From a virus: a stretch of DNA of 64,000 nt. A program made the position numbers and the translations under genes. This document shows, one piece after another, positions 1 to 64,000 of this stretch. The number at the start of each line of letters is the position of its first letter. The stretch's first letter is position 1. Below the pieces are notes generated by a model. The model did no database searches. It was not told where the DNA came from and was given only the letters and a program-made list of their open reading frames with translations. The DNA is taken from the IMG/VR virus record IMGVR_UViG_3300030419_003950, positions 3,346 through 67,345 of that record, one strand, 5' to 3'.

Positions 1-381
1 TAATTTTGGTATCCATTTATTTGCAAGTTTAAAACACATATCTTCACCTTGTGCACCAACACTTAAATTCCACACTTTCTTATTAAAATGTTTTCCAACT
101 ATCCATGGCCATACTAATTGTTCATTATCTATTCCAACACCCATAGTTAAACTACATCCTAAAAATAAAATTCCATCTTCATCAGTATCAAATGTATCAC
201 TACGAAACCAATGTTCATTAAAAATCATATCAGTATTATATAATGATAATTTATCTATATTATGTTTATAGTCTGTTGGTAGATTAGTATGAAATTTAGG
301 TAACATATTTTCATATGTATCTTCTTCCCATCTTTTTACATTATCAATCTCATAATGTTTTTTAACTATTGTTGATATCAC
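1..381 (-). CDS. SGNH/GDSL-hydrolase-like protein, runs off the window edge
   Basis: Manual translation from GTG at 381 is open to position 1. It contains FLGCSLTMGVG and WNLSVGAQG, resembling SGNH blocks I and II. Not in the ORF track. Confidence 0.55.
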   Translation of the reverse strand, partial: MISTIVKKHYEIDNVKRWEEDTYENMLPKFHTNLPTDYKHNIDKLSLYNTDMIFNEHWFRSDTFDTDEDGILFLGCSLTMGVGIDNEQLVWPWIVGKHFNKKVWNLSVGAQGEDMCFKLANKWIPKL

Positions 382-712
382 TTAATAAATCCATCAATGT
401 TTCTATTCTTAAAACTGCATATGTTTTACTACGATTTCTTTTAAATACCAACAATGGTTCATGGTCATTTGCATTTTCTTCTGCTTGTTCTAATGAACTC
501 CATATGTTTAATTTTTCTTGATTTTTACATTCTACAGAGAATGGGAATAATTCTCTTGCTTTAGGTGACAACAAAACATCTTCACCACTTGCACCCATTG
601 AAGTGGAACGAACATCGTCTTCTTGTAATTCTTCTTTAAATGTTTCTAAGATAAGTTCTCGGACTTGTTTCTGTAACCTTCGTCCTTTGGACTTTGCTGA
701 TTGTGTTTTCAT
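362..712 (-). CDS. PD-(D/E)XK nuclease, Holliday-junction-resolvase-like
   Basis: N-terminal KSKGRRLQ, GEDV and SVECK motifs. Confidence 0.65.
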   Translation of the reverse strand: MKTQSAKSKGRRLQKQVRELILETFKEELQEDDVRSTSMGASGEDVLLSPKARELFPFSVECKNQEKLNIWSSLEQAEENANDHEPLLVFKRNRSKTYAVLRIETLMDLLSDINNS

Positions 713-901
713 ATTAATAAGTATAATTTAAAAACTTTAAAACTTAATTTATTTTTTAATTGCTTTTTGCTTTAATATTAATGCTTCCATTTCTTATTTT
801 ATCAGAGCATAATTCTCTAATAGGAAATTGAAACATTTTTATTTTCCTTAAAACCTTTGTGTTATAACATCAATAATATATAGTAAAGTAATTAAAAAAA
901 A

Positions 902-1297
902 TTAGTATTTATTTTTCCATTTTTTACGATATTCTTGTTTTGCCCAATTCTCAGCTTTCTTTTCCCACTTATTATCGTGATATCTTCTGAATCCTTGGAA
1001 GTCTGCCATGGCATCTGCTTGTGCATATTTTTTTAGAAATTTTTTCAATCCATATTTCTTTACCATATCTGCATGATGTATTTCATGTAATACTGATATG
1101 ATAAATTCTTTGACACTTGGGTAACTTCTTCGTAACTTAATAGTATCTGTATCCCAATCGTAATCACCCTCAACACCTTTACTTGCAGTCATTTTTACTT
1201 TAGATTTTAATCCATAGTATTTAACTAATTCAGTAGCAATAAATTGGAAGTCTGCTCTTTCCATCATCAAATGTATATTAGTTAGTTTAGGTATCAT
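902..1297 (-). CDS. Small HEXXH metallopeptidase-like protein
   Basis: VLHEIHH motif plus downstream WEKKAE. Confidence 0.5.
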   Translation of the reverse strand: MIPKLTNIHLMMERADFQFIATELVKYYGLKSKVKMTASKGVEGDYDWDTDTIKLRRSYPSVKEFIISVLHEIHHADMVKKYGLKKFLKKYAQADAMADFQGFRRYHDNKWEKKAENWAKQEYRKKWKNKY

Positions 1298-1914
1298 TTC
1301 ATACCTTTAAATAAAGCTTTAGCTACTTTCTTACCATATTCTTTATCACTTGGATAATGTGCTTTTGCAATAATTCTTGATTCTGCAATATCATTTCCTA
1401 AACCAAGATATTCATTAGAGTTTCGTGAGTCAATAGAAGAAAGATACTCACCTAATAAATATCCTTGAATTGCATGTCCACTTGGAAACGATGGTGTTTT
1501 CATACTATCTAATTGTGTTCCATTTAAATCAATATCATAAAACTTTGCAATCTGATATGGTCTTGGTCTATTGTATTTATATTTTAATTCCATTATAAAC
1601 TTAATACTCTCTCTAACAATTTTTTTAAGTTGTTTTTTTGTTATGTTAGTATTATGTTTCTCTACAAGATTCATAAATACTTCAACAACATCATCATTTG
1701 ATTCAACAAATTCAGGATTAGGTTCAATACTTGCAAGATATTTAATTTCTTTTAAAGTTAAAGAAGAATCATTTTCTGGTGGTAGTTTTCTTGGTAAAAC
1801 TATATTCTCATCAAATATCTCTAATTTACGAGCCATTCTCTTTTTATCTTTTGGTCTAATACTTTCAGTATAAACCATATTTCTTAAATTTAATAATTCT
1901 TTTAACTTAATCAT
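1294..1914 (-). CDS. PAP2-family acid phosphatase / haloperoxidase-fold protein
   Basis: KYKYNRPRP, PSFPSGH and SRIIAKAHYPSD motifs. Likely start is MIKLKELL at 1914, in an ATGA overlap with the upstream stop. Confidence 0.85.
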   Translation of the reverse strand: MIKLKELLNLRNMVYTESIRPKDKKRMARKLEIFDENIVLPRKLPPENDSSLTLKEIKYLASIEPNPEFVESNDDVVEVFMNLVEKHNTNITKKQLKKIVRESIKFIMELKYKYNRPRPYQIAKFYDIDLNGTQLDSMKTPSFPSGHAIQGYLLGEYLSSIDSRNSNEYLGLGNDIAESRIIAKAHYPSDKEYGKKVAKALFKGMK

Positions 1915-2237
1915 TTTTTCTTCTTCTTCTTTCCCCAACTAAGTGGATTTATATTAAATTCCTTTTCATAAAATTTAACTCGTTCTTCAAGTTGTTCTCT
2001 TTCTTCTGCCTCTTTTGCAGAATGTCTTGCTACAATTTCAGTTATCTGAGTATTTGCCTCAGTAAAATCTTTTTCCAATTCAATTATTCTCATTTCTATT
2101 CTGTAATAAGAATAAATTAACATTCCCACTAAACTCAATATTTGAACCAGCCATTTCAAATTCAAACTAACGACCATATTGTCGCCTATCACCGTACCTT
2201 TATATGACCGGGCAGTGTCCTCTTTACCTATAGACAT
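1911..2237 (-). CDS. Single-TM coiled-coil membrane protein
   Basis: Hydrophobic WLVQILSLVGMLIYSYY followed by a heptad-like region; GGAG RBS. Confidence 0.6.
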   Translation of the reverse strand: MSIGKEDTARSYKGTVIGDNMVVSLNLKWLVQILSLVGMLIYSYYRIEMRIIELEKDFTEANTQITEIVARHSAKEAEEREQLEERVKFYEKEFNINPLSWGKKKKKK

Positions 2238-2246
2238 AATAAACTC

Positions 2247-2390
2247 CTATCTGTAAAAACCTGGTTGTCCTTGTTTTGGTTGTTTTGCTTTCCACTTTTT
2301 ATGTTGGTTAGCAGTTCTGCCTTCTCTTGCCCATTTGGCATTCAAAGCTTGTCTTTTTTGTTTTCTACTCTTTGCTGCTCTATTTGGCAT
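2247..2390 (-). CDS. 47-aa basic peptide
   Basis: Manual translation MPNRAAKSRKQKRQALNAKWAREGRTANQHKKWKAKQPKQGQPGFYR fills the gap between neighbours. Confidence 0.55.
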   Translation of the reverse strand: MPNRAAKSRKQKRQALNAKWAREGRTANQHKKWKAKQPKQGQPGFYR

Positions 2391-2625
2391 TTTTTCCCTT
2401 TATATAGTTTAAATCGTCTGTAATACGATTAACTTGTTCCAATAATTGTTCGTGTCTTCTATCTCTAATCTCATCACTACGATTCCATCGGTCAATTAAT
2501 TTAATACATATCTCTTCAACCTCTGATAATTTGCTTGTTAAAGATGATTGTAGAAATTTAATCATACCTATAAACAAGGTTATAATTACTCCGATTGCAC
2601 CATACTCTAAGTATTCCTCAATCAT
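2380..2625 (-). CDS. Holin-like single-TM protein (BhlA/UviB-like architecture)
   Basis: N-terminal EYGAIGVIITLFIGMI TM followed by a coiled coil. Confidence 0.4.
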   Translation of the reverse strand: MIEEYLEYGAIGVIITLFIGMIKFLQSSLTSKLSEVEEICIKLIDRWNRSDEIRDRRHEQLLEQVNRITDDLNYIKGKNAK

Positions 2626-2649
2626 TTTATTCTCCTTAACCTAATGGAA

Positions 2650-3402
2650 TTATCTCCAATCCCATATTTTAAATGCATTATAAGTTACACCAAATCCTAC
2701 AACAGGCTCTGTCAATCCTGTTACTTGGTCATATGTTATACCAATAAACGGCCCTACACTTATTTGGTTCCTCGGTGGTTTAATTTTAAATGGACTACTT
2801 TTTCTACCATTCAACCTTAAACCATCAAATTGTATTGTAGGAACTTCTGCATAATACTCACCTTTTACTTCACCCTCAACAATCTTAGGTTCTCCGATTT
2901 CTAAACTACCATCAAAACCTAATTCAGTTTCAGAATCCACAATACTATCATTAACTATTGCAACACCAGTTCTACCAAATATTCTAAGGTAGGAACTTTG
3001 TGTACCAAACTCCTTTTCAAATGGAACTACACCAGCACCACTTGAATAAGAGTTGTTATTATCATAAATAGATACTTTTTGAGAAAGTTGTTTTTTGATA
3101 GTATCAAGTTGAATCTCAAAGTTATCCATCCTATTTTTTAATTCTTTGTTTTCTATACCACGAGTTTTATCATGGTCATGTAAATCCTTTAGTAAATCAT
3201 TATTTTGTTTTACTAAAATCTCAACAGAGTCTTGTAACTCTGTAATCATTACATCTTGTCTTGCAGAATCGTCTCTCAAGAATTCCATTTCTTCTTGAGC
3301 ATAATAATAACGAACTCCTACCACACATAATATAAAAAGTATGTTGAGAAAACCACCAATGACCCACTCTCTTCTTTTTTGTGGCCAATGTTTTAATAAC
3401 AT
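2650..3402 (-). CDS. Membrane-anchored coiled-coil protein with C-terminal amphipathic beta-hairpin (spanin-like candidate)
   Basis: N-terminal TM, coiled coil, C-terminal ISVGPFIGITYD...PVVGFGVTYN. Confidence 0.45.
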   Translation of the reverse strand: MLLKHWPQKRREWVIGGFLNILFILCVVGVRYYYAQEEMEFLRDDSARQDVMITELQDSVEILVKQNNDLLKDLHDHDKTRGIENKELKNRMDNFEIQLDTIKKQLSQKVSIYDNNNSYSSGAGVVPFEKEFGTQSSYLRIFGRTGVAIVNDSIVDSETELGFDGSLEIGEPKIVEGEVKGEYYAEVPTIQFDGLRLNGRKSSPFKIKPPRNQISVGPFIGITYDQVTGLTEPVVGFGVTYNAFKIWDWR

Positions 3403-3414
3403 ATCAACTCCTTG

Positions 3415-3942
3415 TTAATCAATATTTTTTATGGCGTCTTGGATAGCTTTTCTAATTGAACCACCCAATTCAGATTTACCAAACTCAACATCTTCTTGAA
3501 TTTGTAAACCAGCTGCTGATACCGTAGTGGTTGTTTCACCGATACCACGATAACTTTTCTGAGTACCCTCTTTGTTCTCAACAAGGTTAACCACTAATCT
3601 AACTTCAGTAGATTGGTTTCTTCTATTGAATATACCTGCTATACTAAATGCCTCATTTGGTTTACCAATATAAAGAACTTCTACATTCGCAGTAAAATCA
3701 GCATTATCATCTTCTACCAATACATATCTTGTATCTTGTAATTGTTCTTCAAGTAGTTGTTTTATACCTAAAGTTACTCTATCATCTGCAACACCTACAG
3801 ATTCATCAACTTTAACAAATTGTGATATTCTTAATGTAGGGTAATTTATATCCTCACCAACAACGGTTGGTTGTGGTATAGTTTGTCCACTAATAATAGT
3901 GAATATACAAAATCCTAAAAGAAATCTCATTGCTAATCTCAT
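3415..3942 (-). CDS. Exported CsgG/TolB-N-like fold protein
   Basis: Signal peptide then Q. The LEEQLQDTRYVLVE and SELGGSIRKAIQDAI pattern parallels the CsgG-like neighbour. Confidence 0.5.
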   Translation of the reverse strand: MRLAMRFLLGFCIFTIISGQTIPQPTVVGEDINYPTLRISQFVKVDESVGVADDRVTLGIKQLLEEQLQDTRYVLVEDDNADFTANVEVLYIGKPNEAFSIAGIFNRRNQSTEVRLVVNLVENKEGTQKSYRGIGETTTTVSAAGLQIQEDVEFGKSELGGSIRKAIQDAIKNID

Positions 3943-3951
3943 TTTCTTCTC

Positions 3952-4935
3952 CTAAAAGTATGTTCCGAACAATATAGAGTAAGTTGTTGTTCTTTCTCCA
4001 TAATCGTTCACAACCGTGTTATATCCCATACTGAATCCTAAATTAACTTTAAATGCCTGACTCAATTGAAAATCAAATGATAAAGTTGGCATGAGCATAA
4101 TAGGACTCTGTAATAATAAATATTGTTTACCTGAATTTAAACCCTCATAATATCTTAATAATGTATATGAAACATAATTTGTAAATGTCATTTTAAAACT
4201 ACCAAATTCTACAGGTGTCCTTAATCCATATAATACTGAAAAATTACCAAACCCATTGTCACTAACACTACCATATGATGCAGTTAACACAATAACTTCT
4301 GCATTTTTCTTTACAAGAGATTTTGCATATGATGATGATACTAACCAATCACTACCCTCAAATGTTTTAAAGAAAACACCTGATGCACTTATTACTTGGT
4401 TTTGTTTTTTTGCGAGAAAGTTTACTCCTTGACCATACGATGCATTAAATCTACTTAAATCATCTGTAAAACTAAGATTACCATCGTATCTTGATTTACC
4501 ATCAAAACTTTCTCGTGTGTAAATACTATTAAATGATGTTACCCAACTACTATCTACGGTTGGTGATGATTTTATCCCATAATTAACTTGAGAAACTTCA
4601 TTACTCACATCACTTTTATTAAATTGTTCTGTTGCATTACTAGCCAAAACCGATGAAAGTATTTCTTCTGCAACTCTAACTGCACAAGGAAACAAATCTT
4701 CAAAGTCATTATAGACTCTTTCTGCCCAAGATTCTAACTCTCCATTTAATACTTGTTGTAATGTGAAAAATTTTGATTTATTATAGTATGTAACATAGAA
4801 TCCACCATCTTGATTCTGTATATTGTAATTGTCTCTAACCAGAATTTGATTGCATGGGTCAATATAACTATATAAAAAGCCTTGGGCAGAGAGACTACTA
4901 CATAATAATAATATGTATAAAACTCTCTGCCACAT
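3952..4935 (-). CDS. Exported putative outer-membrane beta-barrel protein
   Basis: Signal peptide LSA-Q, alternating beta-strands, C-terminal ILFGTYF. Confidence 0.6.
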   Translation of the reverse strand: MWQRVLYILLLCSSLSAQGFLYSYIDPCNQILVRDNYNIQNQDGGFYVTYYNKSKFFTLQQVLNGELESWAERVYNDFEDLFPCAVRVAEEILSSVLASNATEQFNKSDVSNEVSQVNYGIKSSPTVDSSWVTSFNSIYTRESFDGKSRYDGNLSFTDDLSRFNASYGQGVNFLAKKQNQVISASGVFFKTFEGSDWLVSSSYAKSLVKKNAEVIVLTASYGSVSDNGFGNFSVLYGLRTPVEFGSFKMTFTNYVSYTLLRYYEGLNSGKQYLLLQSPIMLMPTLSFDFQLSQAFKVNLGFSMGYNTVVNDYGERTTTYSILFGTYF

Positions 4936-4940
4936 TCATT

Positions 4941-5579
4941 CTACCAACCTCTTCTGTCAATTGCCTTAATAACATTAACAACCGCAGTTTCCATAGCTTT
5001 GTTAGATGCAGAACTTAAAGAACTTTGATTCCATTCCATATTAGGATTTTTTAGAAATCCTTGACCTATGGTGGATGCTCTTCCTTGTCCACTACCAACA
5101 ACATACTGAGTATTCTCATTATTGATTACTTTAACTTGGATACCAACAATAGTTTCGTTTATTGTTTGAACTTTTCCACCTTTGATATCTTCTTTTAAGT
5201 TAACAGCGAAATCATAAATAGTTACATACGCAGTGTATTTGGTTTTCTCTATTTTAGCTTCGTTGGCTTTCAAATCATTTAACATAGATAATTGAATATC
5301 TCTATCCGCTTCTACGAGATTAAATCTTCCAATGAAAGAAATAACATTTGCAAGTTCTTGATTTAACCCAAATGCAACTCGTTTATCTCCAAGTTCTGGA
5401 TATCTTTCTTCAAGTTCTTTATTAAACTTAACATCCAAAATCTTTAGATTATCTACTTTTGTGATTTCCACTTCATCCAATGATTTTTGCTTTTCATACT
5501 CACCAACATATTGTTCGGTTGATACTGATGCAGCACATCCCATTAAAACCATTAAACTAAGTAGTAATAGTTTTTTCAT
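4941..5579 (-). CDS. CsgG-family lipoprotein
   Basis: Likely start MKKLLLLSLMVLMGC (lipobox) at 5579; GRFNLVE, VGIQVKVIN and GSGQGRA motifs are CsgG-like. Confidence 0.65.
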   Translation of the reverse strand: MKKLLLLSLMVLMGCAASVSTEQYVGEYEKQKSLDEVEITKVDNLKILDVKFNKELEERYPELGDKRVAFGLNQELANVISFIGRFNLVEADRDIQLSMLNDLKANEAKIEKTKYTAYVTIYDFAVNLKEDIKGGKVQTINETIVGIQVKVINNENTQYVVGSGQGRASTIGQGFLKNPNMEWNQSSLSSASNKAMETAVVNVIKAIDRRGW

Positions 5580-5580
5580 T

Positions 5581-5949
5581 TTATTTTCCTCTTGTTTCCC
5601 ATCCAGGTCTTGTTTTATCAAAACCTTTTTTATGATGAGATTTTTTTGCTGATTCATGTCCTATCCAAAAAGAAATACCACCAACAATTGCATAAGTTAA
5701 AATTTGTTTATGTTTTCTTGTTGGTTTCTTAACTTCATACTTCTTATGATGTAATGCTTTCATATGAGCTCTTTTATGAGCTTCTTCAAATCGTTTCCAT
5801 TCCATCATAGATTTATTTGCCATTTTTTGTTGGGCAAGAAGTTGTCTCATTTCTCTTTGTTCTTGTTTAGTAATTTCTTTATCAGTCTCCGTCTGTACAT
5901 CTTGTCCAAATAACAATCCAATGAATAATAACATTATAAGATGTTTCAT
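5581..5949 (-). CDS. Exported His/Lys-rich hypothetical protein
   Basis: Signal peptide LFG-Q and a late hydrophobic segment. Confidence 0.6.
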   Translation of the reverse strand: MKHLIMLLFIGLLFGQDVQTETDKEITKQEQREMRQLLAQQKMANKSMMEWKRFEEAHKRAHMKALHHKKYEVKKPTRKHKQILTYAIVGGISFWIGHESAKKSHHKKGFDKTRPGWETRGK

Positions 5950-5969
5950 AATTTTACCCTTTCCGGTTT

Positions 5970-6359
5970 TTATTTAAAATCTGCTAATGGGTCTTTTAAT
6001 AATTTCTCTAATCTTGAGATTTCACCTTTGAGTTTATCAATCTCATTCTGTAGTTTAATTATATCCCCATCATAAGACTTCACTTTTGGTGTTTTTAAAC
6101 CATCTACTTTTTCTCGTAGATACTTTAATTCTTCATCAATATTGTTAAAGTTATTGGTTACAATTTCAATATCACTTGCTTCTGCAAATCCTTGAACTAC
6201 TTCTTCCAATGAGTCAATACGGCCAGTAAAACTATACCAACCAGCAATAACGGTGGAAAGAAAAGTAACAATAGCAACAATATTCTGTATTGAGATTCCA
6301 AACTTTTTTCCTTTAACATCTTCTAATAGATTTTCTGCGTCTACTACATCTTTTGCCAT
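5970..6359 (-). CDS. Single-TM coiled-coil protein
   Basis: TM IVAIVTFLSTVIAGWY followed by a coiled coil; AGGAG RBS. Confidence 0.6.
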   Translation of the reverse strand: MAKDVVDAENLLEDVKGKKFGISIQNIVAIVTFLSTVIAGWYSFTGRIDSLEEVVQGFAEASDIEIVTNNFNNIDEELKYLREKVDGLKTPKVKSYDGDIIKLQNEIDKLKGEISRLEKLLKDPLADFK

Positions 6360-6376
6360 AACTTATCTCCTATTTA

Positions 6377-6433
6377 TTAATTGCAACAACCACATTCACA
6401 ATTATCACAATCACATTGTTTATAATTACACAT
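6377..6433 (-). CDS. 18-aa Cys-rich micropeptide (metallothionein-like)
   Basis: MCNYKQCDCDNCECGCCN with 7 Cys; GGAG 7 nt upstream; starts 1 nt after the PorV stop. Confidence 0.45.
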   Translation of the reverse strand: MCNYKQCDCDNCECGCCN

Positions 6434-6434
6434 A

Positions 6435-7304
6435 TTATATCTCCACATTTAATGTTAATAATAGTGTTTCTTTTAAAGGATGAGTTTCACTACCATTTAG
6501 CATACCCACTCCTATTTTATATTTATCAATTTTAAAATCTAATCCTACTGATGAATAATTTAATTGGTGTGTTACATCATTATAGTATCCTGCATTCACC
6601 CATAACATATTTTTCCAATTATAAGAAACACCTTGTCCATGAGTATGATAATTCTCATACAAGTTCCATTGATTATAAATAGTCCATTTATTTTTAATTG
6701 GAATATTAAAACCAACATTAACTGAAGCTGGTATTTCAGGTTCATACCCATTTATTTTAGTCACTACACCAATATTAGATACCATAAAATCTAAATTAAT
6801 TATTCCATATAATTTATGAAAATGTAATCCTGTATCAAATAACATACCTTCAGTTTTTTCAGTATGTAATGAGTGACCAACTACTTTACCTCTAAATCCT
6901 ATAGAGATACTATCAATTTTTTCACCTTTATATAGTAAGTTAGTTCCCCAACCAACAGATGCAACTATTGAATTTGGTGTAAAAGTACCACTAATAATAC
7001 CTGCATCATCTGCAATATTTTGTGCACCATAATCAAAGTATAAAAGTGAGTAATCTAATTTACCTCTTTTTACTTGAACATAATTAAATCCCATATCATC
7101 AACAATATTACCCAACCATTTTACATTAGTAAAACTTACTTCAGTTGTAGTATCTGTATTTAATAAGTTCATTGCAGGATTTCTAAATGCAAGTGATTGA
7201 TTACCAAGAATTGTTTCACTCGTAGTAGGTGATATTGTTAGAACACGATTTACTTGTCCAAACAAAGTTCCTATCATTAATAATCCTAATAATATTTTTT
7301 TCAT
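6435..7304 (-). CDS. porV: PorV/PorQ-family outer-membrane protein
   Basis: Signal peptide then Q; LTISP, NPA, KWLGNIVDDM, YFDYG, GTFTP, SIGFRGK and FDTGL motifs as in PorV. Confidence 0.75.
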   Translation of the reverse strand: MKKILLGLLMIGTLFGQVNRVLTISPTTSETILGNQSLAFRNPAMNLLNTDTTTEVSFTNVKWLGNIVDDMGFNYVQVKRGKLDYSLLYFDYGAQNIADDAGIISGTFTPNSIVASVGWGTNLLYKGEKIDSISIGFRGKVVGHSLHTEKTEGMLFDTGLHFHKLYGIINLDFMVSNIGVVTKINGYEPEIPASVNVGFNIPIKNKWTIYNQWNLYENYHTHGQGVSYNWKNMLWVNAGYYNDVTHQLNYSSVGLDFKIDKYKIGVGMLNGSETHPLKETLLLTLNVEI

Positions 7305-7411
7305 TTTTTATCCTCTATTTTTTCGGAAATCCAAATTATACCTTTAATTGTAAAATACATCGCAGGTAACATAAATATTAATATTCCGAAAAATGTTATT
7401 ACTTCTAACAT
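7301..7411 (-). CDS. 36-aa hydrophobic peptide
   Basis: MLEVITFFGILIFMLPAMYFTIKGIIWISEKIEDKK, with a TAATG overlap upstream and an ATGA overlap with porV. Confidence 0.55.
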   Translation of the reverse strand: MLEVITFFGILIFMLPAMYFTIKGIIWISEKIEDKK

Positions 7412-10161
7412 TATTTAACTACCGTAAATTTATTAGCTTTTATTTTTTTATCTGTTTCAAGAACAAATATATAAACACCTGGTTCTAATGTTTGGTGATT
7501 TTCATACACACTTACTTCAGGTAACCAAACACTTGGTTCATTTGTAAAATCAAATGTATGTATTCCTTGACCAACAACTTCATCTAATAAAGTTCCAACA
7601 TATTGTCCATTAGAATTCAGTATGTAAAGTTTTACATGTTCTTCTGTATCTATGAAGAATTGAAATTTTGTATTATCTTTAAATGGATTTGGATAATTGT
7701 AAGTAAGTTCATCATCTTCTGGTTCTCCACCACCGAATGCCCAATACTTATTCCATACCAAGACTTTACCATCTTGTCTTTCCATTAGTAAGTCATCACC
7801 ATTTGGATTACCTGCTGCATATTTACCAACAAATCTTATAGGAGCCTCAGTCCATTCAGATTCAGGGAAGTCTGCTCTAAACATTAATTTTAATGCATTC
7901 ATTTCATCACTAATCCAATAAGTTGATGGTGCATTACCTGGTGAATAATCTAAACCACCAAATGACAATCTTTGCCATCCTAAGTCATCTACCTCACCAA
8001 CATTTACATAAGTAAACCACGGTCCTGGTAAGTTTCCAGTCTTCATATCAATGAATTCTAATTCATTAACATTATACTCAACCTCAAATTCAAACCCAGC
8101 AATATTAACATCTACTGGTGTAAGTTTTAATGGAACTTCAATCATCTCACCACTCTGAACCCTTACGGTTGAATCTGCTGGGAATGATAATAATACATCA
8201 TGATTTGTTAACAATGATTTCATTGACATACGATTATTTGTTGGTGGTGAAGTTCTATTCCAAGTTGCTGGTGGGTTACCATTACCCCATCTATAAAATG
8301 TATCACCATTTAAAGATTGTGCAACTGCTGTTCCACTTGAATCAACTAATGTTCCAGTTAAATTCATATCACCTGTAAAATAATATGCCAAACTATCAAT
8401 TGTATAATCAGGATTTGCATCATTACCATATGTTGAACTACCAGCACCTAAATTAACAATTACGGTATCTAAACCTGTGATAACTTCATCCATCATATCA
8501 GGATTTGTAATCTCAATATATCCAAAATTTAATTCAGAATCTTCTTGGTCTAAATCATCATCATAGAAAATACTAAATTCTCTTTTTTGATTACGAGTTT
8601 CTTCATTAAATGTTTGATAGTAATTTCTACTTACAGATTGATTGTTTTCTTTTAAATTATCTGTCGTTGAAAAGTCTTCATAAGAGTTACCATTAAAGTG
8701 TGTATAATTAGTAAACACTCCACTTGTGTAAGCCCATAAGAAATATGTATCATTTAATTGAAATACATCATCACCATCAATATCACCAATGAAATATGAA
8801 GTTGGTGATAGAGTATCTATTTGTGCAATCTCTTTAAATTTACTACCTTGGAAATTAAATGATTTAATTGCATCATTTATATTAGTGATTGCATCTCTAT
8901 CTAATTCATATTGGTCGTGTGTTTCTATATCATCTGCAGCATCTGGTGGCCAGAATGAAATAGTATATCTATTGTTTCGTGGTAATTGAATATTATAATA
9001 TCCTTTATCATCTGTATATGTCCAATCATAATAAGATACATTTAGATATCCACGATTTACGGTTTCACCCTCTGGTGCAGAAGAGAATTTAGGTAATGCA
9101 TACATACCAGTAACACCCTCTGTAGTTTCTGTTTTCTTATGATAATAAAAAGTATCTGTATTATCACCAATAACATCATCAGATAAATCTTCATCTGTAG
9201 TGTTTGCAGTATTTGATACTTCTTCTAAGTTTTGCCAATTACTAACACCATTTGCATTTTCATCTAAATCAAACTTAACTTTCCAATAAGGATATTTGTT
9301 TCTTGTAAAAGTTTCACCCTCATCTTGGTCACCATCTTGGTTTGTATCTACCCATTCACCAATATATCTATAGAAACCTTCAACATCAACAAGTTTTGGA
9401 TGAAGTGTAATATCACCTCTTGCCCCACCATTGTCTGTTTCTTCAGTTCCCCAATTTCCATCTATATAGACTTTATAATCTAATAGATAATCATCAGATA
9501 CATAAGTATAGTATCCTGTTCCACCTTGATAAAGTGTTGCGATTTTAAAAGATTTAGGTTCAAAGTTATCTACCACATCTTCTATTTTAAATTCTAATTT
9601 TAATATTTGAGTTTCATTTCCGTTCCCATTACCGAATTCCATTTCATTCACATCATGAGAAACAGCAGTTATTCTCAACCAATCATAACGATTGTTACTT
9701 GTTGATATTTCATTATCTTCATCATCTAATGCATCATTATATCCAATGTCATCATATTGAACGACTTCATAAGAATAATCTGCATTTGCATTTTCATCAC
9801 CCTCAGTATATTGTGCTAAATGTGAACCAACCAATACTTTAGTGTCGTCATCATCCCAATCAATTAAATCATTATCAAATAATAAATCTAATCTAAATGT
9901 TGAAATATCAGCACCATTATCATCAAGTGTAACTTCCATTGTGAGAACACTATCTCTCCATGTATCAAAGTTATTATTATATAGTGCGACTGCACTTGTA
10001 TCGGAAGCAAGGAATTTATCCAAATCAATCGTTTCTGATTCTTTCCACCAAAATTTTGGTGTATCGTATGTACCTGTCTGTTTGATTCTAATTATCGGAT
10101 TTTGTGCGACGGCAGTCCCAATAAACCCTAATAATAAGAGCCAATTTAAAAACCTCTTCAT
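7411..10161 (-). CDS. Large acidic exported protein with cohesin-like and dockerin-like segments and a T9SS type-A/FlgD-like C-terminal domain
   Basis: Signal peptide AVA-Q; two cohesin-like segments; GDIDGDDVFQLND; C-terminal NYPNPF...PGVYIFVL...KFTVVK. Confidence 0.75.
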   Translation of the reverse strand: MKRFLNWLLLLGFIGTAVAQNPIIRIKQTGTYDTPKFWWKESETIDLDKFLASDTSAVALYNNNFDTWRDSVLTMEVTLDDNGADISTFRLDLLFDNDLIDWDDDDTKVLVGSHLAQYTEGDENANADYSYEVVQYDDIGYNDALDDEDNEISTSNNRYDWLRITAVSHDVNEMEFGNGNGNETQILKLEFKIEDVVDNFEPKSFKIATLYQGGTGYYTYVSDDYLLDYKVYIDGNWGTEETDNGGARGDITLHPKLVDVEGFYRYIGEWVDTNQDGDQDEGETFTRNKYPYWKVKFDLDENANGVSNWQNLEEVSNTANTTDEDLSDDVIGDNTDTFYYHKKTETTEGVTGMYALPKFSSAPEGETVNRGYLNVSYYDWTYTDDKGYYNIQLPRNNRYTISFWPPDAADDIETHDQYELDRDAITNINDAIKSFNFQGSKFKEIAQIDTLSPTSYFIGDIDGDDVFQLNDTYFLWAYTSGVFTNYTHFNGNSYEDFSTTDNLKENNQSVSRNYYQTFNEETRNQKREFSIFYDDDLDQEDSELNFGYIEITNPDMMDEVITGLDTVIVNLGAGSSTYGNDANPDYTIDSLAYYFTGDMNLTGTLVDSSGTAVAQSLNGDTFYRWGNGNPPATWNRTSPPTNNRMSMKSLLTNHDVLLSFPADSTVRVQSGEMIEVPLKLTPVDVNIAGFEFEVEYNVNELEFIDMKTGNLPGPWFTYVNVGEVDDLGWQRLSFGGLDYSPGNAPSTYWISDEMNALKLMFRADFPESEWTEAPIRFVGKYAAGNPNGDDLLMERQDGKVLVWNKYWAFGGGEPEDDELTYNYPNPFKDNTKFQFFIDTEEHVKLYILNSNGQYVGTLLDEVVGQGIHTFDFTNEPSVWLPEVSVYENHQTLEPGVYIFVLETDKKIKANKFTVVK

Positions 10162-10266
10162 GAGTCTTTTTCCTTTGTAGTTATTATAATCGTATCCCTG
10201 AACTTATGGGATTATGATGTAGCCTTAATTCAGTTCATTAATAAATATCATATATAAAAAAAATAA

Positions 10267-11280
10267 TTAGACATCAAAGCGAACAATAAATGTAGTATCA
10301 AGTTCCTTACTTAGTTTAACTGGTTTTGCTAACTTCCCTACTACCAACAAGTTATCCTTATTATCATACAACCCAATCTCTGAAACATATGGGTAGAAAT
10401 ATGAACTTGTTACGAATCCATGTTGGTCTTCTGTTGCTTCATATGATGTTTTAAAACTTCCTGTTCCTTCAATGCCTGGTTGGTCACCTGGTGGGAAAAA
10501 TAGGTGAACATTTTGAGTACCCTCTTTCAACATTATACTTCCACTTCTTCCTGCAGTTAAACTAATATTCATACTTTTATTCATTTTGTTTGCGGGAACC
10601 ATACATTCATAAAAATATTCATAATGTCTATGTGTTGCTTTATATTTTATATCAAAACCTGTTCCAAATCCAACATCTCCATATGAACCTGAATTATTTA
10701 CAACTGCTATTCCATGTTCATAGAAAATATTACCTACTTGAGAACCACTTCCATTGGCCAATACACCTTGACCTTGTGTAAAAGAACTTGATTTATATGC
10801 TGCAAAACTTGATGAATATGCGAAGTCATATAAATTACCATCACCATCATCTCTAATATCAAATGTTGTACCTCTTGAAGTATCACTTAGTTCAAATGTC
10901 AATGGTTTAATTTGTTCACCAAACACATCTTTTGCAATACTAAATACAGATGCACTTGTATGTAATTCTCGTTTGATTAATGTTGTGTCGGATTGACCAA
11001 AAGTATAGAGTGGATTTTCAATTTCATCACCATCCATCTTTGTTTTATAGTAAAGTTTATTTATGGTATGCCAAGTTGGTAATGCATAATAATTTGTATT
11101 TATGGAACCTGATGTGATTGTTGTAACCATATCAGAACCAGAATCATAATTATAAAGTGACTTTGAAACTGCTCTTACTGCAAAGAAACCACTTCCACTA
11201 TCGTTATTTGTGAAACTAAAAGTTTTATTGGTTTCAAATCTCTTGATGGAAACATTTTTTCTATCAATGTCTATGAACAT
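10267..11280 (-). CDS. Virion tail/baseplate-associated protein
   Basis: C-terminal SEIGLYD..LLVVGKLAKPVK is shared with the upstream paralogue; structural gene context. Confidence 0.55.
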   Translation of the reverse strand: MFIDIDRKNVSIKRFETNKTFSFTNNDSGSGFFAVRAVSKSLYNYDSGSDMVTTITSGSINTNYYALPTWHTINKLYYKTKMDGDEIENPLYTFGQSDTTLIKRELHTSASVFSIAKDVFGEQIKPLTFELSDTSRGTTFDIRDDGDGNLYDFAYSSSFAAYKSSSFTQGQGVLANGSGSQVGNIFYEHGIAVVNNSGSYGDVGFGTGFDIKYKATHRHYEYFYECMVPANKMNKSMNISLTAGRSGSIMLKEGTQNVHLFFPPGDQPGIEGTGSFKTSYEATEDQHGFVTSSYFYPYVSEIGLYDNKDNLLVVGKLAKPVKLSKELDTTFIVRFDV

Positions 11281-11289
11281 GAAAGTTTC

Positions 11290-12324
11290 CTAAAAATCAA
11301 GTTTGACTTTTATAATAGCTTCCCTTGAATATGATTTTAATACAGGTTTACTTAACTTAGCGACTGCCAATAAATCATTGTTTTCATTATAGAGACCAAC
11401 TTGTGTAATAAAAGTTTTAGGGTCTTTAAAGAAAGTTCCTTGTGTGAAATCCCCATTTGTATCTGAAAATGTAGGATTATTACTAAAGTTAAACTTTTGG
11501 TTATTTACTCTACAAAAATAATTTGTAGAACTAATTTCTTCTTCTCTACGAACTTGGAATTTTGAACCAGTAGCTACTGATAAAAAGAAGTTATGTGGAT
11601 TATCACCATAAGTATCCGAAGTTCTACTTGCCTTCAAAGAACCACTTGCTTCCAATACTGATGGATGTAGTAATATAATTCCTAAGTCAGGATAGAATAA
11701 ACCATATGCTCCACCAGGTTGATTTGCTGCAGTTGTATTTGTTACTGCAGTTCCTGTGGCGATTGAACCACTAATAATATTAAATACTCTACCACCCTCA
11801 TTTACGGTTGGATTTGTAGTAGCACCACTATCATCAATTAATTTCAAAGTAGATGTAGCTCCACTTCCACTTAAGTGAAGTTCCCAATTACCTGGGTCAA
11901 TCTTTTCTCTTTGTCGTGCTCTTTGGAATGTTACAAAATAAAAATCATCACTTGCACTTTCGGCTCCTGTGAATGTAAATTTAGAAGTTTCTGCTGGTAA
12001 GATAACATTTGCAAATTGTCTATACAATGCAGCAGTTTGTCTACCACCTGTATTTAATTTAGTTGTGTTACCTGCTGAACCACTTCCCCAATAATGTGCA
12101 TATCCTAATGAGAATTGTATCTCCGCCGTATCTACGGTAGCACTACCTGCAGTTGGGTCTTGATGATAAACATCTATATAGGAACCTGTTGAAGCACCTT
12201 GTGCCGATTGACTATAAAATGATGTCATCGTTCCACTTCCACCACTAAAGATACCACTTGATACTACGGTTCTTTGGTTTTTTATTACATCATTATCTTG
12301 GTCAAATGTTTGAAAAGTTGCCAT
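11290..12324 (-). CDS. Virion tail/baseplate-associated protein
   Basis: C-terminal TQVGLYN..LLAVAKLSKPVLK; Ser/Thr/Gly-rich. Confidence 0.55.
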   Translation of the reverse strand: MATFQTFDQDNDVIKNQRTVVSSGIFSGGSGTMTSFYSQSAQGASTGSYIDVYHQDPTAGSATVDTAEIQFSLGYAHYWGSGSAGNTTKLNTGGRQTAALYRQFANVILPAETSKFTFTGAESASDDFYFVTFQRARQREKIDPGNWELHLSGSGATSTLKLIDDSGATTNPTVNEGGRVFNIISGSIATGTAVTNTTAANQPGGAYGLFYPDLGIILLHPSVLEASGSLKASRTSDTYGDNPHNFFLSVATGSKFQVRREEEISSTNYFCRVNNQKFNFSNNPTFSDTNGDFTQGTFFKDPKTFITQVGLYNENNDLLAVAKLSKPVLKSYSREAIIKVKLDF

Positions 12325-12336
12325 TATTCATTACTC

Positions 12337-12975
12337 CTAATTAGTTGTGCCACTTGCTTGAGTTACTATACTTATATTACCTATAGCTCCAGTTCCAAGT
12401 CCTTGAATGGTTAAGTTTGTAGTTATTTGGGAATTTAAATTTTTACCAATAAGTCTTGCTTCTTTTGCATTTATAGTAACAGACTTTGTTGAATCTGTTT
12501 GTGAAGTAAATGTTACTTGTTGTTGTGTTTCTGGGTCCACACCTGCAGTTTCTACCAGTAATTCAGCTGCATCACTATTATGTATGGTGAATCTATATCC
12601 CACTGCATCATCTAAAGTTGAATTATTTGTTATTGGTGAAATGACTTGTTGTCCACCTGTCGGTAATGTAACGGTTGGTGCTGGTAAAGTCATTTTTGGT
12701 AATTTGTTTGTATTTTTACCTAAAGTTATTAACTTAAACCTCATTACCTGATTCTCATCTACGAATGATTCTAATAAAGGCATGTTTTCAATAACTGCCC
12801 CATAATAAGAAGAACCATTAGGATGAGTTACATCCCAAAGATTATAATCAATCTCATCATCTGCTAATGCAAATTTTGTTATTTCAAATTCGTTTTGCCC
12901 TCTTGCCAACAATTCACGACCTTTTTTGGTAAGGACGGCATCTACGGTTATACTTGTATTATCTAAAAATCCCAT
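12337..12975 (-). CDS. Virion structural protein
   Basis: N-terminal DAVLTKKGRELLA...ITKFALAD resembles tail-fibre attachment N-termini; gene context. Confidence 0.55.
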   Translation of the reverse strand: MGFLDNTSITVDAVLTKKGRELLARGQNEFEITKFALADDEIDYNLWDVTHPNGSSYYGAVIENMPLLESFVDENQVMRFKLITLGKNTNKLPKMTLPAPTVTLPTGGQQVISPITNNSTLDDAVGYRFTIHNSDAAELLVETAGVDPETQQQVTFTSQTDSTKSVTINAKEARLIGKNLNSQITTNLTIQGLGTGAIGNISIVTQASGTTN

Positions 12976-13046
12976 TGTTTTTACTCCTGTATGAATAGAT
13001 ATAACTTTACTATAGATAAATAGTGTTATACCTAATTTTTCTTAAA

Positions 13047-16000
13047 TTATTTTACTAATAGTTTAGAATCTCCTGGTTCTTTTGTAATTAATGTTGTTGG
13101 TGTAGTTACGGTAGTTTCTATTGGGTCTTCACCATCAGGAGAATTATTCTTTGTCATAGTACTACCAACAAATGGTTCTGTAGTACCTACACCATCATCT
13201 CTTGTGACTGAACCACCAACAAATGACCTATATAAATTACTATCATAATATACACTCTGATGTTGACTTGGTATATATGAAGAACTATAAGGTATATGTG
13301 CTGATGCACTTGCACTTGATGAATAAAAATATACCATTTCTTGATTATGTTCTGCTAATCTTGAACCACTTATATTTGGTTGTAATACTTCACCAAAGGT
13401 TGTTCCCTCACCACCTGATGTTACACTTGCAGTTGCATAATTGTATCCATATGCTGTTTTTTGGTCTACAACATTCAATTTTAATAATGTTGGTTGATTC
13501 AAAGTACCAAGTGAACCACTATTATCTTGGAATCTCAAATTCACTTCACTTTCATGATAATCAGAACTTCCACCTATATCAAAATAAATATCATCTCTTG
13601 ACCCACTTATGAATCTTGTTACTAATAATCCATCTTCATATTCACCTGCATTTTCATAATAACGATTATCATATTCAGGTCTATCCCCAACAATTTGTTT
13701 ACTTCTTTCCAAAATATTTGGTTCTATTAAAACACCTGTTGTTGCTTTACTTCTAGCAGGAACCCATTGTTTTAATTGTGTAAATACACTTGGGTCATAA
13801 TATGTTAGTATTCTTAAATAATCCCAAAAGTTATTAGGTCTTGAATACTTTTGCCAATATTCTGTTCTTAATTTTTGTAATCCTCTATATGATAATTTAT
13901 ATTGGTCTCTTGGGTCTCCAATATAATCATCAAAATTAAAATCTGCAATACTATACATTATATCTTCATTAATAACATCAACTGGTGAAAAATAAATACC
14001 AACCTTTTCACTATCTATTGGTGCAAAGTCTTGTGATGATTTTTCTCTACGCGATTCTGAAGAAAGATTACCAGTTAATGTAGTATCTTCAATTCTAATC
14101 TTTGTTGCATTTCTTCTCGTAGGGCCGATATTTGGAACCTTTAATTGTTCTTTATCAACTAAACTTCTAAATGTATTTGTAGTAAATCCATTTGCTGAAC
14201 CAGTTGTGTCGGTTGGTGCACTTATATAATAATTTTGTTTATTCGCAACATTTGTTACATAAGATGTTGTATTTAAATTAATATTATTATCAAGTGAATG
14301 TCTTATTAATAAGTCATGGTAAGATGAACTATAAGTATTACCATTATATGACTTAGGTGCTCTAACATGATTATTAAATATACTTTGACTTAATGGTTCT
14401 GACCATAAACGATATTCCATTAATGAACCACTATATCTTGCACCAAAGTTTGTATTTTGACCACCAAGATAAATATATTTTGAACCACCACTTCCAGTAA
14501 ATGCAGCATTTATTGCACTACTACTTGCATGTCCTATACCTGTTGTTAAACTTGAACTTGTTTGGAATTTAATTCTTTCTCGTGTTGAGTCATATTGTTT
14601 TGCAGTTAACTCATACTTTACATTTCTTGATGTCAAATCATCACTCATTGGAACACCACTTGCACTAATTCTTGTCAACATCACACTCCACATATCATCA
14701 TTATAAAATGGTTGTAAAGATGAAGTTATACCATACTCACCTGTTGATGCACTGATACTAAATTTTAAATATCCAAAATCATCTGCTGTTCCGTTGTCTT
14801 TTAAATGTATTGCCCAATCATTTTCTTTTTGTGCAATCACCATACTACCAGAACTTCCTACACTATGTGGTGTTCTAAATCTAAACTCTATTGTTTGTGG
14901 ATAAATACTATCATTATCGGTTGTCCATAATGTTTTTATATATTGTGATGCATGAAAATCTAATGCATATGTAAATTTTCTTTTTACTTCATAACTAACT
15001 CTTTCTTGATTATCTGGGCCACCATATTCTCTTACTCTTAATATTGTAGATGGTATACCATAACAATTTAATATACCCTTTAGACATCTAATTGAACCTT
15101 TACTCTTTACAAAAAATGGTAAATTATTTAATAATCGTTTCCATATTTCTTCAGTCACTTGTTCTTGTGGTGTTTCATATTTTGAACTACCATCTGCACC
15201 CTTGCCTAACAGATATTCTGGTAATATCATCAAGTCATTTCCATTTGCCAATTCTAACCCAAGTGATTTTGCATATGATGCAGCAATGTCTTTTGAAATA
15301 CCCTCTGATATATTAGGTGATTTAGTATTAATATCTGTAATATGTTTTGTGTATACCCATATTTCATCAAATTGTTGTCCTGACATATCCATAAATTCTA
15401 AGAAAGGATTGTTTTGAGTATCATCAACAACATGTAATGGTAAATTATTAACTAATCTATCTTTATTTTCAGTATCATAAATTGATGCACTTGATATCAT
15501 AGTATCAAACCAAGTAGTTGCTGCAGAACCTGTTGAATGAATTAATGTATAGGGTTCTGATGAATTAGATTTAGGCCATGTGTTATCATGATATTGCCCT
15601 GCAGACGAACTTACATAAGATGAACTTTCAAAATACATATAATGTTCAAATGGGTCAAAAGAATTGACAACTCTTTGTCTTTTATTTTCAAGTAATGAAA
15701 TTTCACCAGCAGATGATGAAATAGGAACCAAGGATTGACTTGATTTATTATATCCCTCAATCAACTCCACTTTCTTTTTAAAGTTTTTTATTCTTCTTTC
15801 TGCACTTGAGAAATGTACAAAATTACCAAAACCTATATCATCAGTTTGTAAATTAACATCTACTGATGTCCTATTAAATTCAGTATTAACTTGGACATCT
15901 AATAAACTACCACTAATTAATTTTCTTTCTATATCTTTATTAACCGAATCATCACTACCCAATAAACTTGTATGTGTTTCTAATCTTGTGGTTCTAAAGT

Positions 16001-17906
16001 TTATAGGATTTTCTACAGATTGTAAATTTGGTAGTTGTAAAAATAAACCATCTGGGTCTTCATCTATAAATGGTATTAATCTTATTGTATCATTATGGTC
16101 AGGAAGTCTTTTCTCTACAAAAAATACTTTTTTATATTGTTCAATATCATCTGGTAATGGTTGTTTAAGTTTAAAAACTCTTTTTAATTCTTGTGTTGAA
16201 AAGAAATCTTTATTTTCATTTGTGACTAAATAATAATCATCATCACATACCATATATGTTTTAAATCTTTCTATATTATTTTTTTCATATAATACATTCC
16301 AACCAAAAAAATCATAATTTCTTTTATCAACACCATCATGTCCTACCTCTTCTGCAGCCTCATAATAACTGATATCAACTCTAATTCTATTATAATCTAA
16401 CACCTCTACAATTTTTGCAACATAATCAACATTAAAAGTTGTGTCTATAATAGTAGGTGGTGCTCCAGGAATAATATTATTTTGTAAGTTTTCTGCATCT
16501 GCATTATTTCCTGCTTCTTGTTCTGGTGTTGTAGTTACTTCCCATGTAAATGTTGGATTATTTTGGGTACCACCAGTATAATATCCAGCATGACTACCAT
16601 GACCTTCTTGATTTTCTGGAACTGCAAGTAACATTTTAATTCTATTTCTTTGTTCAAGAAAACGCTCTTGCCAATGTTTATTTTCTGTAGTTTTCCATTT
16701 ACCTAAAGATGCTGCAACTATATTGTTTGCAAATATTGTATGGTGTTTATCTAATATAAGATTCCATACTTGAAATGGTGGTTTTTGAAAATATTCGGTT
16801 CCTATTTCTTTTGACATAAACCAACCATCTTTTGTTCTGATTGGATGATGGTCTGTAGTGATAAGGTTTTTATATTTAACCATTTTGTCACCAAAACCTC
16901 TATCACTCTTTATTACTTTTTTAACTCTTGCAACACCTTTATCTGTTCTGACTTTCATACCAGCTCTCATCATCTTGATTGGTATTTGTCTACCATTACT
17001 TAGTGTTACTTTAGTGTTAGGATGAAAACAAACACCATCATAATCAAACTCTGACCCACCATCAAAATCCTCTGATTCAGTTGTTTCATTCTCTGTTTGT
17101 TCTTCTTCTGTAAATGCATCTGGAACACTATCGTCTACAAAGTCATCTCCCTCACCCATACTATCATCAAAGTCTTCAGGATTTGAATCTTCATATACTT
17201 CTTCAGTTACGGTGTATTGAAATAATCTTGGTATTCTAATCTCACCACCAACCATATTTTGAGTAAAACCTCTATCACCATCTTGTAAATTTGCAATTAA
17301 AGTATGTTCATTGTCATCATCAAATGTAAGTGAACCATCAGCATCTGATTCTGGTATATTAATGGGTCTATATTTAACGAGAGTATTCATCTCTCTAAAG
17401 TTTTTAAAATATGTTTGGTTTTTAAAATCTTGAGTAGATACAATTACTTCACTTCTATCACCAGAAATGTGTTCAAGGACATATTTTAAATCTCTTAAGA
17501 ATAATTCTTTAGGTGGGTTTTGATATATTTCCTCTGCAGACATCCCTGCAACACTTGAATAGTATCTTGTTTCATTATTTAATACTTGTGTTTGTACTTG
17601 ACCTGCATATATTTGACCCTCATCATCAACAAATACACTTTGGTCTCTACCAGCTAATTTTCTTAAAAATTTATAAACAACTCTATAGGTTCCCTCATGA
17701 AAACCCTCGTCCCTAAAGAGTTGGCCAATATTTAAATCAATAAAACCATCTTCAACATTTGGTGATAATTTTTTAGTGAATATTAAATTGTCTTCCTCAT
17801 CATATGCATGAACAATAATAAAGTCATTACCTCTACCAAAACTACTATATACCCTACCTGGGTTATAATATAATTCTCTTTCTTCTGGTGTAAATCCATA
17901 TTCCAT
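13047..17906 (-). CDS. Large baseplate/tail protein with internal Hint domain and LamG-like region
   Basis: 1619 aa; KSKGS..LKGILNCYGIP wedge-like motif; TIEFRF...LMEYRLW lectin-like region; Hint domain from C293. Confidence 0.65.
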   Translation of the reverse strand: MEYGFTPEERELYYNPGRVYSSFGRGNDFIIVHAYDEEDNLIFTKKLSPNVEDGFIDLNIGQLFRDEGFHEGTYRVVYKFLRKLAGRDQSVFVDDEGQIYAGQVQTQVLNNETRYYSSVAGMSAEEIYQNPPKELFLRDLKYVLEHISGDRSEVIVSTQDFKNQTYFKNFREMNTLVKYRPINIPESDADGSLTFDDDNEHTLIANLQDGDRGFTQNMVGGEIRIPRLFQYTVTEEVYEDSNPEDFDDSMGEGDDFVDDSVPDAFTEEEQTENETTESEDFDGGSEFDYDGVCFHPNTKVTLSNGRQIPIKMMRAGMKVRTDKGVARVKKVIKSDRGFGDKMVKYKNLITTDHHPIRTKDGWFMSKEIGTEYFQKPPFQVWNLILDKHHTIFANNIVAASLGKWKTTENKHWQERFLEQRNRIKMLLAVPENQEGHGSHAGYYTGGTQNNPTFTWEVTTTPEQEAGNNADAENLQNNIIPGAPPTIIDTTFNVDYVAKIVEVLDYNRIRVDISYYEAAEEVGHDGVDKRNYDFFGWNVLYEKNNIERFKTYMVCDDDYYLVTNENKDFFSTQELKRVFKLKQPLPDDIEQYKKVFFVEKRLPDHNDTIRLIPFIDEDPDGLFLQLPNLQSVENPINFRTTRLETHTSLLGSDDSVNKDIERKLISGSLLDVQVNTEFNRTSVDVNLQTDDIGFGNFVHFSSAERRIKNFKKKVELIEGYNKSSQSLVPISSSAGEISLLENKRQRVVNSFDPFEHYMYFESSSYVSSSAGQYHDNTWPKSNSSEPYTLIHSTGSAATTWFDTMISSASIYDTENKDRLVNNLPLHVVDDTQNNPFLEFMDMSGQQFDEIWVYTKHITDINTKSPNISEGISKDIAASYAKSLGLELANGNDLMILPEYLLGKGADGSSKYETPQEQVTEEIWKRLLNNLPFFVKSKGSIRCLKGILNCYGIPSTILRVREYGGPDNQERVSYEVKRKFTYALDFHASQYIKTLWTTDNDSIYPQTIEFRFRTPHSVGSSGSMVIAQKENDWAIHLKDNGTADDFGYLKFSISASTGEYGITSSLQPFYNDDMWSVMLTRISASGVPMSDDLTSRNVKYELTAKQYDSTRERIKFQTSSSLTTGIGHASSSAINAAFTGSGGSKYIYLGGQNTNFGARYSGSLMEYRLWSEPLSQSIFNNHVRAPKSYNGNTYSSSYHDLLIRHSLDNNINLNTTSYVTNVANKQNYYISAPTDTTGSANGFTTNTFRSLVDKEQLKVPNIGPTRRNATKIRIEDTTLTGNLSSESRREKSSQDFAPIDSEKVGIYFSPVDVINEDIMYSIADFNFDDYIGDPRDQYKLSYRGLQKLRTEYWQKYSRPNNFWDYLRILTYYDPSVFTQLKQWVPARSKATTGVLIEPNILERSKQIVGDRPEYDNRYYENAGEYEDGLLVTRFISGSRDDIYFDIGGSSDYHESEVNLRFQDNSGSLGTLNQPTLLKLNVVDQKTAYGYNYATASVTSGGEGTTFGEVLQPNISGSRLAEHNQEMVYFYSSSASASAHIPYSSSYIPSQHQSVYYDSNLYRSFVGGSVTRDDGVGTTEPFVGSTMTKNNSPDGEDPIETTVTTPTTLITKEPGDSKLLVK
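16701..17030 (-). other. Hint (Vint/BIL-type) domain within the CDS
   Basis: CFHPNTKVTL (block A), LITTDHHPI (block B), VWNLILDKHHTIFANNIVAASLG; no terminal HN. Confidence 0.75.
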
Positions 17907-18268
17907 TATATGTCTCCACTCCTATCTTCTTCATCATAGTATTGTGTAAAATTTTCTGAAATAAAAACTTTAAATTCTCTTTCTTTATTTATTTCAGGTA
18001 ACATATCATCATTAAAATATTGTTGTTCATTCATAACACGAACATATTCATATAATTCTTCGTTTGCAGAACCAAGATTATCAGGGTCTTCATATGATAA
18101 CAATACACCATTACCATCTCGTATTGGTTTATTTGCATCAAATGAACCACTTTCTTGCATTTTTTGTTTTGCATCATTTATATCACGCTCTAATGCAATC
18201 CTTTCTGCATCAAGTATTCGTGTGTAAAGCTCTGACCTATTTCTCGCTTGTTCTTTTGTGTATGGCAT
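17906..18268 (-). CDS. Hypothetical protein in the structural operon
   Basis: ORF tightly coupled to its neighbours. Confidence 0.6.
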   Translation of the reverse strand: MPYTKEQARNRSELYTRILDAERIALERDINDAKQKMQESGSFDANKPIRDGNGVLLSYEDPDNLGSANEELYEYVRVMNEQQYFNDDMLPEINKEREFKVFISENFTQYYDEEDRSGDI

Positions 18269-18270
18269 TG

Positions 18271-19446
18271 TTATCTCTCAATGTTTCTTACAACCTTAAA
18301 TGACCATGCTGGGTCACTATAATAATTTATTATTTCTTCTGATGTACCACTACCACTTACAACTTTAATTGAAATATCATAATGTCTTTCTGATTGAAAA
18401 CTATCCATTCTTAGATTGAAATAATTACCTGTTGAATCACAACTAACTTTAGAACCTGTTCCAAATGGAACAATAGTTTCTTCAGTAACAGAATCTTTAA
18501 TTGAATAATAAGTTGATGCACTTGGTAGTGTTCTAATTGTTAGACCCTCAGGTGTAGTATTAAATACTCTATCATTATATCTCGGTCTACCAACTAATCT
18601 AAATCTTGATATTGATTTTTCTAAATATTCTTCTCTTATACCTTTAAAATAAATTACGGTATCTTCCAATGCACTACCTGTTAGTTGTGTTAAACTTCCT
18701 GTTGACCAACTTGAATCATCCCAAACAACCTCTAATGATGGTGGATAGATTGTGTGTGTTTCTCTTGAGAAAAATTGTAATGTCCCAAATCTTGAAGTTC
18801 CACCCTCATCTGAATCTGAATCACCACTAAAGCTATAAGATGTTCCATAGGAACCTGTTGATTCTCTCTTAATTATAAATCCATTATTAGGATATATTGA
18901 ACTTGAATGTATATGATTATTAACCAAATCAGTTACATCAAATCTAACATCTCGTTTATCATAAGTTAAATCATAAGATTGACTTATATTATATTGTGAA
19001 TATGAATCTTGTGAACCAGTAAACCATGCACCACCATCAGTAGTAATTGAACCAGTTACCCATGGTGTTTCTTTTTGTTGGTCTCTATATTTAAATGATG
19101 CACCATCTTCTGTTACAGGACTATCAAACTTTTTACCAGTTCCTGACTTCCAACTACCACTAATCATATAGATATGTAAATTTTGTTCTGCTTCTAAATC
19201 TTTTGAACCAGCATCATATAAATTTAAATAAAATTTTGCAGTAGTAGGTATCTTACCATCTTGTATTGATTTTGATACATATGAATAATCTACTTCCAAT
19301 AATATACGAGATATATTTATTGTGCTACCATCATCACTTACTTCTTTAACAACTTCAAGTATCTCATCGTGACCTGCATTTAATGATGAAGTAGTTCCAC
19401 CAGAAAATAATGTTGTATCCTTTTTTATATATTCAAAATAATGCAT
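18271..19446 (-). CDS. Virion structural protein (beta-sandwich, DNRLRE-like)
   Basis: KDTTL, AKFYLNL, FDVTDLV, NNGFIIK, FFSRE and PSLEVVW pattern. Confidence 0.5.
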   Translation of the reverse strand: MHYFEYIKKDTTLFSGGTTSSLNAGHDEILEVVKEVSDDGSTINISRILLEVDYSYVSKSIQDGKIPTTAKFYLNLYDAGSKDLEAEQNLHIYMISGSWKSGTGKKFDSPVTEDGASFKYRDQQKETPWVTGSITTDGGAWFTGSQDSYSQYNISQSYDLTYDKRDVRFDVTDLVNNHIHSSSIYPNNGFIIKRESTGSYGTSYSFSGDSDSDEGGTSRFGTLQFFSRETHTIYPPSLEVVWDDSSWSTGSLTQLTGSALEDTVIYFKGIREEYLEKSISRFRLVGRPRYNDRVFNTTPEGLTIRTLPSASTYYSIKDSVTEETIVPFGTGSKVSCDSTGNYFNLRMDSFQSERHYDISIKVVSGSGTSEEIINYYSDPAWSFKVVRNIER

Positions 19447-21422
19447 TAGAAATCTCCTACTACTCTACCCTCAATATCTGAATCTGGGAATTTTACTTCA
19501 AATATACTTGGGTCTAATGATGGATATACCACACCATCTCTTGATGCTGATGATATGTCATATATGTTACCACTATATTCACTTGTTACTAAGTGTTTAT
19601 TTTCAATACAAACTATATCTTTATTTGGATTATTGTGGTCAGGTGGAACAATACTTGCAACACCATCAACTAAAGAAATTTGATAGGCAATATCACTTAA
19701 TACTATTGGTTGACCAATTTGCCACTTATCAATTTTAAAATAGTCTTTTACCTTTTGGATTGCTCTAAATAATACATCATTTTTATTAAATCCTCTTTTT
19801 GTAATAATATTAAATCTAACACCTATATTAATAATATATGCATTTTTAATGTTGATTGCATCTGTTACCATTCTATATTGTGATAGATAAATTTTTAAAT
19901 TTTCTTTTACTGCTCTATTTACAGCAATAAGTTTTTTATTTGCATCATATCCAAGAACATACATATTTAATGCCAATGGATTTGGATTAATACTTACATT
20001 TTCATTTTCTACTACTTCACCAGTAACACTATCTACATATGTTTCAGTAGCCTTTTCTAATTGTTCATCTTGAACAATAAATGCTTTTGCAATATTACCA
20101 TATTTTTGTGGTAATGAATATATTCTTGTAATATAATCTTTTTGTGTTACTGAACGACCTTGTGCATTAAATATAGATGCTGCATTTAAACGAATAGATT
20201 CTATTGGTTCCTCACCACTACCACCTGATGCAGGTTTTGGGTTTGTAAAAGATAAACTTTCTTCTGCAGTTTGTTTTTTTGTTGAATCTAAATTATCACC
20301 TGTAATTGTAAAAGTTACATCACTTGAATTTGTGATGGTATTAGAAATTACATTATGTTCAACATCTCCACCATGATTATATTTTACGGTTAAAGTTGTA
20401 TTACTTGGTGCAAGACCAAAAGTTTTTGTTTTTAAAAAATTACTTGGGTCAAATGTTTCATCTATCTTTGAAACACCTACTCCTAAAGAAGAACCAACAC
20501 TATCTGGATTTGGTATTATTTCTTCATCAGGATTATCTGATATACCAGCACCAAACAATAATTCTGTTTTTAAATCTGTTCCTCTAATATTTGTTGAAAA
20601 TCTTTTTGAAGTTTTAATTAATTTTAATAGATAAGGTGTATCGTTTGCATATTGTGCAAGGTTTGGGTCATTGGTTGTAGAATTTTCTTCATCTTCATAT
20701 ACGGTATCTTGTGCAAGATAAGGAACTTGATACCAATTATTACCATTACTATCTGTTACAGAAATAACCTCAGTTACATTAGGTTCAGATAAAACAATTT
20801 TGTCAAACTTTTTTGCAGAAGTAAATGTAAATGTTTCTGATTTTCTTTGACCACTTTTTACGAGAGCCTTTTTAGTTAATTTAAATTCTGTTGGAACATT
20901 ACCACTTGATGGTTCCAATGCCTCTTTAACAAGTGGGTCTAATGAACTTGACACTTTAAAGTTAACATCATCCAACATAGTAAAATCAACACCACTTGTT
21001 GATGATACAACACTATTAGAACTCATTATACCAGCATAACTTAAATCAGGAATATACTCATCCGATGCATTTACCTTTGCAGGAACATTCATTGATACTT
21101 CTATCTCTGCAGTTGCAGGTGAAGCTGTTTTTGGTTTGTATCCTAAAGATTGTGCAATATCATAAATATTCTTTTTCTCTTCTGCTTGTAAAATTAATGT
21201 TTCTCTAAATTGATTATCCACATAAAAATTTAATACATCACCAACATATGCTGCCATCTCTATAAACATCATACCTGGGTCTGATTCATTAAAGTCATTA
21301 TATGTATTTGGAAAATATGATTTTGCAAACTCAATAATATTCTGTCTTATTGTTGAGAAATCTCTTCCAAGATAATTTACTTCTTTTTTAACTACTTTTT
21401 TATTTGTTCCATAATCAGACAT
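19446..21422 (-). CDS. Baseplate wedge subunit (T4 gp6-like)
   Basis: RDFSTIR, YNDFNESDPG, LGYKP, GGSGEE and RSVTQKDY motifs. Confidence 0.85.
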   Translation of the reverse strand: MSDYGTNKKVVKKEVNYLGRDFSTIRQNIIEFAKSYFPNTYNDFNESDPGMMFIEMAAYVGDVLNFYVDNQFRETLILQAEEKKNIYDIAQSLGYKPKTASPATAEIEVSMNVPAKVNASDEYIPDLSYAGIMSSNSVVSSTSGVDFTMLDDVNFKVSSSLDPLVKEALEPSSGNVPTEFKLTKKALVKSGQRKSETFTFTSAKKFDKIVLSEPNVTEVISVTDSNGNNWYQVPYLAQDTVYEDEENSTTNDPNLAQYANDTPYLLKLIKTSKRFSTNIRGTDLKTELLFGAGISDNPDEEIIPNPDSVGSSLGVGVSKIDETFDPSNFLKTKTFGLAPSNTTLTVKYNHGGDVEHNVISNTITNSSDVTFTITGDNLDSTKKQTAEESLSFTNPKPASGGSGEEPIESIRLNAASIFNAQGRSVTQKDYITRIYSLPQKYGNIAKAFIVQDEQLEKATETYVDSVTGEVVENENVSINPNPLALNMYVLGYDANKKLIAVNRAVKENLKIYLSQYRMVTDAINIKNAYIINIGVRFNIITKRGFNKNDVLFRAIQKVKDYFKIDKWQIGQPIVLSDIAYQISLVDGVASIVPPDHNNPNKDIVCIENKHLVTSEYSGNIYDISSASRDGVVYPSLDPSIFEVKFPDSDIEGRVVGDF

Positions 21423-21424
21423 TT

Positions 21425-21844
21425 TTATGCTCCAACACTTCTATTAAAATTGAATGTTATATTTTCTAAAGATTCTTTTTCAGTCTCTATAAAGTATTCT
21501 AATTGTATTTGTACCAAATTAGGATTACTTGCATCTTGAACCACGAATATATTATTAACATTAACATAAGGTAACCAATTTTCAATTGCATCTCTGATAG
21601 TTTCCTCTATCTTATTATCAAAGTCGTCTACGATTGGTTCAAATAATAAATTTGTTAGTTCCGAACCAAATTCTGGTTGGAAAGGTCTTTCACCTTTTGA
21701 TGTTAACAACAAATTTCTAAGATTTGATTTAGTTTGCTCTAATAAAGTTTTACTTTGGTTAAAAGTAGAAAAAAGATTACTCGTCATTGGAAATCTTAAT
21801 CCGACAAACTTGTCAGGATTTTTATCTGTTGCTCTTACACCCAT
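21425..21844 (-). CDS. Baseplate protein gp25/GpW-like
   Basis: NLLLTSKGERPFQPEFGS...LLFEP motif. Confidence 0.9.
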   Translation of the reverse strand: MGVRATDKNPDKFVGLRFPMTSNLFSTFNQSKTLLEQTKSNLRNLLLTSKGERPFQPEFGSELTNLLFEPIVDDFDNKIEETIRDAIENWLPYVNVNNIFVVQDASNPNLVQIQLEYFIETEKESLENITFNFNRSVGA

Positions 21845-21847
21845 TTA

Positions 21848-22333
21848 TTATTTTTTTCCCTTGAATTTATCATGATTTATTAAATCACTATAGTCACGAG
21901 TCAATGCATTCTTTAATGAATCTGGTAATTGTTCTGAAGTAACTCCTGCCTCTTTCATAGTTTGGACTGCTGCTATTTCTCTTTGAACTTTTTTATCACC
22001 ACCTGCTACGAGACCATCTCCATAACCTAACAACTCTGCTGCTCGTGATGAATCAAATGTTCCATTACCCATTGTAGGCCATTCAGAATCTTCTGTTTCA
22101 CCTTGACTTAAACCTATAGTTTCATTTAACACTTCATTCAATGGCTCATTTTTTGTAAACTGAACCTTTTCCTTTTTCTCAATAGGTTTGATTTTTTCCA
22201 CATTTTTTATGGTTTCTTTTGCGAGAGACTTAAGAGATTGTTTGTTCTCCTTTATAAATATCTCATTGACTTGTTTTTTTACTTCTTTACGAACTACTAA
22301 TTCTATTATTTTTATTAGTTCTGTTTTTTTCAT
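21848..22333 (-). CDS. Hypothetical protein
   Basis: ORF with AGGAG RBS. Confidence 0.6.
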   Translation of the reverse strand: MKKTELIKIIELVVRKEVKKQVNEIFIKENKQSLKSLAKETIKNVEKIKPIEKKEKVQFTKNEPLNEVLNETIGLSQGETEDSEWPTMGNGTFDSSRAAELLGYGDGLVAGGDKKVQREIAAVQTMKEAGVTSEQLPDSLKNALTRDYSDLINHDKFKGKK

Positions 22334-22345
22334 GTTATTACTCCT

Positions 22346-22780
22346 TTATGTAACCGTGTATACCCCACTAAATGTTGCACCACTACTTGTATTAGTAAAT
22401 ATCACCGTATCTAAATGTTCTTTAAAATAATTACCCATATTATTTAAAAATCCATCTAATGTATTAGATTCCCATGTTGATGTGGGTGGTGTTCCACCAG
22501 CAGTTACAAATACACCATTAGTTAATGCCGTCCAATATAAAACTAATCCTGCACCAACACCATCAAGTAATACTGATACTGATTGTGATTGTAATCCTGC
22601 TTTCATTGGTGTTAATATTAAATCTTTATTTCCTGTTTGCATATTATATGCACCACCACCACTTGTTATAGTATTGTGATATTCATCCACAATAAACTCT
22701 GCACATTCATCAGTTGTTTCAAAAAACTGACCATTGTTCATTTTACTTCTATAATTATCTTGTAATGTATCAAATGACAT
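22346..22780 (-). CDS. Hypothetical protein, baseplate region
   Basis: Coupled to the upstream spike gene. Confidence 0.55.
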   Translation of the reverse strand: MSFDTLQDNYRSKMNNGQFFETTDECAEFIVDEYHNTITSGGGAYNMQTGNKDLILTPMKAGLQSQSVSVLLDGVGAGLVLYWTALTNGVFVTAGGTPPTSTWESNTLDGFLNNMGNYFKEHLDTVIFTNTSSGATFSGVYTVT

Positions 22781-23937
22781 TACTTATCAATTCTATGTTT
22801 ATCACTTAATGCATCTTTCACTGCACTCATAGCACTTGTTACTGCACTCCAATTAGGTGCTGCACTTACAGGTCCTGGTGTTGGGCCTGTTGGTGTTGGT
22901 ATACCAGTCACTCCACCAATTGCAGTAACCAATGCATCTAACTTATCATATAGTATTTGTCCCAACACTTGTGGTTCAGTTCCACTATCATCACCTATCT
23001 TAACTTCAGGTGATTCCATTACAATTTTATTAACTGCACCTATTGAAACATTATCACTTGAATATAATCCAATACTATCTGTTCGTGTAGTAAAAATTAT
23101 TCTATCACTACGAACTTGTATTTGTGACTTATCATAATCAAGTGAGTCTTGTATTACTTTAGATGTTATTGGTAGTTCTAAGTTTACTTTTTCATTATAA
23201 GTCATATTAATAGAACTCAAATCTTCTTTAATAGACTCAACTGCTAAATTATCATTTACAAATCCTGATACACCATTTGTTATTTTTATACTTGGTGATA
23301 TTTCTTGTTCATCAATTTGGTTACTACCTAATCTAATCATATTACCAAATCGTCCATTAAGAATTGTATCACCCTCAAACATAACAGGTCGTTTTACATC
23401 TTTATCTGCTGTATAATAAAAACCAGGTTTATACTTATCTGAATTTACCATTGGTGACCTATCCCAAGTAAAGTCAGATTGTTTTACATTTGCATTTTTA
23501 TTTGTTAAATTACTAATACCTGGTCTTGCCATATTAGTTGGTGAATTATTTAAATGAACAAATCCTAAATAATATCTTTCACCATTATCAACATATCCAT
23601 ATACAACTTCACCTGCTACAGGTATTCTTTGTATATCTGGCATCAATGGTCTAAACCAACTACAACTACTTATATTTACATTATCTTCTGAAAGTAAAAA
23701 TCTACCTTTTATACCACCATAATAAGTATAGTCAGGTTCCCCATCTATTTTTCTTCGTGGTAAATCTTCTTCTTGTAAACAAACATTCAATACTTCAACT
23801 GGTTCTAATTCATAAAATAAGTCACTATCTTGATTTAATTTATTTATAAGATTTTGACTTTGTGCTGTTACTAAACCAGTTTTATCTTTACCAACACCAG
23901 GTGATGTAGTTTGTTTAACTTTTAATGTTACTGGCAT
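22780..23937 (-). CDS. Baseplate hub/central spike protein (gp5/gpV-like)
   Basis: N-terminal OB-like P..GEVV; EGDTILNGRFGNMIRLG; beta-helix strands; C-terminal PTGPTPGP. Confidence 0.6.
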   Translation of the reverse strand: MPVTLKVKQTTSPGVGKDKTGLVTAQSQNLINKLNQDSDLFYELEPVEVLNVCLQEEDLPRRKIDGEPDYTYYGGIKGRFLLSEDNVNISSCSWFRPLMPDIQRIPVAGEVVYGYVDNGERYYLGFVHLNNSPTNMARPGISNLTNKNANVKQSDFTWDRSPMVNSDKYKPGFYYTADKDVKRPVMFEGDTILNGRFGNMIRLGSNQIDEQEISPSIKITNGVSGFVNDNLAVESIKEDLSSINMTYNEKVNLELPITSKVIQDSLDYDKSQIQVRSDRIIFTTRTDSIGLYSSDNVSIGAVNKIVMESPEVKIGDDSGTEPQVLGQILYDKLDALVTAIGGVTGIPTPTGPTPGPVSAAPNWSAVTSAMSAVKDALSDKHRIDK

Positions 23938-23947
23938 TATTTATCCT

Positions 23948-24337
23948 TTAGTCTTGATTCAAACTCGCCTGAATAGTATCAGAATGACTTTGTAACTCTT
24001 GAACATCGTCTTCTATTGCATCCATTAATTGTTTCTTTTCTGCATCTGTAAGTCCGAATTCATCTCCACTATCGTTACTAATTCTTCCCTCAGCTGCCAT
24101 TATTCTTTGAACCACGGTTGCTAATTTAACTAATTGTTCATCATTTTTAACATTTATTTCTAAATATTCTTTTAACATAGGTATTATTTGCACAGCCGTA
24201 TCACCATCTTTAATAAACCCTACTACCTCTTTCATCAATACTTCTAATTGTTGTTTATTGGTTTTGGAATTATCATAGATGTCTTTGAATACATCTGATA
24301 AGGTTTTACCCTCAAATATTTCGTAATCATTTGCCAT
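23948..24337 (-). CDS. Helical hypothetical protein
   Basis: Clean ORF preceded by a TATTTAT motif. Confidence 0.6.
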   Translation of the reverse strand: MANDYEIFEGKTLSDVFKDIYDNSKTNKQQLEVLMKEVVGFIKDGDTAVQIIPMLKEYLEINVKNDEQLVKLATVVQRIMAAEGRISNDSGDEFGLTDAEKKQLMDAIEDDVQELQSHSDTIQASLNQD

Positions 24338-24478
24338 AATTTTGCCTATACATTATCAATAATAAATATTAAAACTTCAAAAAATGTTTATATATAAATA
24401 TATATCAACCCATGAAAGTCTCATATATACAATAGTTATTTAAGTCGGTGGAAATCCGACTATAACGGAGAAACAAAA

Positions 24479-24700
24479 ATGAAGGAAATCATAACAATAG
24501 TTAAGGGATATGTAGATGATTTAGCTCATCTTCTTTTATCCTTGGTTGCCATAGGTGCTGTTTCTGAAGTAATTTTTGGAACTGGTATCTTCGGTGTAAA
24601 TGTTATCGGTAACCTAACATCAATCATAAACACATTCGGCGAATCTGGATTCGCTGGACTCGTCGCATTGTTGGTGTTGGTGGGTTTATTCCGTAAATAG
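24479..24700 (+). CDS. Small two-TM membrane protein
   Basis: GGAG RBS, two hydrophobic helices, own terminator. Confidence 0.75.
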   Translation: MKEIITIVKGYVDDLAHLLLSLVAIGAVSEVIFGTGIFGVNVIGNLTSIINTFGESGFAGLVALLVLVGLFRK

Positions 24701-24723
24701 TACTAATTCGGATAGAAGTAAAT

Positions 24724-24755
24724 AAAAAAGGGTGGGATTTTTCTCACCCTTTTTT
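24724..24755. terminator. Intrinsic terminator, potentially bidirectional
   Basis: AAAAAAGGGTGGGA-TTTT-TCTCACCCTTTTTT. Confidence 0.8.
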
Positions 24756-24828
24756 GTTATATTAAAATATTTATATTTAATCAACCGCATATGTGTTGAT
24801 TATTAACGCGTTAGTACAGGAGTATATT

Positions 24829-25026
24829 ATGAAGACAATACTAACTGGTATACTTTCTCTTTTAATTCTCTTTGGTTCAGTTCCAACTGCACAAGCATCT
24901 GATATGAATAATAAAGCTGGTATGGAAGAAGTGAAGAAGAAGAAAAAGAAGAAAGGAAAGAAACTTGGTGAAAAAGGTAAGAAGAAGAAAAAGGGTTTTT
25001 GGTCTAAAGTCTTTGGAACTAAGTAG
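24829..25026 (+). CDS. Exported poly-Lys peptide
   Basis: AGGAG RBS before MKTILTG, signal peptide AQA-S, KKKKKKKGKK tail. Confidence 0.65.
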   Translation: MKTILTGILSLLILFGSVPTAQASDMNNKAGMEEVKKKKKKKGKKLGEKGKKKKKGFWSKVFGTK

Positions 25027-25035
25027 TATTAAAAT

Positions 25036-25064
25036 AAAAAAGGGAAGTGAAAACTTCCCTTTTT
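25036..25064. terminator. Bidirectional intrinsic terminator between convergent genes
   Basis: AAAAAGGGAAGT-GAAA-ACTTCCCTTTTT. Confidence 0.85.
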
Positions 25065-25066
25065 AT

Positions 25067-25981
25067 TTACCAAAATTTATTATTGGTGTTTATAATATAA
25101 TCTTCAAAATTATCTTTAAATTTTCCTAATCGTTTTGCAGTTTCTTTTGGATTACCCTTTGAAAACATTAAAACATTTTGATGTGATTTAGGAACTTTTC
25201 TACTTGTGTTCATAAATTTTTCTGCTCTCATACCTGCAGTTGCAGGTTCTTGTAATAAAATCATTTCATTATAATAAGACATTCCAGCATCTTCAAACGC
25301 CTGAATCGTATCTGAAACAAAACCAACATAAGAATCTTTTTCTCTTACCTCACCAACAACAAATACCGCAAAAGAATTATCTTCTAATTTATCACAAGAT
25401 TTTTTAATAATTTCTCTATATTGTTTTAAAAAAGTTTTATAATCCATATTAGAAATATCTTCTGGGTTATCTGAATATTGTTCAAGATTATAATAAGGTG
25501 GACAAGAAAATAAAAAATTATATTTACCTTTTACCTTATCTATATTTAAAGAATTATCATTTATCCAAGTTGGTATGTGAGTATCACATATTTTTTTACC
25601 TTGAATTATATTGTGTTCTATTTGGTTTTTTGATAAATCAACACCAGTATAATTTCTTTTTAATTTACTTGCAACAATTCCTCTAACTGAACCACCTGCA
25701 AAACAATCTAAAATTTTATCATCTTCTTTTGTAAACCATCTATAAATACATTCACATAAAACAGGGTCAAATACAGAAGTGCTATTCTGTCTCATTTGTT
25801 TCATCAAATTACTAAGACTTAAAAGATTTTCTTCCCTACCTAATTCACTTTCTATACCAAGTTCGTTCCACACTTTTTTTCTTTTTTTCCATCTAAGAGA
25901 TTTCACATCAAGAATACTAATAGGTGGTATTACGAATACTTGTTCAAGTCTACCAGAGCGTGATTTTATTTCATCGTTCAT
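25067..25981 (-). CDS. Amino-methyltransferase-fold DNA modification enzyme
   Basis: LDCFAGGSVRG (motif I) and FSCPPYY (motif IV). Confidence 0.8.
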   Translation of the reverse strand: MNDEIKSRSGRLEQVFVIPPISILDVKSLRWKKRKKVWNELGIESELGREENLLSLSNLMKQMRQNSTSVFDPVLCECIYRWFTKEDDKILDCFAGGSVRGIVASKLKRNYTGVDLSKNQIEHNIIQGKKICDTHIPTWINDNSLNIDKVKGKYNFLFSCPPYYNLEQYSDNPEDISNMDYKTFLKQYREIIKKSCDKLEDNSFAVFVVGEVREKDSYVGFVSDTIQAFEDAGMSYYNEMILLQEPATAGMRAEKFMNTSRKVPKSHQNVLMFSKGNPKETAKRLGKFKDNFEDYIINTNNKFW

Positions 25982-27678
25982 ATTTTTTCAATTTTTATTC
26001 TTGCATTATTATGTCCGAAACTTCGGTGTATATAATTATACCCTATTTTCTTCTTAATGAAAAGTTTTTCAAACATATCATCAATTTTATTTTGTTCATT
26101 TTTTAAATAGTCTGTATGACATCCAACTTGAAAAGTTTTTTTAGGTCTCCACAATAACTCTTCTGATATTTCACCTTCAAAAGCTTTTCTTAAAATATAT
26201 TTCATCACATTACCATCATCTATTTTTGTATCAAATACTTCTGTTTTTGTTCTAAGTGAATGATTTTCATCTCGATATTTTGTTGGTATTGTTAATCCAA
26301 AATCTATAACTTCTTTATTTAAAAATGGTGTTCTCAATTCTACCTTTCCACCATACATCATTGATTTGTTTGTTCGAACTAAATTACTTTTATGTAAACC
26401 ATTTAACAAATTAATTCTCTTTTGATGCCAATGAATTGGTTGATTCCAACAAAATCTTTTTACATCACCATATGAAGCAAATATCTCATCAGCTCCCTCA
26501 CCACCAAATACAACTTTAAATCCTTTATCTCTTATTTCCCAAGATAAAAATAATTGTGCTACTGCTGGTGAAACTTGTGTCCACTTATGTGTTTCACTTG
26601 CCCATATACTTTCTTCTAAAACTCTTTCAATATCTTTTCTATCTACATTAACCTCGTGTAATTTAATTCCAAATTCTTTTGCGGCCATTCGGGCATAATG
26701 TAAATCATCTTTATATTTTGATTTTCTTGTAGGATTAACATTAACCACAAATGCTTCTAAATTAGGAAATTTCTTTGATAGTAAATAAGTAATAATTGTG
26801 CTATCAATTCCACCACTTAATATTGTACATATTGGAACATCACTAATAGTTTCATCATCAACAGCCTTTTCCAATACTTCTCTAAATCCTTTTGTATAAT
26901 AATCTAATCCTTTATCTTCTGTATCAAAATTTATAAATTGTTCTTCATCTCTTGTATAATATGATTTACCATTTTTATCATAATCTTTTTTAAAATCAAA
27001 CCATTTAGTTTCTTCCATCCCATATTCATTCGGCACAAATGGATGTGGTTTAAAATGTATTAATGTGCCAGGTAAAACTGGATGTATTGTTTCTTTATCT
27101 CTCCATTCAGATAGTGGTTGATATTTTTTAGTTTTTACATCTACTTTATAATATGATTCATTTAACCCAATTACTAAACCTTTAGCCTCACTTGTATAGG
27201 CAAACCTATTACCATCATAATAGAAATACAAAGGTAAACGGCCGATAAAATCTCTACCCAAATAAGTTTCATCCTTTTCACTATCGTAAAGTGCAAAACA
27301 AAACATACCATCAAGTTCGTTTAACGCCGTTGGAATATCATCAAGGTGGTGTATCAAATAATAAAGTAAAAGTTCCGAATCAGAGTTCTTTGATTTAAAG
27401 TTATAAAGTTTACGAAGTTTCTTATCAAATTTTTCAAAGGATGGCTTCCACAACTCACCATTAAATGCCAAATAAAATCTCGAATCATCGGACACCATAG
27501 GTTGATTTGCAACTTCCGATAAATCTTGTATAGATAATCGATTATGCGAGATATAATTTTTCCATTTTTCAAATGAGAATATAGTGTTACCATCTGTTCC
27601 CCTATGCATCATACTCTGTAATCCTTTAATTACCCTATCTTCTGAGTTAAATGCATTACCGCCTATAATTCCACACAT
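25978..27678 (-). CDS. asnB: Asparagine-synthetase-B-like amidotransferase
   Basis: MCGI Ntn Cys, HNRLSIQD, FNGEL, LSGGIDS PP-loop, GEGADEIF, RTPFL. Confidence 0.85.
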   Translation of the reverse strand: MCGIIGGNAFNSEDRVIKGLQSMMHRGTDGNTIFSFEKWKNYISHNRLSIQDLSEVANQPMVSDDSRFYLAFNGELWKPSFEKFDKKLRKLYNFKSKNSDSELLLYYLIHHLDDIPTALNELDGMFCFALYDSEKDETYLGRDFIGRLPLYFYYDGNRFAYTSEAKGLVIGLNESYYKVDVKTKKYQPLSEWRDKETIHPVLPGTLIHFKPHPFVPNEYGMEETKWFDFKKDYDKNGKSYYTRDEEQFINFDTEDKGLDYYTKGFREVLEKAVDDETISDVPICTILSGGIDSTIITYLLSKKFPNLEAFVVNVNPTRKSKYKDDLHYARMAAKEFGIKLHEVNVDRKDIERVLEESIWASETHKWTQVSPAVAQLFLSWEIRDKGFKVVFGGEGADEIFASYGDVKRFCWNQPIHWHQKRINLLNGLHKSNLVRTNKSMMYGGKVELRTPFLNKEVIDFGLTIPTKYRDENHSLRTKTEVFDTKIDDGNVMKYILRKAFEGEISEELLWRPKKTFQVGCHTDYLKNEQNKIDDMFEKLFIKKKIGYNYIHRSFGHNNARIKIEKI

Positions 27679-27680
27679 AT

Positions 27681-29297
27681 CTATTCCTCACCTTTTTTAA
27701 ATACAAATATTGGTTCAAACTTATAAGCCTTTTTATTATGTATTACCGCATTCTTAATACCACTCTTACTCGGGTCTAACCCAACCATACGAGTCATTAA
27801 CATTTTCAATTTACCCATATAAGTACATCCTAATTCTTCCAAGATATCAATTGAATCTTGTTCCAATGGATAGTATAATGATTCTCCAATTTTAATATCT
27901 GCGATATTCCAAAGGATATATCTATCATTCTTTAGATACTCATACGCCGTAGTTAATGTTGGTCTTAAAAAATTATCTCTCCAATCTTCGTATTCGCTAT
28001 AAGCCTTGAATGATTGGTTCTCATCTTGACTGTATTGCTCTCTGTTAAAGTATGGCGGTGATGTGAAAACAATATCGAAAGTTCCCTTATACGATTGAAA
28101 CTTCGGATTGTTCCCAATTAATTCACTACCATCCGTAAATAATTCATAAGTATTACTTTTCTTTTCCACATCAAAAAACTTTTGGAATGTTTCACTCTCA
28201 TTATCTACACAATTATTATTATAGAAATCTGCAACTGCTTGGTATCTTCCTGTTGTATCTGGATTAGGGTCTGTTCCAACATAGTGTGCTTTCTTTCTCA
28301 TACTCATAGCACCAATTATTCTACCACCCCATCCACTACTACTATCATAAATTGTTATTGGGCCATCAACATTCTGTGTGAATGTTTCATATAAATACTT
28401 TGCAGTTAATGCTGGAAAGTTTACAGCAGGTTGTCCACATGATAATCTAAACACTTGTAATATCTTTGGAAAGATACCATCAGTTTTATCATACCAACGA
28501 ATTAAATAAAAATACTTTGTAACCTTACCACTCTTTGCCACACTCTCACTTGGTATATCACCAAGATTACTAACCTGTCTTTTATTTAAATAACCATCTT
28601 CAACTAATTGTTTTACTTCATCTGCCTTTAAATATAAATTCTTAAACCCTTGATACTCTTCATTAAATGTTCCATAATTATCGGTTGTAATATCTTTAAC
28701 TCTAGCCAACACAATATCTAAATCAGAATATTTATCCACGAATACTTTACCATCATGAACATCTTTAATAAATTCTATACCACTTTGTCCGTTCCAAAAA
28801 GGATTTTCATCTGCTTTATTTACAACACTTCTACTCCAACTATACATTGAATCTCTTTTTACAGCTCGTTTCATAATGTTAACAAACTTTTCTTCCATAT
28901 CAGGGTCTGCGAAATGGTCATAAATAGATAAACCATTATCTGCGGATTTACCAATACTGATTTTTGTTTTTAACATTGTAGGAAAGAATTGATTTACAAC
29001 ACTTGCATCTTTGTTGAAGTTTTGTATTATACCAAGTGATTCTTTATCACCTGTCAAATCTTTTTGTCTGAAATCACAAGGATTGGATTTCAATTTAGAG
29101 AAACTTTTAATTATACCTGCTTCATCTTTTCCAATGACAGGCGGTGTTCCATACTCATCCCATTGTGAAGTAACTTCTCCACGAAGAGTACGAGCCCATT
29201 CTGTAAATTCACTATCACTCATACCTAATAAATCATGGTATGTAGTGTTAGATTTAAATTCAGAGAATTTGCTTCTTTCGTAAAACCATTTTTTCAA
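27681..29297 (-). CDS. Amino-methyltransferase-fold protein
   Basis: YDSSSGWGGR, GTDPN and FTSPPYF motifs. Confidence 0.75.
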   Translation of the reverse strand: MKKWFYERSKFSEFKSNTTYHDLLGMSDSEFTEWARTLRGEVTSQWDEYGTPPVIGKDEAGIIKSFSKLKSNPCDFRQKDLTGDKESLGIIQNFNKDASVVNQFFPTMLKTKISIGKSADNGLSIYDHFADPDMEEKFVNIMKRAVKRDSMYSWSRSVVNKADENPFWNGQSGIEFIKDVHDGKVFVDKYSDLDIVLARVKDITTDNYGTFNEEYQGFKNLYLKADEVKQLVEDGYLNKRQVSNLGDIPSESVAKSGKVTKYFYLIRWYDKTDGIFPKILQVFRLSCGQPAVNFPALTAKYLYETFTQNVDGPITIYDSSSGWGGRIIGAMSMRKKAHYVGTDPNPDTTGRYQAVADFYNNNCVDNESETFQKFFDVEKKSNTYELFTDGSELIGNNPKFQSYKGTFDIVFTSPPYFNREQYSQDENQSFKAYSEYEDWRDNFLRPTLTTAYEYLKNDRYILWNIADIKIGESLYYPLEQDSIDILEELGCTYMGKLKMLMTRMVGLDPSKSGIKNAVIHNKKAYKFEPIFVFKKGEE

Positions 29298-29311
29298 TTA
29301 TTAACCTTTAA

Positions 29312-29923
29312 TTAGTTTAAGTCGTTATTTATCAATTCATCAACCATTGTTAAATCTGTTTTTATAATTTCTGCTCTATCAAATTTATATGGTTTAGTTC
29401 CAGGACTCTCCAGTATATCAATACGACTAACGAATCTTTTATTCATTGTATCTTTTACTTGATACACGCCGTCTTTCCCATCTGTCCCTTTGAGTAAAAT
29501 GAAATCACCATAATCTAAGAATCCACCATGTCGTTTCAAAAGATTTCTACTAACCGCTATAAATCGGTACTCGCTAGCTTTATGTACCCTAATACGCGTT
29601 CCATCCGCGAGAATGTTCGGTGTAGAATCAGTTTGAGAACGAACAGGATGATACATGGTTACGGTCACTTCTAATCCCTCAAGTTTAAACTCCTCAACTA
29701 TTCCATTGAGTCGTTTGTTTTCCGCTTTCAAACCCACAAGCGTTTGCTCATGGAATTCTTTATAGTTATCAAAAAGCTTTGTCCATATGAATGTGTTGAA
29801 TAATAGCATTATCATTAATCCACCACAAAAATATTTAAATGTGTTCTTCATAATTATACTTTCAAAAAATGAAGTCTTCATATCACTCGTATATAAATAT
29901 CTGTTTAGTTTGTTAAAATTCAT
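29312..29923 (-). CDS. Membrane-anchored 3D-domain (MltA-like) peptidoglycan-related protein
   Basis: TM segment, VTVTMY, IAVSR, VKDT and RIDI motifs; true start may be 29881. Confidence 0.7.
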   Translation of the reverse strand: MNFNKLNRYLYTSDMKTSFFESIIMKNTFKYFCGGLMIMLLFNTFIWTKLFDNYKEFHEQTLVGLKAENKRLNGIVEEFKLEGLEVTVTMYHPVRSQTDSTPNILADGTRIRVHKASEYRFIAVSRNLLKRHGGFLDYGDFILLKGTDGKDGVYQVKDTMNKRFVSRIDILESPGTKPYKFDRAEIIKTDLTMVDELINNDLN

Positions 29924-30240
29924 TTTATTTGTATTCCTTTCAAAATTTCACTTTCGTTTTCTCTCATGTAATGTTGAATTACGAACGCTTCGACTATGTG
30001 CGTAAAGAACCAAAAGAAACTAATCAATGGTACATATATTTGGTAATCCAAATTCAATTTTGATATCCCTAACCATACTAAGAATATCATTCCAATTGAT
30101 TTTGTTAAGAATCCCATTCCTGAAAATCCTAAAGACATTATATTACCTCTCTGTACCACCACATAAATTCCAACTAGCATATGCATCAAGTTTAGAAATA
30201 TAGGTGCGAGAATACCTAACAAAATATATTCTACTATCAT
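29920..30240 (-). CDS. Three-TM membrane protein (AtpI-like appearance)
   Basis: Hydrophobicity pattern only. Confidence 0.45.
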   Translation of the reverse strand: MIVEYILLGILAPIFLNLMHMLVGIYVVVQRGNIMSLGFSGMGFLTKSIGMIFLVWLGISKLNLDYQIYVPLISFFWFFTHIVEAFVIQHYMRENESEILKGIQIK

Positions 30241-30268
30241 ATTATTATAACCTTTTTCATTTTTATTG

Positions 30269-30679
30269 TGGAGCTGGTGGGAGTCGAACCCACGTCCAGT
30301 CTGCCTTTACTAAAGAGTCATTCACAACTTAGTTTAGTTCCAAATCGGTAGTCACTAACAACCCACCATGTCCCATTTTACTCAGAATGGTTTAACTAAG
30401 ATTTCATTTATACTCTAAACCTGAAGTGAGTTCGTGTTCAACTTATTTTATGCTCGGGTGTTGAACAACCCAAGAACTTATGCGTAAGCGTAAGTTGGTT
30501 GGTAGTCTTGAGCCATTACTGGTTCAGCAACTGGAACATCTATTTCGAATAGATGCCAATCTATTACCAACCCGTCAAGCGATAATTCGCCAATTGAGTT
30601 TGTGGGATTTTTTCTAAGACCTTCCCAATCTCTGTTGCACTCTGTTATTAAATAACACCTGTCGATACCAAGCAGCCCC
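30269..30679 (-). ncRNA. ssrA: tmRNA
   Basis: 5' GGGGCTG..GGTATCGAC; 3' GGACGTGGGTTCGACTCCCACCAGCTCCA; G3-U Ala acceptor; PK1 (TGGGA/TCCCA); tag ORF 30591-30478. Confidence 0.93.
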
Positions 30680-30684
30680 ATATT

Positions 30685-30846
30685 TTAATCTATCTCATCA
30701 TCCAATTCTTCATTAGGCCAATCATCATCACCATAATCATTTATTTCTACACTATATGATAATGTTTCAATTAACTCTTCAATGATATTCCAATTTTCAT
30801 CATTGTAGGCCTGTTCTAACTTGTCTTTAATTTCAGATAAGTCCAT
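30685..30846 (-). CDS. 53-aa acidic protein
   Basis: Manual translation MDLSEIKDKL...DDEID; AGGAG RBS. Confidence 0.6.
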   Translation of the reverse strand: MDLSEIKDKLEQAYNDENWNIIEELIETLSYSVEINDYGDDDWPNEELDDEID

Positions 30847-30892
30847 TATTAATTTCTCCTTTTATACTTGTTAGTATAAGTAGTGTATTCAT

Positions 30893-31522
30893 CTATAATT
30901 CGTATTCCAATCCTACTTTAAATTTATAATATTTTTTACCCTTAACATCATTGTAATCAAAAATATTAGTTAAAGTAAGTTTCTCATTCAACTTCCAATT
31001 AATTTTAGCATAATCTTCCATATCAAATCTACTCTCACCTGTTAATTCATTTCTGAATAAATAACCATCCCATTTTGCTTCCATAGAAAATCTATCATTA
31101 ATTTCTTTCTTCTTATTCACACCAACTGATATACCACTCTCGAACTTATCATCTGCATACATTCCAGTATAACCAACTGAGTAATCACCATTACGATAAC
31201 GAATATCTGCCTTACCATACTTTAAATCACGAGATGTTTTATTAACATATTGTGGTTTAAAATAAAAGTTCTTTGGTTTCCATTCGAACCATATCTCATC
31301 ATCAATATAATTCTGTCCTAACTCTCGTTCCCAATCTCGTTTGAAATACATCTGTTCGTTTTTAAATCCAAGTGTTATTTCATAATCATCAACATTGATT
31401 GATGTATCATTTGGTGTTCTCATAGCAAATGATGTAAACAATACTAAACTACTAAGCATTCCTTGTAGTATCATTTTCTGTCTCCTCTCCTCGTGGATTA
31501 ATATAATAAGGTGGTGGAACAT
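30893..31522 (-). CDS. Putative small outer-membrane beta-barrel
   Basis: Alternating strands and C-terminal FKVGLEYEL; true start probably MILQG. Confidence 0.55.
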   Translation of the reverse strand: MFHHLIILIHEERRQKMILQGMLSSLVLFTSFAMRTPNDTSINVDDYEITLGFKNEQMYFKRDWERELGQNYIDDEIWFEWKPKNFYFKPQYVNKTSRDLKYGKADIRYRNGDYSVGYTGMYADDKFESGISVGVNKKKEINDRFSMEAKWDGYLFRNELTGESRFDMEDYAKINWKLNEKLTLTNIFDYNDVKGKKYYKFKVGLEYEL

Positions 31523-31667
31523 TCTCTGTTGAATCAGGTGGTAGTTCTGTTCTTATACCAATTCGTTCTTCAAACTTATTTAAAGAATCTTCCAATGTTC
31601 CATTGTGGTCTTTCCACAATATTGTTGCAGAAAGAAAACAAATAAAATAGAACCATGTTAAATCCAT
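31452..31667 (-). CDS. Small membrane or exported protein
   Basis: Hydrophobic N-terminus. Confidence 0.45.
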   Translation of the reverse strand: MDLTWFYFICFLSATILWKDHNGTLEDSLNKFEERIGIRTELPPDSTENVPPPYYINPRGEETENDTTRNA

Positions 31668-31814
31668 ATTAATATCCTCTCATCATTCTATGTAATTCCG
31701 CCCAAGCATACATACCTTCAGAGAATCCCATCATTACTTTTAATATTAAGAATCCTGCTGTAAGTAATAATATGGTTTCAATGGTATCAAATACCACTTG
31801 TGCTTTTCTTTTCA

Positions 31815-32024
31815 TTAATCAATTACCTCGACAATCTTAGATTCTTTAGCCACTTTAACTTCAAATGGATAAGGTGAATCCTTTAGTGTTTCATTTACTT
31901 TTGCTTCTGCTACACTTACTGAATCACATTCAACTAAAAAATTTCTACGAGTCTTTTTTTCTTTGACTCCATTCTTTGTTGGTATTTCTTCTGTAAATAT
32001 AACCTGTGTTTCATAATATGTCAT
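31815..32024 (-). CDS. DUF4494-like protein
   Basis: GVKEKKTRRNFLVECDSVSVAEAKV resembles this Bacteroidota family. Confidence 0.5.
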   Translation of the reverse strand: MTYYETQVIFTEEIPTKNGVKEKKTRRNFLVECDSVSVAEAKVNETLKDSPYPFEVKVAKESKIVEVID

Positions 32025-32360
32025 TTATAACTCCTTATTGTTTAATCGACTATCATAATATCCTTTCACGAAATCTACTTCGTGTGGATACACTCTTCTG
32101 ATGATATAATGTTTTACACCATCCTTTATTATTAATTTAATACTTTCACCACCATATTTTGTATCACCACCATGATACCAGCAATTCTGATTTAACAACT
32201 GATTATCTCGTGGAAACTCTAAAGTATCCATATTGATTTTCCACAAATGGTCTACACCCTCAACATCAGTATATCTTCTGAAGATAGGTTCATCTTTAGT
32301 TTGCCAAAAATTTGTGGATGAACAACCGAATACTATTAGTAATACTAAAAGATTTCTCAT
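32025..32360 (-). CDS. Putative lipoprotein
   Basis: MRNLLVLLIVFGC lipobox. Confidence 0.5.
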   Translation of the reverse strand: MRNLLVLLIVFGCSSTNFWQTKDEPIFRRYTDVEGVDHLWKINMDTLEFPRDNQLLNQNCWYHGGDTKYGGESIKLIIKDGVKHYIIRRVYPHEVDFVKGYYDSRLNNKEL

Positions 32361-32632
32361 CTAAGAAAATCATCTTCTGTATAGGTGTTAATAAAACTAT
32401 CACCAGCACATTCAATAGAACAATAGTGTTCCGTAACAACTCCTGGAACTTCAGTTCTCTTTTTGTGTGTTGCATTCTTATTATAAGTTGGAATCTTATA
32501 TTCAGATGCAGCTGTTGGTATTGTTTGTTTCCTATGTTTTACCAAACGAACTTTACCACAAGTAGCACACTTTCTTCTATAAGGTTCTACAACTGGTCGT
32601 TTATTACTCGGTCTACCTTTTCTAAACATCAT
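32357..32632 (-). CDS. Zinc-ribbon protein
   Basis: CATC...YCSIEC. Confidence 0.55.
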   Translation of the reverse strand: MMFRKGRPSNKRPVVEPYRRKCATCGKVRLVKHRKQTIPTAASEYKIPTYNKNATHKKRTEVPGVVTEHYCSIECAGDSFINTYTEDDFLR

Positions 32633-33144
32633 TTACTCCCCCTTTCTTTTTTCATTTTATTTCTATACCATTCCATAGTTGGATTATCTTCACTTGTATT
32701 CCATACAGCTTTTTTAATCAACTCACTTATTGGTTTATTTTCTTCTCCAAATCTTCCATCACTTTCCCACAATACATATAATTCTGTATTTAAGCTTTGG
32801 GCAATTTCTCTTAACACATTATAATCCTCTGTAAGATTTAAATCTCCATACCAAACTTTACCTACATCCTTCATAATTACATTAGCATTAAATACTATTA
32901 AATCTTCTGGATGGTCATTTTGATAAATGTATTTAGCACCACCCAACATTCTGGCATCTTCAAGTCCAAAAGCTCTAAAGAACTTTTGTATTTCCATGAC
33001 ATTTGTTGTTGGTGTAAAATCACTTGGATATTCACCTGTTAATTCAATTGTCTTGTTTATCATTTTTCTTTTTCTCCTTTTTCTTACCGAAAATTTTTTC
33101 CCAATTATCTTCGTATCTTTTTCTATCCGAAGTTCTTGGTGCAC
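32629..33144 (-). CDS. Hypothetical protein
   Basis: ORF; true start probably MINK. Confidence 0.55.
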   Translation of the reverse strand: MHQELRIEKDTKIIGKKFSVRKRRKRKMINKTIELTGEYPSDFTPTTNVMEIQKFFRAFGLEDARMLGGAKYIYQNDHPEDLIVFNANVIMKDVGKVWYGDLNLTEDYNVLREIAQSLNTELYVLWESDGRFGEENKPISELIKKAVWNTSEDNPTMEWYRNKMKKERGSK

Positions 33145-33185
33145 TACCCTTTGTAGTTCCTGAATCGTATATTGATTTCTTTTTC

Positions 33186-33824
33186 TTAGCCACTAATATA
33201 TAGTTCCCATTGACCACTATCTATAAGTGGTTTTGCTTTTTTCCATTTTAATTCTTTTGCTTCGTTACCATCGGTAATCATAACCTTTTCGTTTCTACCA
33301 AATTTCTTTCCTGCTCGATAGGTTGTATCAATTTTTCTATCCATACATACAATACCATTTAAGTGGTCTATCTCGTGTTGAACACATACAGCTTCTAACA
33401 ATCTTAATTCTTGGTCTTCTTCTTTTCCTTTTTGTTCCCAACTACCTCGTGCTTCTTGTGTAGATTCTGCTCCACTAAAATACCATCCACTTTCCTCTTG
33501 TTCTGTTTTAACAATAACATTAGAATATCGTTTGGTATTAACGCCTTTCTTTGGATAACTTAAACAACCCTCATAATAATCTATCTCATCCCATTGTTCT
33601 TTTATAACAGGATTAATTAGAATAAGGGGCTCCCTAACATTAACCACAGCAACCCGAGCATCAATACCCACCTGGTTAGCCGCAAGACCAATTCCATCTT
33701 TCCTCTTAGCGAGTGTAGAGAATAAAATCTCGGCAATTTTAAGTCCTTCATCAACTGATACCTTTCTAAGTTTTTTATTTATTAAAGGATTATGTTCTTT
33801 AAAACAATTTATAACTTTTTTCAT
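33186..33824 (-). CDS. def: Peptide deformylase
   Basis: GIGLAANQVG, EGCLS and QHEIDHLNG motifs. Confidence 0.95.
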   Translation of the reverse strand: MKKVINCFKEHNPLINKKLRKVSVDEGLKIAEILFSTLAKRKDGIGLAANQVGIDARVAVVNVREPLILINPVIKEQWDEIDYYEGCLSYPKKGVNTKRYSNVIVKTEQEESGWYFSGAESTQEARGSWEQKGKEEDQELRLLEAVCVQHEIDHLNGIVCMDRKIDTTYRAGKKFGRNEKVMITDGNEAKELKWKKAKPLIDSGQWELYISG

Positions 33825-33915
33825 TAAAACCTTGGTCTATTTCTATTTTCATTATCTATATCATACAACTTTATTGCAATATAGAATAGTAATACAACTA
33901 CAAAAAATTCAAACA

Positions 33916-34119
33916 TTATTTCCTCTCAATTATATATCCCTTTAGATAATCTCTTACCATTTTGTTTTCAACTTTCATACGAACTTTATAATCTTCGTAT
34001 GATTCATCTTCTAACCTCTCGGCTCCCTGTATCATATCACTAACTCTCAATCTTGGGTCTTCATTCTTCTTTCTCATCTTTTGAGTTTGGATAGGATAAA
34101 TATATGGTTGTCCTCTCAT
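33916..34119 (-). CDS. Hypothetical protein
   Basis: ORF with GAGG RBS. Confidence 0.5.
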   Translation of the reverse strand: MRGQPYIYPIQTQKMRKKNEDPRLRVSDMIQGAERLEDESYEDYKVRMKVENKMVRDYLKGYIIERK

Positions 34120-34270
34120 TCTTTCACCTCTTTTAGTTTACCTAAATTGGTATGTTCCATATGTTTCAAGTAATCCAAAGCATCTTCTTTGGTTTCTGCT
34201 ACAAATATGTAACCCTCATCAGTTGTCCATTTCTTGTAATGGTCGAACTGACCTTTTTTCTTTTTAGCCA

Positions 34271-34468
34271 TTAATGACTCCTTTTGTATTTATGTTTATT
34301 TTCTTTCCAAAATTCATCAATCTCTTTTTTCGTTCCACCTTGTTTCTCAAATGATTCTTTACGAGTCATCATTGTCATTGGAACATCTGAAAGATTAGGG
34401 AGTCTGCCATAGGTATCCCTAAATACCATTTCTGACAACCATTCTTTTTTTGTCATTTGTTTACTCAC
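34271..34468 (-). CDS. Hypothetical protein
   Basis: Coupled ORF. Confidence 0.5.
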   Translation of the reverse strand: MSKQMTKKEWLSEMVFRDTYGRLPNLSDVPMTMMTRKESFEKQGGTKKEIDEFWKENKHKYKRSH

Positions 34469-34935
34469 TTATCCCCCGTTTTATGATTAAGAAAATCTTG
34501 TTGTTTCTTCAACTCTTTAGCCAACTCTCGTTTTTGTTTTCGTTGAGCTGCCATTTTTTCTTTATGTTTAGCAACTAAGATTTCATCACGAGTTCTTCGT
34601 TTAGCTTTCTTCTTAGGTTTCTTAACCTTAGTAGGTGGAAGTGTTCCTTTAAGTTTTGGTTGTTCTACACCCTTATGAAATACATTACCATCTTTATCCA
34701 CGAACTCAGCCATCCAATGCCATCCTGCTGGACGACCTGTAGGTTTGTAAGATGGTTTAAAAGCTACATCCATACTTTCTGGAAACTTTTTATACATCTT
34801 AGCCTGTAAAGCTTTTGGGCCGATTACATATTTCACATCAGTGCTTACATTACGAACTGGTTCACCTGTATATTTACAATCCATATACGGAACTCCATCG
34901 ATATAATAACCACCATTGTCTTCGAACTTACTCAC
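34465..34935 (-). CDS. Basic hypothetical protein
   Basis: AGGAG RBS; GRPAGWHWM motif. Confidence 0.6.
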   Translation of the reverse strand: MSKFEDNGGYYIDGVPYMDCKYTGEPVRNVSTDVKYVIGPKALQAKMYKKFPESMDVAFKPSYKPTGRPAGWHWMAEFVDKDGNVFHKGVEQPKLKGTLPPTKVKKPKKKAKRRTRDEILVAKHKEKMAAQRKQKRELAKELKKQQDFLNHKTGDK

Positions 34936-35112
34936 GCTTATAACTCCTTTGTTTTTCCTTTATTTATGATATTAAATCCTTTATATAAAATAAAATTTGT
35001 TTATAGTAAATACCTACGGCTGTAAATAAAGCCCCGCCTGATACTATTAAACTTGGATGTGCCTCACCACACAATCCAATTAAATGTTTTAAAAAATGTA
35101 TTATTCCATCCA

Positions 35113-35328
35113 CTACGCTTCTCCAATCGAACCTGATTTGATTCCTTCCGTCATTAACATTTCCATAAAATCTTCTTCTATCTTTCGAGTAATTCCTTTC
35201 ATATTTTTTTCCATATGAATATCAAATTCAATCAAGTCATCAATTAATGTTGAACACATTTCTTGAACTTCACCATCTGCTTTACTCTCAATCTTTTCCA
35301 ATCTATTTACTAAATCTCTAATTCTCAT
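35113..35328 (-). CDS. Hypothetical protein
   Basis: Likely start MRIRDL at 35328, downstream of the tRNA. Confidence 0.5.
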   Translation of the reverse strand: MRIRDLVNRLEKIESKADGEVQEMCSTLIDDLIEFDIHMEKNMKGITRKIEEDFMEMLMTEGIKSGSIGEA

Positions 35329-35346
35329 TTTATTTCCTAAGTTTTG

Positions 35347-35420
35347 AGTGCAGGACTGGATTCGAACCAGCGAATAATGGTTTTGCAAACCACCCCATTA
35401 GACCACTCTGGCACCTGCAC
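35347..35420 (-). tRNA. tRNA-Cys(GCA)
   Basis: Cloverleaf GTGCAGG/CCTGCAC, anticodon loop TT-GCA-AA, GGTTCGAATCC, U73; CCA not encoded. Confidence 0.92.
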
Positions 35421-35649
35421 GGCCACTGCGTTGTGCCAATTTATTACTTTGTATTTCTTCAATATGTTTACAATATTTCTTTTTAAACTTATGTCTAAAT
35501 TTAAATGCCATACAATCACATGCCCATTCAATCCTTGATGGGTCAAAACGAATATCGTAATCCTTACCCTTTATTTTATAATGTTCCCATCCATAATCAT
35601 CAATGAGAACACCATCAAACTTTTCGATTATTAAATCAAGTAGTTCCAT
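35398..35649 (-). CDS. SWIM zinc-finger protein
   Basis: WACDC...YCKHI. Confidence 0.65.
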   Translation of the reverse strand: MELLDLIIEKFDGVLIDDYGWEHYKIKGKDYDIRFDPSRIEWACDCMAFKFRHKFKKKYCKHIEEIQSNKLAQRSGRAGARVV

Positions 35650-35771
35650 ATATTAAATATTACCTACCACCATGAAAATGTAAAAAACTATAAACATCCA
35701 TACGGCTGTTAAAAATTCTGCAATTCTATATAATATCAATTTCATATAATATTCCTTTAAATAATGTTAAT

Positions 35772-35810
35772 AAGATAAAACAAATATTTGTAAAAGTCAA
35801 GTCTTTTTTT
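35772..35810 (-). promoter_or_regulatory. Phage early-type promoter, copy 1
   Basis: A-tract GAC TTGACT N17 TATCTT. Confidence 0.65.
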
Positions 35811-35938
35811 CACTTTTTTTCAATTTTTTTTCTTCTCGTTTAACTTGAAGCAAATTAATTAAAAATTTAATACTTTCTTGGACATCTTTATCCATCTTAT
35901 CAAATACATAATTAACCTTTTTAGTTGCTCCGTTCAAC

Positions 35939-36469
35939 TTAAAAATCTCCTGGAGCAACTTGAAAGGTATTCAATCCCAAACTTCTCCACATATCAACAA
36001 CTTTATTTCTATCATCTACAACCAAAAATACATCATCAATATCTACAAAAGTATCCAACATCTTTTTCTTCAAGATATCATCTGGCATAAATCTCATATC
36101 GGGAGTGGCAGGATTACCATCGGCGATTGGCCACGATTTGTCTTTAAACTTGTCAGGTCTCATTACCAAAAGGTCGTGAGGCACATCGTGAATCTTCAAC
36201 CAGTCTCTGGTAGCATGAAAGCTTCTATCGTTTCTACCACTAAAGATTACAACCCTGAATCCATCCTTGTGAAACATTTGAGCCATTTTAATGACTGGAT
36301 GGTTTGGTGTATCCCAATCCATAATGGATGTAGGAGCTGCGAATAAATCCCAGTCTAACTTACCATTAGGTTTGGTAGATTTATCTCTCCTAACATCGAT
36401 GTTAGCAAGAGTACCATCAAGGTCAAATATGACTGTTTTCTTGTTCATAATATTTTTCCTTTTATTCAT
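35939..36469 (-). CDS. HAD phosphatase, polynucleotide kinase 3'-phosphatase-like
   Basis: FDLDGT, FSGR and VDDR motifs. Confidence 0.8.
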   Translation of the reverse strand: MNKRKNIMNKKTVIFDLDGTLANIDVRRDKSTKPNGKLDWDLFAAPTSIMDWDTPNHPVIKMAQMFHKDGFRVVIFSGRNDRSFHATRDWLKIHDVPHDLLVMRPDKFKDKSWPIADGNPATPDMRFMPDDILKKKMLDTFVDIDDVFLVVDDRNKVVDMWRSLGLNTFQVAPGDF

Positions 36470-36474
36470 AGATG

Positions 36475-36514
36475 AATATACAAAAGAATTAGTATATGAG
36501 TCAAGTCTTTTTTT
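36475..36514 (-). promoter_or_regulatory. Phage early-type promoter, copy 2
   Basis: A-tract GAC TTGACT N18 TATATT. Confidence 0.75.
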
Positions 36515-36523
36515 AACTTTTTT

Positions 36524-37360
36524 TTAATTGATTCTCCACGCAGAATATGGGTTATATTTAGGGACTTCATATGTTGGTTGATTTAACCATTCACTTAAAG
36601 TTACTTCAGCCGACTTATCTGATAGTGTAAATTTACTTTCATACCTTGTTAATAATTCAGGTACAATAGGATGTCTTACTACATCCATCATTTCAAATTT
36701 ACTAAATCCTACACCATAAACACCAGTAAATCTTCTAATACTATCCTCTAAAGCATTATGTTTAGCCCTTAAATCACTTTGCATTAAATCTCCACTTACA
36801 ATATATTTAGAACCCATTCCTATTCTTGTAAGAAAAGTTTTGATTTGTGGAACTGTCGCATTCTGTGCTTCATCCATTAATACTATTTTATTTTCTAATG
36901 TTAATCCTCTCATATAAGCTAATGGAATAACTTTAATTATTCCAGCCGCTCTCAGTACATCCAATCTTCGTTTACCTACAATCTGTTCCATATTATAATA
37001 TACTGATTGCATAAATGGTTCGGTTTTCTCATCAATATTACCTGGTAAATATCCCATCTTTTCGCCATCAACTTCTACCATTGGTTTAGTAATAATAATA
37101 CCATCATATTTAGAATTCTTATCTACTAAATGTTGTAATGCCCAATAAGTTGCCACATATGTTTTACCACATCCAGCCGGGCCAATACAAAATGTAATAG
37201 TATTAGAATTAATAGTATCCCAAAAATATTGTTGGTTCTTATTCTTGAATTCTAAATTCCATTTGATTCGTTTCATTTGAGAGAGTGCTTGTCGTTTGTT
37301 TTGACAATCTTGATTACTTACAACCTTTGTTATTGTTTCTACTTTTGGTTTTCTAGCCAT
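36524..37360 (-). CDS. phoH: PhoH-family ATPase
   Basis: GPAGCGKT, GYLPG, YMRGLT, DEAQN, GDLMQSD and VRHP motifs. Confidence 0.93.
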   Translation of the reverse strand: MARKPKVETITKVVSNQDCQNKRQALSQMKRIKWNLEFKNKNQQYFWDTINSNTITFCIGPAGCGKTYVATYWALQHLVDKNSKYDGIIITKPMVEVDGEKMGYLPGNIDEKTEPFMQSVYYNMEQIVGKRRLDVLRAAGIIKVIPLAYMRGLTLENKIVLMDEAQNATVPQIKTFLTRIGMGSKYIVSGDLMQSDLRAKHNALEDSIRRFTGVYGVGFSKFEMMDVVRHPIVPELLTRYESKFTLSDKSAEVTLSEWLNQPTYEVPKYNPYSAWRIN

Positions 37361-37426
37361 AGTAACTTCCCCTTTTGATTGTTGTTATTATAAACTCTGG
37401 GTTCTTACTAATAAATAGAATATATA

Positions 37427-38332
37427 TTAAGTCTTAACACCACCTTTTAGTGGTCTTCTTAATTCTTTTTCAGAAGTTATTTCTTCGTCCTCTTCTTCCT
37501 CTATCTCTGGTTCAGATGAATATATTGCAATAGGTTCTGGTTCAGGTTTTGGTTTTTCATCATTATACATTTCCCAAAACTTCCACCAAGATTTTTTTCT
37601 TACAACTTTTGCTAATTCAGGTTTTTCTTGTTCTCTAAGTATAAGTGCTTGGTTAAAAGCTATAACTAACATCACAGCTAATGGGTCAAACACAAAGATA
37701 AGAATAAAGATAAAGAACTTAACGACTGTATCAACATCTGTTTCAAATGTTCTGGCCAAATAAATTGCTGGGCCTACATCCACACCAGTCTCAACCAATT
37801 GAACTTTCAAATCACCAATTTCACTTTTAACTCTAAGTATCTCATCGTTAACTGATTGAATTCGTGGATTATATTCTTCTCTTAGTTTTCTTTTTGCAGT
37901 GATATAGTTATCAGGTAAATCTTTAACCTGAACATCTAACTCATCTTTTAAAAATACTTTATCTTCTTGTAATTGTTCTAACCTATCTTCATATGCAAAT
38001 AATTGATTAGATTGTTTTTCGAAACTGACTGTTGCACCTTGATAGGCATTTGATAGATATCCAAAGATACCTGCACTTGTGATTAATACTAATGTTACTA
38101 CCGCAGTCATTAAATAAGTTTTTTGGAATAGATTAACTTTATCCCAATATCTATACAAAAATGCAGCAGTAACCAACTTACCGAATTCTAATGAACCCGC
38201 CATGATGATTACACTTAATGCTGCTCCTGCAAATAATTTACTTAAACCGAATACTGAAAAGAATGCAGCACTTCCAGCTATAAGTAATGCCGCAATTCCC
38301 AAGTATATGTGGAAATTATTTGAGCGTTCCAT
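37427..38332 (-). CDS. Multi-TM coiled-coil membrane protein
   Basis: Three N-terminal TMs, coiled coil, IFVFDPLA. Confidence 0.7.
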   Translation of the reverse strand: MERSNNFHIYLGIAALLIAGSAAFFSVFGLSKLFAGAALSVIIMAGSLEFGKLVTAAFLYRYWDKVNLFQKTYLMTAVVTLVLITSAGIFGYLSNAYQGATVSFEKQSNQLFAYEDRLEQLQEDKVFLKDELDVQVKDLPDNYITAKRKLREEYNPRIQSVNDEILRVKSEIGDLKVQLVETGVDVGPAIYLARTFETDVDTVVKFFIFILIFVFDPLAVMLVIAFNQALILREQEKPELAKVVRKKSWWKFWEMYNDEKPKPEPEPIAIYSSEPEIEEEEDEEITSEKELRRPLKGGVKT

Positions 38333-38345
38333 GTAGTTCTCCTAT

Positions 38346-38528
38346 TTATTCTTCTTCTTCTAACTCTACAAGATTTTCTAAATTATCAAGTTGTTTTTCA
38401 ATACCACGAATAATTCGTAACCATAGTTCGAATCTTTCATCTACATCCTGTGGTATTCTTTCAAACAATCTTCCTAGCTCATCTTGTATAGAAGAAATCG
38501 AGTCTAATACTTGATTTTTTCTTCTCAT
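38346..38528 (-). CDS. Small helical protein
   Basis: ORF track entry with plausible RBS. Confidence 0.5.
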   Translation of the reverse strand: MRRKNQVLDSISSIQDELGRLFERIPQDVDERFELWLRIIRGIEKQLDNLENLVELEEEE

Positions 38529-38565
38529 ATCAACCTTTATATTTTTACTTATTAATAAATATCGG

Positions 38566-39099
38566 CTATATCCCTAATTGTTGCAAAATAAACTTACGAA
38601 AATTATCTTTTGAACCCTTATCTATATGTATCCAAGTCCATGCCCATGTAGTTTTAATCTTCGTTGTTGTATCTATAATAGCCTGTATTTGTTTTTCTAT
38701 TTCGATAATCATCTCATCATCGATTGGTACTTCTAAATCCATTTCATCTGCCATTTCTAACAATGCACCAAAATCTTTATTTCTATTAGCTTCATTAGCC
38801 TTTTTAAATTTATCTTCATCTCCATCCTTTTTATCAGGATGTGTTTTACCAGCCACCTTACGATAAACCTTTCTGAAAGTATCTTCTTCAACTTCTGTTT
38901 GTATCTTTTCAAATGGGTCTTTTTCAGGTTTAGTTGTTGGTGTTGGTGTGCCTCCTGAAAGATAAGAAGAAAAGTCTGCATTAAACTTTTCCAAACATTG
39001 TTTATATATAATTTTAGTTTCTTCTAATTCAGTTTGTAGATATCGTAACTTGTGTCTAATTTTTTTTCGTTTTAACTCGTTGACATTATTCATATTCAA
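38566..39099 (-). CDS. J-domain (DnaJ-like) protein
   Basis: YRKVAGKTHPDK motif. Confidence 0.75.
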   Translation of the reverse strand: MNMNNVNELKRKKIRHKLRYLQTELEETKIIYKQCLEKFNADFSSYLSGGTPTPTTKPEKDPFEKIQTEVEEDTFRKVYRKVAGKTHPDKKDGDEDKFKKANEANRNKDFGALLEMADEMDLEVPIDDEMIIEIEKQIQAIIDTTTKIKTTWAWTWIHIDKGSKDNFRKFILQQLGI

Positions 39100-39113
39100 T
39101 AAATATTGTATTT

Positions 39114-39440
39114 GCGTAGTATTCCGTTACTTATTTCAAATTCTTCCGACTTTTTGCTATATCAAAAAATCTCAATTCGTAACTACCACCTCTGGTCTAC
39201 AACCCAGCCTAACTTGTAGTAGCTACCGATGATACTTGTGTTAGGGTCATCTCCTGTTGGCTTTGCTTTGACTCTACTAAAGTTCCCATCGGAACTTATC
39301 ATTGTAGGTGATATATATGAACAAATATATTTGTATCTGCCAATACTACCCGCAAGGACTTTTGTTCGGTCACTAATCCGAAACCTTTTCACCCACATGG
39401 AAAACAACAAAACCCTTTCGGGTAAACAAAGAAATCACCT
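39114..39440 (-). ncRNA. Candidate highly structured non-coding RNA, ~330 nt
   Basis: Multiple hairpins, long-range stems and pseudoknot complementarities (see findings); no credible ORF. Confidence 0.55.
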
Positions 39441-39443
39441 CAA

Positions 39444-39647
39444 TTATGTTTCTTGATTTATATCTTCAAATTCTGCTTCAATAAGTTTCATACATATATA
39501 AAATGTATCATCTCTTCTCAAGACGGCATCAGCCAATCCCCACATACCTTTTAATTGTTCTGGAGTGTAACCAGATTTAACCGATACCGTCCCAAGTATT
39601 TGAAACCTATCCTCTCCGATTGTGATAAATTCTTTTATAAGAATTAT
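39444..39647 (-). CDS. 67-aa hypothetical protein with apparent non-canonical ATA start
   Basis: Open frame IILIKEFITIGEDRFQILG...EDINQET fills the gap after hsp20. Confidence 0.45.
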   Translation of the reverse strand: MILIKEFITIGEDRFQILGTVSVKSGYTPEQLKGMWGLADAVLRRDDTFYICMKLIEAEFEDINQET

Positions 39648-40120
39648 CCAATCTTAACAGAATGTTTTTTCGGTTTTTCTGGTTCTATCTTTGGAATAGA
39701 AACTGAAAGAATCCCATCTTTGAAATTAGCTGAAATATTTTCACCATCCAACATATCACCTAATTCAAATTGTCTTTTGAATGAAGACTGCTTTAATTCT
39801 CTACGAATTACTTTAGCACCCTCAGCATCAAAAGAACTATGTTTATCTCCAGAGATAGTTAAGATACCTTCTTCAACATCAACACTTAATTGTTTCTTGT
39901 CGAGTCCTGGAATCTCAGCTACAACTCCAACTTTGTCATCGTATTCATATACATTGACTTTTGGATAAGCCGTGCCAGAGTATGGATTTACTCCAACTGA
40001 TTTTGTTATATCTGGAAATTGTGTTGACACGATTTGGTCAAACATTTTATCAAACGGGGTTAAAAAATCTTCCCTATCGATTACAGGGAAGCCACCTTTG
40101 TGAAAAGTAACTTTAGTCAT
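39644..40120 (-). CDS. Hsp20 / alpha-crystallin small heat-shock protein
   Basis: YPKVNV, EIPG, FKRQF and ANFKDGILSV motifs. Confidence 0.92.
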   Translation of the reverse strand: MTKVTFHKGGFPVIDREDFLTPFDKMFDQIVSTQFPDITKSVGVNPYSGTAYPKVNVYEYDDKVGVVAEIPGLDKKQLSVDVEEGILTISGDKHSSFDAEGAKVIRRELKQSSFKRQFELGDMLDGENISANFKDGILSVSIPKIEPEKPKKHSVKIG

Positions 40121-40423
40121 TTTATTTCTCCTTTGTTAACTTGTTAGTCTAACTGAATATTGATTCACATTGACATCAATATCCATCTCTTCATATCGAC
40201 CTCATTCGAGCGTCGAATCCTTTATTCAATAATAAATATATACTTATTGCCGAAAAATCAAATTTTTTTCAATAATTTTTTTGGTATCCAAACTATCTTA
40301 CCCATATCATCCGTTCCTTTAACCTTCTCATCATGTTGTTTTGATTCAAACAATTGTTCATCACATTTGATGATTGTATCCTTATGTATCATCCCTTCAA
40401 TAGTAGGATAATCGAATAATACC

Positions 40424-40708
40424 TTAGCCTTCACTGCTGGTATCTAACGGGTAGTAAAGTTGAAACTTAGCAGTTAATATTTCTGGGTCTTGAACACCAA
40501 CCATCGTTTCTACCACACTATCATTTTTTAAAATTTTAATTGTAGGTACTGAACGAACATGATGACTTTCTGCCAGAATAGGGTCTTCATCCACATCTTC
40601 AAAATAGATTGGATAACCTGCCTGTTCCAAACTTTCCATTAATGGTTTATAGGCTTTACAAGGCCCACACCACTTGGCACTAAAATATATGATTTTTACA
40701 TCATCCAT
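40424..40708 (-). CDS. Thioredoxin
   Basis: WCGPC and SVPT motifs. Confidence 0.9.
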   Translation of the reverse strand: MDDVKIIYFSAKWCGPCKAYKPLMESLEQAGYPIYFEDVDEDPILAESHHVRSVPTIKILKNDSVVETMVGVQDPEILTAKFQLYYPLDTSSEG

Positions 40709-40774
40709 TATTTACTCCATGTCATTTGTTTATAACTCATTGTAGTTGTTTCCGTTGCATAGGGAACAACAATT

Positions 40775-41308
40775 TTATATTGCATCTGGTCCTTCTTCGG
40801 ACGGTTTGTCAACAAAATCTTTTTCTTTCTCGATTTTCTCATTTTTTATTTCCTTAGCTGCTTCAGCTTTGAAATCTTTTTTAGTTCCACCATGATAATC
40901 ATAAGCATGACCTTCTTCAATTAGAATATCATTTACACTTACCCAACCATCATGTGATAAATCAATTTTACTATCAGGATTAGAAATACACTCAGTAATA
41001 TGTTCACCAACAAAATCAGGTGATACAAATACCTCACCAAGAACTCTACCAAACTTACCTGTTCCATGTGAGATTATTTTAAAACTTCCACCCTCTAATA
41101 ATTCTTTATTACGAGCTTTGGCTAATAAACCTTTTGCCTTTTCTTCTAAATCTCTTGTTCTTGATTCCCAGGTATCAATACCCATGTATCTAACTCTTTT
41201 TTTAATTTTTAAATCAAATCCTAAATCGATATAACAATCGATAGTATCTCCATCTAAAACTCTTACTAACTCTGCCTCGTATTCACGAGTATCAAGTTTT
41301 TTTGCCAT
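40775..41308 (-). CDS. Thermonuclease (SNase)-family protein
   Basis: RVLDGDT, VRYMGIDTWE and GKFGRVLG motifs. Confidence 0.8.
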   Translation of the reverse strand: MAKKLDTREYEAELVRVLDGDTIDCYIDLGFDLKIKKRVRYMGIDTWESRTRDLEEKAKGLLAKARNKELLEGGSFKIISHGTGKFGRVLGEVFVSPDFVGEHITECISNPDSKIDLSHDGWVSVNDILIEEGHAYDYHGGTKKDFKAEAAKEIKNEKIEKEKDFVDKPSEEGPDAI

Positions 41309-41353
41309 CTTATTTCTCCTGTTATTTATGTAACCAAGAGAAATAAAATTTCT

Positions 41354-41635
41354 CTAAATTCTTAACAACCCAACTTGGTTTGCTATATTTTTAGTTTTAT
41401 CTAAAATTTTCGAATACTTAATTTCTTCTACACACTTTAATATGGATTGTATCTCACTTAACTTTAAATCACTCTGATAAAAGTTCTCTTTATATAAATA
41501 TGTAGTTTGTTGTTTTGCCAACATATTTTCCAAGATATTTATCACTTCTTTAAAATTAATCCAAGATGAATAATCCCCATTTAATTTTGGTGCATGAGAT
41601 GCAAGGACAAGATAATTTGAATATTCTAATTCCAT
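41354..41635 (-). CDS. Hypothetical protein
   Basis: Coupled ORF. Confidence 0.45.
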   Translation of the reverse strand: MELEYSNYLVLASHAPKLNGDYSSWINFKEVINILENMLAKQQTTYLYKENFYQSDLKLSEIQSILKCVEEIKYSKILDKTKNIANQVGLLRI

Positions 41636-41952
41636 TAATTTAACTTAGCCGGTCGCCTTAATTCTATCCCACCGCCTTGTGGTCTTTTAGTTATTGTTTT
41701 TCCACCATCTGGACTTTCATAAATCCACTTTCTATCTTCTGGCCAGATTTCTAATTGTTCACCAATTAATACATCATCGAGCACAGGTGGTAATTCTTTT
41801 GCTTCCCATTCATCAACACTATCAGTATCAGAAAGTTCAGAAATTAATACGGCAGATATTTCAGTTGCCAACATATCTCTGGCACTTTCAGATGCCAAGT
41901 TTGGTTGATTATCACTATGTCTATTTAAAACTTTTTTAATAATCTCTTTCAT
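41635..41952 (-). CDS. Hypothetical protein
   Basis: GGAG RBS; IYESPDGGKT motif. Confidence 0.55.
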   Translation of the reverse strand: MKEIIKKVLNRHSDNQPNLASESARDMLATEISAVLISELSDTDSVDEWEAKELPPVLDDVLIGEQLEIWPEDRKWIYESPDGGKTITKRPQGGGIELRRPAKLN

Positions 41953-42013
41953 TAATACTCCATCATTACAATTATAAGTATCAAGTTCACTTTCCTTATT
42001 ACAATATTTTTTA

Positions 42014-42053
42014 GGTGGGACGGAAAAGAAAGGAAATAAAAAACCATCCCACC
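42014..42053 (-). promoter_or_regulatory. 3'-UTR hairpin with 20-nt anti-RBS loop
   Basis: 10-bp stem (one GU pair on the minus strand); loop complementary to 43238-43258. Confidence 0.55.
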
Positions 42054-42066
42054 CAAGACTTCTTAA

Positions 42067-43275
42067 TTAGAAGTCTGAATCATCTGAATTTTCTTCATCC
42101 TCATTGAACAAGTCTTCAGAAGAACCATCAGAAACATACTTTTGAACAAGCTGTTTCACAAAAGTTCTTTCACTATCCATCCCACCATCATCAGCGAATT
42201 GTGGATAGATACTTACTTCAGAAGCCTCATCAATTCCGAAACCATCATAAATCAAACCAGCCATCTCAACAGAAGTTCTGGTAGAAACACCAGTCGTAAC
42301 TTTACCTGAATCAGATTTTGATTCCATTCTCGTAGTGTGAGCAATCTCAGAAACAGCCTTCAACAACTCAGGGTCTACATGGGGAAACATATAAGTTAGT
42401 AATCCGAACTCTTCTTCATCAGTCAGAACATCCATCTCAACGATAGTGAATCTGTCCATCAAAGCCTTATCCATAACTCTGGTAGAAGTGTATTCATTAC
42501 CAATGTTAGCGGTAGCCACAAAAGTAACTCCCTCAGCAACTGGAATTGTTTCCTGTCCTGAAGCCTCATCCAACCTAAGATATCTCTGTCCATTATCTAA
42601 AACGGTCATCAAAATATTCCAAGCATCTGGGTGAGCCCTTGATAACTCATCAAGAAGAATCACAGCGTTTGGTGTTTGAATAGCCTTTACAAAAAGTGAT
42701 TCTGAAAAGTAAGTTCCTTTCTTCTTATCGAAGTGAACATTACCAATCAGAGTGGCTCTTGGGTCTTGAGTAGAACCCATATTAAAATAGAAGTCAGGTC
42801 TATCTAAGGCGTTAACCAAAGATTTAGCAGCCATGGTTTTACCACAACCAGCAGGACCAGTCATTAAAATGTTCTTACCACGAACGGCAGAACGAATTAA
42901 GTATTTCCATTTCAATTCCTTCATCACCAAACCTTTAGGTTTTAGTGAATAAGAACCATGAATGAAATTTAAAATTTCACCATGTTCCTCAGGAACTTCT
43001 ACGGAAGATACATCAAATACAGGAGCCGAAGAAGCTTCGAATTCACTCATCGGAACAGCCCACCAATATTTACCACCAGATTTATTAATCCTACGCTCAA
43101 GAGCCATTCCATTATTGAAGGCTTTTTTACGAGCACCAGTAGTAATATCGGATGTCCATTTCTTACCATCGGCATCCCAAGCATTGTATCGGTTTCCCGA
43201 TTTCTCAATGCGAACTATTACTGAATTATTATCCATATTTTTTATTTCCTTTTCTTTTGTTAATTTTTCACTCAT
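42067..43275 (-). CDS. MoxR/CbbQ/CobS-like AAA+ ATPase
   Basis: GPAGCGKT, LLDELSR, ATAN and ALMDRF motifs; likely start 43236 (MDNNS) after AAGGA. Confidence 0.88.
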   Translation of the reverse strand: MSEKLTKEKEIKNMDNNSVIVRIEKSGNRYNAWDADGKKWTSDITTGARKKAFNNGMALERRINKSGGKYWWAVPMSEFEASSAPVFDVSSVEVPEEHGEILNFIHGSYSLKPKGLVMKELKWKYLIRSAVRGKNILMTGPAGCGKTMAAKSLVNALDRPDFYFNMGSTQDPRATLIGNVHFDKKKGTYFSESLFVKAIQTPNAVILLDELSRAHPDAWNILMTVLDNGQRYLRLDEASGQETIPVAEGVTFVATANIGNEYTSTRVMDKALMDRFTIVEMDVLTDEEEFGLLTYMFPHVDPELLKAVSEIAHTTRMESKSDSGKVTTGVSTRTSVEMAGLIYDGFGIDEASEVSIYPQFADDGGMDSERTFVKQLVQKYVSDGSSEDLFNEDEENSDDSDF

Positions 43276-43287
43276 TATTTATACCTA

Positions 43288-43328
43288 AATATACAACATA
43301 AATACTATACAAGTCAAGTCTTTTTTTC
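43288..43328 (-). promoter_or_regulatory. Phage early-type promoter, copy 3
   Basis: A-tract GAC TTGACT N18 TATATT. Confidence 0.78.
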
Positions 43329-43340
43329 ACTTTTTTTAAA

Positions 43341-43517
43341 TTAATTTTTCCACCAATGTAACTTACCATTAGCATCTTGAAATGTTCCCCAACCACATTT
43401 TTTCCAAATACATTTCCACTCCATATGAAACATTGAATCTTTCCATAATTTCATATTCCAGCCACAATTACACATTGGATTATATTTATTTATTAGAGTA
43501 TTATATAACCATTTCAT
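43341..43517 (-). CDS. 58-aa Trp/Cys-rich protein
   Basis: Manual translation MKWLY...MCNCGW...KCIWKKCGW...HWWKN. Confidence 0.5.
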   Translation of the reverse strand: MKWLYNTLINKYNPMCNCGWNMKLWKDSMFHMEWKCIWKKCGWGTFQDANGKLHWWKN

Positions 43518-43520
43518 AAT

Positions 43521-45776
43521 TTATTTTTCCAAGAACTTATCATTCATTGTTTTTGAGATTTGAACAACCGAACTCAAGTCAATCATCTCAGCATCTTTAC
43601 CATACATTCTTTTGAAATCTTTCACACTATCTTCTCTACCATAACTTGAATCACTAACAAAGTAAGAAAGAACTTTAACACCCATCTTTCTAAACTCATC
43701 AACTTGTCTCTTAGTGTGATTAACAGCATCTTGATGATAGTAATTAATTGAACTATTACTGAACATTGGCATCCCATCAGAAATATTCAAGAAATACGAA
43801 TCACGAGTATTTGTAGTAGGAAGAATATCTTTCATAATAGCCTCGAAACATAATCCCTCAGGTGTAGTTCCACCAGGATAAATGTTAGGAAACATTTTCT
43901 TTACTTTTGAAAACTTATCAACTCTTGAATCATAAGCCACTAAAATAAGTGGTGAACAAGAATTTCCTCTTCCGTATCTATTAGTATCATGAGTACTTCT
44001 GAAACTAACCATCACATCTAAACCTTGAATCATATCGATAGCCTTGATAAGAGCAATAGTAGTAATCATTGTTTGATTCCACTTATCTCCACCCATCGAA
44101 CCAGAAGCATCAACCGAGATATGTAAGAAAGCATCTGAATACTTATCAACGAAAGTGGTTGAGAAAACTCTCTCGTTTCCAAAACCTAACTCAGCGATTA
44201 ATCTTTTATCAATCTTTCCACTATCTAATCTGTTCCATTTTAAATCTCTTGATTCTCCACGAACTTGAAGTTTTCTACCTAACTTAGTTCCAAGTGAAAC
44301 ACCTTTAGCAACAACACTTTCATCAGTTCTGTAATAGTGTGATTGACCACGAATAACACTTGGGAATAATGATTCATCAATCATAGTTTGAGTAAGTTTC
44401 TTAACATAAATAACATCAACACCTTTACCAGGAAGATACTCACCAGTTCTGTAATCATATTCATCAGAACCAATACCTTCACCAGCGGTAACTTTCTCAA
44501 CACCAGCCTCTTCCATAGTCTTTACAATGGCCGAATCTTTCTTGGTTAACTTACCAACTTTTTTGGTATCACCATTATTAAAATCTTTTTGTTTCTCAAT
44601 AGCGTTCATCAATTGTTTTCTTTGTCTATCAGATAATTGAATTGGTTTACCTTTTTCATCAGTTCCACTAGCCGAGTAATTTGAATCAGAAGAACTTGGA
44701 ATCTGAATTGAATTTTCACCACCTGAACCACCACTCATTGAATCAGAAGTTTCAAGAGAATCTAAAAGTGAATCAAACTCATCATCACTCATAGTAGTTC
44801 CACCACTCTCGCCATCTGTTGGTGAACCATTATCTCCATCGTGCTCTATCCCACTCATACCAGAAGTATCAATTGGATTACCATTTTCATCAAACTCAAT
44901 TTCTGGAAGATTGTTTAGAATCAATGAGTAAACTTCAAGAGCAACATTGAAAGCCTCTTCAGTAGAATTAAGTTTTTTAACTCTTCCACCACCGAAGATT
45001 GTTTTATAAATTTTATCTAAATCAGGAAGAACATCTAACCTACGATTCTTATTAGTTAGATTTAAGATTCTCATTATATATGAATCCCAATCTAATGATG
45101 TGTGTGAATCAGTAAGTAGAGCCTTATCAATTACTTTAGAATGAAAATACTTATCATACATTGAATGATAGTAACCTTTATAACCAGGTGAAGAAGTGAA
45201 AACATAATTATCAATTCTTCTATCTTCAACATAGTTTAATAAATTTTTAATATGAGTTCTAACATCATATCTACCGAAACCAACTTTCTCACCTTTAAGA
45301 AAAAATTCTTCAGGAATATTGTTTTCAAGATTTCTTAAAAATTCGAAATCAGAAAGTTTAATGTGAGAACCTTCATGAAGAGCCAACCCAACAACAGGGT
45401 CAAAATTCTTTTCATCAATCTTAGAACCAATAACAACTCTTTTACCATCAGTATAAGAATCATCATTACTTTGGAATCTAACAGGAATATCAGATTTGTT
45501 AGTAACGATAGTTACAAAGTTTGAAATAGCCCTACGATAAGAAGCAAGTTTAATATGGTCAACACCAGGTTTTTTTGGTTTAACAATTTCACCATTCTCA
45601 TCTATATCATTATCTAAATCTAAAATACTCGTTCTACGAGTTTCCCAAGAATTATCAGCCCAAAACGATGAGAACGGATTTGATTTCTTTTTGTATGAAG
45701 AATCATATTTCTCACGAAGAGCCATAGGATTAAAATGTTTAATTTTTGTATCTTTCAAATTTTTTCCCTTTTTCAT
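43521..45776 (-). CDS. vWA-domain protein with N-terminal HEXXH domain (CobT-like MoxR partner)
   Basis: LHEGSH, NYVEDRRI, MIDAS DASGSM, GGTTP, SDGMP. Confidence 0.85.
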   Translation of the reverse strand: MKKGKNLKDTKIKHFNPMALREKYDSSYKKKSNPFSSFWADNSWETRRTSILDLDNDIDENGEIVKPKKPGVDHIKLASYRRAISNFVTIVTNKSDIPVRFQSNDDSYTDGKRVVIGSKIDEKNFDPVVGLALHEGSHIKLSDFEFLRNLENNIPEEFFLKGEKVGFGRYDVRTHIKNLLNYVEDRRIDNYVFTSSPGYKGYYHSMYDKYFHSKVIDKALLTDSHTSLDWDSYIMRILNLTNKNRRLDVLPDLDKIYKTIFGGGRVKKLNSTEEAFNVALEVYSLILNNLPEIEFDENGNPIDTSGMSGIEHDGDNGSPTDGESGGTTMSDDEFDSLLDSLETSDSMSGGSGGENSIQIPSSSDSNYSASGTDEKGKPIQLSDRQRKQLMNAIEKQKDFNNGDTKKVGKLTKKDSAIVKTMEEAGVEKVTAGEGIGSDEYDYRTGEYLPGKGVDVIYVKKLTQTMIDESLFPSVIRGQSHYYRTDESVVAKGVSLGTKLGRKLQVRGESRDLKWNRLDSGKIDKRLIAELGFGNERVFSTTFVDKYSDAFLHISVDASGSMGGDKWNQTMITTIALIKAIDMIQGLDVMVSFRSTHDTNRYGRGNSCSPLILVAYDSRVDKFSKVKKMFPNIYPGGTTPEGLCFEAIMKDILPTTNTRDSYFLNISDGMPMFSNSSINYYHQDAVNHTKRQVDEFRKMGVKVLSYFVSDSSYGREDSVKDFKRMYGKDAEMIDLSSVVQISKTMNDKFLEK

Positions 45777-45783
45777 ATACCTA

Positions 45784-45823
45784 AATATACTAATAAAAAT
45801 ACATATAAGTCAAGTCTTTTTTT
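45784..45823 (-). promoter_or_regulatory. Phage early-type promoter, copy 4
   Basis: A-tract GAC TTGACT N18 TATATT. Confidence 0.78.
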
Positions 45824-45836
45824 CACTTTTTTTAAA

Positions 45837-45923
45837 TTATTTTTTTGCACAATACCAAGTACAATATTTACCATTTTTATACTTGACTACTGCTTTAATC
45901 TTTTTACATTTATCACAATTCAT
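45837..45923 (-). CDS. 28-aa zinc-finger-like micropeptide
   Basis: MNCDKCKKIKAVVKYKNGKYCTWYCAKK directly after promoter copy 5. Confidence 0.35.
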   Translation of the reverse strand: MNCDKCKKIKAVVKYKNGKYCTWYCAKK

Positions 45924-45928
45924 ATCTG

Positions 45929-45968
45929 ACGCTACGAATAAAAGCATATATAAGTCAAGTCTTTTTTT
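45929..45968 (-). promoter_or_regulatory. Phage early-type promoter, copy 5 (weaker -10)
   Basis: A-tract GAC TTGACT N18 TAGCGT. Confidence 0.55.
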
Positions 45969-46038
45969 AAAAAAGTTGTTATTTTTTTATATTTTTCTAC
46001 TATATATTATTGTAGGTAGGTATCCAAAGGGCGAAATT

Positions 46039-46671
46039 CTATATAGTTTTTTCATATCCGAAAATTCTGAAATCATCACAATAAAAATCATACACCAATT
46101 CCATTAATTCATCATCATAAAGTTCTTTCCATTTATATGGTGGTTCTGATTTATTATAATGTGGTAATTCATATGGTTCAATTCCTATCTTCTCACACGC
46201 GTAATCGAAATCATTTTGTAGGTTTTCATATCTTCCAATAAAATCTAATTCTCTATCAAGATAATAATGTTGTGGTATCTGTGACCACCAACCTTGTCCT
46301 ACTGCTGATGTTCCTTGTTTATATTGTATATTTGCATTTATACCTTGTATTGCCCATTTCTTAAATGTATTTATTTTTGCTATCTCTTTACCTTGTGAAT
46401 GTTTAGGTCCAGGTCTATAACGATTTGACCTATGATAAAAATAATAACTACACAATCTACTATATGGATTTCTTACGAATGCAAATTTAAAATATTTATT
46501 CCAAATTCTTGAACCATGTCTTTTATAAACTACACTTGCAGCATCATGTGGGTAAATATTACCTCTTGATATTACTCCATATTGTTCAAATGGAAAACTA
46601 TTACGAACACTTGTTCCACCAGTTTTAGGAACATGAATAAATATAAATTTATGTTTATGATGAACCCACAT
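46039..46671 (-). CDS. Sulfotransferase (Sulfotransfer_2-like)
   Basis: FIHVPKTGGTS, FVRNPYSR, DFIGRYE and DFRIFGY motifs. Confidence 0.85.
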   Translation of the reverse strand: MWVHHKHKFIFIHVPKTGGTSVRNSFPFEQYGVISRGNIYPHDAASVVYKRHGSRIWNKYFKFAFVRNPYSRLCSYYFYHRSNRYRPGPKHSQGKEIAKINTFKKWAIQGINANIQYKQGTSAVGQGWWSQIPQHYYLDRELDFIGRYENLQNDFDYACEKIGIEPYELPHYNKSEPPYKWKELYDDELMELVYDFYCDDFRIFGYEKTI

Positions 46672-46886
46672 TAATTCTTACTCGGTTTTATATCAGGATA
46701 ATCTAATAACCTAAATGTTAAAATAACCTTATCACCTTCCCACACTTCATAACCTTCAAATACACAATTACCTGGTTTAATCATTCTATCTATAACTCGT
46801 TGTTGTTGTGATTCTTTATGACAAATACATTGTATTAAATTACCACTAACATTTACATATACAAAATCATCTTTTTCAGCTTTCAC
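46671..46886 (-). CDS. Hypothetical protein
   Basis: Coupled ORF. Confidence 0.5.
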   Translation of the reverse strand: MKAEKDDFVYVNVSGNLIQCICHKESQQQRVIDRMIKPGNCVFEGYEVWEGDKVILTFRLLDYPDIKPSKN

Positions 46887-47379
46887 CTTTTAACTCCACA
46901 ATATCATTTTGTAATAATACACAATGTCCATCATATTCAACATCTATCTTAAATTCATTTCTCTCTACAGCTAACTTATCTATTTCAGAAGCCTCATCAA
47001 ATCCAAATCTTAATGTAAAAGTATTTTTTGGTAAATCAAACATAGGAACTGGTTCAGGCCATGGTTGTTGGTAAAAATCAAACACCTTAATAAAATTATT
47101 TTCTAATTCATTTTTAAGTGTTTTATATGTAGTTCTATTTGGTATATCATTATCATTACCAGCTTCAAACTTAGTTCTCATTACCAATAATACATTTTCA
47201 TATTCCTTATCTACAAGATAATCTACAAGTGGATTCATATCAATATTATTTAATTCATCATTAACATCAATTTCAAGTGTATTACCTCTTCTCCAAGAAA
47301 ACTTTACAACTACACCATAATCTTTTCTATCCCAATACTGATAACTTCTAAAATATTTTTTTATAGTTTCGATAGCCAT
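46876..47379 (-). CDS. Hypothetical protein
   Basis: Coupled ORF. Confidence 0.5.
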   Translation of the reverse strand: MAIETIKKYFRSYQYWDRKDYGVVVKFSWRRGNTLEIDVNDELNNIDMNPLVDYLVDKEYENVLLVMRTKFEAGNDNDIPNRTTYKTLKNELENNFIKVFDFYQQPWPEPVPMFDLPKNTFTLRFGFDEASEIDKLAVERNEFKIDVEYDGHCVLLQNDIVELKGES

Positions 47380-48299
47380 TCATCTACCTCTCTACGATAT
47401 AATTCATTAGACAATTTATTTTCTGATATACCACCTTTTAAATGTGTGCAAAAATCTATACTACCATATTGATATGTATGTAATCCTTTAGGTGTTTTAA
47501 AGTTTGGATTATCATAATAAGGTCCCAGATGTTTATATGGTAAATTTAATTCCAAACACTTTAAAGTTGCACCATGATTGGAATCACCATATTTCCAATC
47601 AACATCATAATCATCAAAGAAAGATTTTTTACACATAAAGAAATATGCATCAGAAAACCCAAACTCTGTTTTAACATATCCACCATCTTCTGGCGATATC
47701 TTTGGTGGTCTACCATGAAAATCATATTTTAATTCTCTTTCATAATCTTGTAGTTCTGGATACTTTAAATATGTAGATAACCAAACCTTTTTATTATCAA
47801 CTGATATGTAAGCATATTTATTTAAATCTTCAATTAACATATCAAAAAAATCATTATGATAATATAAATCATTATGTTGTAATACAATATATTCACCATC
47901 TGCAGATTGTATTCCTTGATGGAATGCTAATGAAGTCCACATAGTCATATTACCCATCATCTTCTGAACCATTCTACCATCTTGATGTGATTGTATGAGT
48001 CCACTTCTAAGAACATTAGATTCGTATAAATTTTGTAATCCCTTTATAACTCTTAAATATTTGTAATCATCTTGTTTTAAAAATTTATTAAATGTATTAC
48101 TATTATCTACAACTATAATCTCATAATCTTGTTTACAATTCTTTTCAATATTCAATAAAACTCTATTCGTTGAATCTGCAATCGAATAACTATCAGTTTG
48201 TATAAAATGATTATGTTCTTTCTCATCCAATAATAATTGTTCTTCCTTTTCTATTGTACAGAATGGTATTACAAAACTTATTTTAGGAAACTCATTCAT
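47361..48299 (-). CDS. GT-A fold glycosyltransferase (GT2-like)
   Basis: ISFVIP, EIIVVDNS and GEYIVLQHND motifs. Confidence 0.7.
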   Translation of the reverse strand: MNEFPKISFVIPFCTIEKEEQLLLDEKEHNHFIQTDSYSIADSTNRVLLNIEKNCKQDYEIIVVDNSNTFNKFLKQDDYKYLRVIKGLQNLYESNVLRSGLIQSHQDGRMVQKMMGNMTMWTSLAFHQGIQSADGEYIVLQHNDLYYHNDFFDMLIEDLNKYAYISVDNKKVWLSTYLKYPELQDYERELKYDFHGRPPKISPEDGGYVKTEFGFSDAYFFMCKKSFFDDYDVDWKYGDSNHGATLKCLELNLPYKHLGPYYDNPNFKTPKGLHTYQYGSIDFCTHLKGGISENKLSNELYRREVDEWLSKL

Positions 48300-49072
48300 A
48301 CTACTCTTCCTTCTTCAAATGTTAACTCCATATCTAACTTACCATCCATTTTATAAAATTTCCACTTACCATCCATTTCACCATCTTTCATATTACCTGA
48401 AGCTCTTTTTGTTCCAGTAACAAAACAATCTAAAAACTTACCATCTAAGTTACCATCTTTATAATTCTTCTCTTGTATTACTTGTGGTTTTCTACTTGGT
48501 CTATATTTGTGATATTGTCTATATCTACATTCATATATTATATTATCATCTTGATATTGTTTATAAGTTTCTTTTGAACCATCATGATGATATGTAAACC
48601 AATCACCATCTTTTGTTCCATTTCTAAAACTTTCTACACCTTGTAATCTACCATCAGTATAATAAAACTTTTGTTCACCATGTTTAAATCCACTTCTAAA
48701 ATTCTCATCTGTAATTATTACACCATGTTCATCATAATTTATTTTATTACCATGTGGTAAAGTTCCTTTCATTTCTTGTTCACATTGTATAGTTCCATCT
48801 TCATACTTCCAAGTATAATGTGAAATACCATCCATAACTTTTATATCTGGTGCCATCCACTTCTTATCAATCAATTGAGCCTTCTCTTGTGCTTTACAAT
48901 CCTTTACCATTTGTTTAGCCATCTTAGGATTATCTTGTTGCCATCTAACTAATCTCCCCCATTCTGGACTAAATGGAAATATAACTTTATTATCTTTTAA
49001 ATCCAAATATGCATTAGGATTAAATAACATTTTTTTATATCTTAAATCCATGCATCTTCTCCTGATATCCAT
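48296..49072 (-). CDS. MORN-variant repeat protein
   Basis: Repeated G.K.G....YY.DG units. Confidence 0.8.
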   Translation of the reverse strand: MDIRRRCMDLRYKKMLFNPNAYLDLKDNKVIFPFSPEWGRLVRWQQDNPKMAKQMVKDCKAQEKAQLIDKKWMAPDIKVMDGISHYTWKYEDGTIQCEQEMKGTLPHGNKINYDEHGVIITDENFRSGFKHGEQKFYYTDGRLQGVESFRNGTKDGDWFTYHHDGSKETYKQYQDDNIIYECRYRQYHKYRPSRKPQVIQEKNYKDGNLDGKFLDCFVTGTKRASGNMKDGEMDGKWKFYKMDGKLDMELTFEEGRVV

Positions 49073-49782
49073 TCATCAAATTGTGATGTTGTAGCTTCCC
49101 ACCACTCTTCACCTTTATGGTCTTTTTGTATTGTAGTGAAGTGTTGATGTTGTCGAGCACAATAAGGTAAATAATCTGCAATAGGAAAATGTTCTGTTTG
49201 TAAAAAAATATCCGTAGGAACAATCCCGCCCGCGGTAGCTTGTTCTATTAATTTCTTAGATACACTTGGTGTTACTATGTAACTATGTGCACCTATTATC
49301 CAGTTTCTTTCACATTGACAATACTCTGGTTTATCTATAACAGCATCTTCATAATGTGGTTTTGTACATTTACTTAAATCTCTAACTACAACACCATCTG
49401 AGAAATCATTATACCAATCACCCCAAAGTGGCTTACCAATATTTAATATACCATCATAATATACATCTTTATATTCATTCATAAAAATTGCATCGTGTTC
49501 TAATATCATAATTCGTTCATTGGTTCTAACTGATTCTTCCCATAAAGAAAAATGACTCATGAAACATCCAACTATACAATCAAGATAAGCATTTCTTTCC
49601 CATTTATTAGAGTTTCTTAATCTCAATCCTTTGTTATACATTTTTCTAAATGAACCATCACGATGCACACCTTCCCACAATTCAGGTTTTATATTACCAA
49701 ATTTTATAGCACTATCCATAACTTCTTTTGAAGATTGAACACTAACCTTTGATGATGGAAGATATATTATATAACTTTTCAA
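49042..49782 (-). CDS. Glycosyltransferase family 25-like
   Basis: GCFMSHFSLW, ILEHDA and GAHSYIVTP motifs. Confidence 0.8.
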   Translation of the reverse strand: MKSYIIYLPSSKVSVQSSKEVMDSAIKFGNIKPELWEGVHRDGSFRKMYNKGLRLRNSNKWERNAYLDCIVGCFMSHFSLWEESVRTNERIMILEHDAIFMNEYKDVYYDGILNIGKPLWGDWYNDFSDGVVVRDLSKCTKPHYEDAVIDKPEYCQCERNWIIGAHSYIVTPSVSKKLIEQATAGGIVPTDIFLQTEHFPIADYLPYCARQHQHFTTIQKDHKGEEWWEATTSQFDEWISGEDAWI

Positions 49783-50394
49783 CTATTTTGGTATCCCACT
49801 TAAAACCTTTTCTTTAAATTCCACAATTCCATCAGCAAGATTTGCTTCCCAATCTTCGTGAGCTTGTTCATCTGCACCATCAGTAATATACTTGAATGAT
49901 ACAAATGGAACTTTTCTTATATGACAAACCTTTGCTAATGCATATGCTTCCATATCAACAACTTCACCATAGTATTGTGTTCTATCTTCTACGAAAGAAT
50001 CACCACTACCACAAGTTGCTCTTCTCTTAATATTATTATATTCGGTAATACCAAAATCTAACATCAATGGTATATCATCTTCAAATGGTGTTTCACCTCT
50101 CATAAATCCAAGACCTGTTACATCCATATCTCTCTGAACAAACTTTGTACAATCAACCAATGTTTTCTTTTTAATTTTACGACTACCAGCAGTTCCATAA
50201 TTAATAACTAAATCATAAGGTATGTATGAACCATACTTACCAAAGTGTGTTGTTAATGCATATGTTGCATTCACTTTACCAACTCCTGTATAAAGAACTT
50301 CGTAATCTTCTAACTCACCTTGTGTTTCTACTTCAAGTGCACAAACGATTAATATCTTCTTATCTAATTCTGATGCCGTTCCATATTCACTCAT
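49783..50394 (-). CDS. mtnN: MTA/SAH nucleosidase
   Basis: GVGKVNA, NYGTAG, SGDSF, VDMEAYA and ITDGAD motifs. Confidence 0.82.
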   Translation of the reverse strand: MSEYGTASELDKKILIVCALEVETQGELEDYEVLYTGVGKVNATYALTTHFGKYGSYIPYDLVINYGTAGSRKIKKKTLVDCTKFVQRDMDVTGLGFMRGETPFEDDIPLMLDFGITEYNNIKRRATCGSGDSFVEDRTQYYGEVVDMEAYALAKVCHIRKVPFVSFKYITDGADEQAHEDWEANLADGIVEFKEKVLSGIPK

Positions 50395-50464
50395 AATCTT
50401 ATTTTCTCCTTAATTACTACATAGGTTAACCATATACCAAATAACCATAATAATACTAATTCCA

Positions 50465-51898
50465 TCATAATAATTTCCTCTTCAACTTGTGTTCTAATAT
50501 TTTATTTAATTCATCTATCGTACCTTGACCAAATCTTTCTCTCAAAAAATCAACATATTCTTTATCACGATATAAGTTATTAAAAGCATTATCTCTAAAC
50601 TTTAACACTTCTGCTGCTGATAAATATTCAGTAGGTGTAGGTTTACAATCAAAAGAATGTTGTGAGTATCCTGTATAAGAATCAGGTAAATCTTTTTCGT
50701 CAAATTGAGAATGTAATGCCGAACCTGGATATGCCATGGCTGAATACATACTTGTCCATTCACATTTTAATTCTTTAGCCATATCATAAGTTTCTTGCAT
50801 AGTTTCTAATGTATCATTTGGTAGTCCAAAAATAAAATTACCAACAACACTTATACCATGGTCTTGTATTTTCTTTACAATATCATTTATATCTACTTCA
50901 GTAAATTTTCCTTTTGTTACTTCTAATCTAACTTTTCTATTACCACTTTCTATTCCAAGTGCTAACCAATTTACTCCAGCCTTTTTTAATGTTTTTAAAT
51001 ATTCTTCTTTGACTGTATCTATTCGTGAGTAAGCCCATATATTAAAATCATAACCTCTCTCAATAATCAACTCACATATTTTTAGAAAATGTTTTTTATT
51101 CAAAACAAACATCTCATCAGCTATTTTAATATTCTTTATTCCCATTTTATGTAATACATCAAACTCTTCAATTATATGTTCAGGTGCCCAATATCTAAAT
51201 GTATGTTTTTCAAATGGTGCATTGATACAACAAAAACTACATCTATAAGGACAACCCAAACTTGTGTATATAGATGCAAATGGTTGTGTTATATTATTGT
51301 TTGTCATAGAGTGCCAATTAGCAGTTCTATATTTTTCCATATCTAAAAGTTCCCATGGCAATCTTGGAAATTCTTTTTCCAAAGAACCTTGTGGTATTAA
51401 TTGTGCAGTTGGATTACCAACAATATCATCACCATCTCTATACCACAATCCTGGAACATCTTTTAGTTTTACATCTTGTAATAAATTATGTATGGTGAAT
51501 GGTCCTTCACCCTTACAAACAAAAGTGCACTTCTCATCCTTCATTGTTTTTTCTGGTAGTGCTGATGGATATAAACCAAGTAACATAGTTATTATTTTAT
51601 TATCCAACACTTCTAATACATCATGAACACCTTGCATATTTTGTGTAGATGCTGATGGTTGTTGACCATAAACAACAAAACAATTAAGTTTAGCTTTTCT
51701 CTTTAATATTTCATCGGCAGTTTCTTCAGGAGTTAATCCATCTGCCTCAGCATCTAATATCTGAACCTCGTAATTATTCTTTTGTAAATTACCTGCTAAC
51801 ATTAAAGCCCATACTGGTGGTTCAATTTGAGATACTTTATTTAAAGATTGATAAATCTTTCCAGATGCATTTGTATGTATTAATAAAACATCAATCAT
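50465..51898 (-). CDS. Cobalamin-binding radical SAM enzyme
   Basis: N-terminal B12-binding-like domain; GCPYRCSFC; LGIESG. Confidence 0.88.
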   Translation of the reverse strand: MIDVLLIHTNASGKIYQSLNKVSQIEPPVWALMLAGNLQKNNYEVQILDAEADGLTPEETADEILKRKAKLNCFVVYGQQPSASTQNMQGVHDVLEVLDNKIITMLLGLYPSALPEKTMKDEKCTFVCKGEGPFTIHNLLQDVKLKDVPGLWYRDGDDIVGNPTAQLIPQGSLEKEFPRLPWELLDMEKYRTANWHSMTNNNITQPFASIYTSLGCPYRCSFCCINAPFEKHTFRYWAPEHIIEEFDVLHKMGIKNIKIADEMFVLNKKHFLKICELIIERGYDFNIWAYSRIDTVKEEYLKTLKKAGVNWLALGIESGNRKVRLEVTKGKFTEVDINDIVKKIQDHGISVVGNFIFGLPNDTLETMQETYDMAKELKCEWTSMYSAMAYPGSALHSQFDEKDLPDSYTGYSQHSFDCKPTPTEYLSAAEVLKFRDNAFNNLYRDKEYVDFLRERFGQGTIDELNKILEHKLKRKLL

Positions 51899-53201
51899 TA
51901 TATATCTCCACTATGTGTTTTGTCCAACATCTTAACCAATGATTATCACCATAACTTAAAAATAATTTTCTGTTATGTGCTAATATATCCTTTATACTAA
52001 TATACCACTCGTGAATTTCATCAAGTGGTTTTTCTTTTATCTTGAGTATCTCTTCAAATATTGCTTTTATTCTTTCACCATCATCTTCTATTTCATCATA
52101 ACTCTCATCAATAAATGGATGAAATGTTTTGAACCCATATGTTTTTAAGTGTTTTAAAAATCTATAACAAGATAAAACTATAAATGGTTGATATTGTAAT
52201 ACGGCATGAAAAACTTTATCAGTAACAAACAACTCATTTTTTAAGAACATAGTTTCAGTTGCAACATGAATATAAGAATCTATAAAACATTCTTTTTTAT
52301 AATGTCTACCACCTTCATAACCACCATCCCAATGTTCTTTACATTCTACATTTTGTGTATCAATTTCTATTGTTCCTATTTTATCATAAAAGTTACCAGA
52401 ATGTTTTAGTATCCCAGCATCATATTCTTTATCATTTGTTTTAATTAATCTTGATGCAAATGCTGATTTAACTAAATCTGTAAATAAAAAACTTGCATAA
52501 AAATCATCCCATAAATTTTTCCATTCTAAAAAAGAACCTAAAGTTATTCTATGGTCATACTGAACACCTTTATTCATTGTCATAAATCGTTTACTTCTTT
52601 TTCTATCTATCTCACTTAATTTTATAAATTCTGATTTATAACCCAAACCATTTTTGAATTTACCTTTAAAATCATTCTTTGAAATATCACCATTCTTAAC
52701 AAACATCTTCTCCATATAAAAAGCTTTTTCTGCTGATGAATATATTACAGCATCATTGAATTTAAAAATAAATCCATACTTCTTCAATTCTGGATAATTA
52801 GTAAGTGTATTTGTTTGTCCTAAGAAAAAAATAATATCAGAAGGTTTAATATTTTGTTTAAGAATAGTTTTATAAAATGTATCCCAAATTGTTTCGACAG
52901 TATCATTCTTACCTATACTATCTAATTTAAATTCATGACTATAGTTAATAAGAAATTTTAATTTACCTTTTTTATATAGATTCAAAACCTTATCAGAAAA
53001 TTTTACCGTCTGTAATCCATGCATCAAACCACCAGCAATTTCTATTGGATAAATATAATTTACATCTTGATTATCAACTTCATCTATATGACAATATCGA
53101 AACTGACCATCACGACATCCATGTCTTAATTCAGAATTATTAACACTAAATTGTCCATCACAATTTGGTTTTTCAAAATGTTCAAAAACAAAGTAAAACA
53201 T
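51891..53201 (-). CDS. Glycosyltransferase-like hypothetical protein
   Basis: C-terminal VATET..FVTDK..QPFIV..GFKTF..DESYD motif typical of viral glyco-cluster genes. Confidence 0.5.
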   Translation of the reverse strand: MFYFVFEHFEKPNCDGQFSVNNSELRHGCRDGQFRYCHIDEVDNQDVNYIYPIEIAGGLMHGLQTVKFSDKVLNLYKKGKLKFLINYSHEFKLDSIGKNDTVETIWDTFYKTILKQNIKPSDIIFFLGQTNTLTNYPELKKYGFIFKFNDAVIYSSAEKAFYMEKMFVKNGDISKNDFKGKFKNGLGYKSEFIKLSEIDRKRSKRFMTMNKGVQYDHRITLGSFLEWKNLWDDFYASFLFTDLVKSAFASRLIKTNDKEYDAGILKHSGNFYDKIGTIEIDTQNVECKEHWDGGYEGGRHYKKECFIDSYIHVATETMFLKNELFVTDKVFHAVLQYQPFIVLSCYRFLKHLKTYGFKTFHPFIDESYDEIEDDGERIKAIFEEILKIKEKPLDEIHEWYISIKDILAHNRKLFLSYGDNHWLRCWTKHIVEIYND

Positions 53202-53203
53202 TT

Positions 53204-53806
53204 CTACCCCTTTTTGACTGGAAAAATTCTCATACTTATTGCTGGAATATTATTTTCTCTACTCCAACATTTTAAGATATGTTCATTAATATATTTACTA
53301 ACACCATTGATGACGGTGTGTTCTTTTTCGTGTAGGTATGGATTAATTTCCATTGATGTAGGATAATTATTCGTTGAAAGATTAACACAACTATATCCAT
53401 CTGAATAAGCTTCGTGTTCTATTAAATGTATAATATTACCAGCAACAAAGTCTGGTTCAATTGAATCAGTTGGTTCAAAACCATATACTGCACAGGAAGA
53501 TGCATATAAAAATCTTTTTGTATTACGACTATATCTTAATAAATCAAATAACATTTTTGTATCTGTAGCCATAGTTTCTACATCTCTAATTCTTGGTATC
53601 TCCATTGGATTTCTCGTTACTGCAAGATGAACTACAACATCAGGATTATATTCTAAAAATTTACGAACAATATCAGATTCATTCTTTAAATCTGAATCAG
53701 GTGTTCTTTTGAACTCAAGAACATTCCACTCTGGTTTAAGTTCTCGTATTTTATTTTTTAGTGCCCAACCAATTTTTCCTGTTGAACCTGTTATTAAAAT
53801 GTCCAT
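53204..53806 (-). CDS. NAD-dependent epimerase/dehydratase (short)
   Basis: ITGSTGKIG, VVHLA, ASSCAVYG and GVSK motifs. Confidence 0.7.
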   Translation of the reverse strand: MDILITGSTGKIGWALKNKIRELKPEWNVLEFKRTPDSDLKNESDIVRKFLEYNPDVVVHLAVTRNPMEIPRIRDVETMATDTKMLFDLLRYSRNTKRFLYASSCAVYGFEPTDSIEPDFVAGNIIHLIEHEAYSDGYSCVNLSTNNYPTSMEINPYLHEKEHTVINGVSKYINEHILKCWSRENNIPAISMRIFPVKKG

Positions 53807-54354
53807 ACACCACTCCCTTTTAAGTGTAAAGAATCTTCTGTTTCAACTCCTGTTATCTGCATTGTATATTTTGTTTTTCTACCACCATTCATTGATAGAT
53901 GATATGTTCCATATTCCCAAGTATAACAATCACCTTGTTTCCAATTCGATACAACTTCATTATCTATTTGTAATATTTGTCCGATATCCCAATCTTCTAA
54001 AAATATAAGATATCTATAAATTTTTGTTTTATCTTCAATACCATACTTTGATACTAAATATGAATTAGTATCATAATGCCATGGATTAACTTGTCCAACT
54101 GGTTGTTTAAATAATGCAACTGCGGTATTATCTAATCCAGTTAATTTGGTTATGTCATAACATTCTTTTGGCACATCATCATATATTTGTGAAAATTTGG
54201 TATTCTCTTCTACATAACCCCAATCATAATATTTCTCTTTATTTTTATTTATTTCATCTTGACCTTCAAAATACTTTATTGCAGATTCTGAATCTGGATA
54301 TTTAACATTTAAAATGTTTTTATAATCACCACTAAATCTACCTACATACATCAC
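53794..54354 (-). CDS. Cupin / 2OG-Fe(II) oxygenase-like protein
   Basis: PWHYD...YHLSMN facial-triad pattern. Confidence 0.6.
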   Translation of the reverse strand: MMYVGRFSGDYKNILNVKYPDSESAIKYFEGQDEINKNKEKYYDWGYVEENTKFSQIYDDVPKECYDITKLTGLDNTAVALFKQPVGQVNPWHYDTNSYLVSKYGIEDKTKIYRYLIFLEDWDIGQILQIDNEVVSNWKQGDCYTWEYGTYHLSMNGGRKTKYTMQITGVETEDSLHLKGSGVWTF

Positions 54355-55340
54355 TTATCCCATTCAAAACCATTTCCATAAGCACCCCATTCAGATGTCT
54401 TATAATAAATAGGTTTCTTTAATTTTAAATATTCAATTATCTCATTTGGATAGACTGGATAATGACTTGGAATATCCCAAGTATTATCAATCTTATCAGG
54501 AGTATGAACAGTCATTTGTAATGGTTCTTTCTCACCGATTGCATAACTCAAATAAACATAACATTCTTTCAAACCTTTTCTTTTTAATTCTTCTACCGCA
54601 ATATGTCTTGCCATATAGGCTGCACTTCTATCAACCTTACTCGGGTCTTTCCCACTATAAGCCCCACCACCAATCGGCACTCTGGGACCATAATTATCTA
54701 CAACTAATTTTCTACCAGTCAATCCAGCATCTGCATCGAATCCACCTTGTTCCCAATTACCAGCAGGATTGGCATGTGTAATCATTAATCCATAATCCTC
54801 AGTCTTTAACCATTCACTAACTTCTTTATGTAGTGTAATTCTATCTGTATTCTGAAATGAAGTTACCACGAAAAGATTTCTATCACCTCGTGTGGTTACT
54901 TGAGTTTTGCCATCGTATGGAAATTTATTATACAGATGTCTACATAAACTTCTTGCTAATCTATATTCTTCAGGAACATATTCATCATTCTCATCACAAG
55001 CATAACCAACCATAATTCCTTGGTCTCCTGCACCACCAGTATCAACACCACGAGAAATCTCTGGTGATTGTTTAACTATATTAACTGATGTTGTGTGAGT
55101 TTCATCATATATTTCTGGCTCACCTAAAACCTCATCTACTAAATGTGGTATAGGTATTTCTTTATTTGTATTAATTGTAACTTCACCTGTAACATAGATT
55201 TGCCCGTGTCCACCCATAGTTTCTACGGCCACACGAGCATCTCTATCTTGTTCAAGACAGTAATCTAATATCCTATCGGAAATTCTATCACATATCTTAT
55301 CAGGATGTTTAGGTGAAACAAACTCTGCTGTTCTATACAC
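54351..55340 (-). CDS. metK: S-adenosylmethionine synthetase
   Basis: HPDKICD, GAGDQG, GLTGRK and GGGAYSGKDPSKVDRS motifs. Confidence 0.95.
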   Translation of the reverse strand: MYRTAEFVSPKHPDKICDRISDRILDYCLEQDRDARVAVETMGGHGQIYVTGEVTINTNKEIPIPHLVDEVLGEPEIYDETHTTSVNIVKQSPEISRGVDTGGAGDQGIMVGYACDENDEYVPEEYRLARSLCRHLYNKFPYDGKTQVTTRGDRNLFVVTSFQNTDRITLHKEVSEWLKTEDYGLMITHANPAGNWEQGGFDADAGLTGRKLVVDNYGPRVPIGGGAYSGKDPSKVDRSAAYMARHIAVEELKRKGLKECYVYLSYAIGEKEPLQMTVHTPDKIDNTWDIPSHYPVYPNEIIEYLKLKKPIYYKTSEWGAYGNGFEWDK

Positions 55341-55446
55341 CTACTCTCCTATCGGTTTCTTTCTGCATACACTAAATATAATATTCCTGCGAATGTTAAA
55401 AAGTGTATTGAATTGAATATAAATTCCATTATATAACTCCTTCCGT

Positions 55447-55629
55447 CTACTTCGTCGATGCTACTGATTCTTTACGATACTCAGTAACAAGTTTTTTAAT
55501 CTCCCCAATCGCTTTACGAGCTCTCGTTCCAGCTGCCTTATTACCTTTTTCGGTAAAGACTTCGTGGTTTACTTTGAACTCATCAAAGTGGTTAGAAATT
55601 TCTGTAAATAACTCATCTACTTTTGCCAT
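55447..55629 (-). CDS. Histone H1-like (Hc1-family) protein
   Basis: EKGNKAAGTRARKA motif. Confidence 0.75.
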   Translation of the reverse strand: MAKVDELFTEISNHFDEFKVNHEVFTEKGNKAAGTRARKAIGEIKKLVTEYRKESVASTK

Positions 55630-55642
55630 AACTCATTCTCCT

Positions 55643-56161
55643 TTATTCATATGTTATAACTGATTTAACTTTATCTTTATTCAAGAAACTAAGATTGATT
55701 AAATATAGTTCATCAACTACCTCGTATCCAGCTTCTTGACATAACTTTCTTGCTGCTTTTGCAGTTCCACCTGTGGCATATACATCATCCACAATAATAA
55801 CTTTAGGCCATTCACCTTCTGGTGCTGGTTTTAATTCTAAAGTATCTGTTCCATACTCTAATTCATAATCGTGGGAAATAACAGGTGGTGGAAGTTTACC
55901 TGCTTTTCTCAATGGTATAAAACCTAATCCCATTCTCTTTGCTAAATAAGCACCAAATATAAAACCTCTTGCTTCTATTCCAACTATATAAGTTACACCT
56001 ACACTTGATTCCAATAATCCTCTCATCAATAGTGTGGCATGATTTAATGCGTTACTATCTTTTAATAATGGTGTTATATCTTTAAAGGTAATACCTTCTT
56101 TAGGCCAATCTGGCACATCAATTATATAATCTTTCAAATTCATTTTATTCTCCGATGACAT
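55643..56161 (-). CDS. apt: Adenine phosphoribosyltransferase
   Basis: PDWPKEGITFKDITPLL, EARGF, LEYG and VDDVYATGGT motifs. Confidence 0.93.
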   Translation of the reverse strand: MSSENKMNLKDYIIDVPDWPKEGITFKDITPLLKDSNALNHATLLMRGLLESSVGVTYIVGIEARGFIFGAYLAKRMGLGFIPLRKAGKLPPPVISHDYELEYGTDTLELKPAPEGEWPKVIIVDDVYATGGTAKAARKLCQEAGYEVVDELYLINLSFLNKDKVKSVITYE

Positions 56162-56504
56162 TTGTTACCTGTATTAATATAATTGATAATGCTAACAAAA
56201 GACAAATCATTGTCTTCAATGTAGGAATCTCTCGTAGGAATAAATAGGACATAATACCAAAAATAATAGTTCCAACACCAAACCCTATCAATCGAATATT
56301 CCATGTGAATCCAAAGTGTTCATAACTTAATCTTGTTGCATGAAAAAATAACCAACCAATTGGTATTCCGAATAATGCCATCCAATTAGCATTACTCCAA
56401 AACCAATGTCCTTTTAATGTTTCGGTGAATTGAGCATTCAACTGCCACCAAGCCATTATATTACTTATAACCAAAATGGCCATCGCCATCATTAATTTTG
56501 TCAT
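56145..56504 (-). CDS. Four-TM small membrane protein (DMT-like)
   Basis: Hydrophobicity pattern; LREIP loop. Confidence 0.5.
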   Translation of the reverse strand: MTKLMMAMAILVISNIMAWWQLNAQFTETLKGHWFWSNANWMALFGIPIGWLFFHATRLSYEHFGFTWNIRLIGFGVGTIIFGIMSYLFLREIPTLKTMICLLLALSIILIQVTNVIGE

Positions 56505-56732
56505 CTAATACTCTTCTCCGTAAAGTGAATATTTCTTAATCGTTGGTGGTTTCTCTTTTCCATCCTCAAGATGAACTTCACCTTTCTGTGCATCGATATA
56601 AAACTCTGTCATACCTGTTTCCATAAATATCTGATTCAAACATTCAGTTAGTGATGAATGTATTATATCCTCACCATCCACGATTGCCCACCTATCACCA
56701 GGTGGAACTCTTGTTGCTTTAAGTTCTTTCAT
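56505..56732 (-). CDS. Hypothetical protein
   Basis: Coupled ORF. Confidence 0.55.
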   Translation of the reverse strand: MKELKATRVPPGDRWAIVDGEDIIHSSLTECLNQIFMETGMTEFYIDAQKGEVHLEDGKEKPPTIKKYSLYGEEY

Positions 56733-56959
56733 TACATTATCTCCTTTAACTCACATTGTAAATGATTTGTTCCTGTTCCAATATAATCATAATCAACTTC
56801 ATGTGTATGTTCACCACATAATTCACAAGTCCAGAAATCAAGATATTCTTTATCTAACTTTTCTTCTGCTTGTTGTTCAAAATACAACTCACGAATCTTC
56901 TTACCTAACTCCATATCATTAGGTGTATCCTTAACTATTTGTGTTAATGTATTATCCAT
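56732..56959 (-). CDS. Hypothetical protein with Cys/His motif
   Basis: TPNDMELGKKIR; CELC...HLQC. Confidence 0.55.
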   Translation of the reverse strand: MDNTLTQIVKDTPNDMELGKKIRELYFEQQAEEKLDKEYLDFWTCELCGEHTHEVDYDYIGTGTNHLQCELKEIM

Positions 56960-57206
56960 TTTCCATTTCCGTCAACAACTCTCGTGGTGTCTTTTTATCA
57001 CTTTCAAAATATTTTTCAATAACATCCAATAGGTCATCATACTTAGACATTTCATCTAATTCCTTTTCTATGGTATCCATGATATCACCATGTTCAGCCA
57101 CTCCCTGTGGATTTCTCAAGAGATTTTCAACATTCATACGATGTTTCTCGACATGAGCTTGGAAGTGTATCTTACTCGCCTTAATTAAATCATCTCTCAT
57201 TGCCAT
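56952..57206 (-). CDS. Hypothetical phage protein
   Basis: NPQGVAEH motif; coupled ORF. Confidence 0.6.
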   Translation of the reverse strand: MAMRDDLIKASKIHFQAHVEKHRMNVENLLRNPQGVAEHGDIMDTIEKELDEMSKYDDLLDVIEKYFESDKKTPRELLTEMENG

Positions 57207-57706
57207 TTTTTTACTCCTTTGTATTTAACTTTACTATATTCCTGTCTTTTTGTTTTTGCTCGGATATGGTGTTCTTGATTAGTTTTTTTCTTATGACACT
57301 TTTTACATAATGTCTGTAAGTTATCTAAACTATAATAACTCCAATCCAAATCTTCTGCCTTAACACCTTTCTGTTCCCATAAAGGTCTTATATGGTCTAC
57401 ATCCCATTTACCAGTATTTGTTCCACAATGATTACATTGTCCTTTATCTCTCTTTCTCAAATGAGCTCGTTGCTCTTTTGAATGATAAATAATCATATAT
57501 TCTGTGGCACAATCTTGGTGCCAACTCTTTCTTTCGTTAATGGTGCCATCCTCATTTATAATCATCAACCCACACCATCTACATTGTCCTTTTACTTTCG
57601 TATAATAACTATCTGGTTTTGGTGGTTTCCTAAAATTACCATCCCATTCTTCTTTCTCTTTACCAAATGTTCTTTCGTGTCTTCTACCAAATCTACTTAG
57701 GGGCAT
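57197..57706 (-). CDS. HNH endonuclease
   Basis: CNHC, VDHIRP and NLQTLCKKCH motifs. Confidence 0.88.
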   Translation of the reverse strand: MPLSRFGRRHERTFGKEKEEWDGNFRKPPKPDSYYTKVKGQCRWCGLMIINEDGTINERKSWHQDCATEYMIIYHSKEQRAHLRKRDKGQCNHCGTNTGKWDVDHIRPLWEQKGVKAEDLDWSYYSLDNLQTLCKKCHKKKTNQEHHIRAKTKRQEYSKVKYKGVKKWQ

Positions 57707-58130
57707 CTTCCTCTGTTTCCCAACTTACCTGCCAATCTTTAAATTCAGAAGCAATACAATCAATCTTATAATCTTTTCTACCACCAACTACTTCCATAAT
57801 TTTATTAATAGCAGTATTTCGAATACCATTTAATCCATGTGTTAACATAAGATTATCTGAACCCTTTTCACCATTACGAACTTGTGATTCATTATACCAA
57901 ATATGTGCATTCATTTGTGATAACACCACAATGGCTCTAATCACATCACCATTGATTTCACCTTTATGTTCTTTAAGTATTAAACTAATATCATGAACCA
58001 TATCATTTATTTCAGATGCATAGTTCTCTTTGTTTTCTGGAATGAAAACTTCTTTCAATTGATGAATACTTAATCTATCAATCAATTCGCCTAATGTAGG
58101 TAACCACTTTCTATTCATTTTCTTACTCAT
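57693..58130 (-). CDS. Helical hypothetical protein (DUF4254/DUF6165-like)
   Basis: TLGELIDRLSI motif. Confidence 0.55.
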   Translation of the reverse strand: MSKKMNRKWLPTLGELIDRLSIHQLKEVFIPENKENYASEINDMVHDISLILKEHKGEINGDVIRAIVVLSQMNAHIWYNESQVRNGEKGSDNLMLTHGLNGIRNTAINKIMEVVGGRKDYKIDCIASEFKDWQVSWETEEDAPK

Positions 58131-58139
58131 AAATTTTAG

Positions 58140-58212
58140 TGGAGCTGACAGGAATCGAACCTGCGACCTCCGCAGTGCAAGTGCGGCGCTCTCCCAACTG
58201 AGCTACAGCCCC
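58140..58212 (-). tRNA. tRNA-Ala(TGC)
   Basis: GGGGCTG acceptor with G3-U70, anticodon loop CT-TGC-AC, GGTTCGATTCC; CCA not encoded. Confidence 0.95.
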
Positions 58213-58393
58213 AGCTCTCAGGCTTTACTCCACCATTTTATTTAACTGATTTACCTTTAGGGAAAGGTGATTCTAAGAATTTTATCATTCCGTTTCTAAC
58301 TCTTGTTAAAAACTCATCTTCTTTACCTCTAAAGTTACCAACTATATTTTTTCTTTTTGTAGTTTTCTTCTTTGCTCTTGGCATTTTATACTC

Positions 58394-59422
58394 CTATAAT
58401 AAATGAGGTCTGGCTTCTATTTGTCCAGCTCTCGTTACTTCTATAAATTCTACTTTGCTATGAAACTCAGAAATATTGTTAGCCCCAACATAACTGAAAC
58501 TACTACGAATTCCATCCTTAATATCTGAGAGTATTCTAAGGGTTTTCCCTTTATACGATATAACTTTGTGATTGCCTTCAACATTCTTATCACTCCTTTT
58601 GGAATCCCTACTAGCAGAACCCCTGTATTTTTTAAATAACTTTTCGTTAGGCCATTCGCCTTGTTTTTCTATTTCCCCTGGACTCTCTTTAGTACCTGAG
58701 AGAAGACTTCCCAACATAACCGAATCAGCCCCACAAGCCAATCCTTTACAAACATCACCGATATTACGAATACCACCATCAGCAATAACGGGAACATTAA
58801 ACTTATCTGCAACACTAATCCCATCAAGTAAAGCAGAAACTTGGGGAATCCCAACACCAGTTCTAATCCTCGTTTCACATAAACTTCCATTTCCGATTCC
58901 GACTCTAACCGAGTCAGCTCCTTTTTGACATAAGAACCTAACACCTTCTCCCGTTGCAACTGAGCCCGCAACGATTTCAACTCCTGGTAATTTGGTCTTA
59001 ATTTTTTCAATTGCATCTCCCACTAATTTATGATGTCCATGTGCTACATCTATAAGTAGTGTATTACAACCATTATTAAATAACTCTTGAGCTCTTTCTA
59101 TATAATCTCCTTTAACACCAACGGCGGCACATAATGGTAATTCACAATGGTCATACTTTTCAGTATGTAACCGATTCATTATTGATGATTGTTCTTCTAT
59201 AGAATTAAATCTATGAACAACACCAACACCACCCAACTTCATCATTTCAAAAGCCATATCAAATCCTGTGACTGTATCCATTGGTGAGGCTACTATTGGT
59301 ATTTCTAATTTTGTATTCTTAGTAAACCTTGTATCTAACTTAACATCATCACGAGATTTAATATCAGAATAATTAGGGATGATATTTACATCATCATAAG
59401 TATAACATTTATTATTTATCAT
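58394..59422 (-). CDS. IMP dehydrogenase / GMP reductase family, no CBS domains
   Basis: ASPMDTV, IDVAHG, GIGNGSLCETR, IADGGI and YRGSAS motifs. Confidence 0.9.
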   Translation of the reverse strand: MINNKCYTYDDVNIIPNYSDIKSRDDVKLDTRFTKNTKLEIPIVASPMDTVTGFDMAFEMMKLGGVGVVHRFNSIEEQSSIMNRLHTEKYDHCELPLCAAVGVKGDYIERAQELFNNGCNTLLIDVAHGHHKLVGDAIEKIKTKLPGVEIVAGSVATGEGVRFLCQKGADSVRVGIGNGSLCETRIRTGVGIPQVSALLDGISVADKFNVPVIADGGIRNIGDVCKGLACGADSVMLGSLLSGTKESPGEIEKQGEWPNEKLFKKYRGSASRDSKRSDKNVEGNHKVISYKGKTLRILSDIKDGIRSSFSYVGANNISEFHSKVEFIEVTRAGQIEARPHLL

Positions 59423-59577
59423 ATATAACTTTTATTTTCTGACTGTGCGGATTAACCATCTCCAATACATTATACATGCAATTAGTAAAATTATATCCAA
59501 CCAATCTAATACTATCATATGTTAATTCGACCAAACGAATCATCATATCACTCATATATAAATATAACATAATCATA

Positions 59578-60054
59578 CTAAACACTCAAATAATTTCTAA
59601 TTCCAGTTCCAACTAATTGTTCATAAAATTTACCATCTACATCATGCCACACATATGGTGATTCTGGATTCTCATCCCAACCAAATTGAGAATAATACTC
59701 ATAATCTTTACGAAGTAAATTAGCTCTATGTGATGAATGTATTCTATCATCACCAATCCAATGTGGTTTAACTGGATTGTTCACATCATATAATTCCATA
59801 TTATTATTATAACCTCTATCAATCCATTCTCGTATAATAACATTAGTATATAATTTTAAAGAATCTACATAAGGTCTCCACATGACTGTGGCTGGATGAT
59901 TTAACCAACCCTTATATTGTTTACCATCTTTTCTTGGTTTACCCTCGATGGCATTAATAATTTGCATTCCTTCTACTCGTTGTTTTCCTAATCGTCTCCA
60001 ATCAAGAACACGAGCTGAAGCTTCATAACTTGGGTATGGTAAAAAAGTTTGCAT
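59578..60054 (-). CDS. Pyrimidine-dimer DNA glycosylase-like (MSMEG_6728 family)
   Basis: MQTFLP, LGKQRVE, HPATVMW and SHRANLLRK motifs. Confidence 0.8.
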   Translation of the reverse strand: MQTFLPYPSYEASARVLDWRRLGKQRVEGMQIINAIEGKPRKDGKQYKGWLNHPATVMWRPYVDSLKLYTNVIIREWIDRGYNNNMELYDVNNPVKPHWIGDDRIHSSHRANLLRKDYEYYSQFGWDENPESPYVWHDVDGKFYEQLVGTGIRNYLSV

Positions 60055-60163
60055 TAATATTCTGGTCTCCTTCCGAAATTATTCTTTTCGATTCTCATTT
60101 TAAGATGTCTCTTATATGTCCATAACATATACACATTCTTAATATAGGTTAATATCTTCCTCA

Positions 60164-60409
60164 TTATATTAGTTCACTCCACTTTTTAAGTTTCTCTTTT
60201 TTAATCTTTACTCTCTCTTCTATATCATTCCAACTAACAAGGTCATATTCGTGTAACAATTCAATCATACAATAAACATCTCCTACTTCTTCAAGTAGTT
60301 TATCATTGTCGTGATAATCATCACATCTGATTGCCTTACTACATTGTTGAATAAGTTCACCACACTCTTCCATTGTGATGGTTAATAGTTCTTGTAATTT
60401 ATTATCCAT
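60164..60409 (-). CDS. MazG-like NTP pyrophosphohydrolase
   Basis: MEECGEL...LEEVGDV. Confidence 0.75.
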   Translation of the reverse strand: MDNKLQELLTITMEECGELIQQCSKAIRCDDYHDNDKLLEEVGDVYCMIELLHEYDLVSWNDIEERVKIKKEKLKKWSELI

Positions 60410-60425
60410 GATATAAAATTAACTG

Positions 60426-60461
60426 AATATACGAAATAAAACAATACAAGTCAAGTCTTTT
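60426..60461 (-). promoter_or_regulatory. Phage early-type promoter, copy 6
   Basis: AAAAGAC TTGACT N17 TATATT. Confidence 0.72.
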
Positions 60462-60703
60462 CTTCAATTATTTTCCAAGTGAATGGTTGCCTGTTTCTTT
60501 GATATTGTTGCATAGTCCATTCAATATCATTTGTTTCTAAAGTTACAACCTCATTATCTTTAGAATAAGGTGCATAAGTTATCTGTATTCTATACTTCAT
60601 TAATATTCATCTCCTCTCAACCATATATCTAACGCTACATATAATGTAAACAATAGAAATAATCCTACAAATACTCCTAATATAATCTGTATAATTTGAA
60701 ACA

Positions 60704-62194
60704 TTAAAATACCTTTACACCATACTTCTTCTCAAACGCAACACCATCGTGATACGAATTAACAATGGGCTGTCCTTTTATATTAAGACTGGTATTGAGA
60801 ACCATAGGACAACCCGTTGTCTGATAAAACTTTTTTATTAATTTATAGTAACCAGGATTATCATCCTTACTTACAGTCTGAACTCTTGATGTTCCATCTA
60901 CATGACAGATAGCAGGATACTTATCTGGATACTTACAAGGAGCTACGAATTGCATGAATTGTGATTTACGAACTGGCATATCAAATATCTCATGTGCGTG
61001 TTCCTCTAATACTGATGGAGCGAATGGACGGAACTTTTGTCTTCTCTTAATCTCATTCACTTTATCTTTAATATCTTTACCTCGTGGGTCAGCCAACAGA
61101 GAACGATTACCAAGTGCTCTTGGACCGAACTCTGCCCTCCCGTTGGCAACTCCCACTATATTTCCCTTGAGTAGTTCGTTACTCACTTGAGTAATAGGAT
61201 ACTTACCTTTAATATTATAACCAAGAAAACAATTCTTCCAATCAACATGCTCACCTAATAGATAAGCCGCACTACCAAGAGAACTACCACCATCTCCAGG
61301 ATTTGGAATAATCCATAAGTTAGGATATAACTCACTTGCTATCATAGAGTTGGCTACACAATTCAATGCAACTCCACCACCATAACACATATTATCTGTT
61401 TCAGGAACTAATCGTTTAGCCAGTTCAAATACTTTATATATCTCATCCTCACATATCGACTGAACATTAGCCGCTATAGTGTATTTCCATTCTTCTGAAC
61501 CATCATCTGGATAAACATCACAATCCCAATCCAAACATCCACGATGAAGATTAGACTTAAAGTTTACGATATTTTTTCCGCTCTTAAAGAAATCCTTTCT
61601 AATACTTTGTTTAATCTTAGGGTCTACTTTCCCCCAACCTGCCATACCCATTAAGATATACTCATCCTCTTGGGGCTTTAGCCCCAACCTTTGAGTCATG
61701 GCACTATACCACAAACCTAATGAATTCGGATAACTTACTGAATATCTTTTCTCGAAGTGTGAACCCCAGGCATACCATATCGTGCAAGTTTCCCACTCAC
61801 CAATAGCATCAATACATACAATGGCGGATTCATCGTAAGGTGATGTGTAATAAGAGGCAGCCGCGTGTGATTGATGATGTGGAACATATGTTATAGGTGA
61901 ATCACCAACCCAAGCCTTAGGTAGATATCTTGATGGTAAATTCTCTCTCGTGAATGCTTCTCGGTATTGTCCTGCGTATAACTGACGAGACTTTTTAATT
62001 ATAGGTTGTTCATAGTATGCTATCTTATCCCAATGTCCGTATCGTCTTACATCAGCAAATATTGCTGAGTTTAATAAATCATCATTCTTCTTACCACTAT
62101 ATCGTTCACTATGTGCAGCAAACAAAATCTCTTTACCATTCAGTAGTGTAATGCAAGCATCGTGGTTCAGTACATTAATTCCTAATATATTCAT
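60704..62194 (-). CDS. NodU/CmcH-family carbamoyltransferase
   Basis: HDA, HHQSHAAAS, DAIGE, GGVALNCVAN, EFGPRALGNRS and LNTSLN motifs. Confidence 0.92.
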   Translation of the reverse strand: MNILGINVLNHDACITLLNGKEILFAAHSERYSGKKNDDLLNSAIFADVRRYGHWDKIAYYEQPIIKKSRQLYAGQYREAFTRENLPSRYLPKAWVGDSPITYVPHHQSHAAASYYTSPYDESAIVCIDAIGEWETCTIWYAWGSHFEKRYSVSYPNSLGLWYSAMTQRLGLKPQEDEYILMGMAGWGKVDPKIKQSIRKDFFKSGKNIVNFKSNLHRGCLDWDCDVYPDDGSEEWKYTIAANVQSICEDEIYKVFELAKRLVPETDNMCYGGGVALNCVANSMIASELYPNLWIIPNPGDGGSSLGSAAYLLGEHVDWKNCFLGYNIKGKYPITQVSNELLKGNIVGVANGRAEFGPRALGNRSLLADPRGKDIKDKVNEIKRRQKFRPFAPSVLEEHAHEIFDMPVRKSQFMQFVAPCKYPDKYPAICHVDGTSRVQTVSKDDNPGYYKLIKKFYQTTGCPMVLNTSLNIKGQPIVNSYHDGVAFEKKYGVKVF

Positions 62195-62442
62195 GCTTCT
62201 CCGTATTGTATATTAATTCCAAGTATATTGAGTAAATCATATAGTAATGGACGATATTCAGGATATTGATTTAAAGTTGTGAGTAAGTTATCCAGATACT
62301 TGTTATCTATATACTCGTAATCGTTCTCGACTAATAAAACGGCTTGTTCCAAGAATTCACTTACTGCTTTCTCGACTGGTTTAGGTAATCCATCCACTAC
62401 CTTTTTCGATTTGATTCTCTTAATATCTTCTTTAAAACCCAT
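62191..62442 (-). CDS. Hypothetical protein
   Basis: Coupled to the carbamoyltransferase. Confidence 0.55.
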   Translation of the reverse strand: MGFKEDIKRIKSKKVVDGLPKPVEKAVSEFLEQAVLLVENDYEYIDNKYLDNLLTTLNQYPEYRPLLYDLLNILGINIQYGEA

Positions 62443-62604
62443 AATATAACATTCTCAATACATTAATAAATAGTATAATAGAACATGAAAAACACAAAAA
62501 AATATAATGCATGGAAAGAAATGCGGTAGTTTATCTCATAGATAAGAGTGTAATTAATGGTCTATAGCCCTATTTTTTATCGTGATGGTGGGGTCAGTAA
62601 GGGC

Positions 62605-62691
62605 TCTGACATTTTGTCATACTTTTTTGCGATTAACGAGTTAATGCACCCACCCCCCGCTTAGTGTTTTGATGTCTGACTTCTTGTCATA
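62605..62691. repeat. Two direct copies of a 17-bp palindromic box, 70 bp apart
   Basis: TCTGACATTTTGTCATA at 62605 and TCTGACTTCTTGTCATA at 62675. Confidence 0.7.
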
Positions 62692-62889
62692 ATATATGTG
62701 TGTGGTGTATAGGTGTGTGCTGAGTAGTTGTGTTCTCTATACTATCAGGGCCAGTGCCTGGGTTTGCAATATTTTTTAGTGCATCAGGCCGTGTTTTTGA
62801 GTGTTCTCGTCGAGAAAATTGGGAAATTTCGAGGTGCCGAGTGTCAAATCCAGGCGAAAACGACCGAAAATAATGCCTGCACCCGCTAT

Positions 62890-62927
62890 AATTTACGAAG
62901 AAATAATGAGAAAGTCAAGTCTTTTTT
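62890..62927 (-). promoter_or_regulatory. Phage early-type promoter, copy 7, facing non-coding DNA
   Basis: A-tract GAC TTGACT N17 TAAATT. Confidence 0.65.
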
Positions 62928-62939
62928 GCAAAAATCGGG

Positions 62940-63641
62940 CTAATTTTCGAGTGTTTTTTGGAATTCTTCGAATGGAATATACTCAAGCTCATCCAATACT
63001 TCATGCTCATGCACTGCTTTAGCGTGTGGTTCATGTGTTACTTGAGCGGTTGTGTTAGTTTGCTCTATAATATTCTGCTCTACTGCCTGACTAATAGGTG
63101 TTTCTCTATGACGATACCACCCTTTGTGTGATGTGTGCAGTTCATAAACACAATTAAAACATAATACGCGGAGATTCTCTATCTTAGTGTTCTGCGGATT
63201 TAAATCTAAAAAATCTAATACGAGGGGCTGGGGCTTTTTCTGTGTCCAATTATGGTAATCACAACCACAATTACTACAACTTGGTGGTAATAAGCCTTCA
63301 CGAATAGCCTTAGTCAATAGTGTGGTTTCTCGAAATGGATTCGGATTCTCACCAGCCAGTATAGAGGCAATATCGTGTTTACCAAATTGTCCGACGAAGG
63401 AACGGCGTTTTATTCCCTTATTACTTGGTAGTGGTTTAAATAATTCATATCTCTCAGCATACTTCTTGAAAGTTTGGTAAGCTACATTTAAATATTGTGC
63501 AGCCTGTTTCATAGAAGGAGTGGAGGCTATGGCATACTCTATCTGTTTCTTAGTTAATCCCTTTTCAGGGGCTCCGCCCGTATTATTTAACTTGATGGGC
63601 TTATTTGTATCGATATCCATACAAATTACCCTATATGACAA
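62940..63641 (-). CDS. HTH plus degenerate HNH-endonuclease protein
   Basis: SMKQAAQYLNVAYQTF HTH; CSNC, LVLDFLD (His replaced by Phe), NLRVLCFNC. Confidence 0.65.
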   Translation of the reverse strand: MSYRVICMDIDTNKPIKLNNTGGAPEKGLTKKQIEYAIASTPSMKQAAQYLNVAYQTFKKYAERYELFKPLPSNKGIKRRSFVGQFGKHDIASILAGENPNPFRETTLLTKAIREGLLPPSCSNCGCDYHNWTQKKPQPLVLDFLDLNPQNTKIENLRVLCFNCVYELHTSHKGWYRHRETPISQAVEQNIIEQTNTTAQVTHEPHAKAVHEHEVLDELEYIPFEEFQKTLEN

Positions 63642-63650
63642 AATGTCAGA
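63634..63650. repeat. Exact inverted copy of the 17-bp box
   Basis: TATGACAAAATGTCAGA is the reverse complement of 62605-62621. Confidence 0.75.
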
Positions 63651-63774
63651 CGAGTGATGTATGGGCTATATATTATTCTATTCATCATACTATTTTAATC
63701 CTTATCTATCCGTATAAATAAGTATCAAATAGTATAAAAAAGAGTATAAAGTGGGTTATTGTGGTTTAAAGTGT

Positions 63775-63978
63775 TTAATTAAACCTATTGATAAGATTCG
63801 AGATTGAATCTTCTATTTTTTGTGGGATATCGTATTTTAAACAGATTAAAGCAACCAAACACAATATCAATTCCATCTTATATGGATTAGGTGGGATAGA
63901 GATTTCGAGTGCAACGAGAACCGCTGTGATTAATTTTAAAGTATGTTGGATTGTATCTTTCATACTCATATATATCAA
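63775..63978 (-). CDS. Small hydrophobic protein
   Basis: Two hydrophobic segments. Confidence 0.4.
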   Translation of the reverse strand: MIYMSMKDTIQHTLKLITAVLVALEISIPPNPYKMELILCLVALICLKYDIPQKIEDSISNLINRFN

Positions 63979-64000
63979 GTATCAAAGATTTTAAGTTATG

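Follow-up and report, generated by a model that had tools for sequence, protein, structure and literature searches.

PorV is described as the general carrier of type-A CTDs of the T9SS, and type-B CTD proteins of Flavobacterium johnsoniae have cognate PorP/SprF-like barrels that are encoded adjacently (PMC12618676, PMC10994853). In the solved translocon, the CTD sits on the loops of PorV, with which a near-invariant Lys makes contact (PMC10994853). Phages, too, have been reported to encode proteins of such systems. 'Cryophage' carries genes for type-A T9SS cargo proteins (Bellas et al., 2020, PMC7468147), and csgG/csgF ('curli', type VIII secretion) clusters are present in pelagimyophages (HTVC008M group) and in the Methylophilales phage Melnitz, the published ideas on their role reaching from aggregation to lysis timing (PMC7029224, PMC9004378). 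It should be noted, therefore, that phage T9SS cargo and phage CsgG are already in print when the locus considered here is judged, whose initial annotation stated that no description of such a phage system was known. This statement is too broad for the cargo and for CsgG/CsgF; as regards the remainder, neither a phage PorV-like gene nor the cassette described below was the subject of any paper in the literature searched.

The window analysed is a stretch of 64,000 nucleotides (positions 3,346 to 67,345 of IMG/VR record IMGVR_UViG_3300030419_003950). It is a real phage contig, as indicated by a baseplate wedge PHROG match, and a baseplate and tail block is common to the window, Flavobacterium phage immuto and phage Mel-JY01. 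The source is a large, widespread marine myovirus with a probable Flavobacteria-type host. Directly after the conserved tail genes lies the block of genes listed in Table 1, the named parts of which, like its position beside the tail genes, had been given correctly at the outset. We assign a probability of roughly 0.55 to the reading that this block is a conserved non-virion envelope cassette, with which the phage, exploiting the T9SS of its host, builds a complex in the outer membrane and on the cell surface.

Table 1. Genes of the block, in window coordinates and in the order of transcription
Feature	Position	Strand	Evidence
916-aa acidic secreted protein (cargo), cohesin and T9SS type-A CTD	7411..10161	-	TIGR04183, Pfam Cohesin
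289-aa PorV/PorQ-family outer-membrane barrel	6435..7304	-	NF033709, tree, complex model
18-codon Cys-rich micro-ORF MCNYKQCDCDNCECGCCN	6377..6433	-	position kept in some loci; membership uncertain
129-aa membrane-anchored coiled-coil protein	5970..6359	-	79–91% identity, 6 full-length loci
122-aa basic secreted protein	5581..5949	-	signal peptide LFG-Q; 32–64% identity
212-aa outer-membrane lipoprotein, CsgG/PelC fold	4941..5579	-	lipobox LMG-C, fold matches
327-aa outer-membrane protein, predicted 12-stranded barrel	3952..4935	-	AF2 model, pLDDT 55.5
175-aa secreted lipoprotein paralogue	3415..3942	-	ISG-Q, no lipobox; hhalign
250-aa membrane-anchored coiled-coil protein, probable block member	2650..3402	-	52–85% identity, 6 loci

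The gaps between successive genes are 105, 106, 75, 20, 1, 5, 9, 12, and 24 nt. The operon, which had been called tightly coupled, is thus tight from the gene for the 129-aa protein onward and looser around the cargo gene. Since the 129-aa and the 250-aa proteins are conserved together with the block, the unit reaches at least to position 2650; an earlier list of its parts did not contain these two inner-membrane-anchored coiled-coil proteins. The block of eight has five cleavable signal peptides, one lipobox and two N-terminal membrane anchors. All five SPI signal peptides are indeed followed by Gln at +1 (AVA-Q in the cargo, LFG-Q in the 289-aa and the 122-aa protein, LSA-Q in the 327-aa protein, ISG-Q in the 175-aa protein), a rule that is specific to Bacteroidetes (PMC5837995). 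The lipoprotein is encoded by the most conserved gene of the block (83–98% identity across loci); it and the 129-aa protein appear from their sequences to be under purifying selection, the identity of the adjacent tail proteins (337 and 344 aa) being 49–67%. In the 129-aa protein the anchor (about residues 20–45) is followed by a periplasmic coiled coil, and in the 250-aa protein, which is also found in group B (L021), anchor and coiled coil are followed by a C-terminal beta-rich domain ending in WDWR. The 122-aa protein (pI 10.2) is poorly conserved. The micro-ORF lies in the gap after the PorV-like gene; a Cys-rich ORF of 11–20 codons is found at this site in L004/L005, L007, and L009 but not in L008 or L010, and it is uncertain whether it is part of the module.

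The cargo has a pI of 4.11, with 163 Asp and Glu versus 63 Lys and Arg. Its CTD matches the whole model of the T9SS type A sorting domain (TIGR04183) at residues 823–914 with 28.5 bits, which is above the cut-off of 23 bits and bears out the type-A assignment, the score with Pfam Por_Secre_tail being 18.9 bits, under the cut-off of 27. All six orthologues match TIGR04183, and five of the six reach the cut-off. The CTD (823–916) bears an insertion of about 20 residues; its span is 92–99 residues here versus 75–78 in the phage group that has no PorV-like gene. A cohesin domain is located at about residues 655–800 (Pfam Cohesin, 26.0 bits, cut-off 24.1), and residues near 459–471 form a conserved EF-hand or dockerin-like loop.

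The 289-aa barrel matches the PorV/PorQ family model NF033709 over its full length (E 4e-21), although its 75.9 bits miss the cut-off of 90, and it stays far under the equivalog cut-offs of PorV (39.9 versus 250) and PorQ (57.5 versus 220). All nine phage barrels tested match NF033709, and four of the nine exceed the cut-off. In the tree, the 11 phage barrels are grouped in a single clade (support 100/99), which is separate from PorQ, from PorV2 and from a paralogue without a name; it is sister to the cellular PorV clade, with support for this position that is only moderate (90/84). Phage barrels have 278–291 aa, cellular PorV has 344–410 aa, and the barrel of the window is about 100 residues shorter. 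By sequence, then, the barrel belongs to the PorV/PorQ family and branches beside true PorV, in keeping with its first description as PorV-like.

Complex models, which show likeness only because a PorV–CTD complex has already been solved and may simply be reproduced by the prediction, seat the cargo CTD on the barrel loops with ipSAE values of 0.89, 0.89, and 0.88 in three runs, the best of three controls reaching 0.01 (58 of 80 solved complexes attain the ipSAE mark, as against 2 of 110 mismatched pairs). At least 97% of the contacts agree between runs, and the pLDDT of the partner is at least 75. [quoted passage not shown] Binding of the cargo CTD to the 289-aa barrel is thus predicted. In group C phages and in immuto the cassette has no PorV-like gene (0/10 loci), so that the barrel is not essential to the core module.

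According to our reading, the phage makes during infection a set of Sec-exported proteins that would assemble in the host envelope. We infer that the cargo depends on the host T9SS, through which it would cross the outer membrane by means of its type-A CTD. The shortened PorV-clade barrel would hold this CTD with its extracellular loops and may thus be a dedicated carrier or anchor, comparable to the cognate PorP/SprF shuttles encoded next to type-B cargoes, or else it may compete with the PorV of the host.

The remaining outer-membrane proteins probably form a second assembly. The true start of the lipoprotein gene is the ATG at 5579; a 238-aa ORF was rejected. Profile searches, which confirmed the PorV/PorQ and CTD matches, gave no Pfam CsgG match with the lipoprotein's own sequence, but 13 of 31 distant relatives match PF03783, and the best PDB sequence match of the family profile is Escherichia coli CsgG (E 0.02). 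With the structure model (pLDDT 84.4), Foldseek finds PelC (E 1.8e-8) and CsgG (E 1.5e-6), PelBC also being among the best matches, so that the modelled fold is nearest PelC. CsgG-type membrane hairpins are missing from the model, whose long hairpin has a charged tip. The designation CsgG-like therefore stands for a CsgG/PelC fold, and channel formation as known from CsgG cannot be transferred to this protein; of the interpretation in the initial annotation, the phage module, the type-A CTD and the PorV-family barrel (the barrel now with a model of CTD binding) are retained and the CsgG channel is not. The 175-aa protein, previously called a second CsgG-like protein, and the lipoprotein family are paralogous (hhalign 96.8%, E 2.7e-10). 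In the 327-aa protein, which ends in Phe, as had been noticed, the N-terminal domain contains two invariant Cys and is followed by a long helix and then by the predicted barrel. Its low-confidence model shows helices and then 12 long strands with weak matches to the FapF, EspP and intimin barrels, and at this pLDDT the 12 strands, the plug and the likeness to FapF and autotransporters are leads only. In two further phage groups a lipoprotein-type gene (CsgG-like 1) is followed by a barrel gene in 15/15 loci.

Plugged barrel, lipoprotein and soluble paralogue would thus make up the second outer-membrane assembly, with the lipoprotein placed beneath the barrel, as PelC is beneath PelB, rather than forming a CsgG-type pore, and with the two inner-membrane-anchored coiled-coil proteins spanning the periplasm towards it. 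The net outcome would be that both the surface and the outer membrane of the infected cell are remodelled, which may benefit the phage, for example through superinfection exclusion, grazer evasion or adhesion as suggested in the initial annotation.

To judge by the Gln rule and by the relatives, the host would be one of the Bacteroidota with a T9SS. The Flavobacteriales are the most likely order, as far as MAG binning can be relied on, since one of their MAGs, which also has its own PorV, includes a 9.2-kb contig with a 79% identical copy. A homologous cassette (gp013–gp019), whose annotation does not go beyond lectin, cohesin domain and hypothetical proteins, is found in Flavobacterium phage vB_FspM_immuto (MW353176), a cultured phage of Flavobacterium sp. 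LMO8. Shared with the window are a protein with cohesin and Por_Secre_tail, a small membrane protein, two CsgG-like proteins (the first 30% identical, E 2e-23), and a barrel with the same N-terminal YxYxDPC motif. Besides the missing PorV-like gene, immuto differs in its short cargo (243 aa) with canonical CTD, in the SPI signal peptide instead of a lipobox on the first CsgG-like protein, in a long low-complexity linker in the barrel, and in additional lectin-type proteins and a secreted nuclease; its cassette adjoins ribonucleotide reductase genes about 70 kb from the tail genes.

The main alternative, which we consider unlikely, is a device for lysis or for breaching the outer membrane, i.e., a spanin- or pore-like envelope-spanning complex at the end of infection, to which the T9SS cargo would be accessory. 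Indeed, an N-terminal anchor followed by a coiled coil, as in the 129-aa, 250-aa, 81-aa and 108-aa proteins, is the layout of i-spanins. The PHROG matches to Rz-like spanins, however, are near noise (E 0.004 and 0.009, the latter among the weak matches that are the only ones of the 129-aa protein), one covers the signal peptide only, and the lipoprotein is a globular PelC/CsgG-fold protein of 212 aa, not a short o-spanin. In group C locus L025, the barrel gene is directly followed by genes for a 75-aa membrane protein and for an Amidase_2 endolysin, and in L027 an endolysin with PG_binding_1 and GH19 lies two genes past the cassette; endolysins adjoining in two of the four loci whose flanks were inspected by eye (L021, L025, L027, L030) are as compatible with lysis as with display. 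Searches for five endolysin families gave no match in this contig or in its two relatives of 122 and 83 kb, all of them incomplete records, so that no link to lysis is visible in the window's phage group. A role in lysis timing has been suggested for phage CsgGF by Buchholz et al. (PMC9004378), but the immuto cassette lies beside genes of nucleotide metabolism, and lysing a cell requires neither a cohesin scaffold nor lectin-type neighbours nor a T9SS tag.

Less probable still is a channel of the PelBC, curli CsgG or FapF kind, made up of the two CsgG/PelC-fold proteins and the barrel and exporting a polymer or an unfolded polypeptide, by which the infected cell would make an extracellular matrix or fibre, with the cohesin protein as part of the matrix. 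The fold matches to PelC, PelBC and CsgG, the weak matches between the modelled barrel and FapF, an amyloid exporter, and the small, basic, secreted 122-aa protein agree with this, as does the idea of 'sibling capture' published for pelagimyophage curli genes (PMC7029224). Yet the cassette genes that were scanned include no recognisable polysaccharide synthase or amyloid subunit, the lipoprotein has no CsgG-type membrane hairpins, the barrel model is unreliable, and the cassette profiles match nothing in the HTVC008M curli cluster (see below).

A virion role of the proteins, as tail fibres or their assembly factors, is very improbable. The idea arises solely from the place of the cargo gene, next in line after three conserved tail genes (212, 344, and 337 aa), in the slot that in immuto and Mel-JY01 is taken by fibre and spike genes (tail fibre genes in immuto, a 954-aa gene in Mel-JY01). 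Virions assemble in the cytoplasm, whereas the products of the block carry the signal peptides, lipobox and anchors given above, and its two beta-barrels need the outer-membrane insertion machinery of the host. Moreover, the cargo has no similarity to the fibre regions of immuto and Mel-JY01 at E ≤ 1e-3, and the immuto homologues of most block genes lie far from the tail.

A misassembly fusing a host fragment to phage DNA, as might be suspected from gene families typical of bacteria (PorV/PorQ, CsgG, cohesin, T9SS CTD), is virtually excluded: the block and both flanks are syntenic in seven other IMG/VR viral contigs of up to 122 kb from different samples, the gene order is identical in a second, more distant phage group, the junctions are bridged by independent contigs (that of tail gene and cargo gene with 0 differences in record 24, 9488–11134), GC is even over the first 12 kb (0.29–0.33), and the lipoprotein family occurs in only 4 of 201 Flavobacteriales genomes, one of the four matches being a phage contig. 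The block is nearly whole (64–91% of sampled words) in 18 DNA runs. RNA contigs also match block genes; such matches do not prove transcription.

Besides the immuto cassette, four known systems can be compared with the proposed envelope cassette. Like the clusters of pelagimyophages and Melnitz, it is a marine myovirus operon with a CsgG-family lipoprotein and uncharacterised secreted partners. As far as those reports go, however, canonical CsgG (280 aa in HTVC008M) is paired there with CsgF in phages of Proteobacteria, hosts without T9SS, whereas the lipoprotein of the window has no CsgF and is accompanied by a soluble paralogue, a separate barrel and a cohesin T9SS cargo. The cassette profiles match nothing in HTVC008M gp013–gp018 and gp042 at E up to 10, so the two are not close kin. 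With PelBC (PDB 5t0z, 5t10, 9h80) and CsgG (4uv2, 4uv3) the lipoprotein shares location and alpha/beta fold, and its gene adjoins a separate barrel gene, just as PelC partners the PelB barrel; its sequence likeness, which is at profile level only, points to CsgG and not to PelC, and the scanned genes of the cassette include neither recognisable Pel synthesis genes nor a TPR scaffold. 'Cryophage' also is a phage of an FCB-group host with type-A sorting domains and presumed use of the host secretion system. Its cargoes are an endoglucanase, a GH39 and a PA14 protein in variable islands, and the part of the paper available to us mentions neither a PorV-like barrel of the phage nor a CsgG-fold protein nor any fixed cassette. 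The closest parallel to the cargo and its barrel is found in cellular T9SS, where likewise the gene of a Sec-exported CTD cargo adjoins that of a barrel of the carrier superfamily and where the solved PorV–CTD translocon resembles the modelled contacts including the C-terminal Lys. Unlike in these cellular systems, the pair in the window is phage-encoded, with an insertion in the CTD and a barrel that is shorter than cellular PorV and comes from a separate clade, and a type-A CTD, which is said to be served by a single host PorV, here has a barrel of its own.

The window covers 64 kb of a viral contig from IMG/VR that is linear, 67 kb long and, as estimated by CheckV, about 36% complete; all long open reading frames of the window lie on the minus strand, and its GC content stays near 0.30 throughout. 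A 658-aa protein is recognised by baseplate wedge PHROGs (E 2.7e-20) and shares, by tblastn, 47% identity with a protein of phage Mel-JY01 and 40% with the baseplate wedge of Flavobacterium phage vB_FspM_immuto (immuto). It is followed by genes for a 391-aa and a 120-aa protein, a giant protein (1619 aa in the window) and then proteins of 212, 344 and 337 aa. Since most of this gene order is common to Mel-JY01 and immuto and the baseplate wedge is recognised, the contig is a fragment of a large myovirus. Directly after these conserved tail genes comes a cassette of eight genes, the parts of which are listed below. All components named in the initial annotation (a cargo with a C-terminal sorting domain (CTD), a PorV-like barrel, two CsgG-like proteins and a second barrel) are present. 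The gaps between the genes of the region measure 105, 106, 75, 20, 1, 5, 9, 12, and 24 nt.

Features of the envelope cassette and of selected genes elsewhere in the window
Feature	Position	Strand	Properties
Nol-like carbamoyltransferase	60704-62194	-	PHROG 1601, E 6.6e-106
1619-aa tail protein	13047-17906	-	Vint/Hint domain at residues 292-423 (PF14623, E 2.2e-16)
Cargo	7411-10161	-	916 aa, pI 4.11, signal peptide AVA-Q
PorV-like barrel	6435-7304	-	289 aa, signal peptide LFG-Q, NF033709 match
Cys-rich micro-ORF	6377-6433	-	18 codons (MCNYKQCDCDNCECGCCN); fills the gap between the PorV-like and 129-aa genes
Membrane-anchored coiled-coil protein	5970-6359	-	129 aa; conserved with the block; missing from the initial list of parts
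Basic protein	5581-5949	-	122 aa; fifth signal peptide exposing Gln
Lipoprotein	start ATG at 5579	-	212 aa, lipobox LMG-C
Second barrel		-	327 aa, signal peptide LSA-Q, C-terminal Phe
175-aa protein		-	signal peptide ISG-Q
Membrane-anchored coiled-coil protein	2650-3402	-	250 aa; conserved with the block; missing from the initial list of parts
Small membrane-anchored coiled-coil protein	2380-2625		81 aa; near the PAP2 gene
Small membrane-anchored coiled-coil protein	1911-2237		108 aa; near the PAP2 gene
PAP2-superfamily phosphatase	1294-1938	-	214 aa, E 2.7e-9

Some further observations concern the surroundings of the cassette. The Vint/Hint region of the 1619-aa tail protein may, to judge from its domain match, be an intein-like or self-cleaving insert; the relatives of this protein in other loci align only from about residue 271–313 on, and as those loci end at or near that point they are uninformative on the N-terminal part. 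The product name of the carbamoyltransferase is also annotated in Pelagibacter phage HTVC008M. The PAP2-superfamily protein, which is encoded three genes past the cassette and has no obvious membrane segment, may act on an envelope lipid or carrier. A Cys-rich open reading frame of 11–20 codons is found at the place equivalent to that of the micro-ORF in the related loci L004/L005, L007, and L009, and is absent in L008 and L010; its product could be a metal-binding or disulfide-rich peptide, or the frame merely a leader. When ten proteins (products of seven of the eight cassette genes and of two neighbouring tail genes) were compared with PHROGs, eight had no functional match and only weak spanin-type matches were obtained. 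PADLOC gave nothing beyond noise from the coiled coil of the 129-aa protein. The sigma-70 promoter scan (51 sites versus 52.5 expected), whose models do not cover Bacteroidota promoters, and the terminator scan (1 versus 2.3 expected) were both uninformative.

The cassette is conserved among phages. When viral contigs were scanned with the PorV-like protein, 18 stretches matched, seven of them encoding a relative. Six of these seven loci contain the complete block, unchanged in gene order and flanked as in the window both upstream (by the tail genes) and downstream; the seventh is cut by the end of its contig. That the block could be a misassembled host fragment is contradicted by these shared flanks and by an independent contig (record 24), which bridges the junction of tail gene and cargo gene without differences. 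Across the loci the lipoprotein is 83–98% and the 129-aa protein 79–91% identical, compared with only 49–67% for the neighbouring tail proteins (337 and 344 aa), which indicates that the cassette is under strong constraint. Near-identical DNA (64–91% of sampled words) was found in 18 marine or seawater metagenome DNA runs. As for RNA, one metatranscriptome run (X19) includes contigs that are identical to stretches of four cassette genes, and another (X20) includes one contig over 2406-3174; it should be noted that contigs from RNA libraries are not proof of transcription and that stretches without cover carry no meaning.

Two scans with distant relatives of the lipoprotein gave 17 further viral loci, which were screened with profiles of the window families. 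In a first set (group B, L017–L023) the order is cargo, PorV-like barrel, first CsgG-like protein (lipoprotein family), second barrel, second CsgG-like protein (175-aa family), as in the window; P0250, the query of this group from the lipoprotein family, is 38% identical to the window lipoprotein. A PorV-like gene is present in all six group B loci that keep the upstream region, and L021 has the same tail genes upstream and a 240-aa anchor protein downstream. A second set (group C, L025–L033) and immuto encode a shorter cargo with cohesin domain and CTD, a small membrane protein, the first CsgG-like protein, a longer barrel and the second CsgG-like protein, and a PorV-like gene was found in none of these ten loci. 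The first CsgG-like gene is followed by the barrel gene in 15 of 15 loci of groups B and C whose contig continues. The CTD spans 92–99 residues in the groups with a PorV-like gene versus 75–78 in the PorV-less group, so that the larger CTD and the additional barrel occur together.

In immuto, which was cultured on Flavobacterium sp. LMO8, the tail genes are some 70 kb away from the cassette, whose neighbours are ribonucleotide reductase genes; this location argues against a role in the virion. Among 50,697 phage records only the four of immuto match the lipoprotein (Mel-JY01, whose recorded host is cyanobacterial, does not), and neither the PorV-like protein nor the second barrel has a tblastn match in this set. 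Secreted non-specific DNA/RNA endonucleases with signal peptides are encoded beside the cassette in immuto (L011 3139-3717) and two group C contigs (L030 11805-12404 and L027 980-1564), the one from L030 matching Endonuclease_NS with E 1.1e-20. After the group C cassette (L027 12233-12946) follow further exported proteins, namely one that is DUF481 barrel-like and others of GEVED or lectin type, the latter with a common end of the form ...RTGY(R/N)N. The protein families of the cassette fall into hundreds of sequence clusters from marine metagenomes, with versions in at least three phage groups, among them a cultured Flavobacterium phage. The envelope cassette is a genuine phage feature, both conserved and abundant.

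[quoted passage not shown] Its N-terminal Sec signal peptide, MKRFLNWLLLLGFIGTAVA followed by Gln, was read directly from the sequence and is kept in all six orthologues. At the other end, residues 823-914 of 916 match positions 2-71 of the 72 in TIGR04183, the type-A T9SS sorting domain, with 28.5 bits (cut-off 23); this model is matched by six of six cargo orthologues and its cut-off reached by five. The proposal of a type-A CTD is borne out by this full-length match, the Pfam CTD model PF18962 (Por_Secre_tail) being only partly covered with 18.9 bits, below its cut-off of 27. Lys908 and Lys911 are invariant in the six sequences, and Lys911 lies within the predicted interface with the barrel. 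The cargo also matches Pfam Cohesin (PF00963) with 26.0 bits (cut-off 24.1), the aligned model positions being only 7-54 of 139; the relatives from immuto and L027 score 36.6 and 30.7 bits, respectively. Residues 459-471 form an invariant loop, GD(I/V)DGDD..QLND, which we take to resemble an EF-hand or dockerin calcium loop; Pfam Dockerin gave no match in the cargo at E ≤ 1. The loop and the cohesin domain hint at self-association or partner binding. A search of PDB sequences with the cargo and with the PorV-like barrel found nothing meaningful.

The PorV-like barrel matches NF033709, the PorV/PorQ family model, over its full length (E 4e-21) with 75.9 bits versus a curated cut-off of 90. All nine phage barrels tested match this model, four of them above the cut-off (94.4, 95.1, 90.1, and 115.7 bits), and none approaches the equivalog cut-offs for PorV (250) or PorQ (220): the window barrel reaches 39.9 bits with the PorV model (NF033710) and 57.5 with that for PorQ, and the best PorV score of a phage barrel is 71.1 bits, against 371–560 for cellular PorV controls. 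In 13 Flavobacteriales genomes the family model has 35 matches. The tree was calculated from 39 rows, 28 cellular open reading frames (leaving out the truncated L049, the phage copy L063 and five matches without locus) and 11 phage proteins (leaving out L005 and L006 as duplicates of L004, and also L012 and L018). In this unrooted tree the 11 phage barrels form one clade (support 100/99), sister to a cellular clade of 12 members (90/84), which is PorV as judged from the 371–560 bits of four of four members tested. The other clades are PorQ (two of two tested pass), PorV2 (one row), an unnamed paralogue and a long FadL-like branch, and the phage barrels fall outside the PorQ, PorV2 and unnamed-paralogue clades. 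They are also shorter (278–291 aa) than the cellular proteins (344–410 aa). Because of tree position and length, the phage barrel is, as far as sequence can tell, a shortened relative beside PorV and not inside the PorV clade.

The mature barrel (residues 17-289) was modelled together with the last 105 residues of the cargo, each from an alignment of six sequences. The ipSAE was 0.89, 0.89, and 0.88 in three runs, whereas the best of three controls had 0.01; 58 of 80 solved complexes and 2 of 110 mismatched pairs attain this mark, counts that are rough since our own alignments were used. The contacts of the runs agree to at least 97%, with a pLDDT of the partner of at least 75. On the barrel the predicted contacts recur every 30–55 residues or so along the chain, as for loops on one face; on the CTD they include the start YNYPNP, the strand LEPGVYI and the end ANKFTVVK with Lys911. 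In the solved translocon of Flavobacterium johnsoniae, as described in PMC10994853, the CTD sits on extracellular loops of PorV, which a near-invariant Lys near the C-terminus touches. As such a complex has already been solved, the model, which places the CTD on the barrel loops, shows likeness to that complex and not binding of this pair.

The lipoprotein had been called one of a CsgG-like pair. The window protein itself has no match to Pfam CsgG (PF03783) at E ≤ 1. An exhaustive search of protein representatives gave 103 matches at E ≤ 0.001, and in an alignment of the protein with 30 full-length relatives 13 of the 31 sequences match Pfam CsgG (best E 1.9e-17) and 5 match LpoB; the top match of the alignment profile among PDB sequences is Escherichia coli CsgG (E 0.02). 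The 175-aa family aligns with this profile in hhalign with a probability of 96.8% (E 2.7e-10), from which it follows that the two proteins are paralogues; against the PDB its own profile gave nothing meaningful. The AlphaFold2 model of the lipoprotein is confident (pLDDT 84.4, pTM 0.75) and is matched in Foldseek by PelC 5t0z (E 1.8e-8), the PelBC exporter 9h80 and CsgG 4uv2 (E 1.5e-6, TMq 0.47–0.54), then by LptE-like proteins and FlgT. The protein is thus a putative outer-membrane lipoprotein with the CsgG alpha/beta core fold, PelC ranking above CsgG. It falls short of E. coli CsgG by about 65 residues, the two amphipathic hairpins with which each CsgG subunit contributes to the transmembrane barrel are absent from its model, and its sole long hairpin (116-154) has a charged tip, NLKEDIKGGKVQTINE. 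Given this length and this tip, a CsgG-type membrane pore looks beyond its ability. Of the CsgG-like pair, the core fold and the paralogy remain; the membrane hairpins and a Pfam CsgG match in the window protein are missing, and no cassette protein has a Pfam or NCBIfam match to CsgF, CsgE or CsgA/B.

PelC forms a lipoprotein ring beneath a separate barrel. The cassette resembles this system in having a lipoprotein of PelC fold and an adjacent barrel gene (15 of 15 further loci), a likeness of fold and layout only, and differs from PelBC in that no Pel polysaccharide synthesis gene or PelB TPR domain was recognised among its proteins. Judged from the models, the lipoprotein is closer in layout to PelC than to CsgG. 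The 327-aa family of the second barrel comprises 532 metagenome clusters, belongs to no Pfam family and has two invariant Cys in the N-terminal domain. Its AlphaFold2 model, of low confidence (pLDDT 55.5), has an N-terminal hairpin and helices, one of them 25 residues long, followed by 12 long strands, and its weak Foldseek matches are the 12-stranded pore-plugged barrels FapF (E 4.5e-4, TMq 0.33), EspP and intimin. The predicted likeness to FapF-type barrels, like the protein-atlas matches, is a lead only.

As to the host, Gln after the signal peptidase site is described as specific to Bacteroidetes in PMC5837995 and is noted for Porphyromonas phage proteins in PMC10367356. The sole match in the genome collection is a 9.2-kb contig in a Flavobacteriales MAG. 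The MAG encodes a PorV of its own (496 bits); where a phage contig is concerned, binning provides weak evidence. The lipoprotein family occurs in 4 of 201 Flavobacteriales genomes, one of these being a phage contig, a rarity that identifies it as a phage family rather than a common host gene. Weak matches to the profile of the phage lipoprotein (E 1e-12 to 2e-16) come from three cellular proteins of 308–311 aa in Flavobacteriales genomes (L014, L015, L016), two of the three having lipoprotein-type signal peptides; these proteins may be cellular relatives that gave rise to the phage family.

What the cassette does can be read in more than one way. One reading, display on or remodelling of the cell surface, draws on the T9SS tag and cohesin domain of the cargo, on its dedicated barrel and, in group C and immuto, on neighbouring genes for lectin-type proteins. 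In Flavobacteria, host T9SS adhesins serve as phage receptors and as gliding machinery. In a more far-reaching reading, to which we assign a probability of only about one in eight, the CTD-loaded phage barrel would occupy the host SprA translocons, plant a phage cohesin scaffold and stop export of host T9SS adhesins, resulting in superinfection exclusion, while the PelC/CsgG-fold ring, the plugged 12-stranded barrel and the inner-membrane coiled-coil stalks would constitute an undescribed envelope-spanning apparatus acting late on the outer membrane in place of classical spanins. The cassette can alternatively be read as a lysis device. This would account for its anchor-plus-coiled-coil proteins and for the weak PHROG spanin matches, among them that of the 129-aa protein (E 0.009), which has an i-spanin layout of N-terminal anchor and periplasmic coiled coil; the spanin match of the lipoprotein (E 0.004) is confined to the signal peptide, and this 212-aa protein is globular. 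Endolysin genes adjoin the cassette in L025 (Amidase_2, E 3.3e-19) and L027 (PG_binding_1 plus GH19), two of the four loci whose flanks were inspected. In the window contig and two related records, all incomplete, the endolysin families PF00182, PF01510, PF00959, PF01464, and PF13539 have no match, PF00182 being without match also in every control genome. Of the initial interpretation, a conserved phage cassette with T9SS cargo and PorV-clade barrel stands, whereas a CsgG-type channel is not borne out, the membrane hairpins being absent.

T9SS, which serves secretion and motility, is a hallmark of Bacteroidota, and Flavobacteria play a key part in degrading algal material and in colonising particles. 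A phage equipped with a cargo as well as a carrier barrel of its own would, as far as the literature searched shows, be the first virus to encode a part of the T9SS machinery and not only to use it. Should the cassette alter the cell surface of Flavobacteria during infection, it could have consequences for aggregation, attachment and competition between phages at sea. The pair of cargo and barrel is also a compact natural test of how T9SS carriers recognise a CTD.

The initial view that such a phage system is undescribed is correct only in part. A search of the main texts in the full-text literature yielded no article that describes a PorV-like gene in a phage, or this cassette, but a phage-encoded T9SS cargo is reported for 'Cryophage', where PMC7468147 terms it a unique occurrence, and csgG/csgF clusters are published for pelagimyophages (PMC7029224) and phage Melnitz (PMC9004378). 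The curli cluster of HTVC008M gave no match to the cassette profiles at E up to 10 and is not close kin of the cassette. The PelC/CsgG-fold pair with its barrel has no described counterpart in phages of Bacteroidota. For the cargo and its barrel there is a cellular precedent: as stated in PMC12618676, type-B CTD cargoes pair with adjacently encoded PorP/SprF shuttles, type-A CTDs being said to be served by PorV alone. The type-B cargo with its adjacent PorP/SprF shuttle is the closest cellular analogue, and the phage T9SS cargo with its PorV-clade barrel is a new version of these known cargo-carrier pairs.

What the first reader, a model, noticed from the sequence alone, without database searches (positions are those of the whole stretch)
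25067..29297. MTase-AsnB-MTase triplet: candidate novel DNA base hypermodification pathway
Seen: an intact AsnB-like amidotransferase (Ntn Cys and PP-loop) coupled between two divergent amino-MTase-fold genes (SPPY and atypical CPPY), with a 4-nt overlap and a 2-nt gap. Known: AsnB-like enzymes adenylate and amidate carboxylates on varied substrates, and some MTase folds transfer carboxymethyl or aminocarboxypropyl groups. Inference: an MTase-fold enzyme adds a carboxylated group to A or C and AsnB amidates it, giving a carbamoylmethyl-type base that protects against restriction.
Basis: partly seen in the sequence, partly recalled or inferred. Interest (0 to 1): 0.75.

Follow-up and report, generated by a model that had tools for sequence, protein, structure and literature searches.

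The report
Phage DNA-modification operon: transferase plus amidotransferase
An uncultured marine phage carries a methyltransferase-like enzyme coupled to an asparagine-synthetase-like enzyme that recur together among phage DNA-replication genes and probably build an undescribed amide-bearing DNA base, while the third gene is an ordinary, separately mobile DNA methylase.

Summary
Three co-directional genes (538-aa SPPY methyltransferase fold, 566-aa AsnB-like, 304-aa CPPY methyltransferase fold) have a 2-nt gap and a 4-nt overlap, and a terminator-like hairpin follows the third.

- The AsnB belongs to a phage-only clade: 42-78% identity in 52 viral loci, at most 32% to cellular AsnB.
- Of the loci with at least 5 kb on both sides, 20 of 21 carry an SPPY-fold gene. 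None of 16 loci with distant viral AsnBs does.
- In relatives the module sits among replication genes (sliding clamp, PolB, RNR).
- The glutaminase and ATP sites are intact, but the acyl-substrate region is not that of an asparagine synthetase.

The "triplet" itself is not conserved. The small methylase is a common phage DNA methylase, and a close relative keeps it without AsnB. The usual partners are a PLP enzyme homologous to phage M6 gp52, a 2-hydroxyacid-dehydrogenase-like protein, a hydroxylase and an HD protein. All are missing from this 67-kb record.

The closest published system is CmoA/CmoX/CmoY (5-carboxymethylcytosine and its amide). Here the transferase is amino-type and no CmoA was found. 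No chemistry has been shown. The scan has noted related modules on other DNA before.

The parts
27681..29297 (-). MTlarge (family F3): 538-aa protein with an unknown N-terminal domain (about residues 1-290) and a class I methyltransferase fold bearing motif I then motif IV (SPPY)
   Evidence: The AF2 model has pLDDT 82.5. Foldseek returned only generic class I methyltransferases, with Trm11 first. 2062 homologues were found and the exact protein occurs on 10 contigs, the longest 146 kb.
28311..28346 (-). MTlarge motif I, DSSSGWGGRIIG; D318, S320, G322, G324, R326 and G329 are invariant in 31 F3 sequences
28029..28061 (-). MTlarge motif IV, SPPYF followed by NREQYS; S413, P414, P415, Y416, F417, E420 and Y422 are invariant
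25978..27678 (-). AsnB-like glutamine amidotransferase / PP-loop adenylating enzyme of a phage-only clade
   Evidence: The exact protein occurs on 13 contigs.
27673..27675 (-). Ntn catalytic Cys2 codon of AsnB
26800..26817 (-). AsnB PP-loop SGGIDS (residues 288-293)
26566..26595 (-). AsnB acyl-substrate region ETHKWTQVSP (residues 362-371), where cellular AsnB has ETYDVTTvRAS; the Arg and the second Thr are replaced
   Evidence: with the 1ct9 alignment
25067..25981 (-). MTsmall: 304-aa DNA methylase of the phrog_12517 / ParB-methylase family, with FAGGSVRG then CPPY and a C-terminal tail NNKFW
25037..25064 (-). terminator-like hairpin (12-bp stem followed by a T run) that closes the operon
54351..55340 (-). 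SAM synthetase (MetK) homologue; possible support for a high SAM demand, but its link to the operon is inferred only
   Evidence: (metK, 246 bits, below the 309-bit cut-off)
49783..50394 (-). MTA/SAH-nucleosidase-like protein (PNP_UDP_1); possible clearance of SAM by-products, inferred only
   Evidence: best 82 bits, below the equivalog cut-offs
55643..56161 (-). adenine phosphoribosyltransferase; possible adenine salvage after nucleosidase action, inferred only
   Evidence: 190 bits, cut-off 125

Best explanation
MTlarge, AsnB and MTsmall form one operon in a large uncultured marine phage. MTlarge and AsnB are a reduced version of a variable DNA base-hypermodification module.

Step 1, inferred: MTlarge is a SAM-binding amino-methyltransferase fold with an invariant SPPY motif. 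After replication it attaches a carboxyl-bearing group to an exocyclic amine of a DNA base. By recall, SPPY is the N4-cytosine-type motif, so cytosine N4 is favoured.

My preferred donor chemistry is transfer of the 3-amino-3-carboxypropyl (acp) group of ordinary SAM, at about 60:40 over carboxymethyl from carboxy-SAM. Acp transfer needs no extra cofactor gene. It also gives an amino-acid-like side chain that would suit the tailoring enzymes found in relatives.

Step 2, inferred from intact catalytic residues: AsnB hydrolyses glutamine, adenylates that carboxylate and converts it to a carboxamide.

MTsmall is an independent, ordinary DNA methylase that adds a separate methyl mark.

Shown here: gene structure, conservation, context and motif states. 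Not shown: any chemistry, the target base or the donor.
For: 1. Linkage. Of the 52 viral-clade AsnB loci, 34 hold an F3 gene. Of the 21 with at least 5 kb on both sides, 20 do. None of the 27 loci with distant viral AsnBs does, 16 of them fully flanked. In 9 of the 34, F3 and AsnB are at most 16 nt apart. These fall in two divergent lineages: F3-long then AsnB as in the window, and a 314-aa F3 overlapping AsnB in T4-like phages.

2. The AsnB clade is phage-only. It is 42-78% identical in viral contigs but at most 32% identical in 185,579-species genome contigs. It is monophyletic with aLRT 99.

3. It is not an asparagine synthetase. It scores 255 bits against the 499-bit AsnB equivalog cut-off and 262 against 267.1 for TIGR01536. 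The canonical ETYDVTTvRAS is ETxKWTQvSPA, and YDCLRANK is NNLiRTNK. The glutaminase residues, the PP-loop and the GEGADE loop are kept.

4. DNA context. In T4-like relatives the module sits between clamp loader gp44 and gp62/RegA/PolB. In others it sits between RNR/RecA/DnaB and PolB. Of 80 loci with MTlarge homologues, 51 have a PCNA-like clamp gene, in the maps shown directly upstream of F3-long, and 45 have PolB.

5. The PLP partner (F2) in relatives is homologous to M6 gp52: 65 of 65 phage hits are M6/YuA-like, and phmmer reaches 4e-23. M6 gp52 acts on a DNA-borne amino acid adduct (PMC11472151, Introduction passage).

6. Precedent. CmoX adds a carboxymethyl group to DNA and the AsnS-like CmoY amidates it on DNA (PMC12783734).

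7. No CmoA was found in any locus, and none of 5 marine Flavobacteriaceae genomes has one over the cut-off. This favours a donor that needs only SAM.

8. The window encodes MetK-like, MTA/SAH-nucleosidase-like and APRT genes.

9. The exact AsnB is found on 13 contigs, so this reduced genotype persists in nature.
Against: - No modified base has been measured, and nothing in the sequence separates methyl, carboxymethyl and acp transfer. Foldseek gives only generic class I methyltransferases.
- F3-long is far more widespread than AsnB: only 26 of 80 MTlarge-anchored loci have an AsnB. F3 therefore works without it and could be a plain methylase.
- In its own clade AsnB always comes with F1 and F2 (21 of 21 fully flanked loci). 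The window lacks both, as well as F4 and F5, so its natural substrate may need enzymes that are missing here.
- A second AsnB subclade (501 aa) sits directly behind a thymidylate-synthase-like gene. That points to C5-pyrimidine chemistry in which F3 need not supply the carboxylate.
- The TurkishDelight CmoY-type ligase is no closer to the window's AsnB clade (median 133 bits) than to cellular AsnB (138 bits).
- No AsnB-methyltransferase fusion exists in this clade.
- The record is only about 36% of the genome.
- The host is not established. The only leads are a baseplate protein 40% identical to Flavobacterium phage immuto and 47% to a Microcystis phage.
Confidence: 0.5

Rival explanations
1. 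MTlarge is an ordinary N4-cytosine or N6-adenine DNA methyltransferase. AsnB amidates a different DNA adduct, for example an amino acid attached to a 5-hydroxymethyl-pyrimidine, made by enzymes encoded outside this 67-kb record. The adjacency then reflects a shared DNA-modification island and not consecutive steps.
For: - F3-long occurs without AsnB in 54 of 80 loci.
- The 501-aa AsnB subclade is preceded by a Thymidylat_synt-like ORF (3e-08 and 6.4e-06).
- The PLP partner is an M6 gp52 homologue. In the M6 record a thymidylate synthase and an HD-superfamily gene are annotated in the same region; by recall, the M6 pathway starts from 5-hmdU.
- The record is about 36% complete.
Against: - No PF00303 match in G000 or in the five related records, though all are fragments.
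- phmmer found no homologues of M6 gp51, gp53, gp54, gp55, gp58 or gp59 in any of the 159 loci or the window.
- F3 and AsnB are translationally coupled in two divergent lineages.
- The window genotype with only F3 + AsnB recurs on 13 contigs.
Confidence: 0.27
2. In this genotype AsnB is an orphaned tailoring enzyme. Recombination removed its partners (F1, F2, F4, F5), so it is idle here, or it acts on a free small molecule such as a SAM-derived donor before transfer.
For: - The window is the only member of its AsnB clade seen without F1 and F2; 21 of 21 fully flanked relatives have both.
- The stretch between MTlarge and g129 is hypervariable among close relatives: L001, L163-L166 and the window all differ.
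Against: - The gene is full length with every catalytic motif intact.
- It is tightly coupled on both sides.
- The identical protein occurs on 13 contigs from several sources.
- L202 and L203 also carry AsnB without F1 or F2.
Confidence: 0.12
3. AsnB is an auxiliary metabolic gene that makes asparagine for the infected cell, and the two methylases are unrelated neighbours.
For: - Pfam and NCBIfam assign it to the asparagine synthase family.
- Virome papers list asparagine synthase among auxiliary metabolic genes (search listing only).
- The window carries many metabolic genes.
Against: - It scores below both AsnB equivalog cut-offs.
- The conserved substrate-region residues are replaced.
- The clade is absent from cellular genomes above 32% identity.
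- It is always beside F3 and replication genes, whereas distant viral AsnBs of canonical type never are (0 of 27).
Confidence: 0.05

Closest known systems
CmoA/CmoX/CmoY of Synechococcus phage S-B43, and the variant with a glutamine-amidase-bearing ligase (Yang et al., Nat Commun 2025, PMC12783734; I read the abstract and sections 11, 13 and 14)
   Same: A methyltransferase-fold enzyme puts a carboxylate handle on a DNA base and an asparagine-synthetase homologue turns it into an amide on DNA. The paper's second-largest ligase cluster keeps the Gln-amidase domain, as here. Streptomyces phage TurkishDelight shows the same gene order, methylase-AsnB-methylase.
   Different: CmoX is a C5-cytosine methylase homologue (PF00145; SPPC motif and R350), whereas here the fold is amino-type (PF01555, SPPY). 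No CmoA, C5-methylase or ParB homologue appears in the 159 loci or the window. The paper says it found no N6-A or N4-C carboxymethyltransferase candidates linked to CmoA. Whether TurkishDelight gp124 is the paper's A0A7T0Q3R0 could not be checked, because the supplements were not seen.
Thymidine hypermodification pathway of Pseudomonas phage M6 (gp51 amino-acid:DNA transferase, gp53 radical SAM, gp52 PLP enzyme; as summarised in the PMC11472151 Introduction passage)
   Same: Relatives of this module carry a full-length homologue of gp52, the PLP enzyme that acts on a DNA-borne amino acid. Some also carry thymidylate-synthase-like and HD genes, as M6 does.
   Different: No gp51, gp53 or kinase homologues were found. 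M6 has no AsnB or SPPY fold. The window itself lacks the PLP, thymidylate-synthase-like and HD genes.
Asparagine synthetase B (E. coli AsnB, PDB 1ct9)
   Same: Two-domain architecture; Ntn Cys; R/N-G-E/D glutaminase residues; SGGxDS PP-loop; GEGADE loop. The E-value to 1ct9 is 1.1e-41.
   Different: The substrate-region motifs are replaced, it scores below the equivalog cut-offs, and it is a phage-only clade in replication-gene context.
Acp-transfer plus tailoring systems, recalled from memory and not from a call: microcin C MccD (methyltransferase-fold acp transferase) with the MccE PLP decarboxylase; diphthamide (acp transfer, methylation, then ATP-dependent amidation by Dph6)
   Same: The logic I propose: SAM as acp donor, followed by PLP-dependent or ATP-dependent tailoring of the appended amino-acid moiety, with MTA as by-product.
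   Different: Those substrates are a peptide-nucleotide and a protein histidine. No sequence relationship was tested here, and no acp-DNA base turned up in my literature searches.

Membership tests
Asparagine synthetase B (glutamine-hydrolysing, EC 6.3.5.4) | N-terminal Ntn Cys and the glutaminase residues | tested here: met
   MCGI, HNRLSIQD, NGE and SD.E are conserved in 38 of 38 clade rows at the 90% or 50% consensus level.
Asparagine synthetase B (glutamine-hydrolysing, EC 6.3.5.4) | PP-loop SGGxDS and the GEGxDE loop | tested here: met
   SGGIDS at 288-293 and GGEGADE at 392-398.
Asparagine synthetase B (glutamine-hydrolysing, EC 6.3.5.4) | Conserved acyl-substrate region (cellular consensus ETYDVTTvRAS and YDCLRANK). 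The roles of the E. coli residues are recalled; my search found no paper to confirm them. | tested here: not met
   The viral clade has ETxKWTQvSPA and NNLiRTNK, with the Arg and the Asp replaced.
Asparagine synthetase B (glutamine-hydrolysing, EC 6.3.5.4) | Score above the curated equivalog cut-off | tested here: not met
   NF006949: 255.1 bits against 499. TIGR01536: 262 bits against 267.1.
CmoA/CmoX/CmoY carboxymethylcytosine system | C5-cytosine methylase homologue with SPPC and R350 (CmoX) | tested here: not met
   Both window methylases match PF01555 and not PF00145. The TurkishDelight C5-methylase finds nothing in the 159 loci or the window.
CmoA/CmoX/CmoY carboxymethylcytosine system | Cx-SAM synthase CmoA in the phage or supplied by the host | tested here: not met
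   No hit to the TurkishDelight CmoA-like protein. For TIGR00740, 0 of 5 Flavobacteriaceae genomes are over the cut-off while E. coli is. The host is not established and the record is 36% complete, so this remains provisional.
CmoA/CmoX/CmoY carboxymethylcytosine system | AsnS-like ATP-dependent amide ligase next to the transferase | tested here: met
   AsnB starts 2 nt after MTlarge. The type with a Gln-amidase domain is described in the paper's section 13.
Exocyclic-amine DNA methyltransferases (PF01555 N6_N4_Mtase) | Pfam gathering score, and motif I plus a (D/N/S)PP(Y/F) motif IV | tested here: met
   MTlarge scores 29.9 bits and MTsmall 51.5 bits against the 26.7 cut-off. SPPY is invariant in 31 F3 sequences. 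MTsmall has CPPY.
Exocyclic-amine DNA methyltransferases (PF01555 N6_N4_Mtase) | Methyl transfer from SAM to DNA | not testable with these tools
   Needs an enzyme assay or nucleoside mass spectrometry.
M6/ViI-type 5-hmdU-based thymidine hypermodification | dUMP hydroxymethylase (thymidylate-synthase homologue), 5-HMUDK kinase and amino-acid:DNA transferase | tested here: not met
   No PF00303 match in G000. No M6 gp51, gp54, gp55 or gp58 homologues in the window or the loci. The record is incomplete.
M6/ViI-type 5-hmdU-based thymidine hypermodification | PLP enzyme of the gp52 type | tested here: not met
   Present in 75 related loci but absent from the window and from G000.

The most novel reading that the evidence does not exclude
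MTlarge would be the first DNA 3-amino-3-carboxypropyl (acp) transferase. It would be an amino-methyltransferase fold that uses SAM as an alkyl-amino-acid donor on cytosine N4. AsnB would amidate the appended carboxylate, giving a diphthamide-like base, N4-(3-amino-3-carbamoylpropyl)cytosine. In relatives the same handle would be decarboxylated, hydroxylated or oxidised by clamp-tethered tailoring enzymes, so that abundant marine phages carry a combinatorial family of amino-acid-like DNA bases.
Probability: 0.2. Interest if true: 0.85.

Novelty: new variant of a known kind. Interest (0 to 1): 0.6.

Why it matters
Phage DNA hypermodifications decide which restriction and CRISPR systems can cut a phage. 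They are also a source of DNA-tagging enzymes.

The only published pathway that pairs a methyltransferase fold with an AsnS-like amide former works on cytosine C5 and needs carboxy-SAM. Its authors state that they found no amino-type (N4-C or N6-A) counterpart.

The module described here is such a candidate:
- It is very common in marine viromes: 2062 MTlarge homologues, and at least 587 viral-contig stretches.
- It sits beside the replisome genes.
- Its accessory enzymes vary from phage to phage.

The window offers the smallest version, one transferase plus one amidotransferase. That makes it the easiest to reconstitute in E. coli and read out by mass spectrometry.

Tried and rejected
- blastn of 24000-30500 against 50,697 phage records: no match.
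- Sequence search of MTlarge against PDB chains: nothing below E 0.3.
- Foldseek of the MTlarge model: only generic class I methyltransferases, and no match that explains the N-terminal domain.
- ESM Atlas search on residues 1-290: only unnamed viral clusters, scores at most 0.84.
- Fused AsnB forms ('longer' search): 2 distant proteins at 26-28% identity, one joined to class I methyltransferase domains, none from this clade.
- F1, F2 and F4 against PDB sequences: E-values of 0.02 or worse, or no hit.
- Thymidylate-synthase family in G000 and in five related records: none, but all are fragments.
- Idea that MTsmall plays the CmoA role, suggested by the TurkishDelight gene order: rejected. It is a PF01555 DNA methylase with 36-50% identical homologues in Listeria, Enterococcus, Erythrobacter, Haloarcula and Mycobacterium phages.
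- Idea that the TurkishDelight ligase is the nearest relative of the window's AsnB: not upheld. Its place in the tree rests on a very long branch.
- Literature searches for this module found only the CmoX paper and the Mom papers. A search to confirm the E. coli AsnB residue roles found nothing.
- No complex prediction and no read mapping were run.
- The supplements of PMC12783734 (ligase clusters, accession lists) were not seen.

Full report
**1. The observation**

The window is 64 kb of a 67,345-bp virus record that CheckV rates about 36% complete. GC content is about 30% and nearly all genes lie on the minus strand.

- MTlarge, 27681-29297(-), 538 aa, TTG start
- AsnB, 25978-27678(-), 566 aa
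- MTsmall, 25067-25981(-), 304 aa

The MTlarge stop is followed by 2 nt and then the AsnB ATG, with a GAGGAA Shine-Dalgarno-like box upstream. The AsnB stop and the MTsmall start share ATGA. The only terminator-like hairpin in 23800-30600 lies at 25064-25037(-), directly after MTsmall. The three genes therefore end one transcription unit.

Pfam gives the following:
- AsnB: GATase_7/6 plus Asn_synthase (2.6e-51)
- MTsmall: N6_N4_Mtase, 51.5 bits
- MTlarge: N6_N4_Mtase, 29.9 bits (cut-off 26.7)

Both methyltransferase folds place motif I before motif IV. MTlarge has D.S.GWGGR then SPPYF-NREQYS, and MTsmall has FAGGSVRG then CPPYY-NLEQYS. They are distant paralogues, 22% identical.

**2. The AsnB is a phage-only, non-canonical clade**

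- Metagenome proteins at 55-78% identity are numerous.
- In IMG/VR, 52 loci carry it at 42-78% identity and 27 further loci carry only distant AsnBs at 24-31%.
- Across one genome for each of 185,579 prokaryote species, the best match is 32% identical.
- In an 80-row tree, the 38 clade rows are one side of a branch with aLRT 99 and a long stem. Cellular and giant-virus AsnBs lie on the other side.
- The protein falls below both curated AsnB cut-offs: 255 bits against 499, and 262 against 267.1.

Its glutaminase residues, PP-loop and GEGADE loop are conserved. Two stretches that are constant in cellular AsnB are replaced throughout the clade (alignment to 1ct9):
- ETYDVTTvRAS becomes ETxKWTQvSPA.
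- YDCLRANK becomes NNLiRTNK.

That these stretches bind aspartate or beta-aspartyl-AMP is my recollection. A search for a paper to confirm it found none.

The exact window protein occurs on 13 contigs from several sources, the longest 146,455 bp. It belongs to a living population and is not an assembly oddity.

**3. What travels with it**

I clustered all ORFs of the 52 loci and re-scored them with family HMMs.

| Neighbour family | All 52 AsnB loci | 21 loci with at least 5 kb on both sides |
|---|---|---|
| F3 (MTlarge family) | 34 | 20 |
| F1 (about 285 aa, weak 2-Hacid_dh) | 46 | 21 |
| F2 (about 280 aa, PALP) | 40 | 21 |
| F4 (about 392 aa, Asp/Arg-hydroxylase cupin) | 22 | 15 |
| F5 (divergent HD phosphohydrolase) | 18 | 5 |

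Family identities come from Pfam and PHROGs. None of these families occurs beside the 27 distant AsnBs (0 of 27; 0 of the 16 that are fully flanked). The loci are not independent, because several are near-identical contigs.

Gene order is shuffled between lineages but the set stays together. In 9 of the 34 loci, F3 and AsnB are at most 16 nt apart. This holds in the window's lineage (F3-long then AsnB) and in T4-like phages (a 314-aa F3 overlapping AsnB).

**4. The context is DNA replication**

- In T4-like relatives the set is inserted between clamp loader gp44 and gp62/RegA/dUTPase-like/PolB.
- In another group it lies between RecA, 5'-3' exonuclease, DnaB and RNR on one side and a PCNA-like clamp and PolB on the other.

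Anchoring on MTlarge instead gave at least 587 viral stretches. I examined the best 80, at 46-89% identity:

| Gene near the MTlarge homologue | Loci out of 80 |
|---|---|
| PCNA-like clamp | 51 |
| PolB | 45 |
| F5 (HD) | 38 |
| F2 (PLP) | 33 |
| AsnB | 26 |
| F4 (hydroxylase) | 10 |
| F1 | 3 |
| MTsmall | 2 |

In the maps printed, the clamp gene lies directly upstream of F3-long.

F3-long is therefore the constant element at the replisome genes. The other enzymes are optional and occur in many combinations: F3+F5, F3+F4+F5, F3+F2+F5, F3+AsnB+F2+F5, and the full set.

**5. The PLP partner**

F2's only homologues among 50,697 isolated-phage records are 65 M6/YuA-like Pseudomonas, Bordetella and related phages, all covering at least 80% of its length. 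The M6 match is gp52.

phmmer with gp52 finds F2 in 75 loci, best E-value 4e-23. According to the Introduction of PMC11472151 (passage read), gp52 is the PLP enzyme that converts C-alpha-GlyT in DNA to 5-NedU. It therefore works on an amino acid attached to DNA.

No homologues of M6 gp51, gp53, gp54, gp55, gp58 or gp59 were found. In a second AsnB subclade (501 aa), a 228-232-aa thymidylate-synthase-like ORF directly precedes AsnB.

**6. The window is a reduced variant, and the triplet is not conserved**

None of F1, F2, F4, F5 or F21 is present anywhere in the 67-kb record (tblastn), and neither is a thymidylate-synthase family member.

Close relatives differ exactly in the stretch between MTlarge and gene g129:
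- L001: MTlarge-AsnB-401aa-146aa-F1-F4-F2-F5-...-g129
- L166: MTlarge-F5-241aa-MTsmall-g129, with MTsmall 91% identical and no AsnB
- L164 and L165: MTlarge, F4 and F5
- The window: MTlarge-AsnB-MTsmall

None of the 52 AsnB loci has an MTsmall homologue.

MTsmall has homologues at 36-50% identity over about 90% of its length in Listeria, Enterococcus, Erythrobacter, Haloarcula, Mycobacterium and other phages. They are annotated as DNA (adenine) methylase or ParB-methylase. Its 90% cluster has 88 members. I read it as an independent, mobile DNA methylase.

L202 and L203 show that AsnB can occur without F1 and F2 elsewhere too.

**7. Comparison with what is published**

PMC12783734 (abstract and sections 11, 13 and 14 read) reports the following:
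- CmoA makes carboxy-SAM.
- CmoX, a C5-methylase homologue, makes 5-carboxymethylcytosine.
- CmoY, an AsnS homologue, ligates glycine to it on DNA.
- A second ligase cluster keeps the Gln-amidase domain and is predicted to use ammonia, but it could not be tested.
- The authors found no N6-A or N4-C carboxymethyltransferase candidates with CmoA.

Streptomyces phage TurkishDelight has this architecture: two ParB genes, a C5-methylase, an AsnB with a GATase domain, and a Methyltransf_25 protein. Whether it is the paper's example I could not check, because the supplements were not seen.

In my material, the TurkishDelight C5-methylase, CmoA-like and ParB proteins find nothing in the 79 + 80 loci or the window.

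Five marine Flavobacteriaceae genomes have no CmoA over the cut-off, while the E. coli control does. Flavobacteria are only a plausible host. A baseplate protein is 40% identical to Flavobacterium phage immuto and 47% to a Microcystis phage, and a relative carries a SusC-like TonB receptor.

The TurkishDelight ligase scores higher against the 501-aa subclade (median 197 bits) than against cellular AsnB (138 bits), but not against the window's clade (133 bits).

**8. Mechanism**

What the data support: MTlarge and AsnB belong to a replisome-associated DNA-modification module, and this AsnB does not make asparagine.

What is inferred: F3 supplies the carboxylate that AsnB amidates. Because the window has only these two enzymes and no CmoA was found, I favour acp transfer from ordinary SAM over carboxymethyl transfer.

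An acp group is an alpha-amino acid. That would give substrates to the gp52-like PLP enzyme, the Asp/Asn-hydroxylase-like cupin and the 2-hydroxyacid-dehydrogenase-like protein seen in relatives. The analogies to MccD/MccE and to diphthamide are recalled and were not tested.

The window also encodes MetK-like, MTA/SAH-nucleosidase-like and APRT genes. These fit heavy SAM use but do not tell methyl transfer from acp transfer.

The evidence against is given in full in the evidence fields. The main points are:
- F3 often occurs without AsnB.
- AsnB's usual partners are missing here.
- The thymidylate-synthase-like link in the sister subclade points to C5 chemistry.
- No structural feature separates the possible donor chemistries.

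**9. A side observation bearing on action on DNA**

PolB in these loci ends in an aromatic peptide such as KFFSF. I applied a simple rule: at least 2 aromatic residues in the last five, and at least one in the last three.

| Family | Proteins with such a tail |
|---|---|
| PolB | 36 of 44 |
| F1 | 19 of 31 |
| F2 | 21 of 50 |
| AsnB | 20 of 51 |
| MTsmall-type | 2 of 2 |
| Other ORFs | 102 of 940 |

The window's MTsmall ends in NNKFW, but the window's AsnB has no such tail. This is compatible with tethering to the clamp. Binding was not tested.

**10. Verdict**

- I rate it a new variant of a known kind: a methyltransferase fold paired with an AsnS-like DNA hypermodification enzyme.
- The scan has noted related modules on other DNA before. 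I re-tested their thymidylate-synthase-like, PLP and clamp-tail leads here.

Noticed in passing
window 54351-55340(-), 49783-50394(-), 55643-56161(-): The phage encodes a MetK-like SAM synthetase, an MTA/SAH-nucleosidase-like protein and an adenine phosphoribosyltransferase. Together they form a kit for SAM supply and by-product salvage.
   Followed up: partly
window 46039-54354(-): A tightly packed run of glycan-type genes: sulfotransferase, GT2, a MORN-repeat protein, GT25, a B12-binding radical SAM enzyme, an unknown 436-aa protein and an epimerase fragment. A NodU-like carbamoyltransferase lies at 60704-62194 and an IMPDH/GMP-reductase-family gene at 58394-59422.
   Followed up: no
window 24479-24700(+) and 24793-25026(+): Two small plus-strand ORFs sit in an otherwise minus-strand genome, each followed by a hairpin and T run. 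One is a hydrophobic 73-aa protein. The other has a signal-peptide-like start and a poly-lysine tail. They occupy the place where relatives carry F1-F4-F2-F5.
   Followed up: no
L167, L179, L188, L192, L202-L204 (PolB, AsnB, F1, F2 and MTsmall-like ORFs): Module enzymes often end in aromatic peptides like the PolB tail (KFFSF): AsnB ends IYKWI, F1 ends NKWF, and the L202 MTsmall-like protein ends QNFFSF. These are possible clamp-docking tails.
   Followed up: partly
L198:3078-4568(+): A GmrSD_N + HNH nuclease gene sits inside the modification module, between the PLP enzyme and PolB.
   Followed up: no
L167:11860-14568(+): A full-length TonB-dependent receptor with a CarboxypepD_reg domain (SusC-like) lies directly after F3-long, which hints at a Bacteroidota host.
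   Followed up: no
L202:6137-6661(+): A GNAT acetyltransferase sits directly after AsnB in a locus that lacks the PLP enzyme.
   Followed up: no
L242 (Pseudanabaena phage Pam4, CDS 3029-5518): An 829-aa protein annotated as a PLP-dependent enzyme contains an MTsmall-like region at 49% identity in two pieces. It may be a fusion or a gene interrupted by an intein.
   Followed up: no
P0241 (1254 aa, metagenome protein): A distant AsnB (28% identity) fused to several class I methyltransferase domains. It is not from this clade.
   Followed up: no

Follow-up and report, generated by a model that had tools for sequence, protein, structure and literature searches.

A previously uncatalogued family of structured RNAs in one lineage of uncultured marine myoviruses

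The window analyzed here is a stretch of 64,000 nucleotides of viral DNA (IMG/VR record IMGVR_UViG_3300030419_003950, positions 3,346 to 67,345), and its positions 39131–39462 on the minus strand are one copy of a conserved structured RNA that belongs to a previously uncatalogued family. The carriers of this RNA family are one lineage of uncultured marine myoviruses. The original prediction, made from the letters of the window, had placed a new large structured phage noncoding RNA at 39114–39440 on the minus strand, between hsp20 and a J-domain gene. Such an RNA is now documented by at least 54 homologues, strong covariation, the absence of a conserved reading frame and the absence of an Rfam 15 match. 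The element does lie in the predicted interval, although its true 5′ end is ~20 nt further upstream, whereas the tie to the J-domain gene was lost, since the same element is also found at other gene junctions. We consider it rather probable that the element works as a stand-alone folded RNA and that it forms an RNA-only accessory cassette within a hyperplastic region.

The RNA Family

Two covariance half-models cover the element: R1 describes the 3′ core and R2 the 5′ domain. The sole match of R1 in the window is at 39131–39228 (94 bits), and R2 matches at 39356–39463 (73.2 bits). Homologues were found with nhmmer in 7 of the 81 related loci first examined. A 19-mer scan of viral contigs yielded nine stretches and a degenerate 19-mer scan of metagenome contigs at least 119, and 84 of 119 metagenome loci were true homologues among the matches listed by nhmmer. 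Once copies ≥97% alike had been removed, viral and marine metagenome contigs supplied at least 54 full-length, non-redundant copies, of which 29 are short (~245–270 nt) and 25, including the window copy, are long (~345–400 nt). The G+C content of the element is 0.375–0.41, compared with ~0.30 in its surroundings.

No known family accounts for this RNA, as the original prediction had anticipated. When the whole window was searched at gathering score with Rfam 15 (4227 models), the matches were a tmRNA and two tRNAs, all located elsewhere. At E ≤ 10, the region 38900–39750 gave five chance matches only (14–17 bits against cut-offs of 35–67), and the short relatives L234 and L287 gave no match at gathering score and chance matches alone at E ≤ 10. 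ARAGORN found the tmRNA (30268–30679) and the two tRNAs and nothing at 39100–39460, which rules out a tmRNA or tRNA-like RNA there. The region had no blastn match among 50,697 phage records. A degenerate pattern of the core occurred in 36 stretches of 185,579 species genomes, none of which matched R1 even at E ≤ 1; as far as this narrow, pattern-based test can tell, there is no cellular copy. The RNA is not described in the main texts that a limited set of word searches covered, and in that literature two 16-mers of the core appear in no paper and 10-mers in unrelated primer lists alone.

Secondary Structure

From 5′ to 3′, the element is built of P1, P2, P3, a junction, an optional insert, a core (Pb/Pc and a possible pseudoknot) and Pd. 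The parts are as follows.

39131–39462, minus strand: whole RNA element, long form with type-1 insert
39427–39455, minus strand: P1 hairpin, CAAGAAA (39449–39455) with UUUCUUUG (39427–39434), from covariation
39413–39422, minus strand: P2 hairpin CCC-GAAA-GGG, followed by a U-rich tract (39399–39412)
39384–39393, minus strand: single-stranded conserved motif GGUGAAAAGG, from conserved alignment columns
39365–39383, minus strand: P3 hairpin UUCGG-AUUAGUGA-CCGAA, with conserved loop AUNAGYGA
39356–39363, minus strand: junction AAAAGUCC, nearly invariant in the alignment of 54 sequences
39246–39355, minus strand: optional type-1 insert, present in 19 of the 54 copies collected
39240–39245, minus strand: 5′ strand of the possible pseudoknot, CCUAAC, complementary to GUUAGG (39208–39213)
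39179–39226, minus strand: core Pb/Pc, from covariation; RNAalifold recovers Pb and Pc on its own
39216–39226 with 39179–39189, minus strand: Pb stem, GUAGCUACUAC with GUGGUAGUUAC, 10–11 bp
39192–39207, minus strand: Pc hairpin CUGG-GUUGUAGA-CCAG, with invariant loop GUUGUAGA
39148–39171, minus strand: Pd hairpin GAUUUUUUG-AUAUAG-CAAAAAGUC, with conserved loop
39131–39147, minus strand: A/U-rich conserved tail GGAAGAAUUUGAAAUAA, from the alignment

All pairings named in the original prediction are present in the window on the minus strand. Folding energy is a weak guide and does not separate the strands (z of -2.57 for the minus and -2.47 for the plus strand), so that the comparison with relatives decides. 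In that comparison, seven helices are kept through compensatory changes. Because the alignments were fitted to the covariance models, pair counts are biased toward the structure. Paired cells make up 85.1% of the R1 alignment, which has 81 matches (71 distinct), versus 32–53% when the partners are slid, and in the R2 alignment (62 matches, 58 distinct) 88.7% pair versus at most 54.7%. Both sides change in 23 of 26 pairs of R1 and in 10 of 17 pairs of R2. The covariation score of R1 is 0.489 versus at most 0.099 for slid partners, and the observed value was reached by 0 of 500 shuffles on four of five measures and by 1 of 500 on the fifth. RNAalifold predicted 16 pairs from the R1 alignment, 14 of them with compensatory change; when the whole short copies were simply aligned with MAFFT, it found almost nothing, because the helices are out of register between sequence classes. 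G-U pairs outnumber A-C combinations (170 vs 62, and 28 vs 13); therefore, the minus strand is the one that folds, in agreement with the strand preference first read from the window.

The P1 loop contains the stop codon of the upstream small ORF, the -10-like CAUAAU (39443–39448) and AGGUGAU. Complementarity of its stem is kept in four sequence classes (CAAGAAA/UUUCUUG, GAAAAC/GUUUUC, GAAAG(A)C/GCUUUC and AAAAUGAA/UUCAUUUU), with both sides changing in 4 of 6 pairs. P2 takes the form CCAC-UUCG-GUGG or CCCAA-AACUUC-UUGGG in relatives, where both sides change in 3 of 5 pairs. The GGUGAAAAGG motif reads GAGUGARAGG in most relatives. In P3, 96.8% of cells pair and both sides change in 3 of 6 pairs. 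Both of these predicted hairpins, P2 and P3, thus gain support from compensatory change. Junction columns A102, A103, G104, T105 and C107 are invariant in 54 sequences.

In the core, the Pb stem encloses AA, GUUAGG (39208–39213) and the Pc hairpin. The 11-bp stem of the original prediction, Pb, changes on both sides in 9 of 10 pairs, and the hairpin it drew near the 3′ end, Pd, does so in 9 of 9; compensatory change supports both. Pc changes on both sides in 2 of 4 pairs (G-C to U-A and G-C to A-U). UAGGC and GGUUGUAGAC are invariant in 54 copies, as is UAU.G within the Pd loop among its aligned sequences, and no helix was found in the alignments for the tail GGAAGAAUUUGAAAUAA. An H-type pseudoknot between CCUAAC and GUUAGG, also predicted, is plausible but unproven: the two strands are conserved and complementary, with 92% of cells pairing, but four of the six pairs never vary, an A-U to U-A exchange is seen in three sequences of a single clade only, and the observed covariation values are reached by shuffles and are not significant.

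The Optional Insert and Rejected Pairings

The type-1 insert contains AUCACCU and a CUAC/GUAG helix around GUUCC-GAUG-GGAAC. In the window, it also has a ACAAAUAUAUUUGU hairpin of its own where relatives have a second GUUGUAGA-loop hairpin. Compensatory change was seen in 2 of 23 predicted pairs of the insert, few because the 19 copies are too alike. The predicted long-range pairing of AGGUGAU (39434–39440) with AUCACCU (39306–39312) involves complementary, nearly invariant strands, which form 7 bp in the window and 3–7 bp in each of 18 further type-1 long copies compared, but permuted partners pair equally well (mean 5.13 vs 5.16). The hairpin GUUCC-GAUG-GGAAC (39282–39295) is present and conserved; being nearly invariant, it is neither proven nor refuted by comparison.

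Three other pairings of the original prediction are peculiar to the window and find no support in relatives. Both GUAGUAUU (39342–39349) with AAUACUAC (39116–39123) and the alternative CCGAUG/CAUCGG pairing are attributed to chance because their partner strands are not complementary in relatives. ACAAA/UUUGU (39321–39334) is likewise a chance hairpin, and relatives have a different one in its place. Also rejected was a helix that would join the U-rich linker to the 3′ tail; it fits L038 and L019 and not the other relatives.

Coding Potential

The element does not encode a protein. No conserved ORF was found in it: all six frames are broken by stops in 52 of 54 copies, which rules out a protein-coding gene and answers the concern that codon-like conservation might lie behind the similarity. 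The sense frames contained 3–14 stops each in the 16 copies inspected, and the copy lengths fall into all three classes modulo 3 (13, 26 and 15 copies). In the window copy, either strand carries 75-aa ORFs.

Genomic Setting and Boundaries

Three neighboring features on the minus strand define the setting in the window.

39444–39620, minus strand: upstream small conserved ORF (sm), whose last codons and stop lie inside P1
39099–39130, minus strand: spacer with promoter-like hexamers and ATAYTTAT (39099–39106), directly before the J-domain gene
38566–39099, minus strand: downstream J-domain gene (jd), with a Pfam DnaJ match (E 3.1e-06) just under the cut-off

The start of the J-domain gene, read by homology, is likely the ATG at 39093. 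The neighbors include heat-shock-type genes, namely HSP20 and the J domain. Matches to the small ORF were found by tblastn in 75 of 81 loci; neither Pfam nor PHROGs gave a family for sm or for the neighbors o60 and mp, and the Protein Atlas gave no usable match for sm. In 53 non-redundant loci, the element lies between sm and jd (18), sm and mp (15), jd and mp (14) or sm and o60 (1), and in five the junction is cut by a contig end. Of the 48 loci with both flanks, 18 thus have jd downstream of the element, 29 have mp and one has o60. All flanking protein matches (451 of 451 in 112 loci) are on the strand of the element. A leader or riboswitch of the J-domain gene is rejected, since the downstream gene varies and a promoter-like motif lies in between.

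The distribution of the element is patchy, that of an accessory cassette within one phage lineage. R1 matches are found in 7 of 80 hsp20-anchored and 12 of 80 J-domain-anchored loci. None is found in five large related records, which include one of 216 kb that is 100% complete. In five relatives without the element, the gap between sm and the J-domain gene is 3–13 nt, and in eight other relatives the slot holds a small ORF. Judged by its PhoH protein, which reaches at most 38% identity among the 12 records listed, with every match <60%, the phage has only distant relatives among cultured phages.

Homology between contexts starts ~20 nt before P1, so that two unrelated upstream ORFs end in the same C-terminal tail, KDLT[DE][KE]KTKN. 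It stops directly after ATAYTTATTA. Empty sites have a similar A/T-rich motif at the same place, with exact ATAYTTAT in L001 only. The spacer at 39099–39130 probably lies outside the RNA, and no conserved helix was found in it. In relatives it reads TTGAC(G/A/T)-17-TATACT, of which the window has a weak copy (7/12).

Signals for Expression

The 5′ end has sigma-70-like hexamers in a constant position (TTAACA-18-TAAAAT, TTGAAG-18-CATAAT). Hexamers scoring ≥8/12 are present at the 5′ end of 45 of 54 copies and at the 3′ end of 31 of 54. The window shows no enrichment of the strict promoter motif (1 per strand vs 2.6 simulated), and consensus scans gave no excess over shuffles. If the 5′ hexamers were a real promoter, transcription would begin within the P1 loop, leaving P1 unable to form; an internal promoter thus conflicts with the covariation of P1. 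P2 with its U tract has the look of a weak intrinsic terminator, and a consensus scan flagged P2 as terminator-like in two relatives. If it were efficient, transcription would end before the core. Contigs of RNA libraries cover 39251–39431 (1 mismatch), and one joins the small ORF to the element (39383–39549, 0 mismatches); these are assembled contigs of four RNA libraries at a depth of 2–4, they allow for DNA contamination, and they carry no ends, strand or level. Positions 38635–39103 and the 3′ part of the element are uncovered in some RNA runs, which is uninformative.

Possible Functions

The element occupies a slot between co-oriented transcription units in a hyperplastic region of hsp20, small-ORF, J-domain and membrane-protein genes. 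Its 5′ end overlaps the stop of the upstream ORF, whichever ORF that is, and its 3′ end abuts the promoter-like motif of the next gene. The RNA would be transcribed together with, or just after, the upstream gene and would then work, possibly in trans, as a free-standing fold rather than as leader or riboswitch for the J-domain gene. The invariant GUUGUAGA, AUAUAG, AUNAGYGA and AAGUCC/UAGGC segments may recognize a protein or another RNA. A bolder proposal, which we hold to be possible but doubtful, is that the family represents a new functional class of phage accessory RNA without a phage-encoded protein partner. It would be a ribozyme, or else a decoy or scaffold that engages a host factor, during host takeover or counter-defence for instance, and would spread between related phages by recombination at the promoter motifs; GUUGUAGA, AUAUAG and AAGUCC/UAGGC would be its active or binding site, and the optional domains would tune it to different hosts.

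Two other explanations tie the element to its neighbors. It could be a cis-acting control element, that is, a conditional terminator or antiterminator that senses temperature or a ligand and governs how far transcription of the hsp20/small-ORF or J-domain unit continues into the following gene. The invariable position between co-oriented genes, the terminator-like P2 and U tract, the heat-shock-type neighbors and the GUCCUA 5′ strand, which in many short copies can pair with either of two UAGG sites as a possible switch, would all suit such a role. We nevertheless find it unlikely, since the genes downstream vary (jd, mp, o60) and each keeps its own promoter-like motif after the element, since relatives have the same genes without it at gaps of 3–13 nt, and since the greater part of the conserved structure lies 3′ of the terminator-like hairpin, the wrong order for a riboswitch. 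Slightly lower still we place a structured 3′ UTR of the upstream gene that ends the transcript and either shields it from 3′ exonucleases or guides its processing, with no function of its own. An element of 245–400 nt with seven covarying helices and invariant loops of 6–10 nt goes far beyond the needs of a 3′ end; moreover, the upstream gene may be sm or jd, and the same genes in relatives do without the element. What speaks for a 3′ UTR is that P1 and the stop codon of the upstream ORF overlap in all contexts, that one RNA-library contig links the small ORF with the element, and that the covariation of P1 implies transcripts starting upstream of P1.

The remaining explanations concern the RNA itself. 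A ribozyme, self-cleaving or acting on other RNA, with the invariant AAGUCC, UAGGC and GGUUGUAGAC core as its active site, is improbable: no Rfam ribozyme family matches, even at E ≤ 10 on 331–851 nt, no cleavage-site signature was identified, and the pseudoknot is unproven. In favor of a ribozyme are an invariant core set amid freely covarying helices and the optional peripheral domains, a common trait of ribozymes and of large RNAs in general. The strands of the pseudoknot, in the order 5′ strand, Pb 5′, 3′ strand, hairpin, Pb 3′, are also arranged much like the nested knots of known ribozymes. The notion that there is no functional RNA here, only a decaying gene or a chance-folding, A/T-poor spacer, could draw on the 75-aa ORFs of the window copy and on the modest folding z-score; it has next to no credibility, being already refuted by the six-frame stops in 52 of 54 copies, lengths that are not multiples of three, strong covariation and strand-specific G-U pairs.

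To our knowledge, few phage-encoded structured RNAs of such size are known, and almost none has a known role. The present family offers dozens of natural short and long variants, a helix map, an invariant core and genomes with and without the element for testing. Should the RNA act in trans on a factor of the host or of the phage, an RNA-only item would join the fast-shuffling accessory gene sets that adapt phages to hosts, and such cassettes would be shown able to carry RNAs as well as ORFs. If it is only a 3′ end or read-through element, it would be an unusually elaborate one and would bear on how transcription units are separated in abundant marine phages.

Comparison with Known Systems

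Parts of the element recall well-known RNAs. The order of CCUAAC, Pb 5′, GUUAGG, Pc and Pb 3′ resembles the order P3, P7, P3′, P8 and P7′ of group I introns, and in RNase P RNA conserved regions resemble both the GUGAAAGG-hairpin motif and AAAGUCC, which is nearly invariant here, while P4 resembles a possible AG(U)CCUAAC/GUUAGGCU pairing with a bulged U. The original prediction had found no RNase P or group I signature, a view upheld by the absence of Rfam matches and of the defining features. A group I intron is rejected because no Rfam group I model matches, the short copies have ~10–20 unpaired or weakly paired nt where P4–P6 would be expected, the optional insert lies 5′ of CCUAAC and not after it, and the element is intergenic, with intact flanking ORFs 3–13 nt apart in empty relatives; unlike that of the group I core, the stem has 10–11 bp. 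RNase P RNA is rejected because no bacterial, archaeal or nuclear model matches at E ≤ 10, the order of the motifs is reversed with respect to the canonical order, long copies have a whole domain inserted at the "bulge," and the knot lies inside Pb and not within a P1–P2 frame. An HDV-like fold was dismissed in the absence of its defining features and of a model match. GUUGUAGAU resembles the 3′ half of a Cas12a repeat; the complementary 5′ half is absent.

Closer parallels in kind are the large orphan structured RNAs of phages and metagenomes, such as GOLLD, ROOL and HEARO (cryo-EM preprint 10.1101/2024.12.08.627333). These and similar RNAs are all in Rfam, and the element matches none of them. 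The element differs in being smaller (245–400 nt) and confined to one locus of one phage lineage, and it resembles them in being phage-borne, long for a bacterial ncRNA, modular with optional domains and supported by covariation.

The setting is close to that of the PeSL cassettes, which combine a terminator and a promoter in a composite motif and shuffle genes within the hyperplastic regions of T4-type phages (PMC2839356; PMC4122927). There are differences. Unlike in PeSL, the cargo here is a structured RNA and not an ORF, the promoters are putative and their strict hexamer motif shows no enrichment in the window, and cultured phages are only distant relatives of this one; in addition, Pd, beside the promoter-like motif, has an invariant loop that a plain terminator does not need. 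One feature of such cassettes, a place in a variable region with indels between close relatives at the motif, is found here. As described for PeSL, a variable slot between conserved genes occurs in empty, RNA-filled and ORF-filled versions among close relatives; sigma-70-like hexamers and an A/T-rich stretch, with a stem-loop just upstream, are followed by a Shine-Dalgarno sequence and the next start; and homology breaks at the motifs.

Locus and source phage

The source is an uncultured marine myovirus, represented by a 67-kb fragment that is ~36% complete and encodes a baseplate wedge protein, a carbamoyltransferase, PhoH, a tmRNA and two tRNAs. Among the 12 phage records listed, its PhoH reaches at most 38% identity, and every match stays below 60%. 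The space between hsp20 and the J-domain gene spans 545 nt on the minus strand (39100–39643). Since a small ORF takes up the first part of it, the non-coding stretch is ~340 nt long, and its G+C content is 0.375–0.41 compared with ~0.30 in the surroundings.

Features of the locus and of the phage fragment
39644–40120, minus strand: hsp20
39444 to about 39620, minus strand: small ORF, found in 75/81 related loci
39131–39462, minus strand: structured RNA element
38566–39099, minus strand: J-domain gene
30266–30679, minus strand: full-length tmRNA gene (Rfam 75.9 bits; ARAGORN tag peptide AQDYQPTYAYA)
35346–35420: tRNA-Cys
58139–58212: tRNA-Ala

The small ORF directly after hsp20 (...SGYTPEQLKGMWGLADAVL...EAEFED) is widely conserved, being present in 75 of the 81 related loci, has no obvious ATG start and matches nothing in Pfam, PHROG or Atlas. 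Upstream of hsp20 lies an intergenic leader of ~137 nt (40121–40257, minus strand), which begins near an ATAYTTAT motif (40239) and is a candidate regulatory leader; it could, for example, be an RNA thermometer.

An RNA family in phage and metagenome contigs

The element is a member of a real family of structured RNAs, which is undescribed as far as Rfam 15 and a limited literature check show. Homologues were found with nhmmer, using the window's element as query, in 7 of 81 loci fetched via hsp20 or the J-domain protein, always in the same slot. The exact core 19-mer occurs in nine viral stretches (four of them on further contigs) and its degenerate form in at least 119 metagenome stretches, among which at least 84 loci are true homologues; the same degenerate pattern matched 36 stretches in 185,579 species genomes, with no homologue among them. 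Once copies at least 97% alike were dropped, at least 54 full-length copies remained, including the window's. In this 54-copy set, 29 are short (245–269 nt trimmed) and 25 are long (345–399 nt), the latter carrying an extra domain of type 1 (19 copies) or type 2 (6 copies). The window's copy (356 nt) is a long variant of the family with a type-1 domain.

A covariance model of the 3′ core, R1, matched 7/80 hsp20-anchored and 12/80 J-domain-anchored loci, and none of five large related records without the element at the locus, one of which is a complete 216-kb genome. A divergent copy (L061 2295–2643, the same as L095) retains both the 5′ domain and hairpin Pd (38.6 bits with R1; 43.8 bits with R2, the model of the 5′ domain), but its middle part differs and lacks the GUUAGG/GUUGUAGA core. 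The R1 match at L070 3290–3389 is borderline (E 0.9).

No known family is reached at gathering score in Rfam 15, and at E ≤ 10 neither the window copy nor either of two short relatives yields more than chance matches. The element has no blastn match in phage records, and a limited check of the literature found no description of the RNA. Codon-like conservation was likewise not found: 52/54 copies have stops in all six frames and copy lengths spread over all three classes modulo 3. The 75-aa ORFs of the window are therefore spurious.

Covariation and structure

Folding energy alone is unconvincing and the same on either strand (z −2.57 and −2.47); thus, the verdict rests on comparison with relatives. 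Two half-models, R1 and R2, were used instead of one model of the whole short form. In the R1 alignment (81 matches, 71 distinct), 85.1% of cells are paired compared with 32–53% when partners are slid by 1–3 columns, and the covariation score is 0.489 compared with at most 0.099. Shuffles reached the observed values in 0/500 cases on four of five measures and in 1/500 on the fifth. Both sides change in 23 of 26 pairs: nine of ten in Pb, the predicted 11-bp stem; nine of nine in Pd, predicted as the hairpin GAUUUUUUG/CAAAAAGUC; two of four in Pc (CUGG-GUUGUAGA-CCAG); and three of three in an optional hairpin missing in the window copy. When RNAalifold was applied to the same alignment, 14 of the 16 pairs that it predicted by itself showed compensatory change. 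The R2 alignment (62 matches, none from seven loci added as negatives) has 88.7% of cells paired compared with at most 54.7% slid, and both-side changes in 10/17 pairs. It backs CCC-GAAA-GGG (P2) and UUCGG/CCGAA (P3), and also P1 (39449–39455 with 39427–39434), a helix overlooked by the original prediction that has four different sequence versions. Both alignments were fitted to their models and are biased towards structure. Even so, two results speak for a real covariation signal: the controls with slid partners, and the independent prediction by RNAalifold. The proposed minus-strand reading is confirmed by G-U pairs, which are more numerous than A-C mismatches (170 against 62, and 28 against 13).

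All pairings named in the original prediction occur in the sequence where it placed them, but those beyond Pb, Pd, P2 and P3 lack support from the comparison with relatives. CCUAAC and GUUAGG, the two strands of the pseudoknot, can pair in 92% of cells, yet shuffles match the observed values; four of the six pairs never vary, and A-U becomes U-A in one clade only (3 sequences). The pseudoknot is thus a plausible but unproven candidate. In many short copies its 5′ strand has an alternative local pairing with a second UAGG, which may be coincidental or may act as a switch. The long-range pairing AGGUGAU/AUCACCU forms 7 bp in the window and 3–7 bp in other type-1 long copies, but permuted partners do equally well (mean 5.13 against 5.16, in a set including four short copies) and only shuffled loops score lower (4.26). 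GUAGUAUU/AAUACUAC and CCGAUG/CAUCGG are confined to the window, and ACAAA/UUUGU is a window-specific substitute for a hairpin that bears a second GUUGUAGA loop in relatives. Within the insert of the window's copy, only 2 of the 23 pairs predicted for the inner fold have compensatory change, because the 19 copies are too similar.

Invariant or conserved single-stranded elements are GUUGUAGA, AUAUAG, AUNAGYGA and the AAGUCC/UAGGC junction. Type-1 long copies (e.g., L019 3247–3378) bear the invariant GUUGUAGA loop twice, in Pc and in the insert hairpin; the second has been lost from the window's copy.

Boundaries and neighbouring genes

All 451 flanking protein matches (112 loci) share the strand of the element. 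In a non-redundant set of 53 loci, the small ORF/J-domain junction holds the element in 18, the small ORF/membrane protein junction in 15, the J-domain/membrane protein junction in 14, and the junction of the small ORF with a 60-aa ORF in one; five loci are cut by contig ends. The gap from small ORF to J-domain gene is only 3–13 nt in five relatives, and in eight others a small protein gene fills the slot. Two kinds of small protein gene occur there, and both are alternative cargo in this variable region.

Alternative cargo in the small ORF/J-domain slot
~75 aa: L008, L018, L022, L024, L028, L032
~55 aa: L016, L080

Homology across contexts begins ~20 nt before P1, and two unrelated upstream ORFs therefore share the tail KDLT[DE][KE]KTKN. 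In L088, L091, L098, L263 and others, the tail terminates either the small ORF or the J-domain protein, and the stop codon that comes next lies within the P1 loop; where the RNA cassette comes next, the small ORF's C-terminus is swapped for cassette-encoded codons. Homology ends directly past ATAYTTATTA, beyond which the sequence goes with the downstream gene. The A/T-rich motif at empty sites is similar, matching ATAYTTAT exactly in L001 only. The gene strand of the window has 30 occurrences of ATAYTTAT and the other strand 16, often directly before gene starts; the motif is a candidate phage-specific promoter element without a −35 box. The final 40 nt of the element region in relatives read TTGAC(G/A/T)-17-TATACT, ahead of a Shine-Dalgarno sequence and a start codon.

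Examples of ATAYTTAT in the window
63725, 59565, 41981, 40239, 39106, 38562, 29900, 724, minus strand

Transcription and proposed role

The RNA could be co-transcribed with the upstream gene, for which P1 covariation and the upstream stop codon within the P1 loop speak, as does, weakly, one RNA-library contig spanning the small ORF and the element (39383–39549). Alternatively, it would have its own promoter and start inside the P1 loop near 39436. The hexamers of this putative promoter lie at a fixed position (at least 8/12 in 45/54 copies); consensus scans perform no better than shuffles, and the strict motif is not enriched in the window. Under either model, the next gene's own promoter-like motif stands 3′ of the element.

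The element might instead be a read-through control element, the 3′ end of the upstream mRNA, or a ribozyme. We favour a free-standing folded RNA because the next gene has that motif under either model, the J-domain gene is only one of three alternative neighbours, and the structure far exceeds a terminator's needs. This free-standing RNA would act through its invariant single-stranded parts (GUUGUAGA, AUAUAG, AUNAGYGA and the AAGUCC/UAGGC junction) and would travel as an accessory cassette. The family is a good experimental subject.

Comparison with known systems

In strand order the core is reminiscent of two knots, P3–P7 in group I introns and the nested one in HDV-like ribozymes, and AAAGUCC and the GUGAAAGG-hairpin are reminiscent of conserved regions of RNase P RNA. 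The element lacks the testable defining features of group I introns and RNase P, and no covariance model matched.

PeSLs are composite terminator/promoter motifs that shuffle genes in hyperplastic regions of T4-type phages (PMC4122927). The element's layout of promoter-like hexamers, Shine-Dalgarno sequence, start codon and homology break fits such motifs; the cargo at this locus is an RNA. The closest known systems are PeSL cassettes for the vehicle and the orphan large phage RNAs for the cargo.
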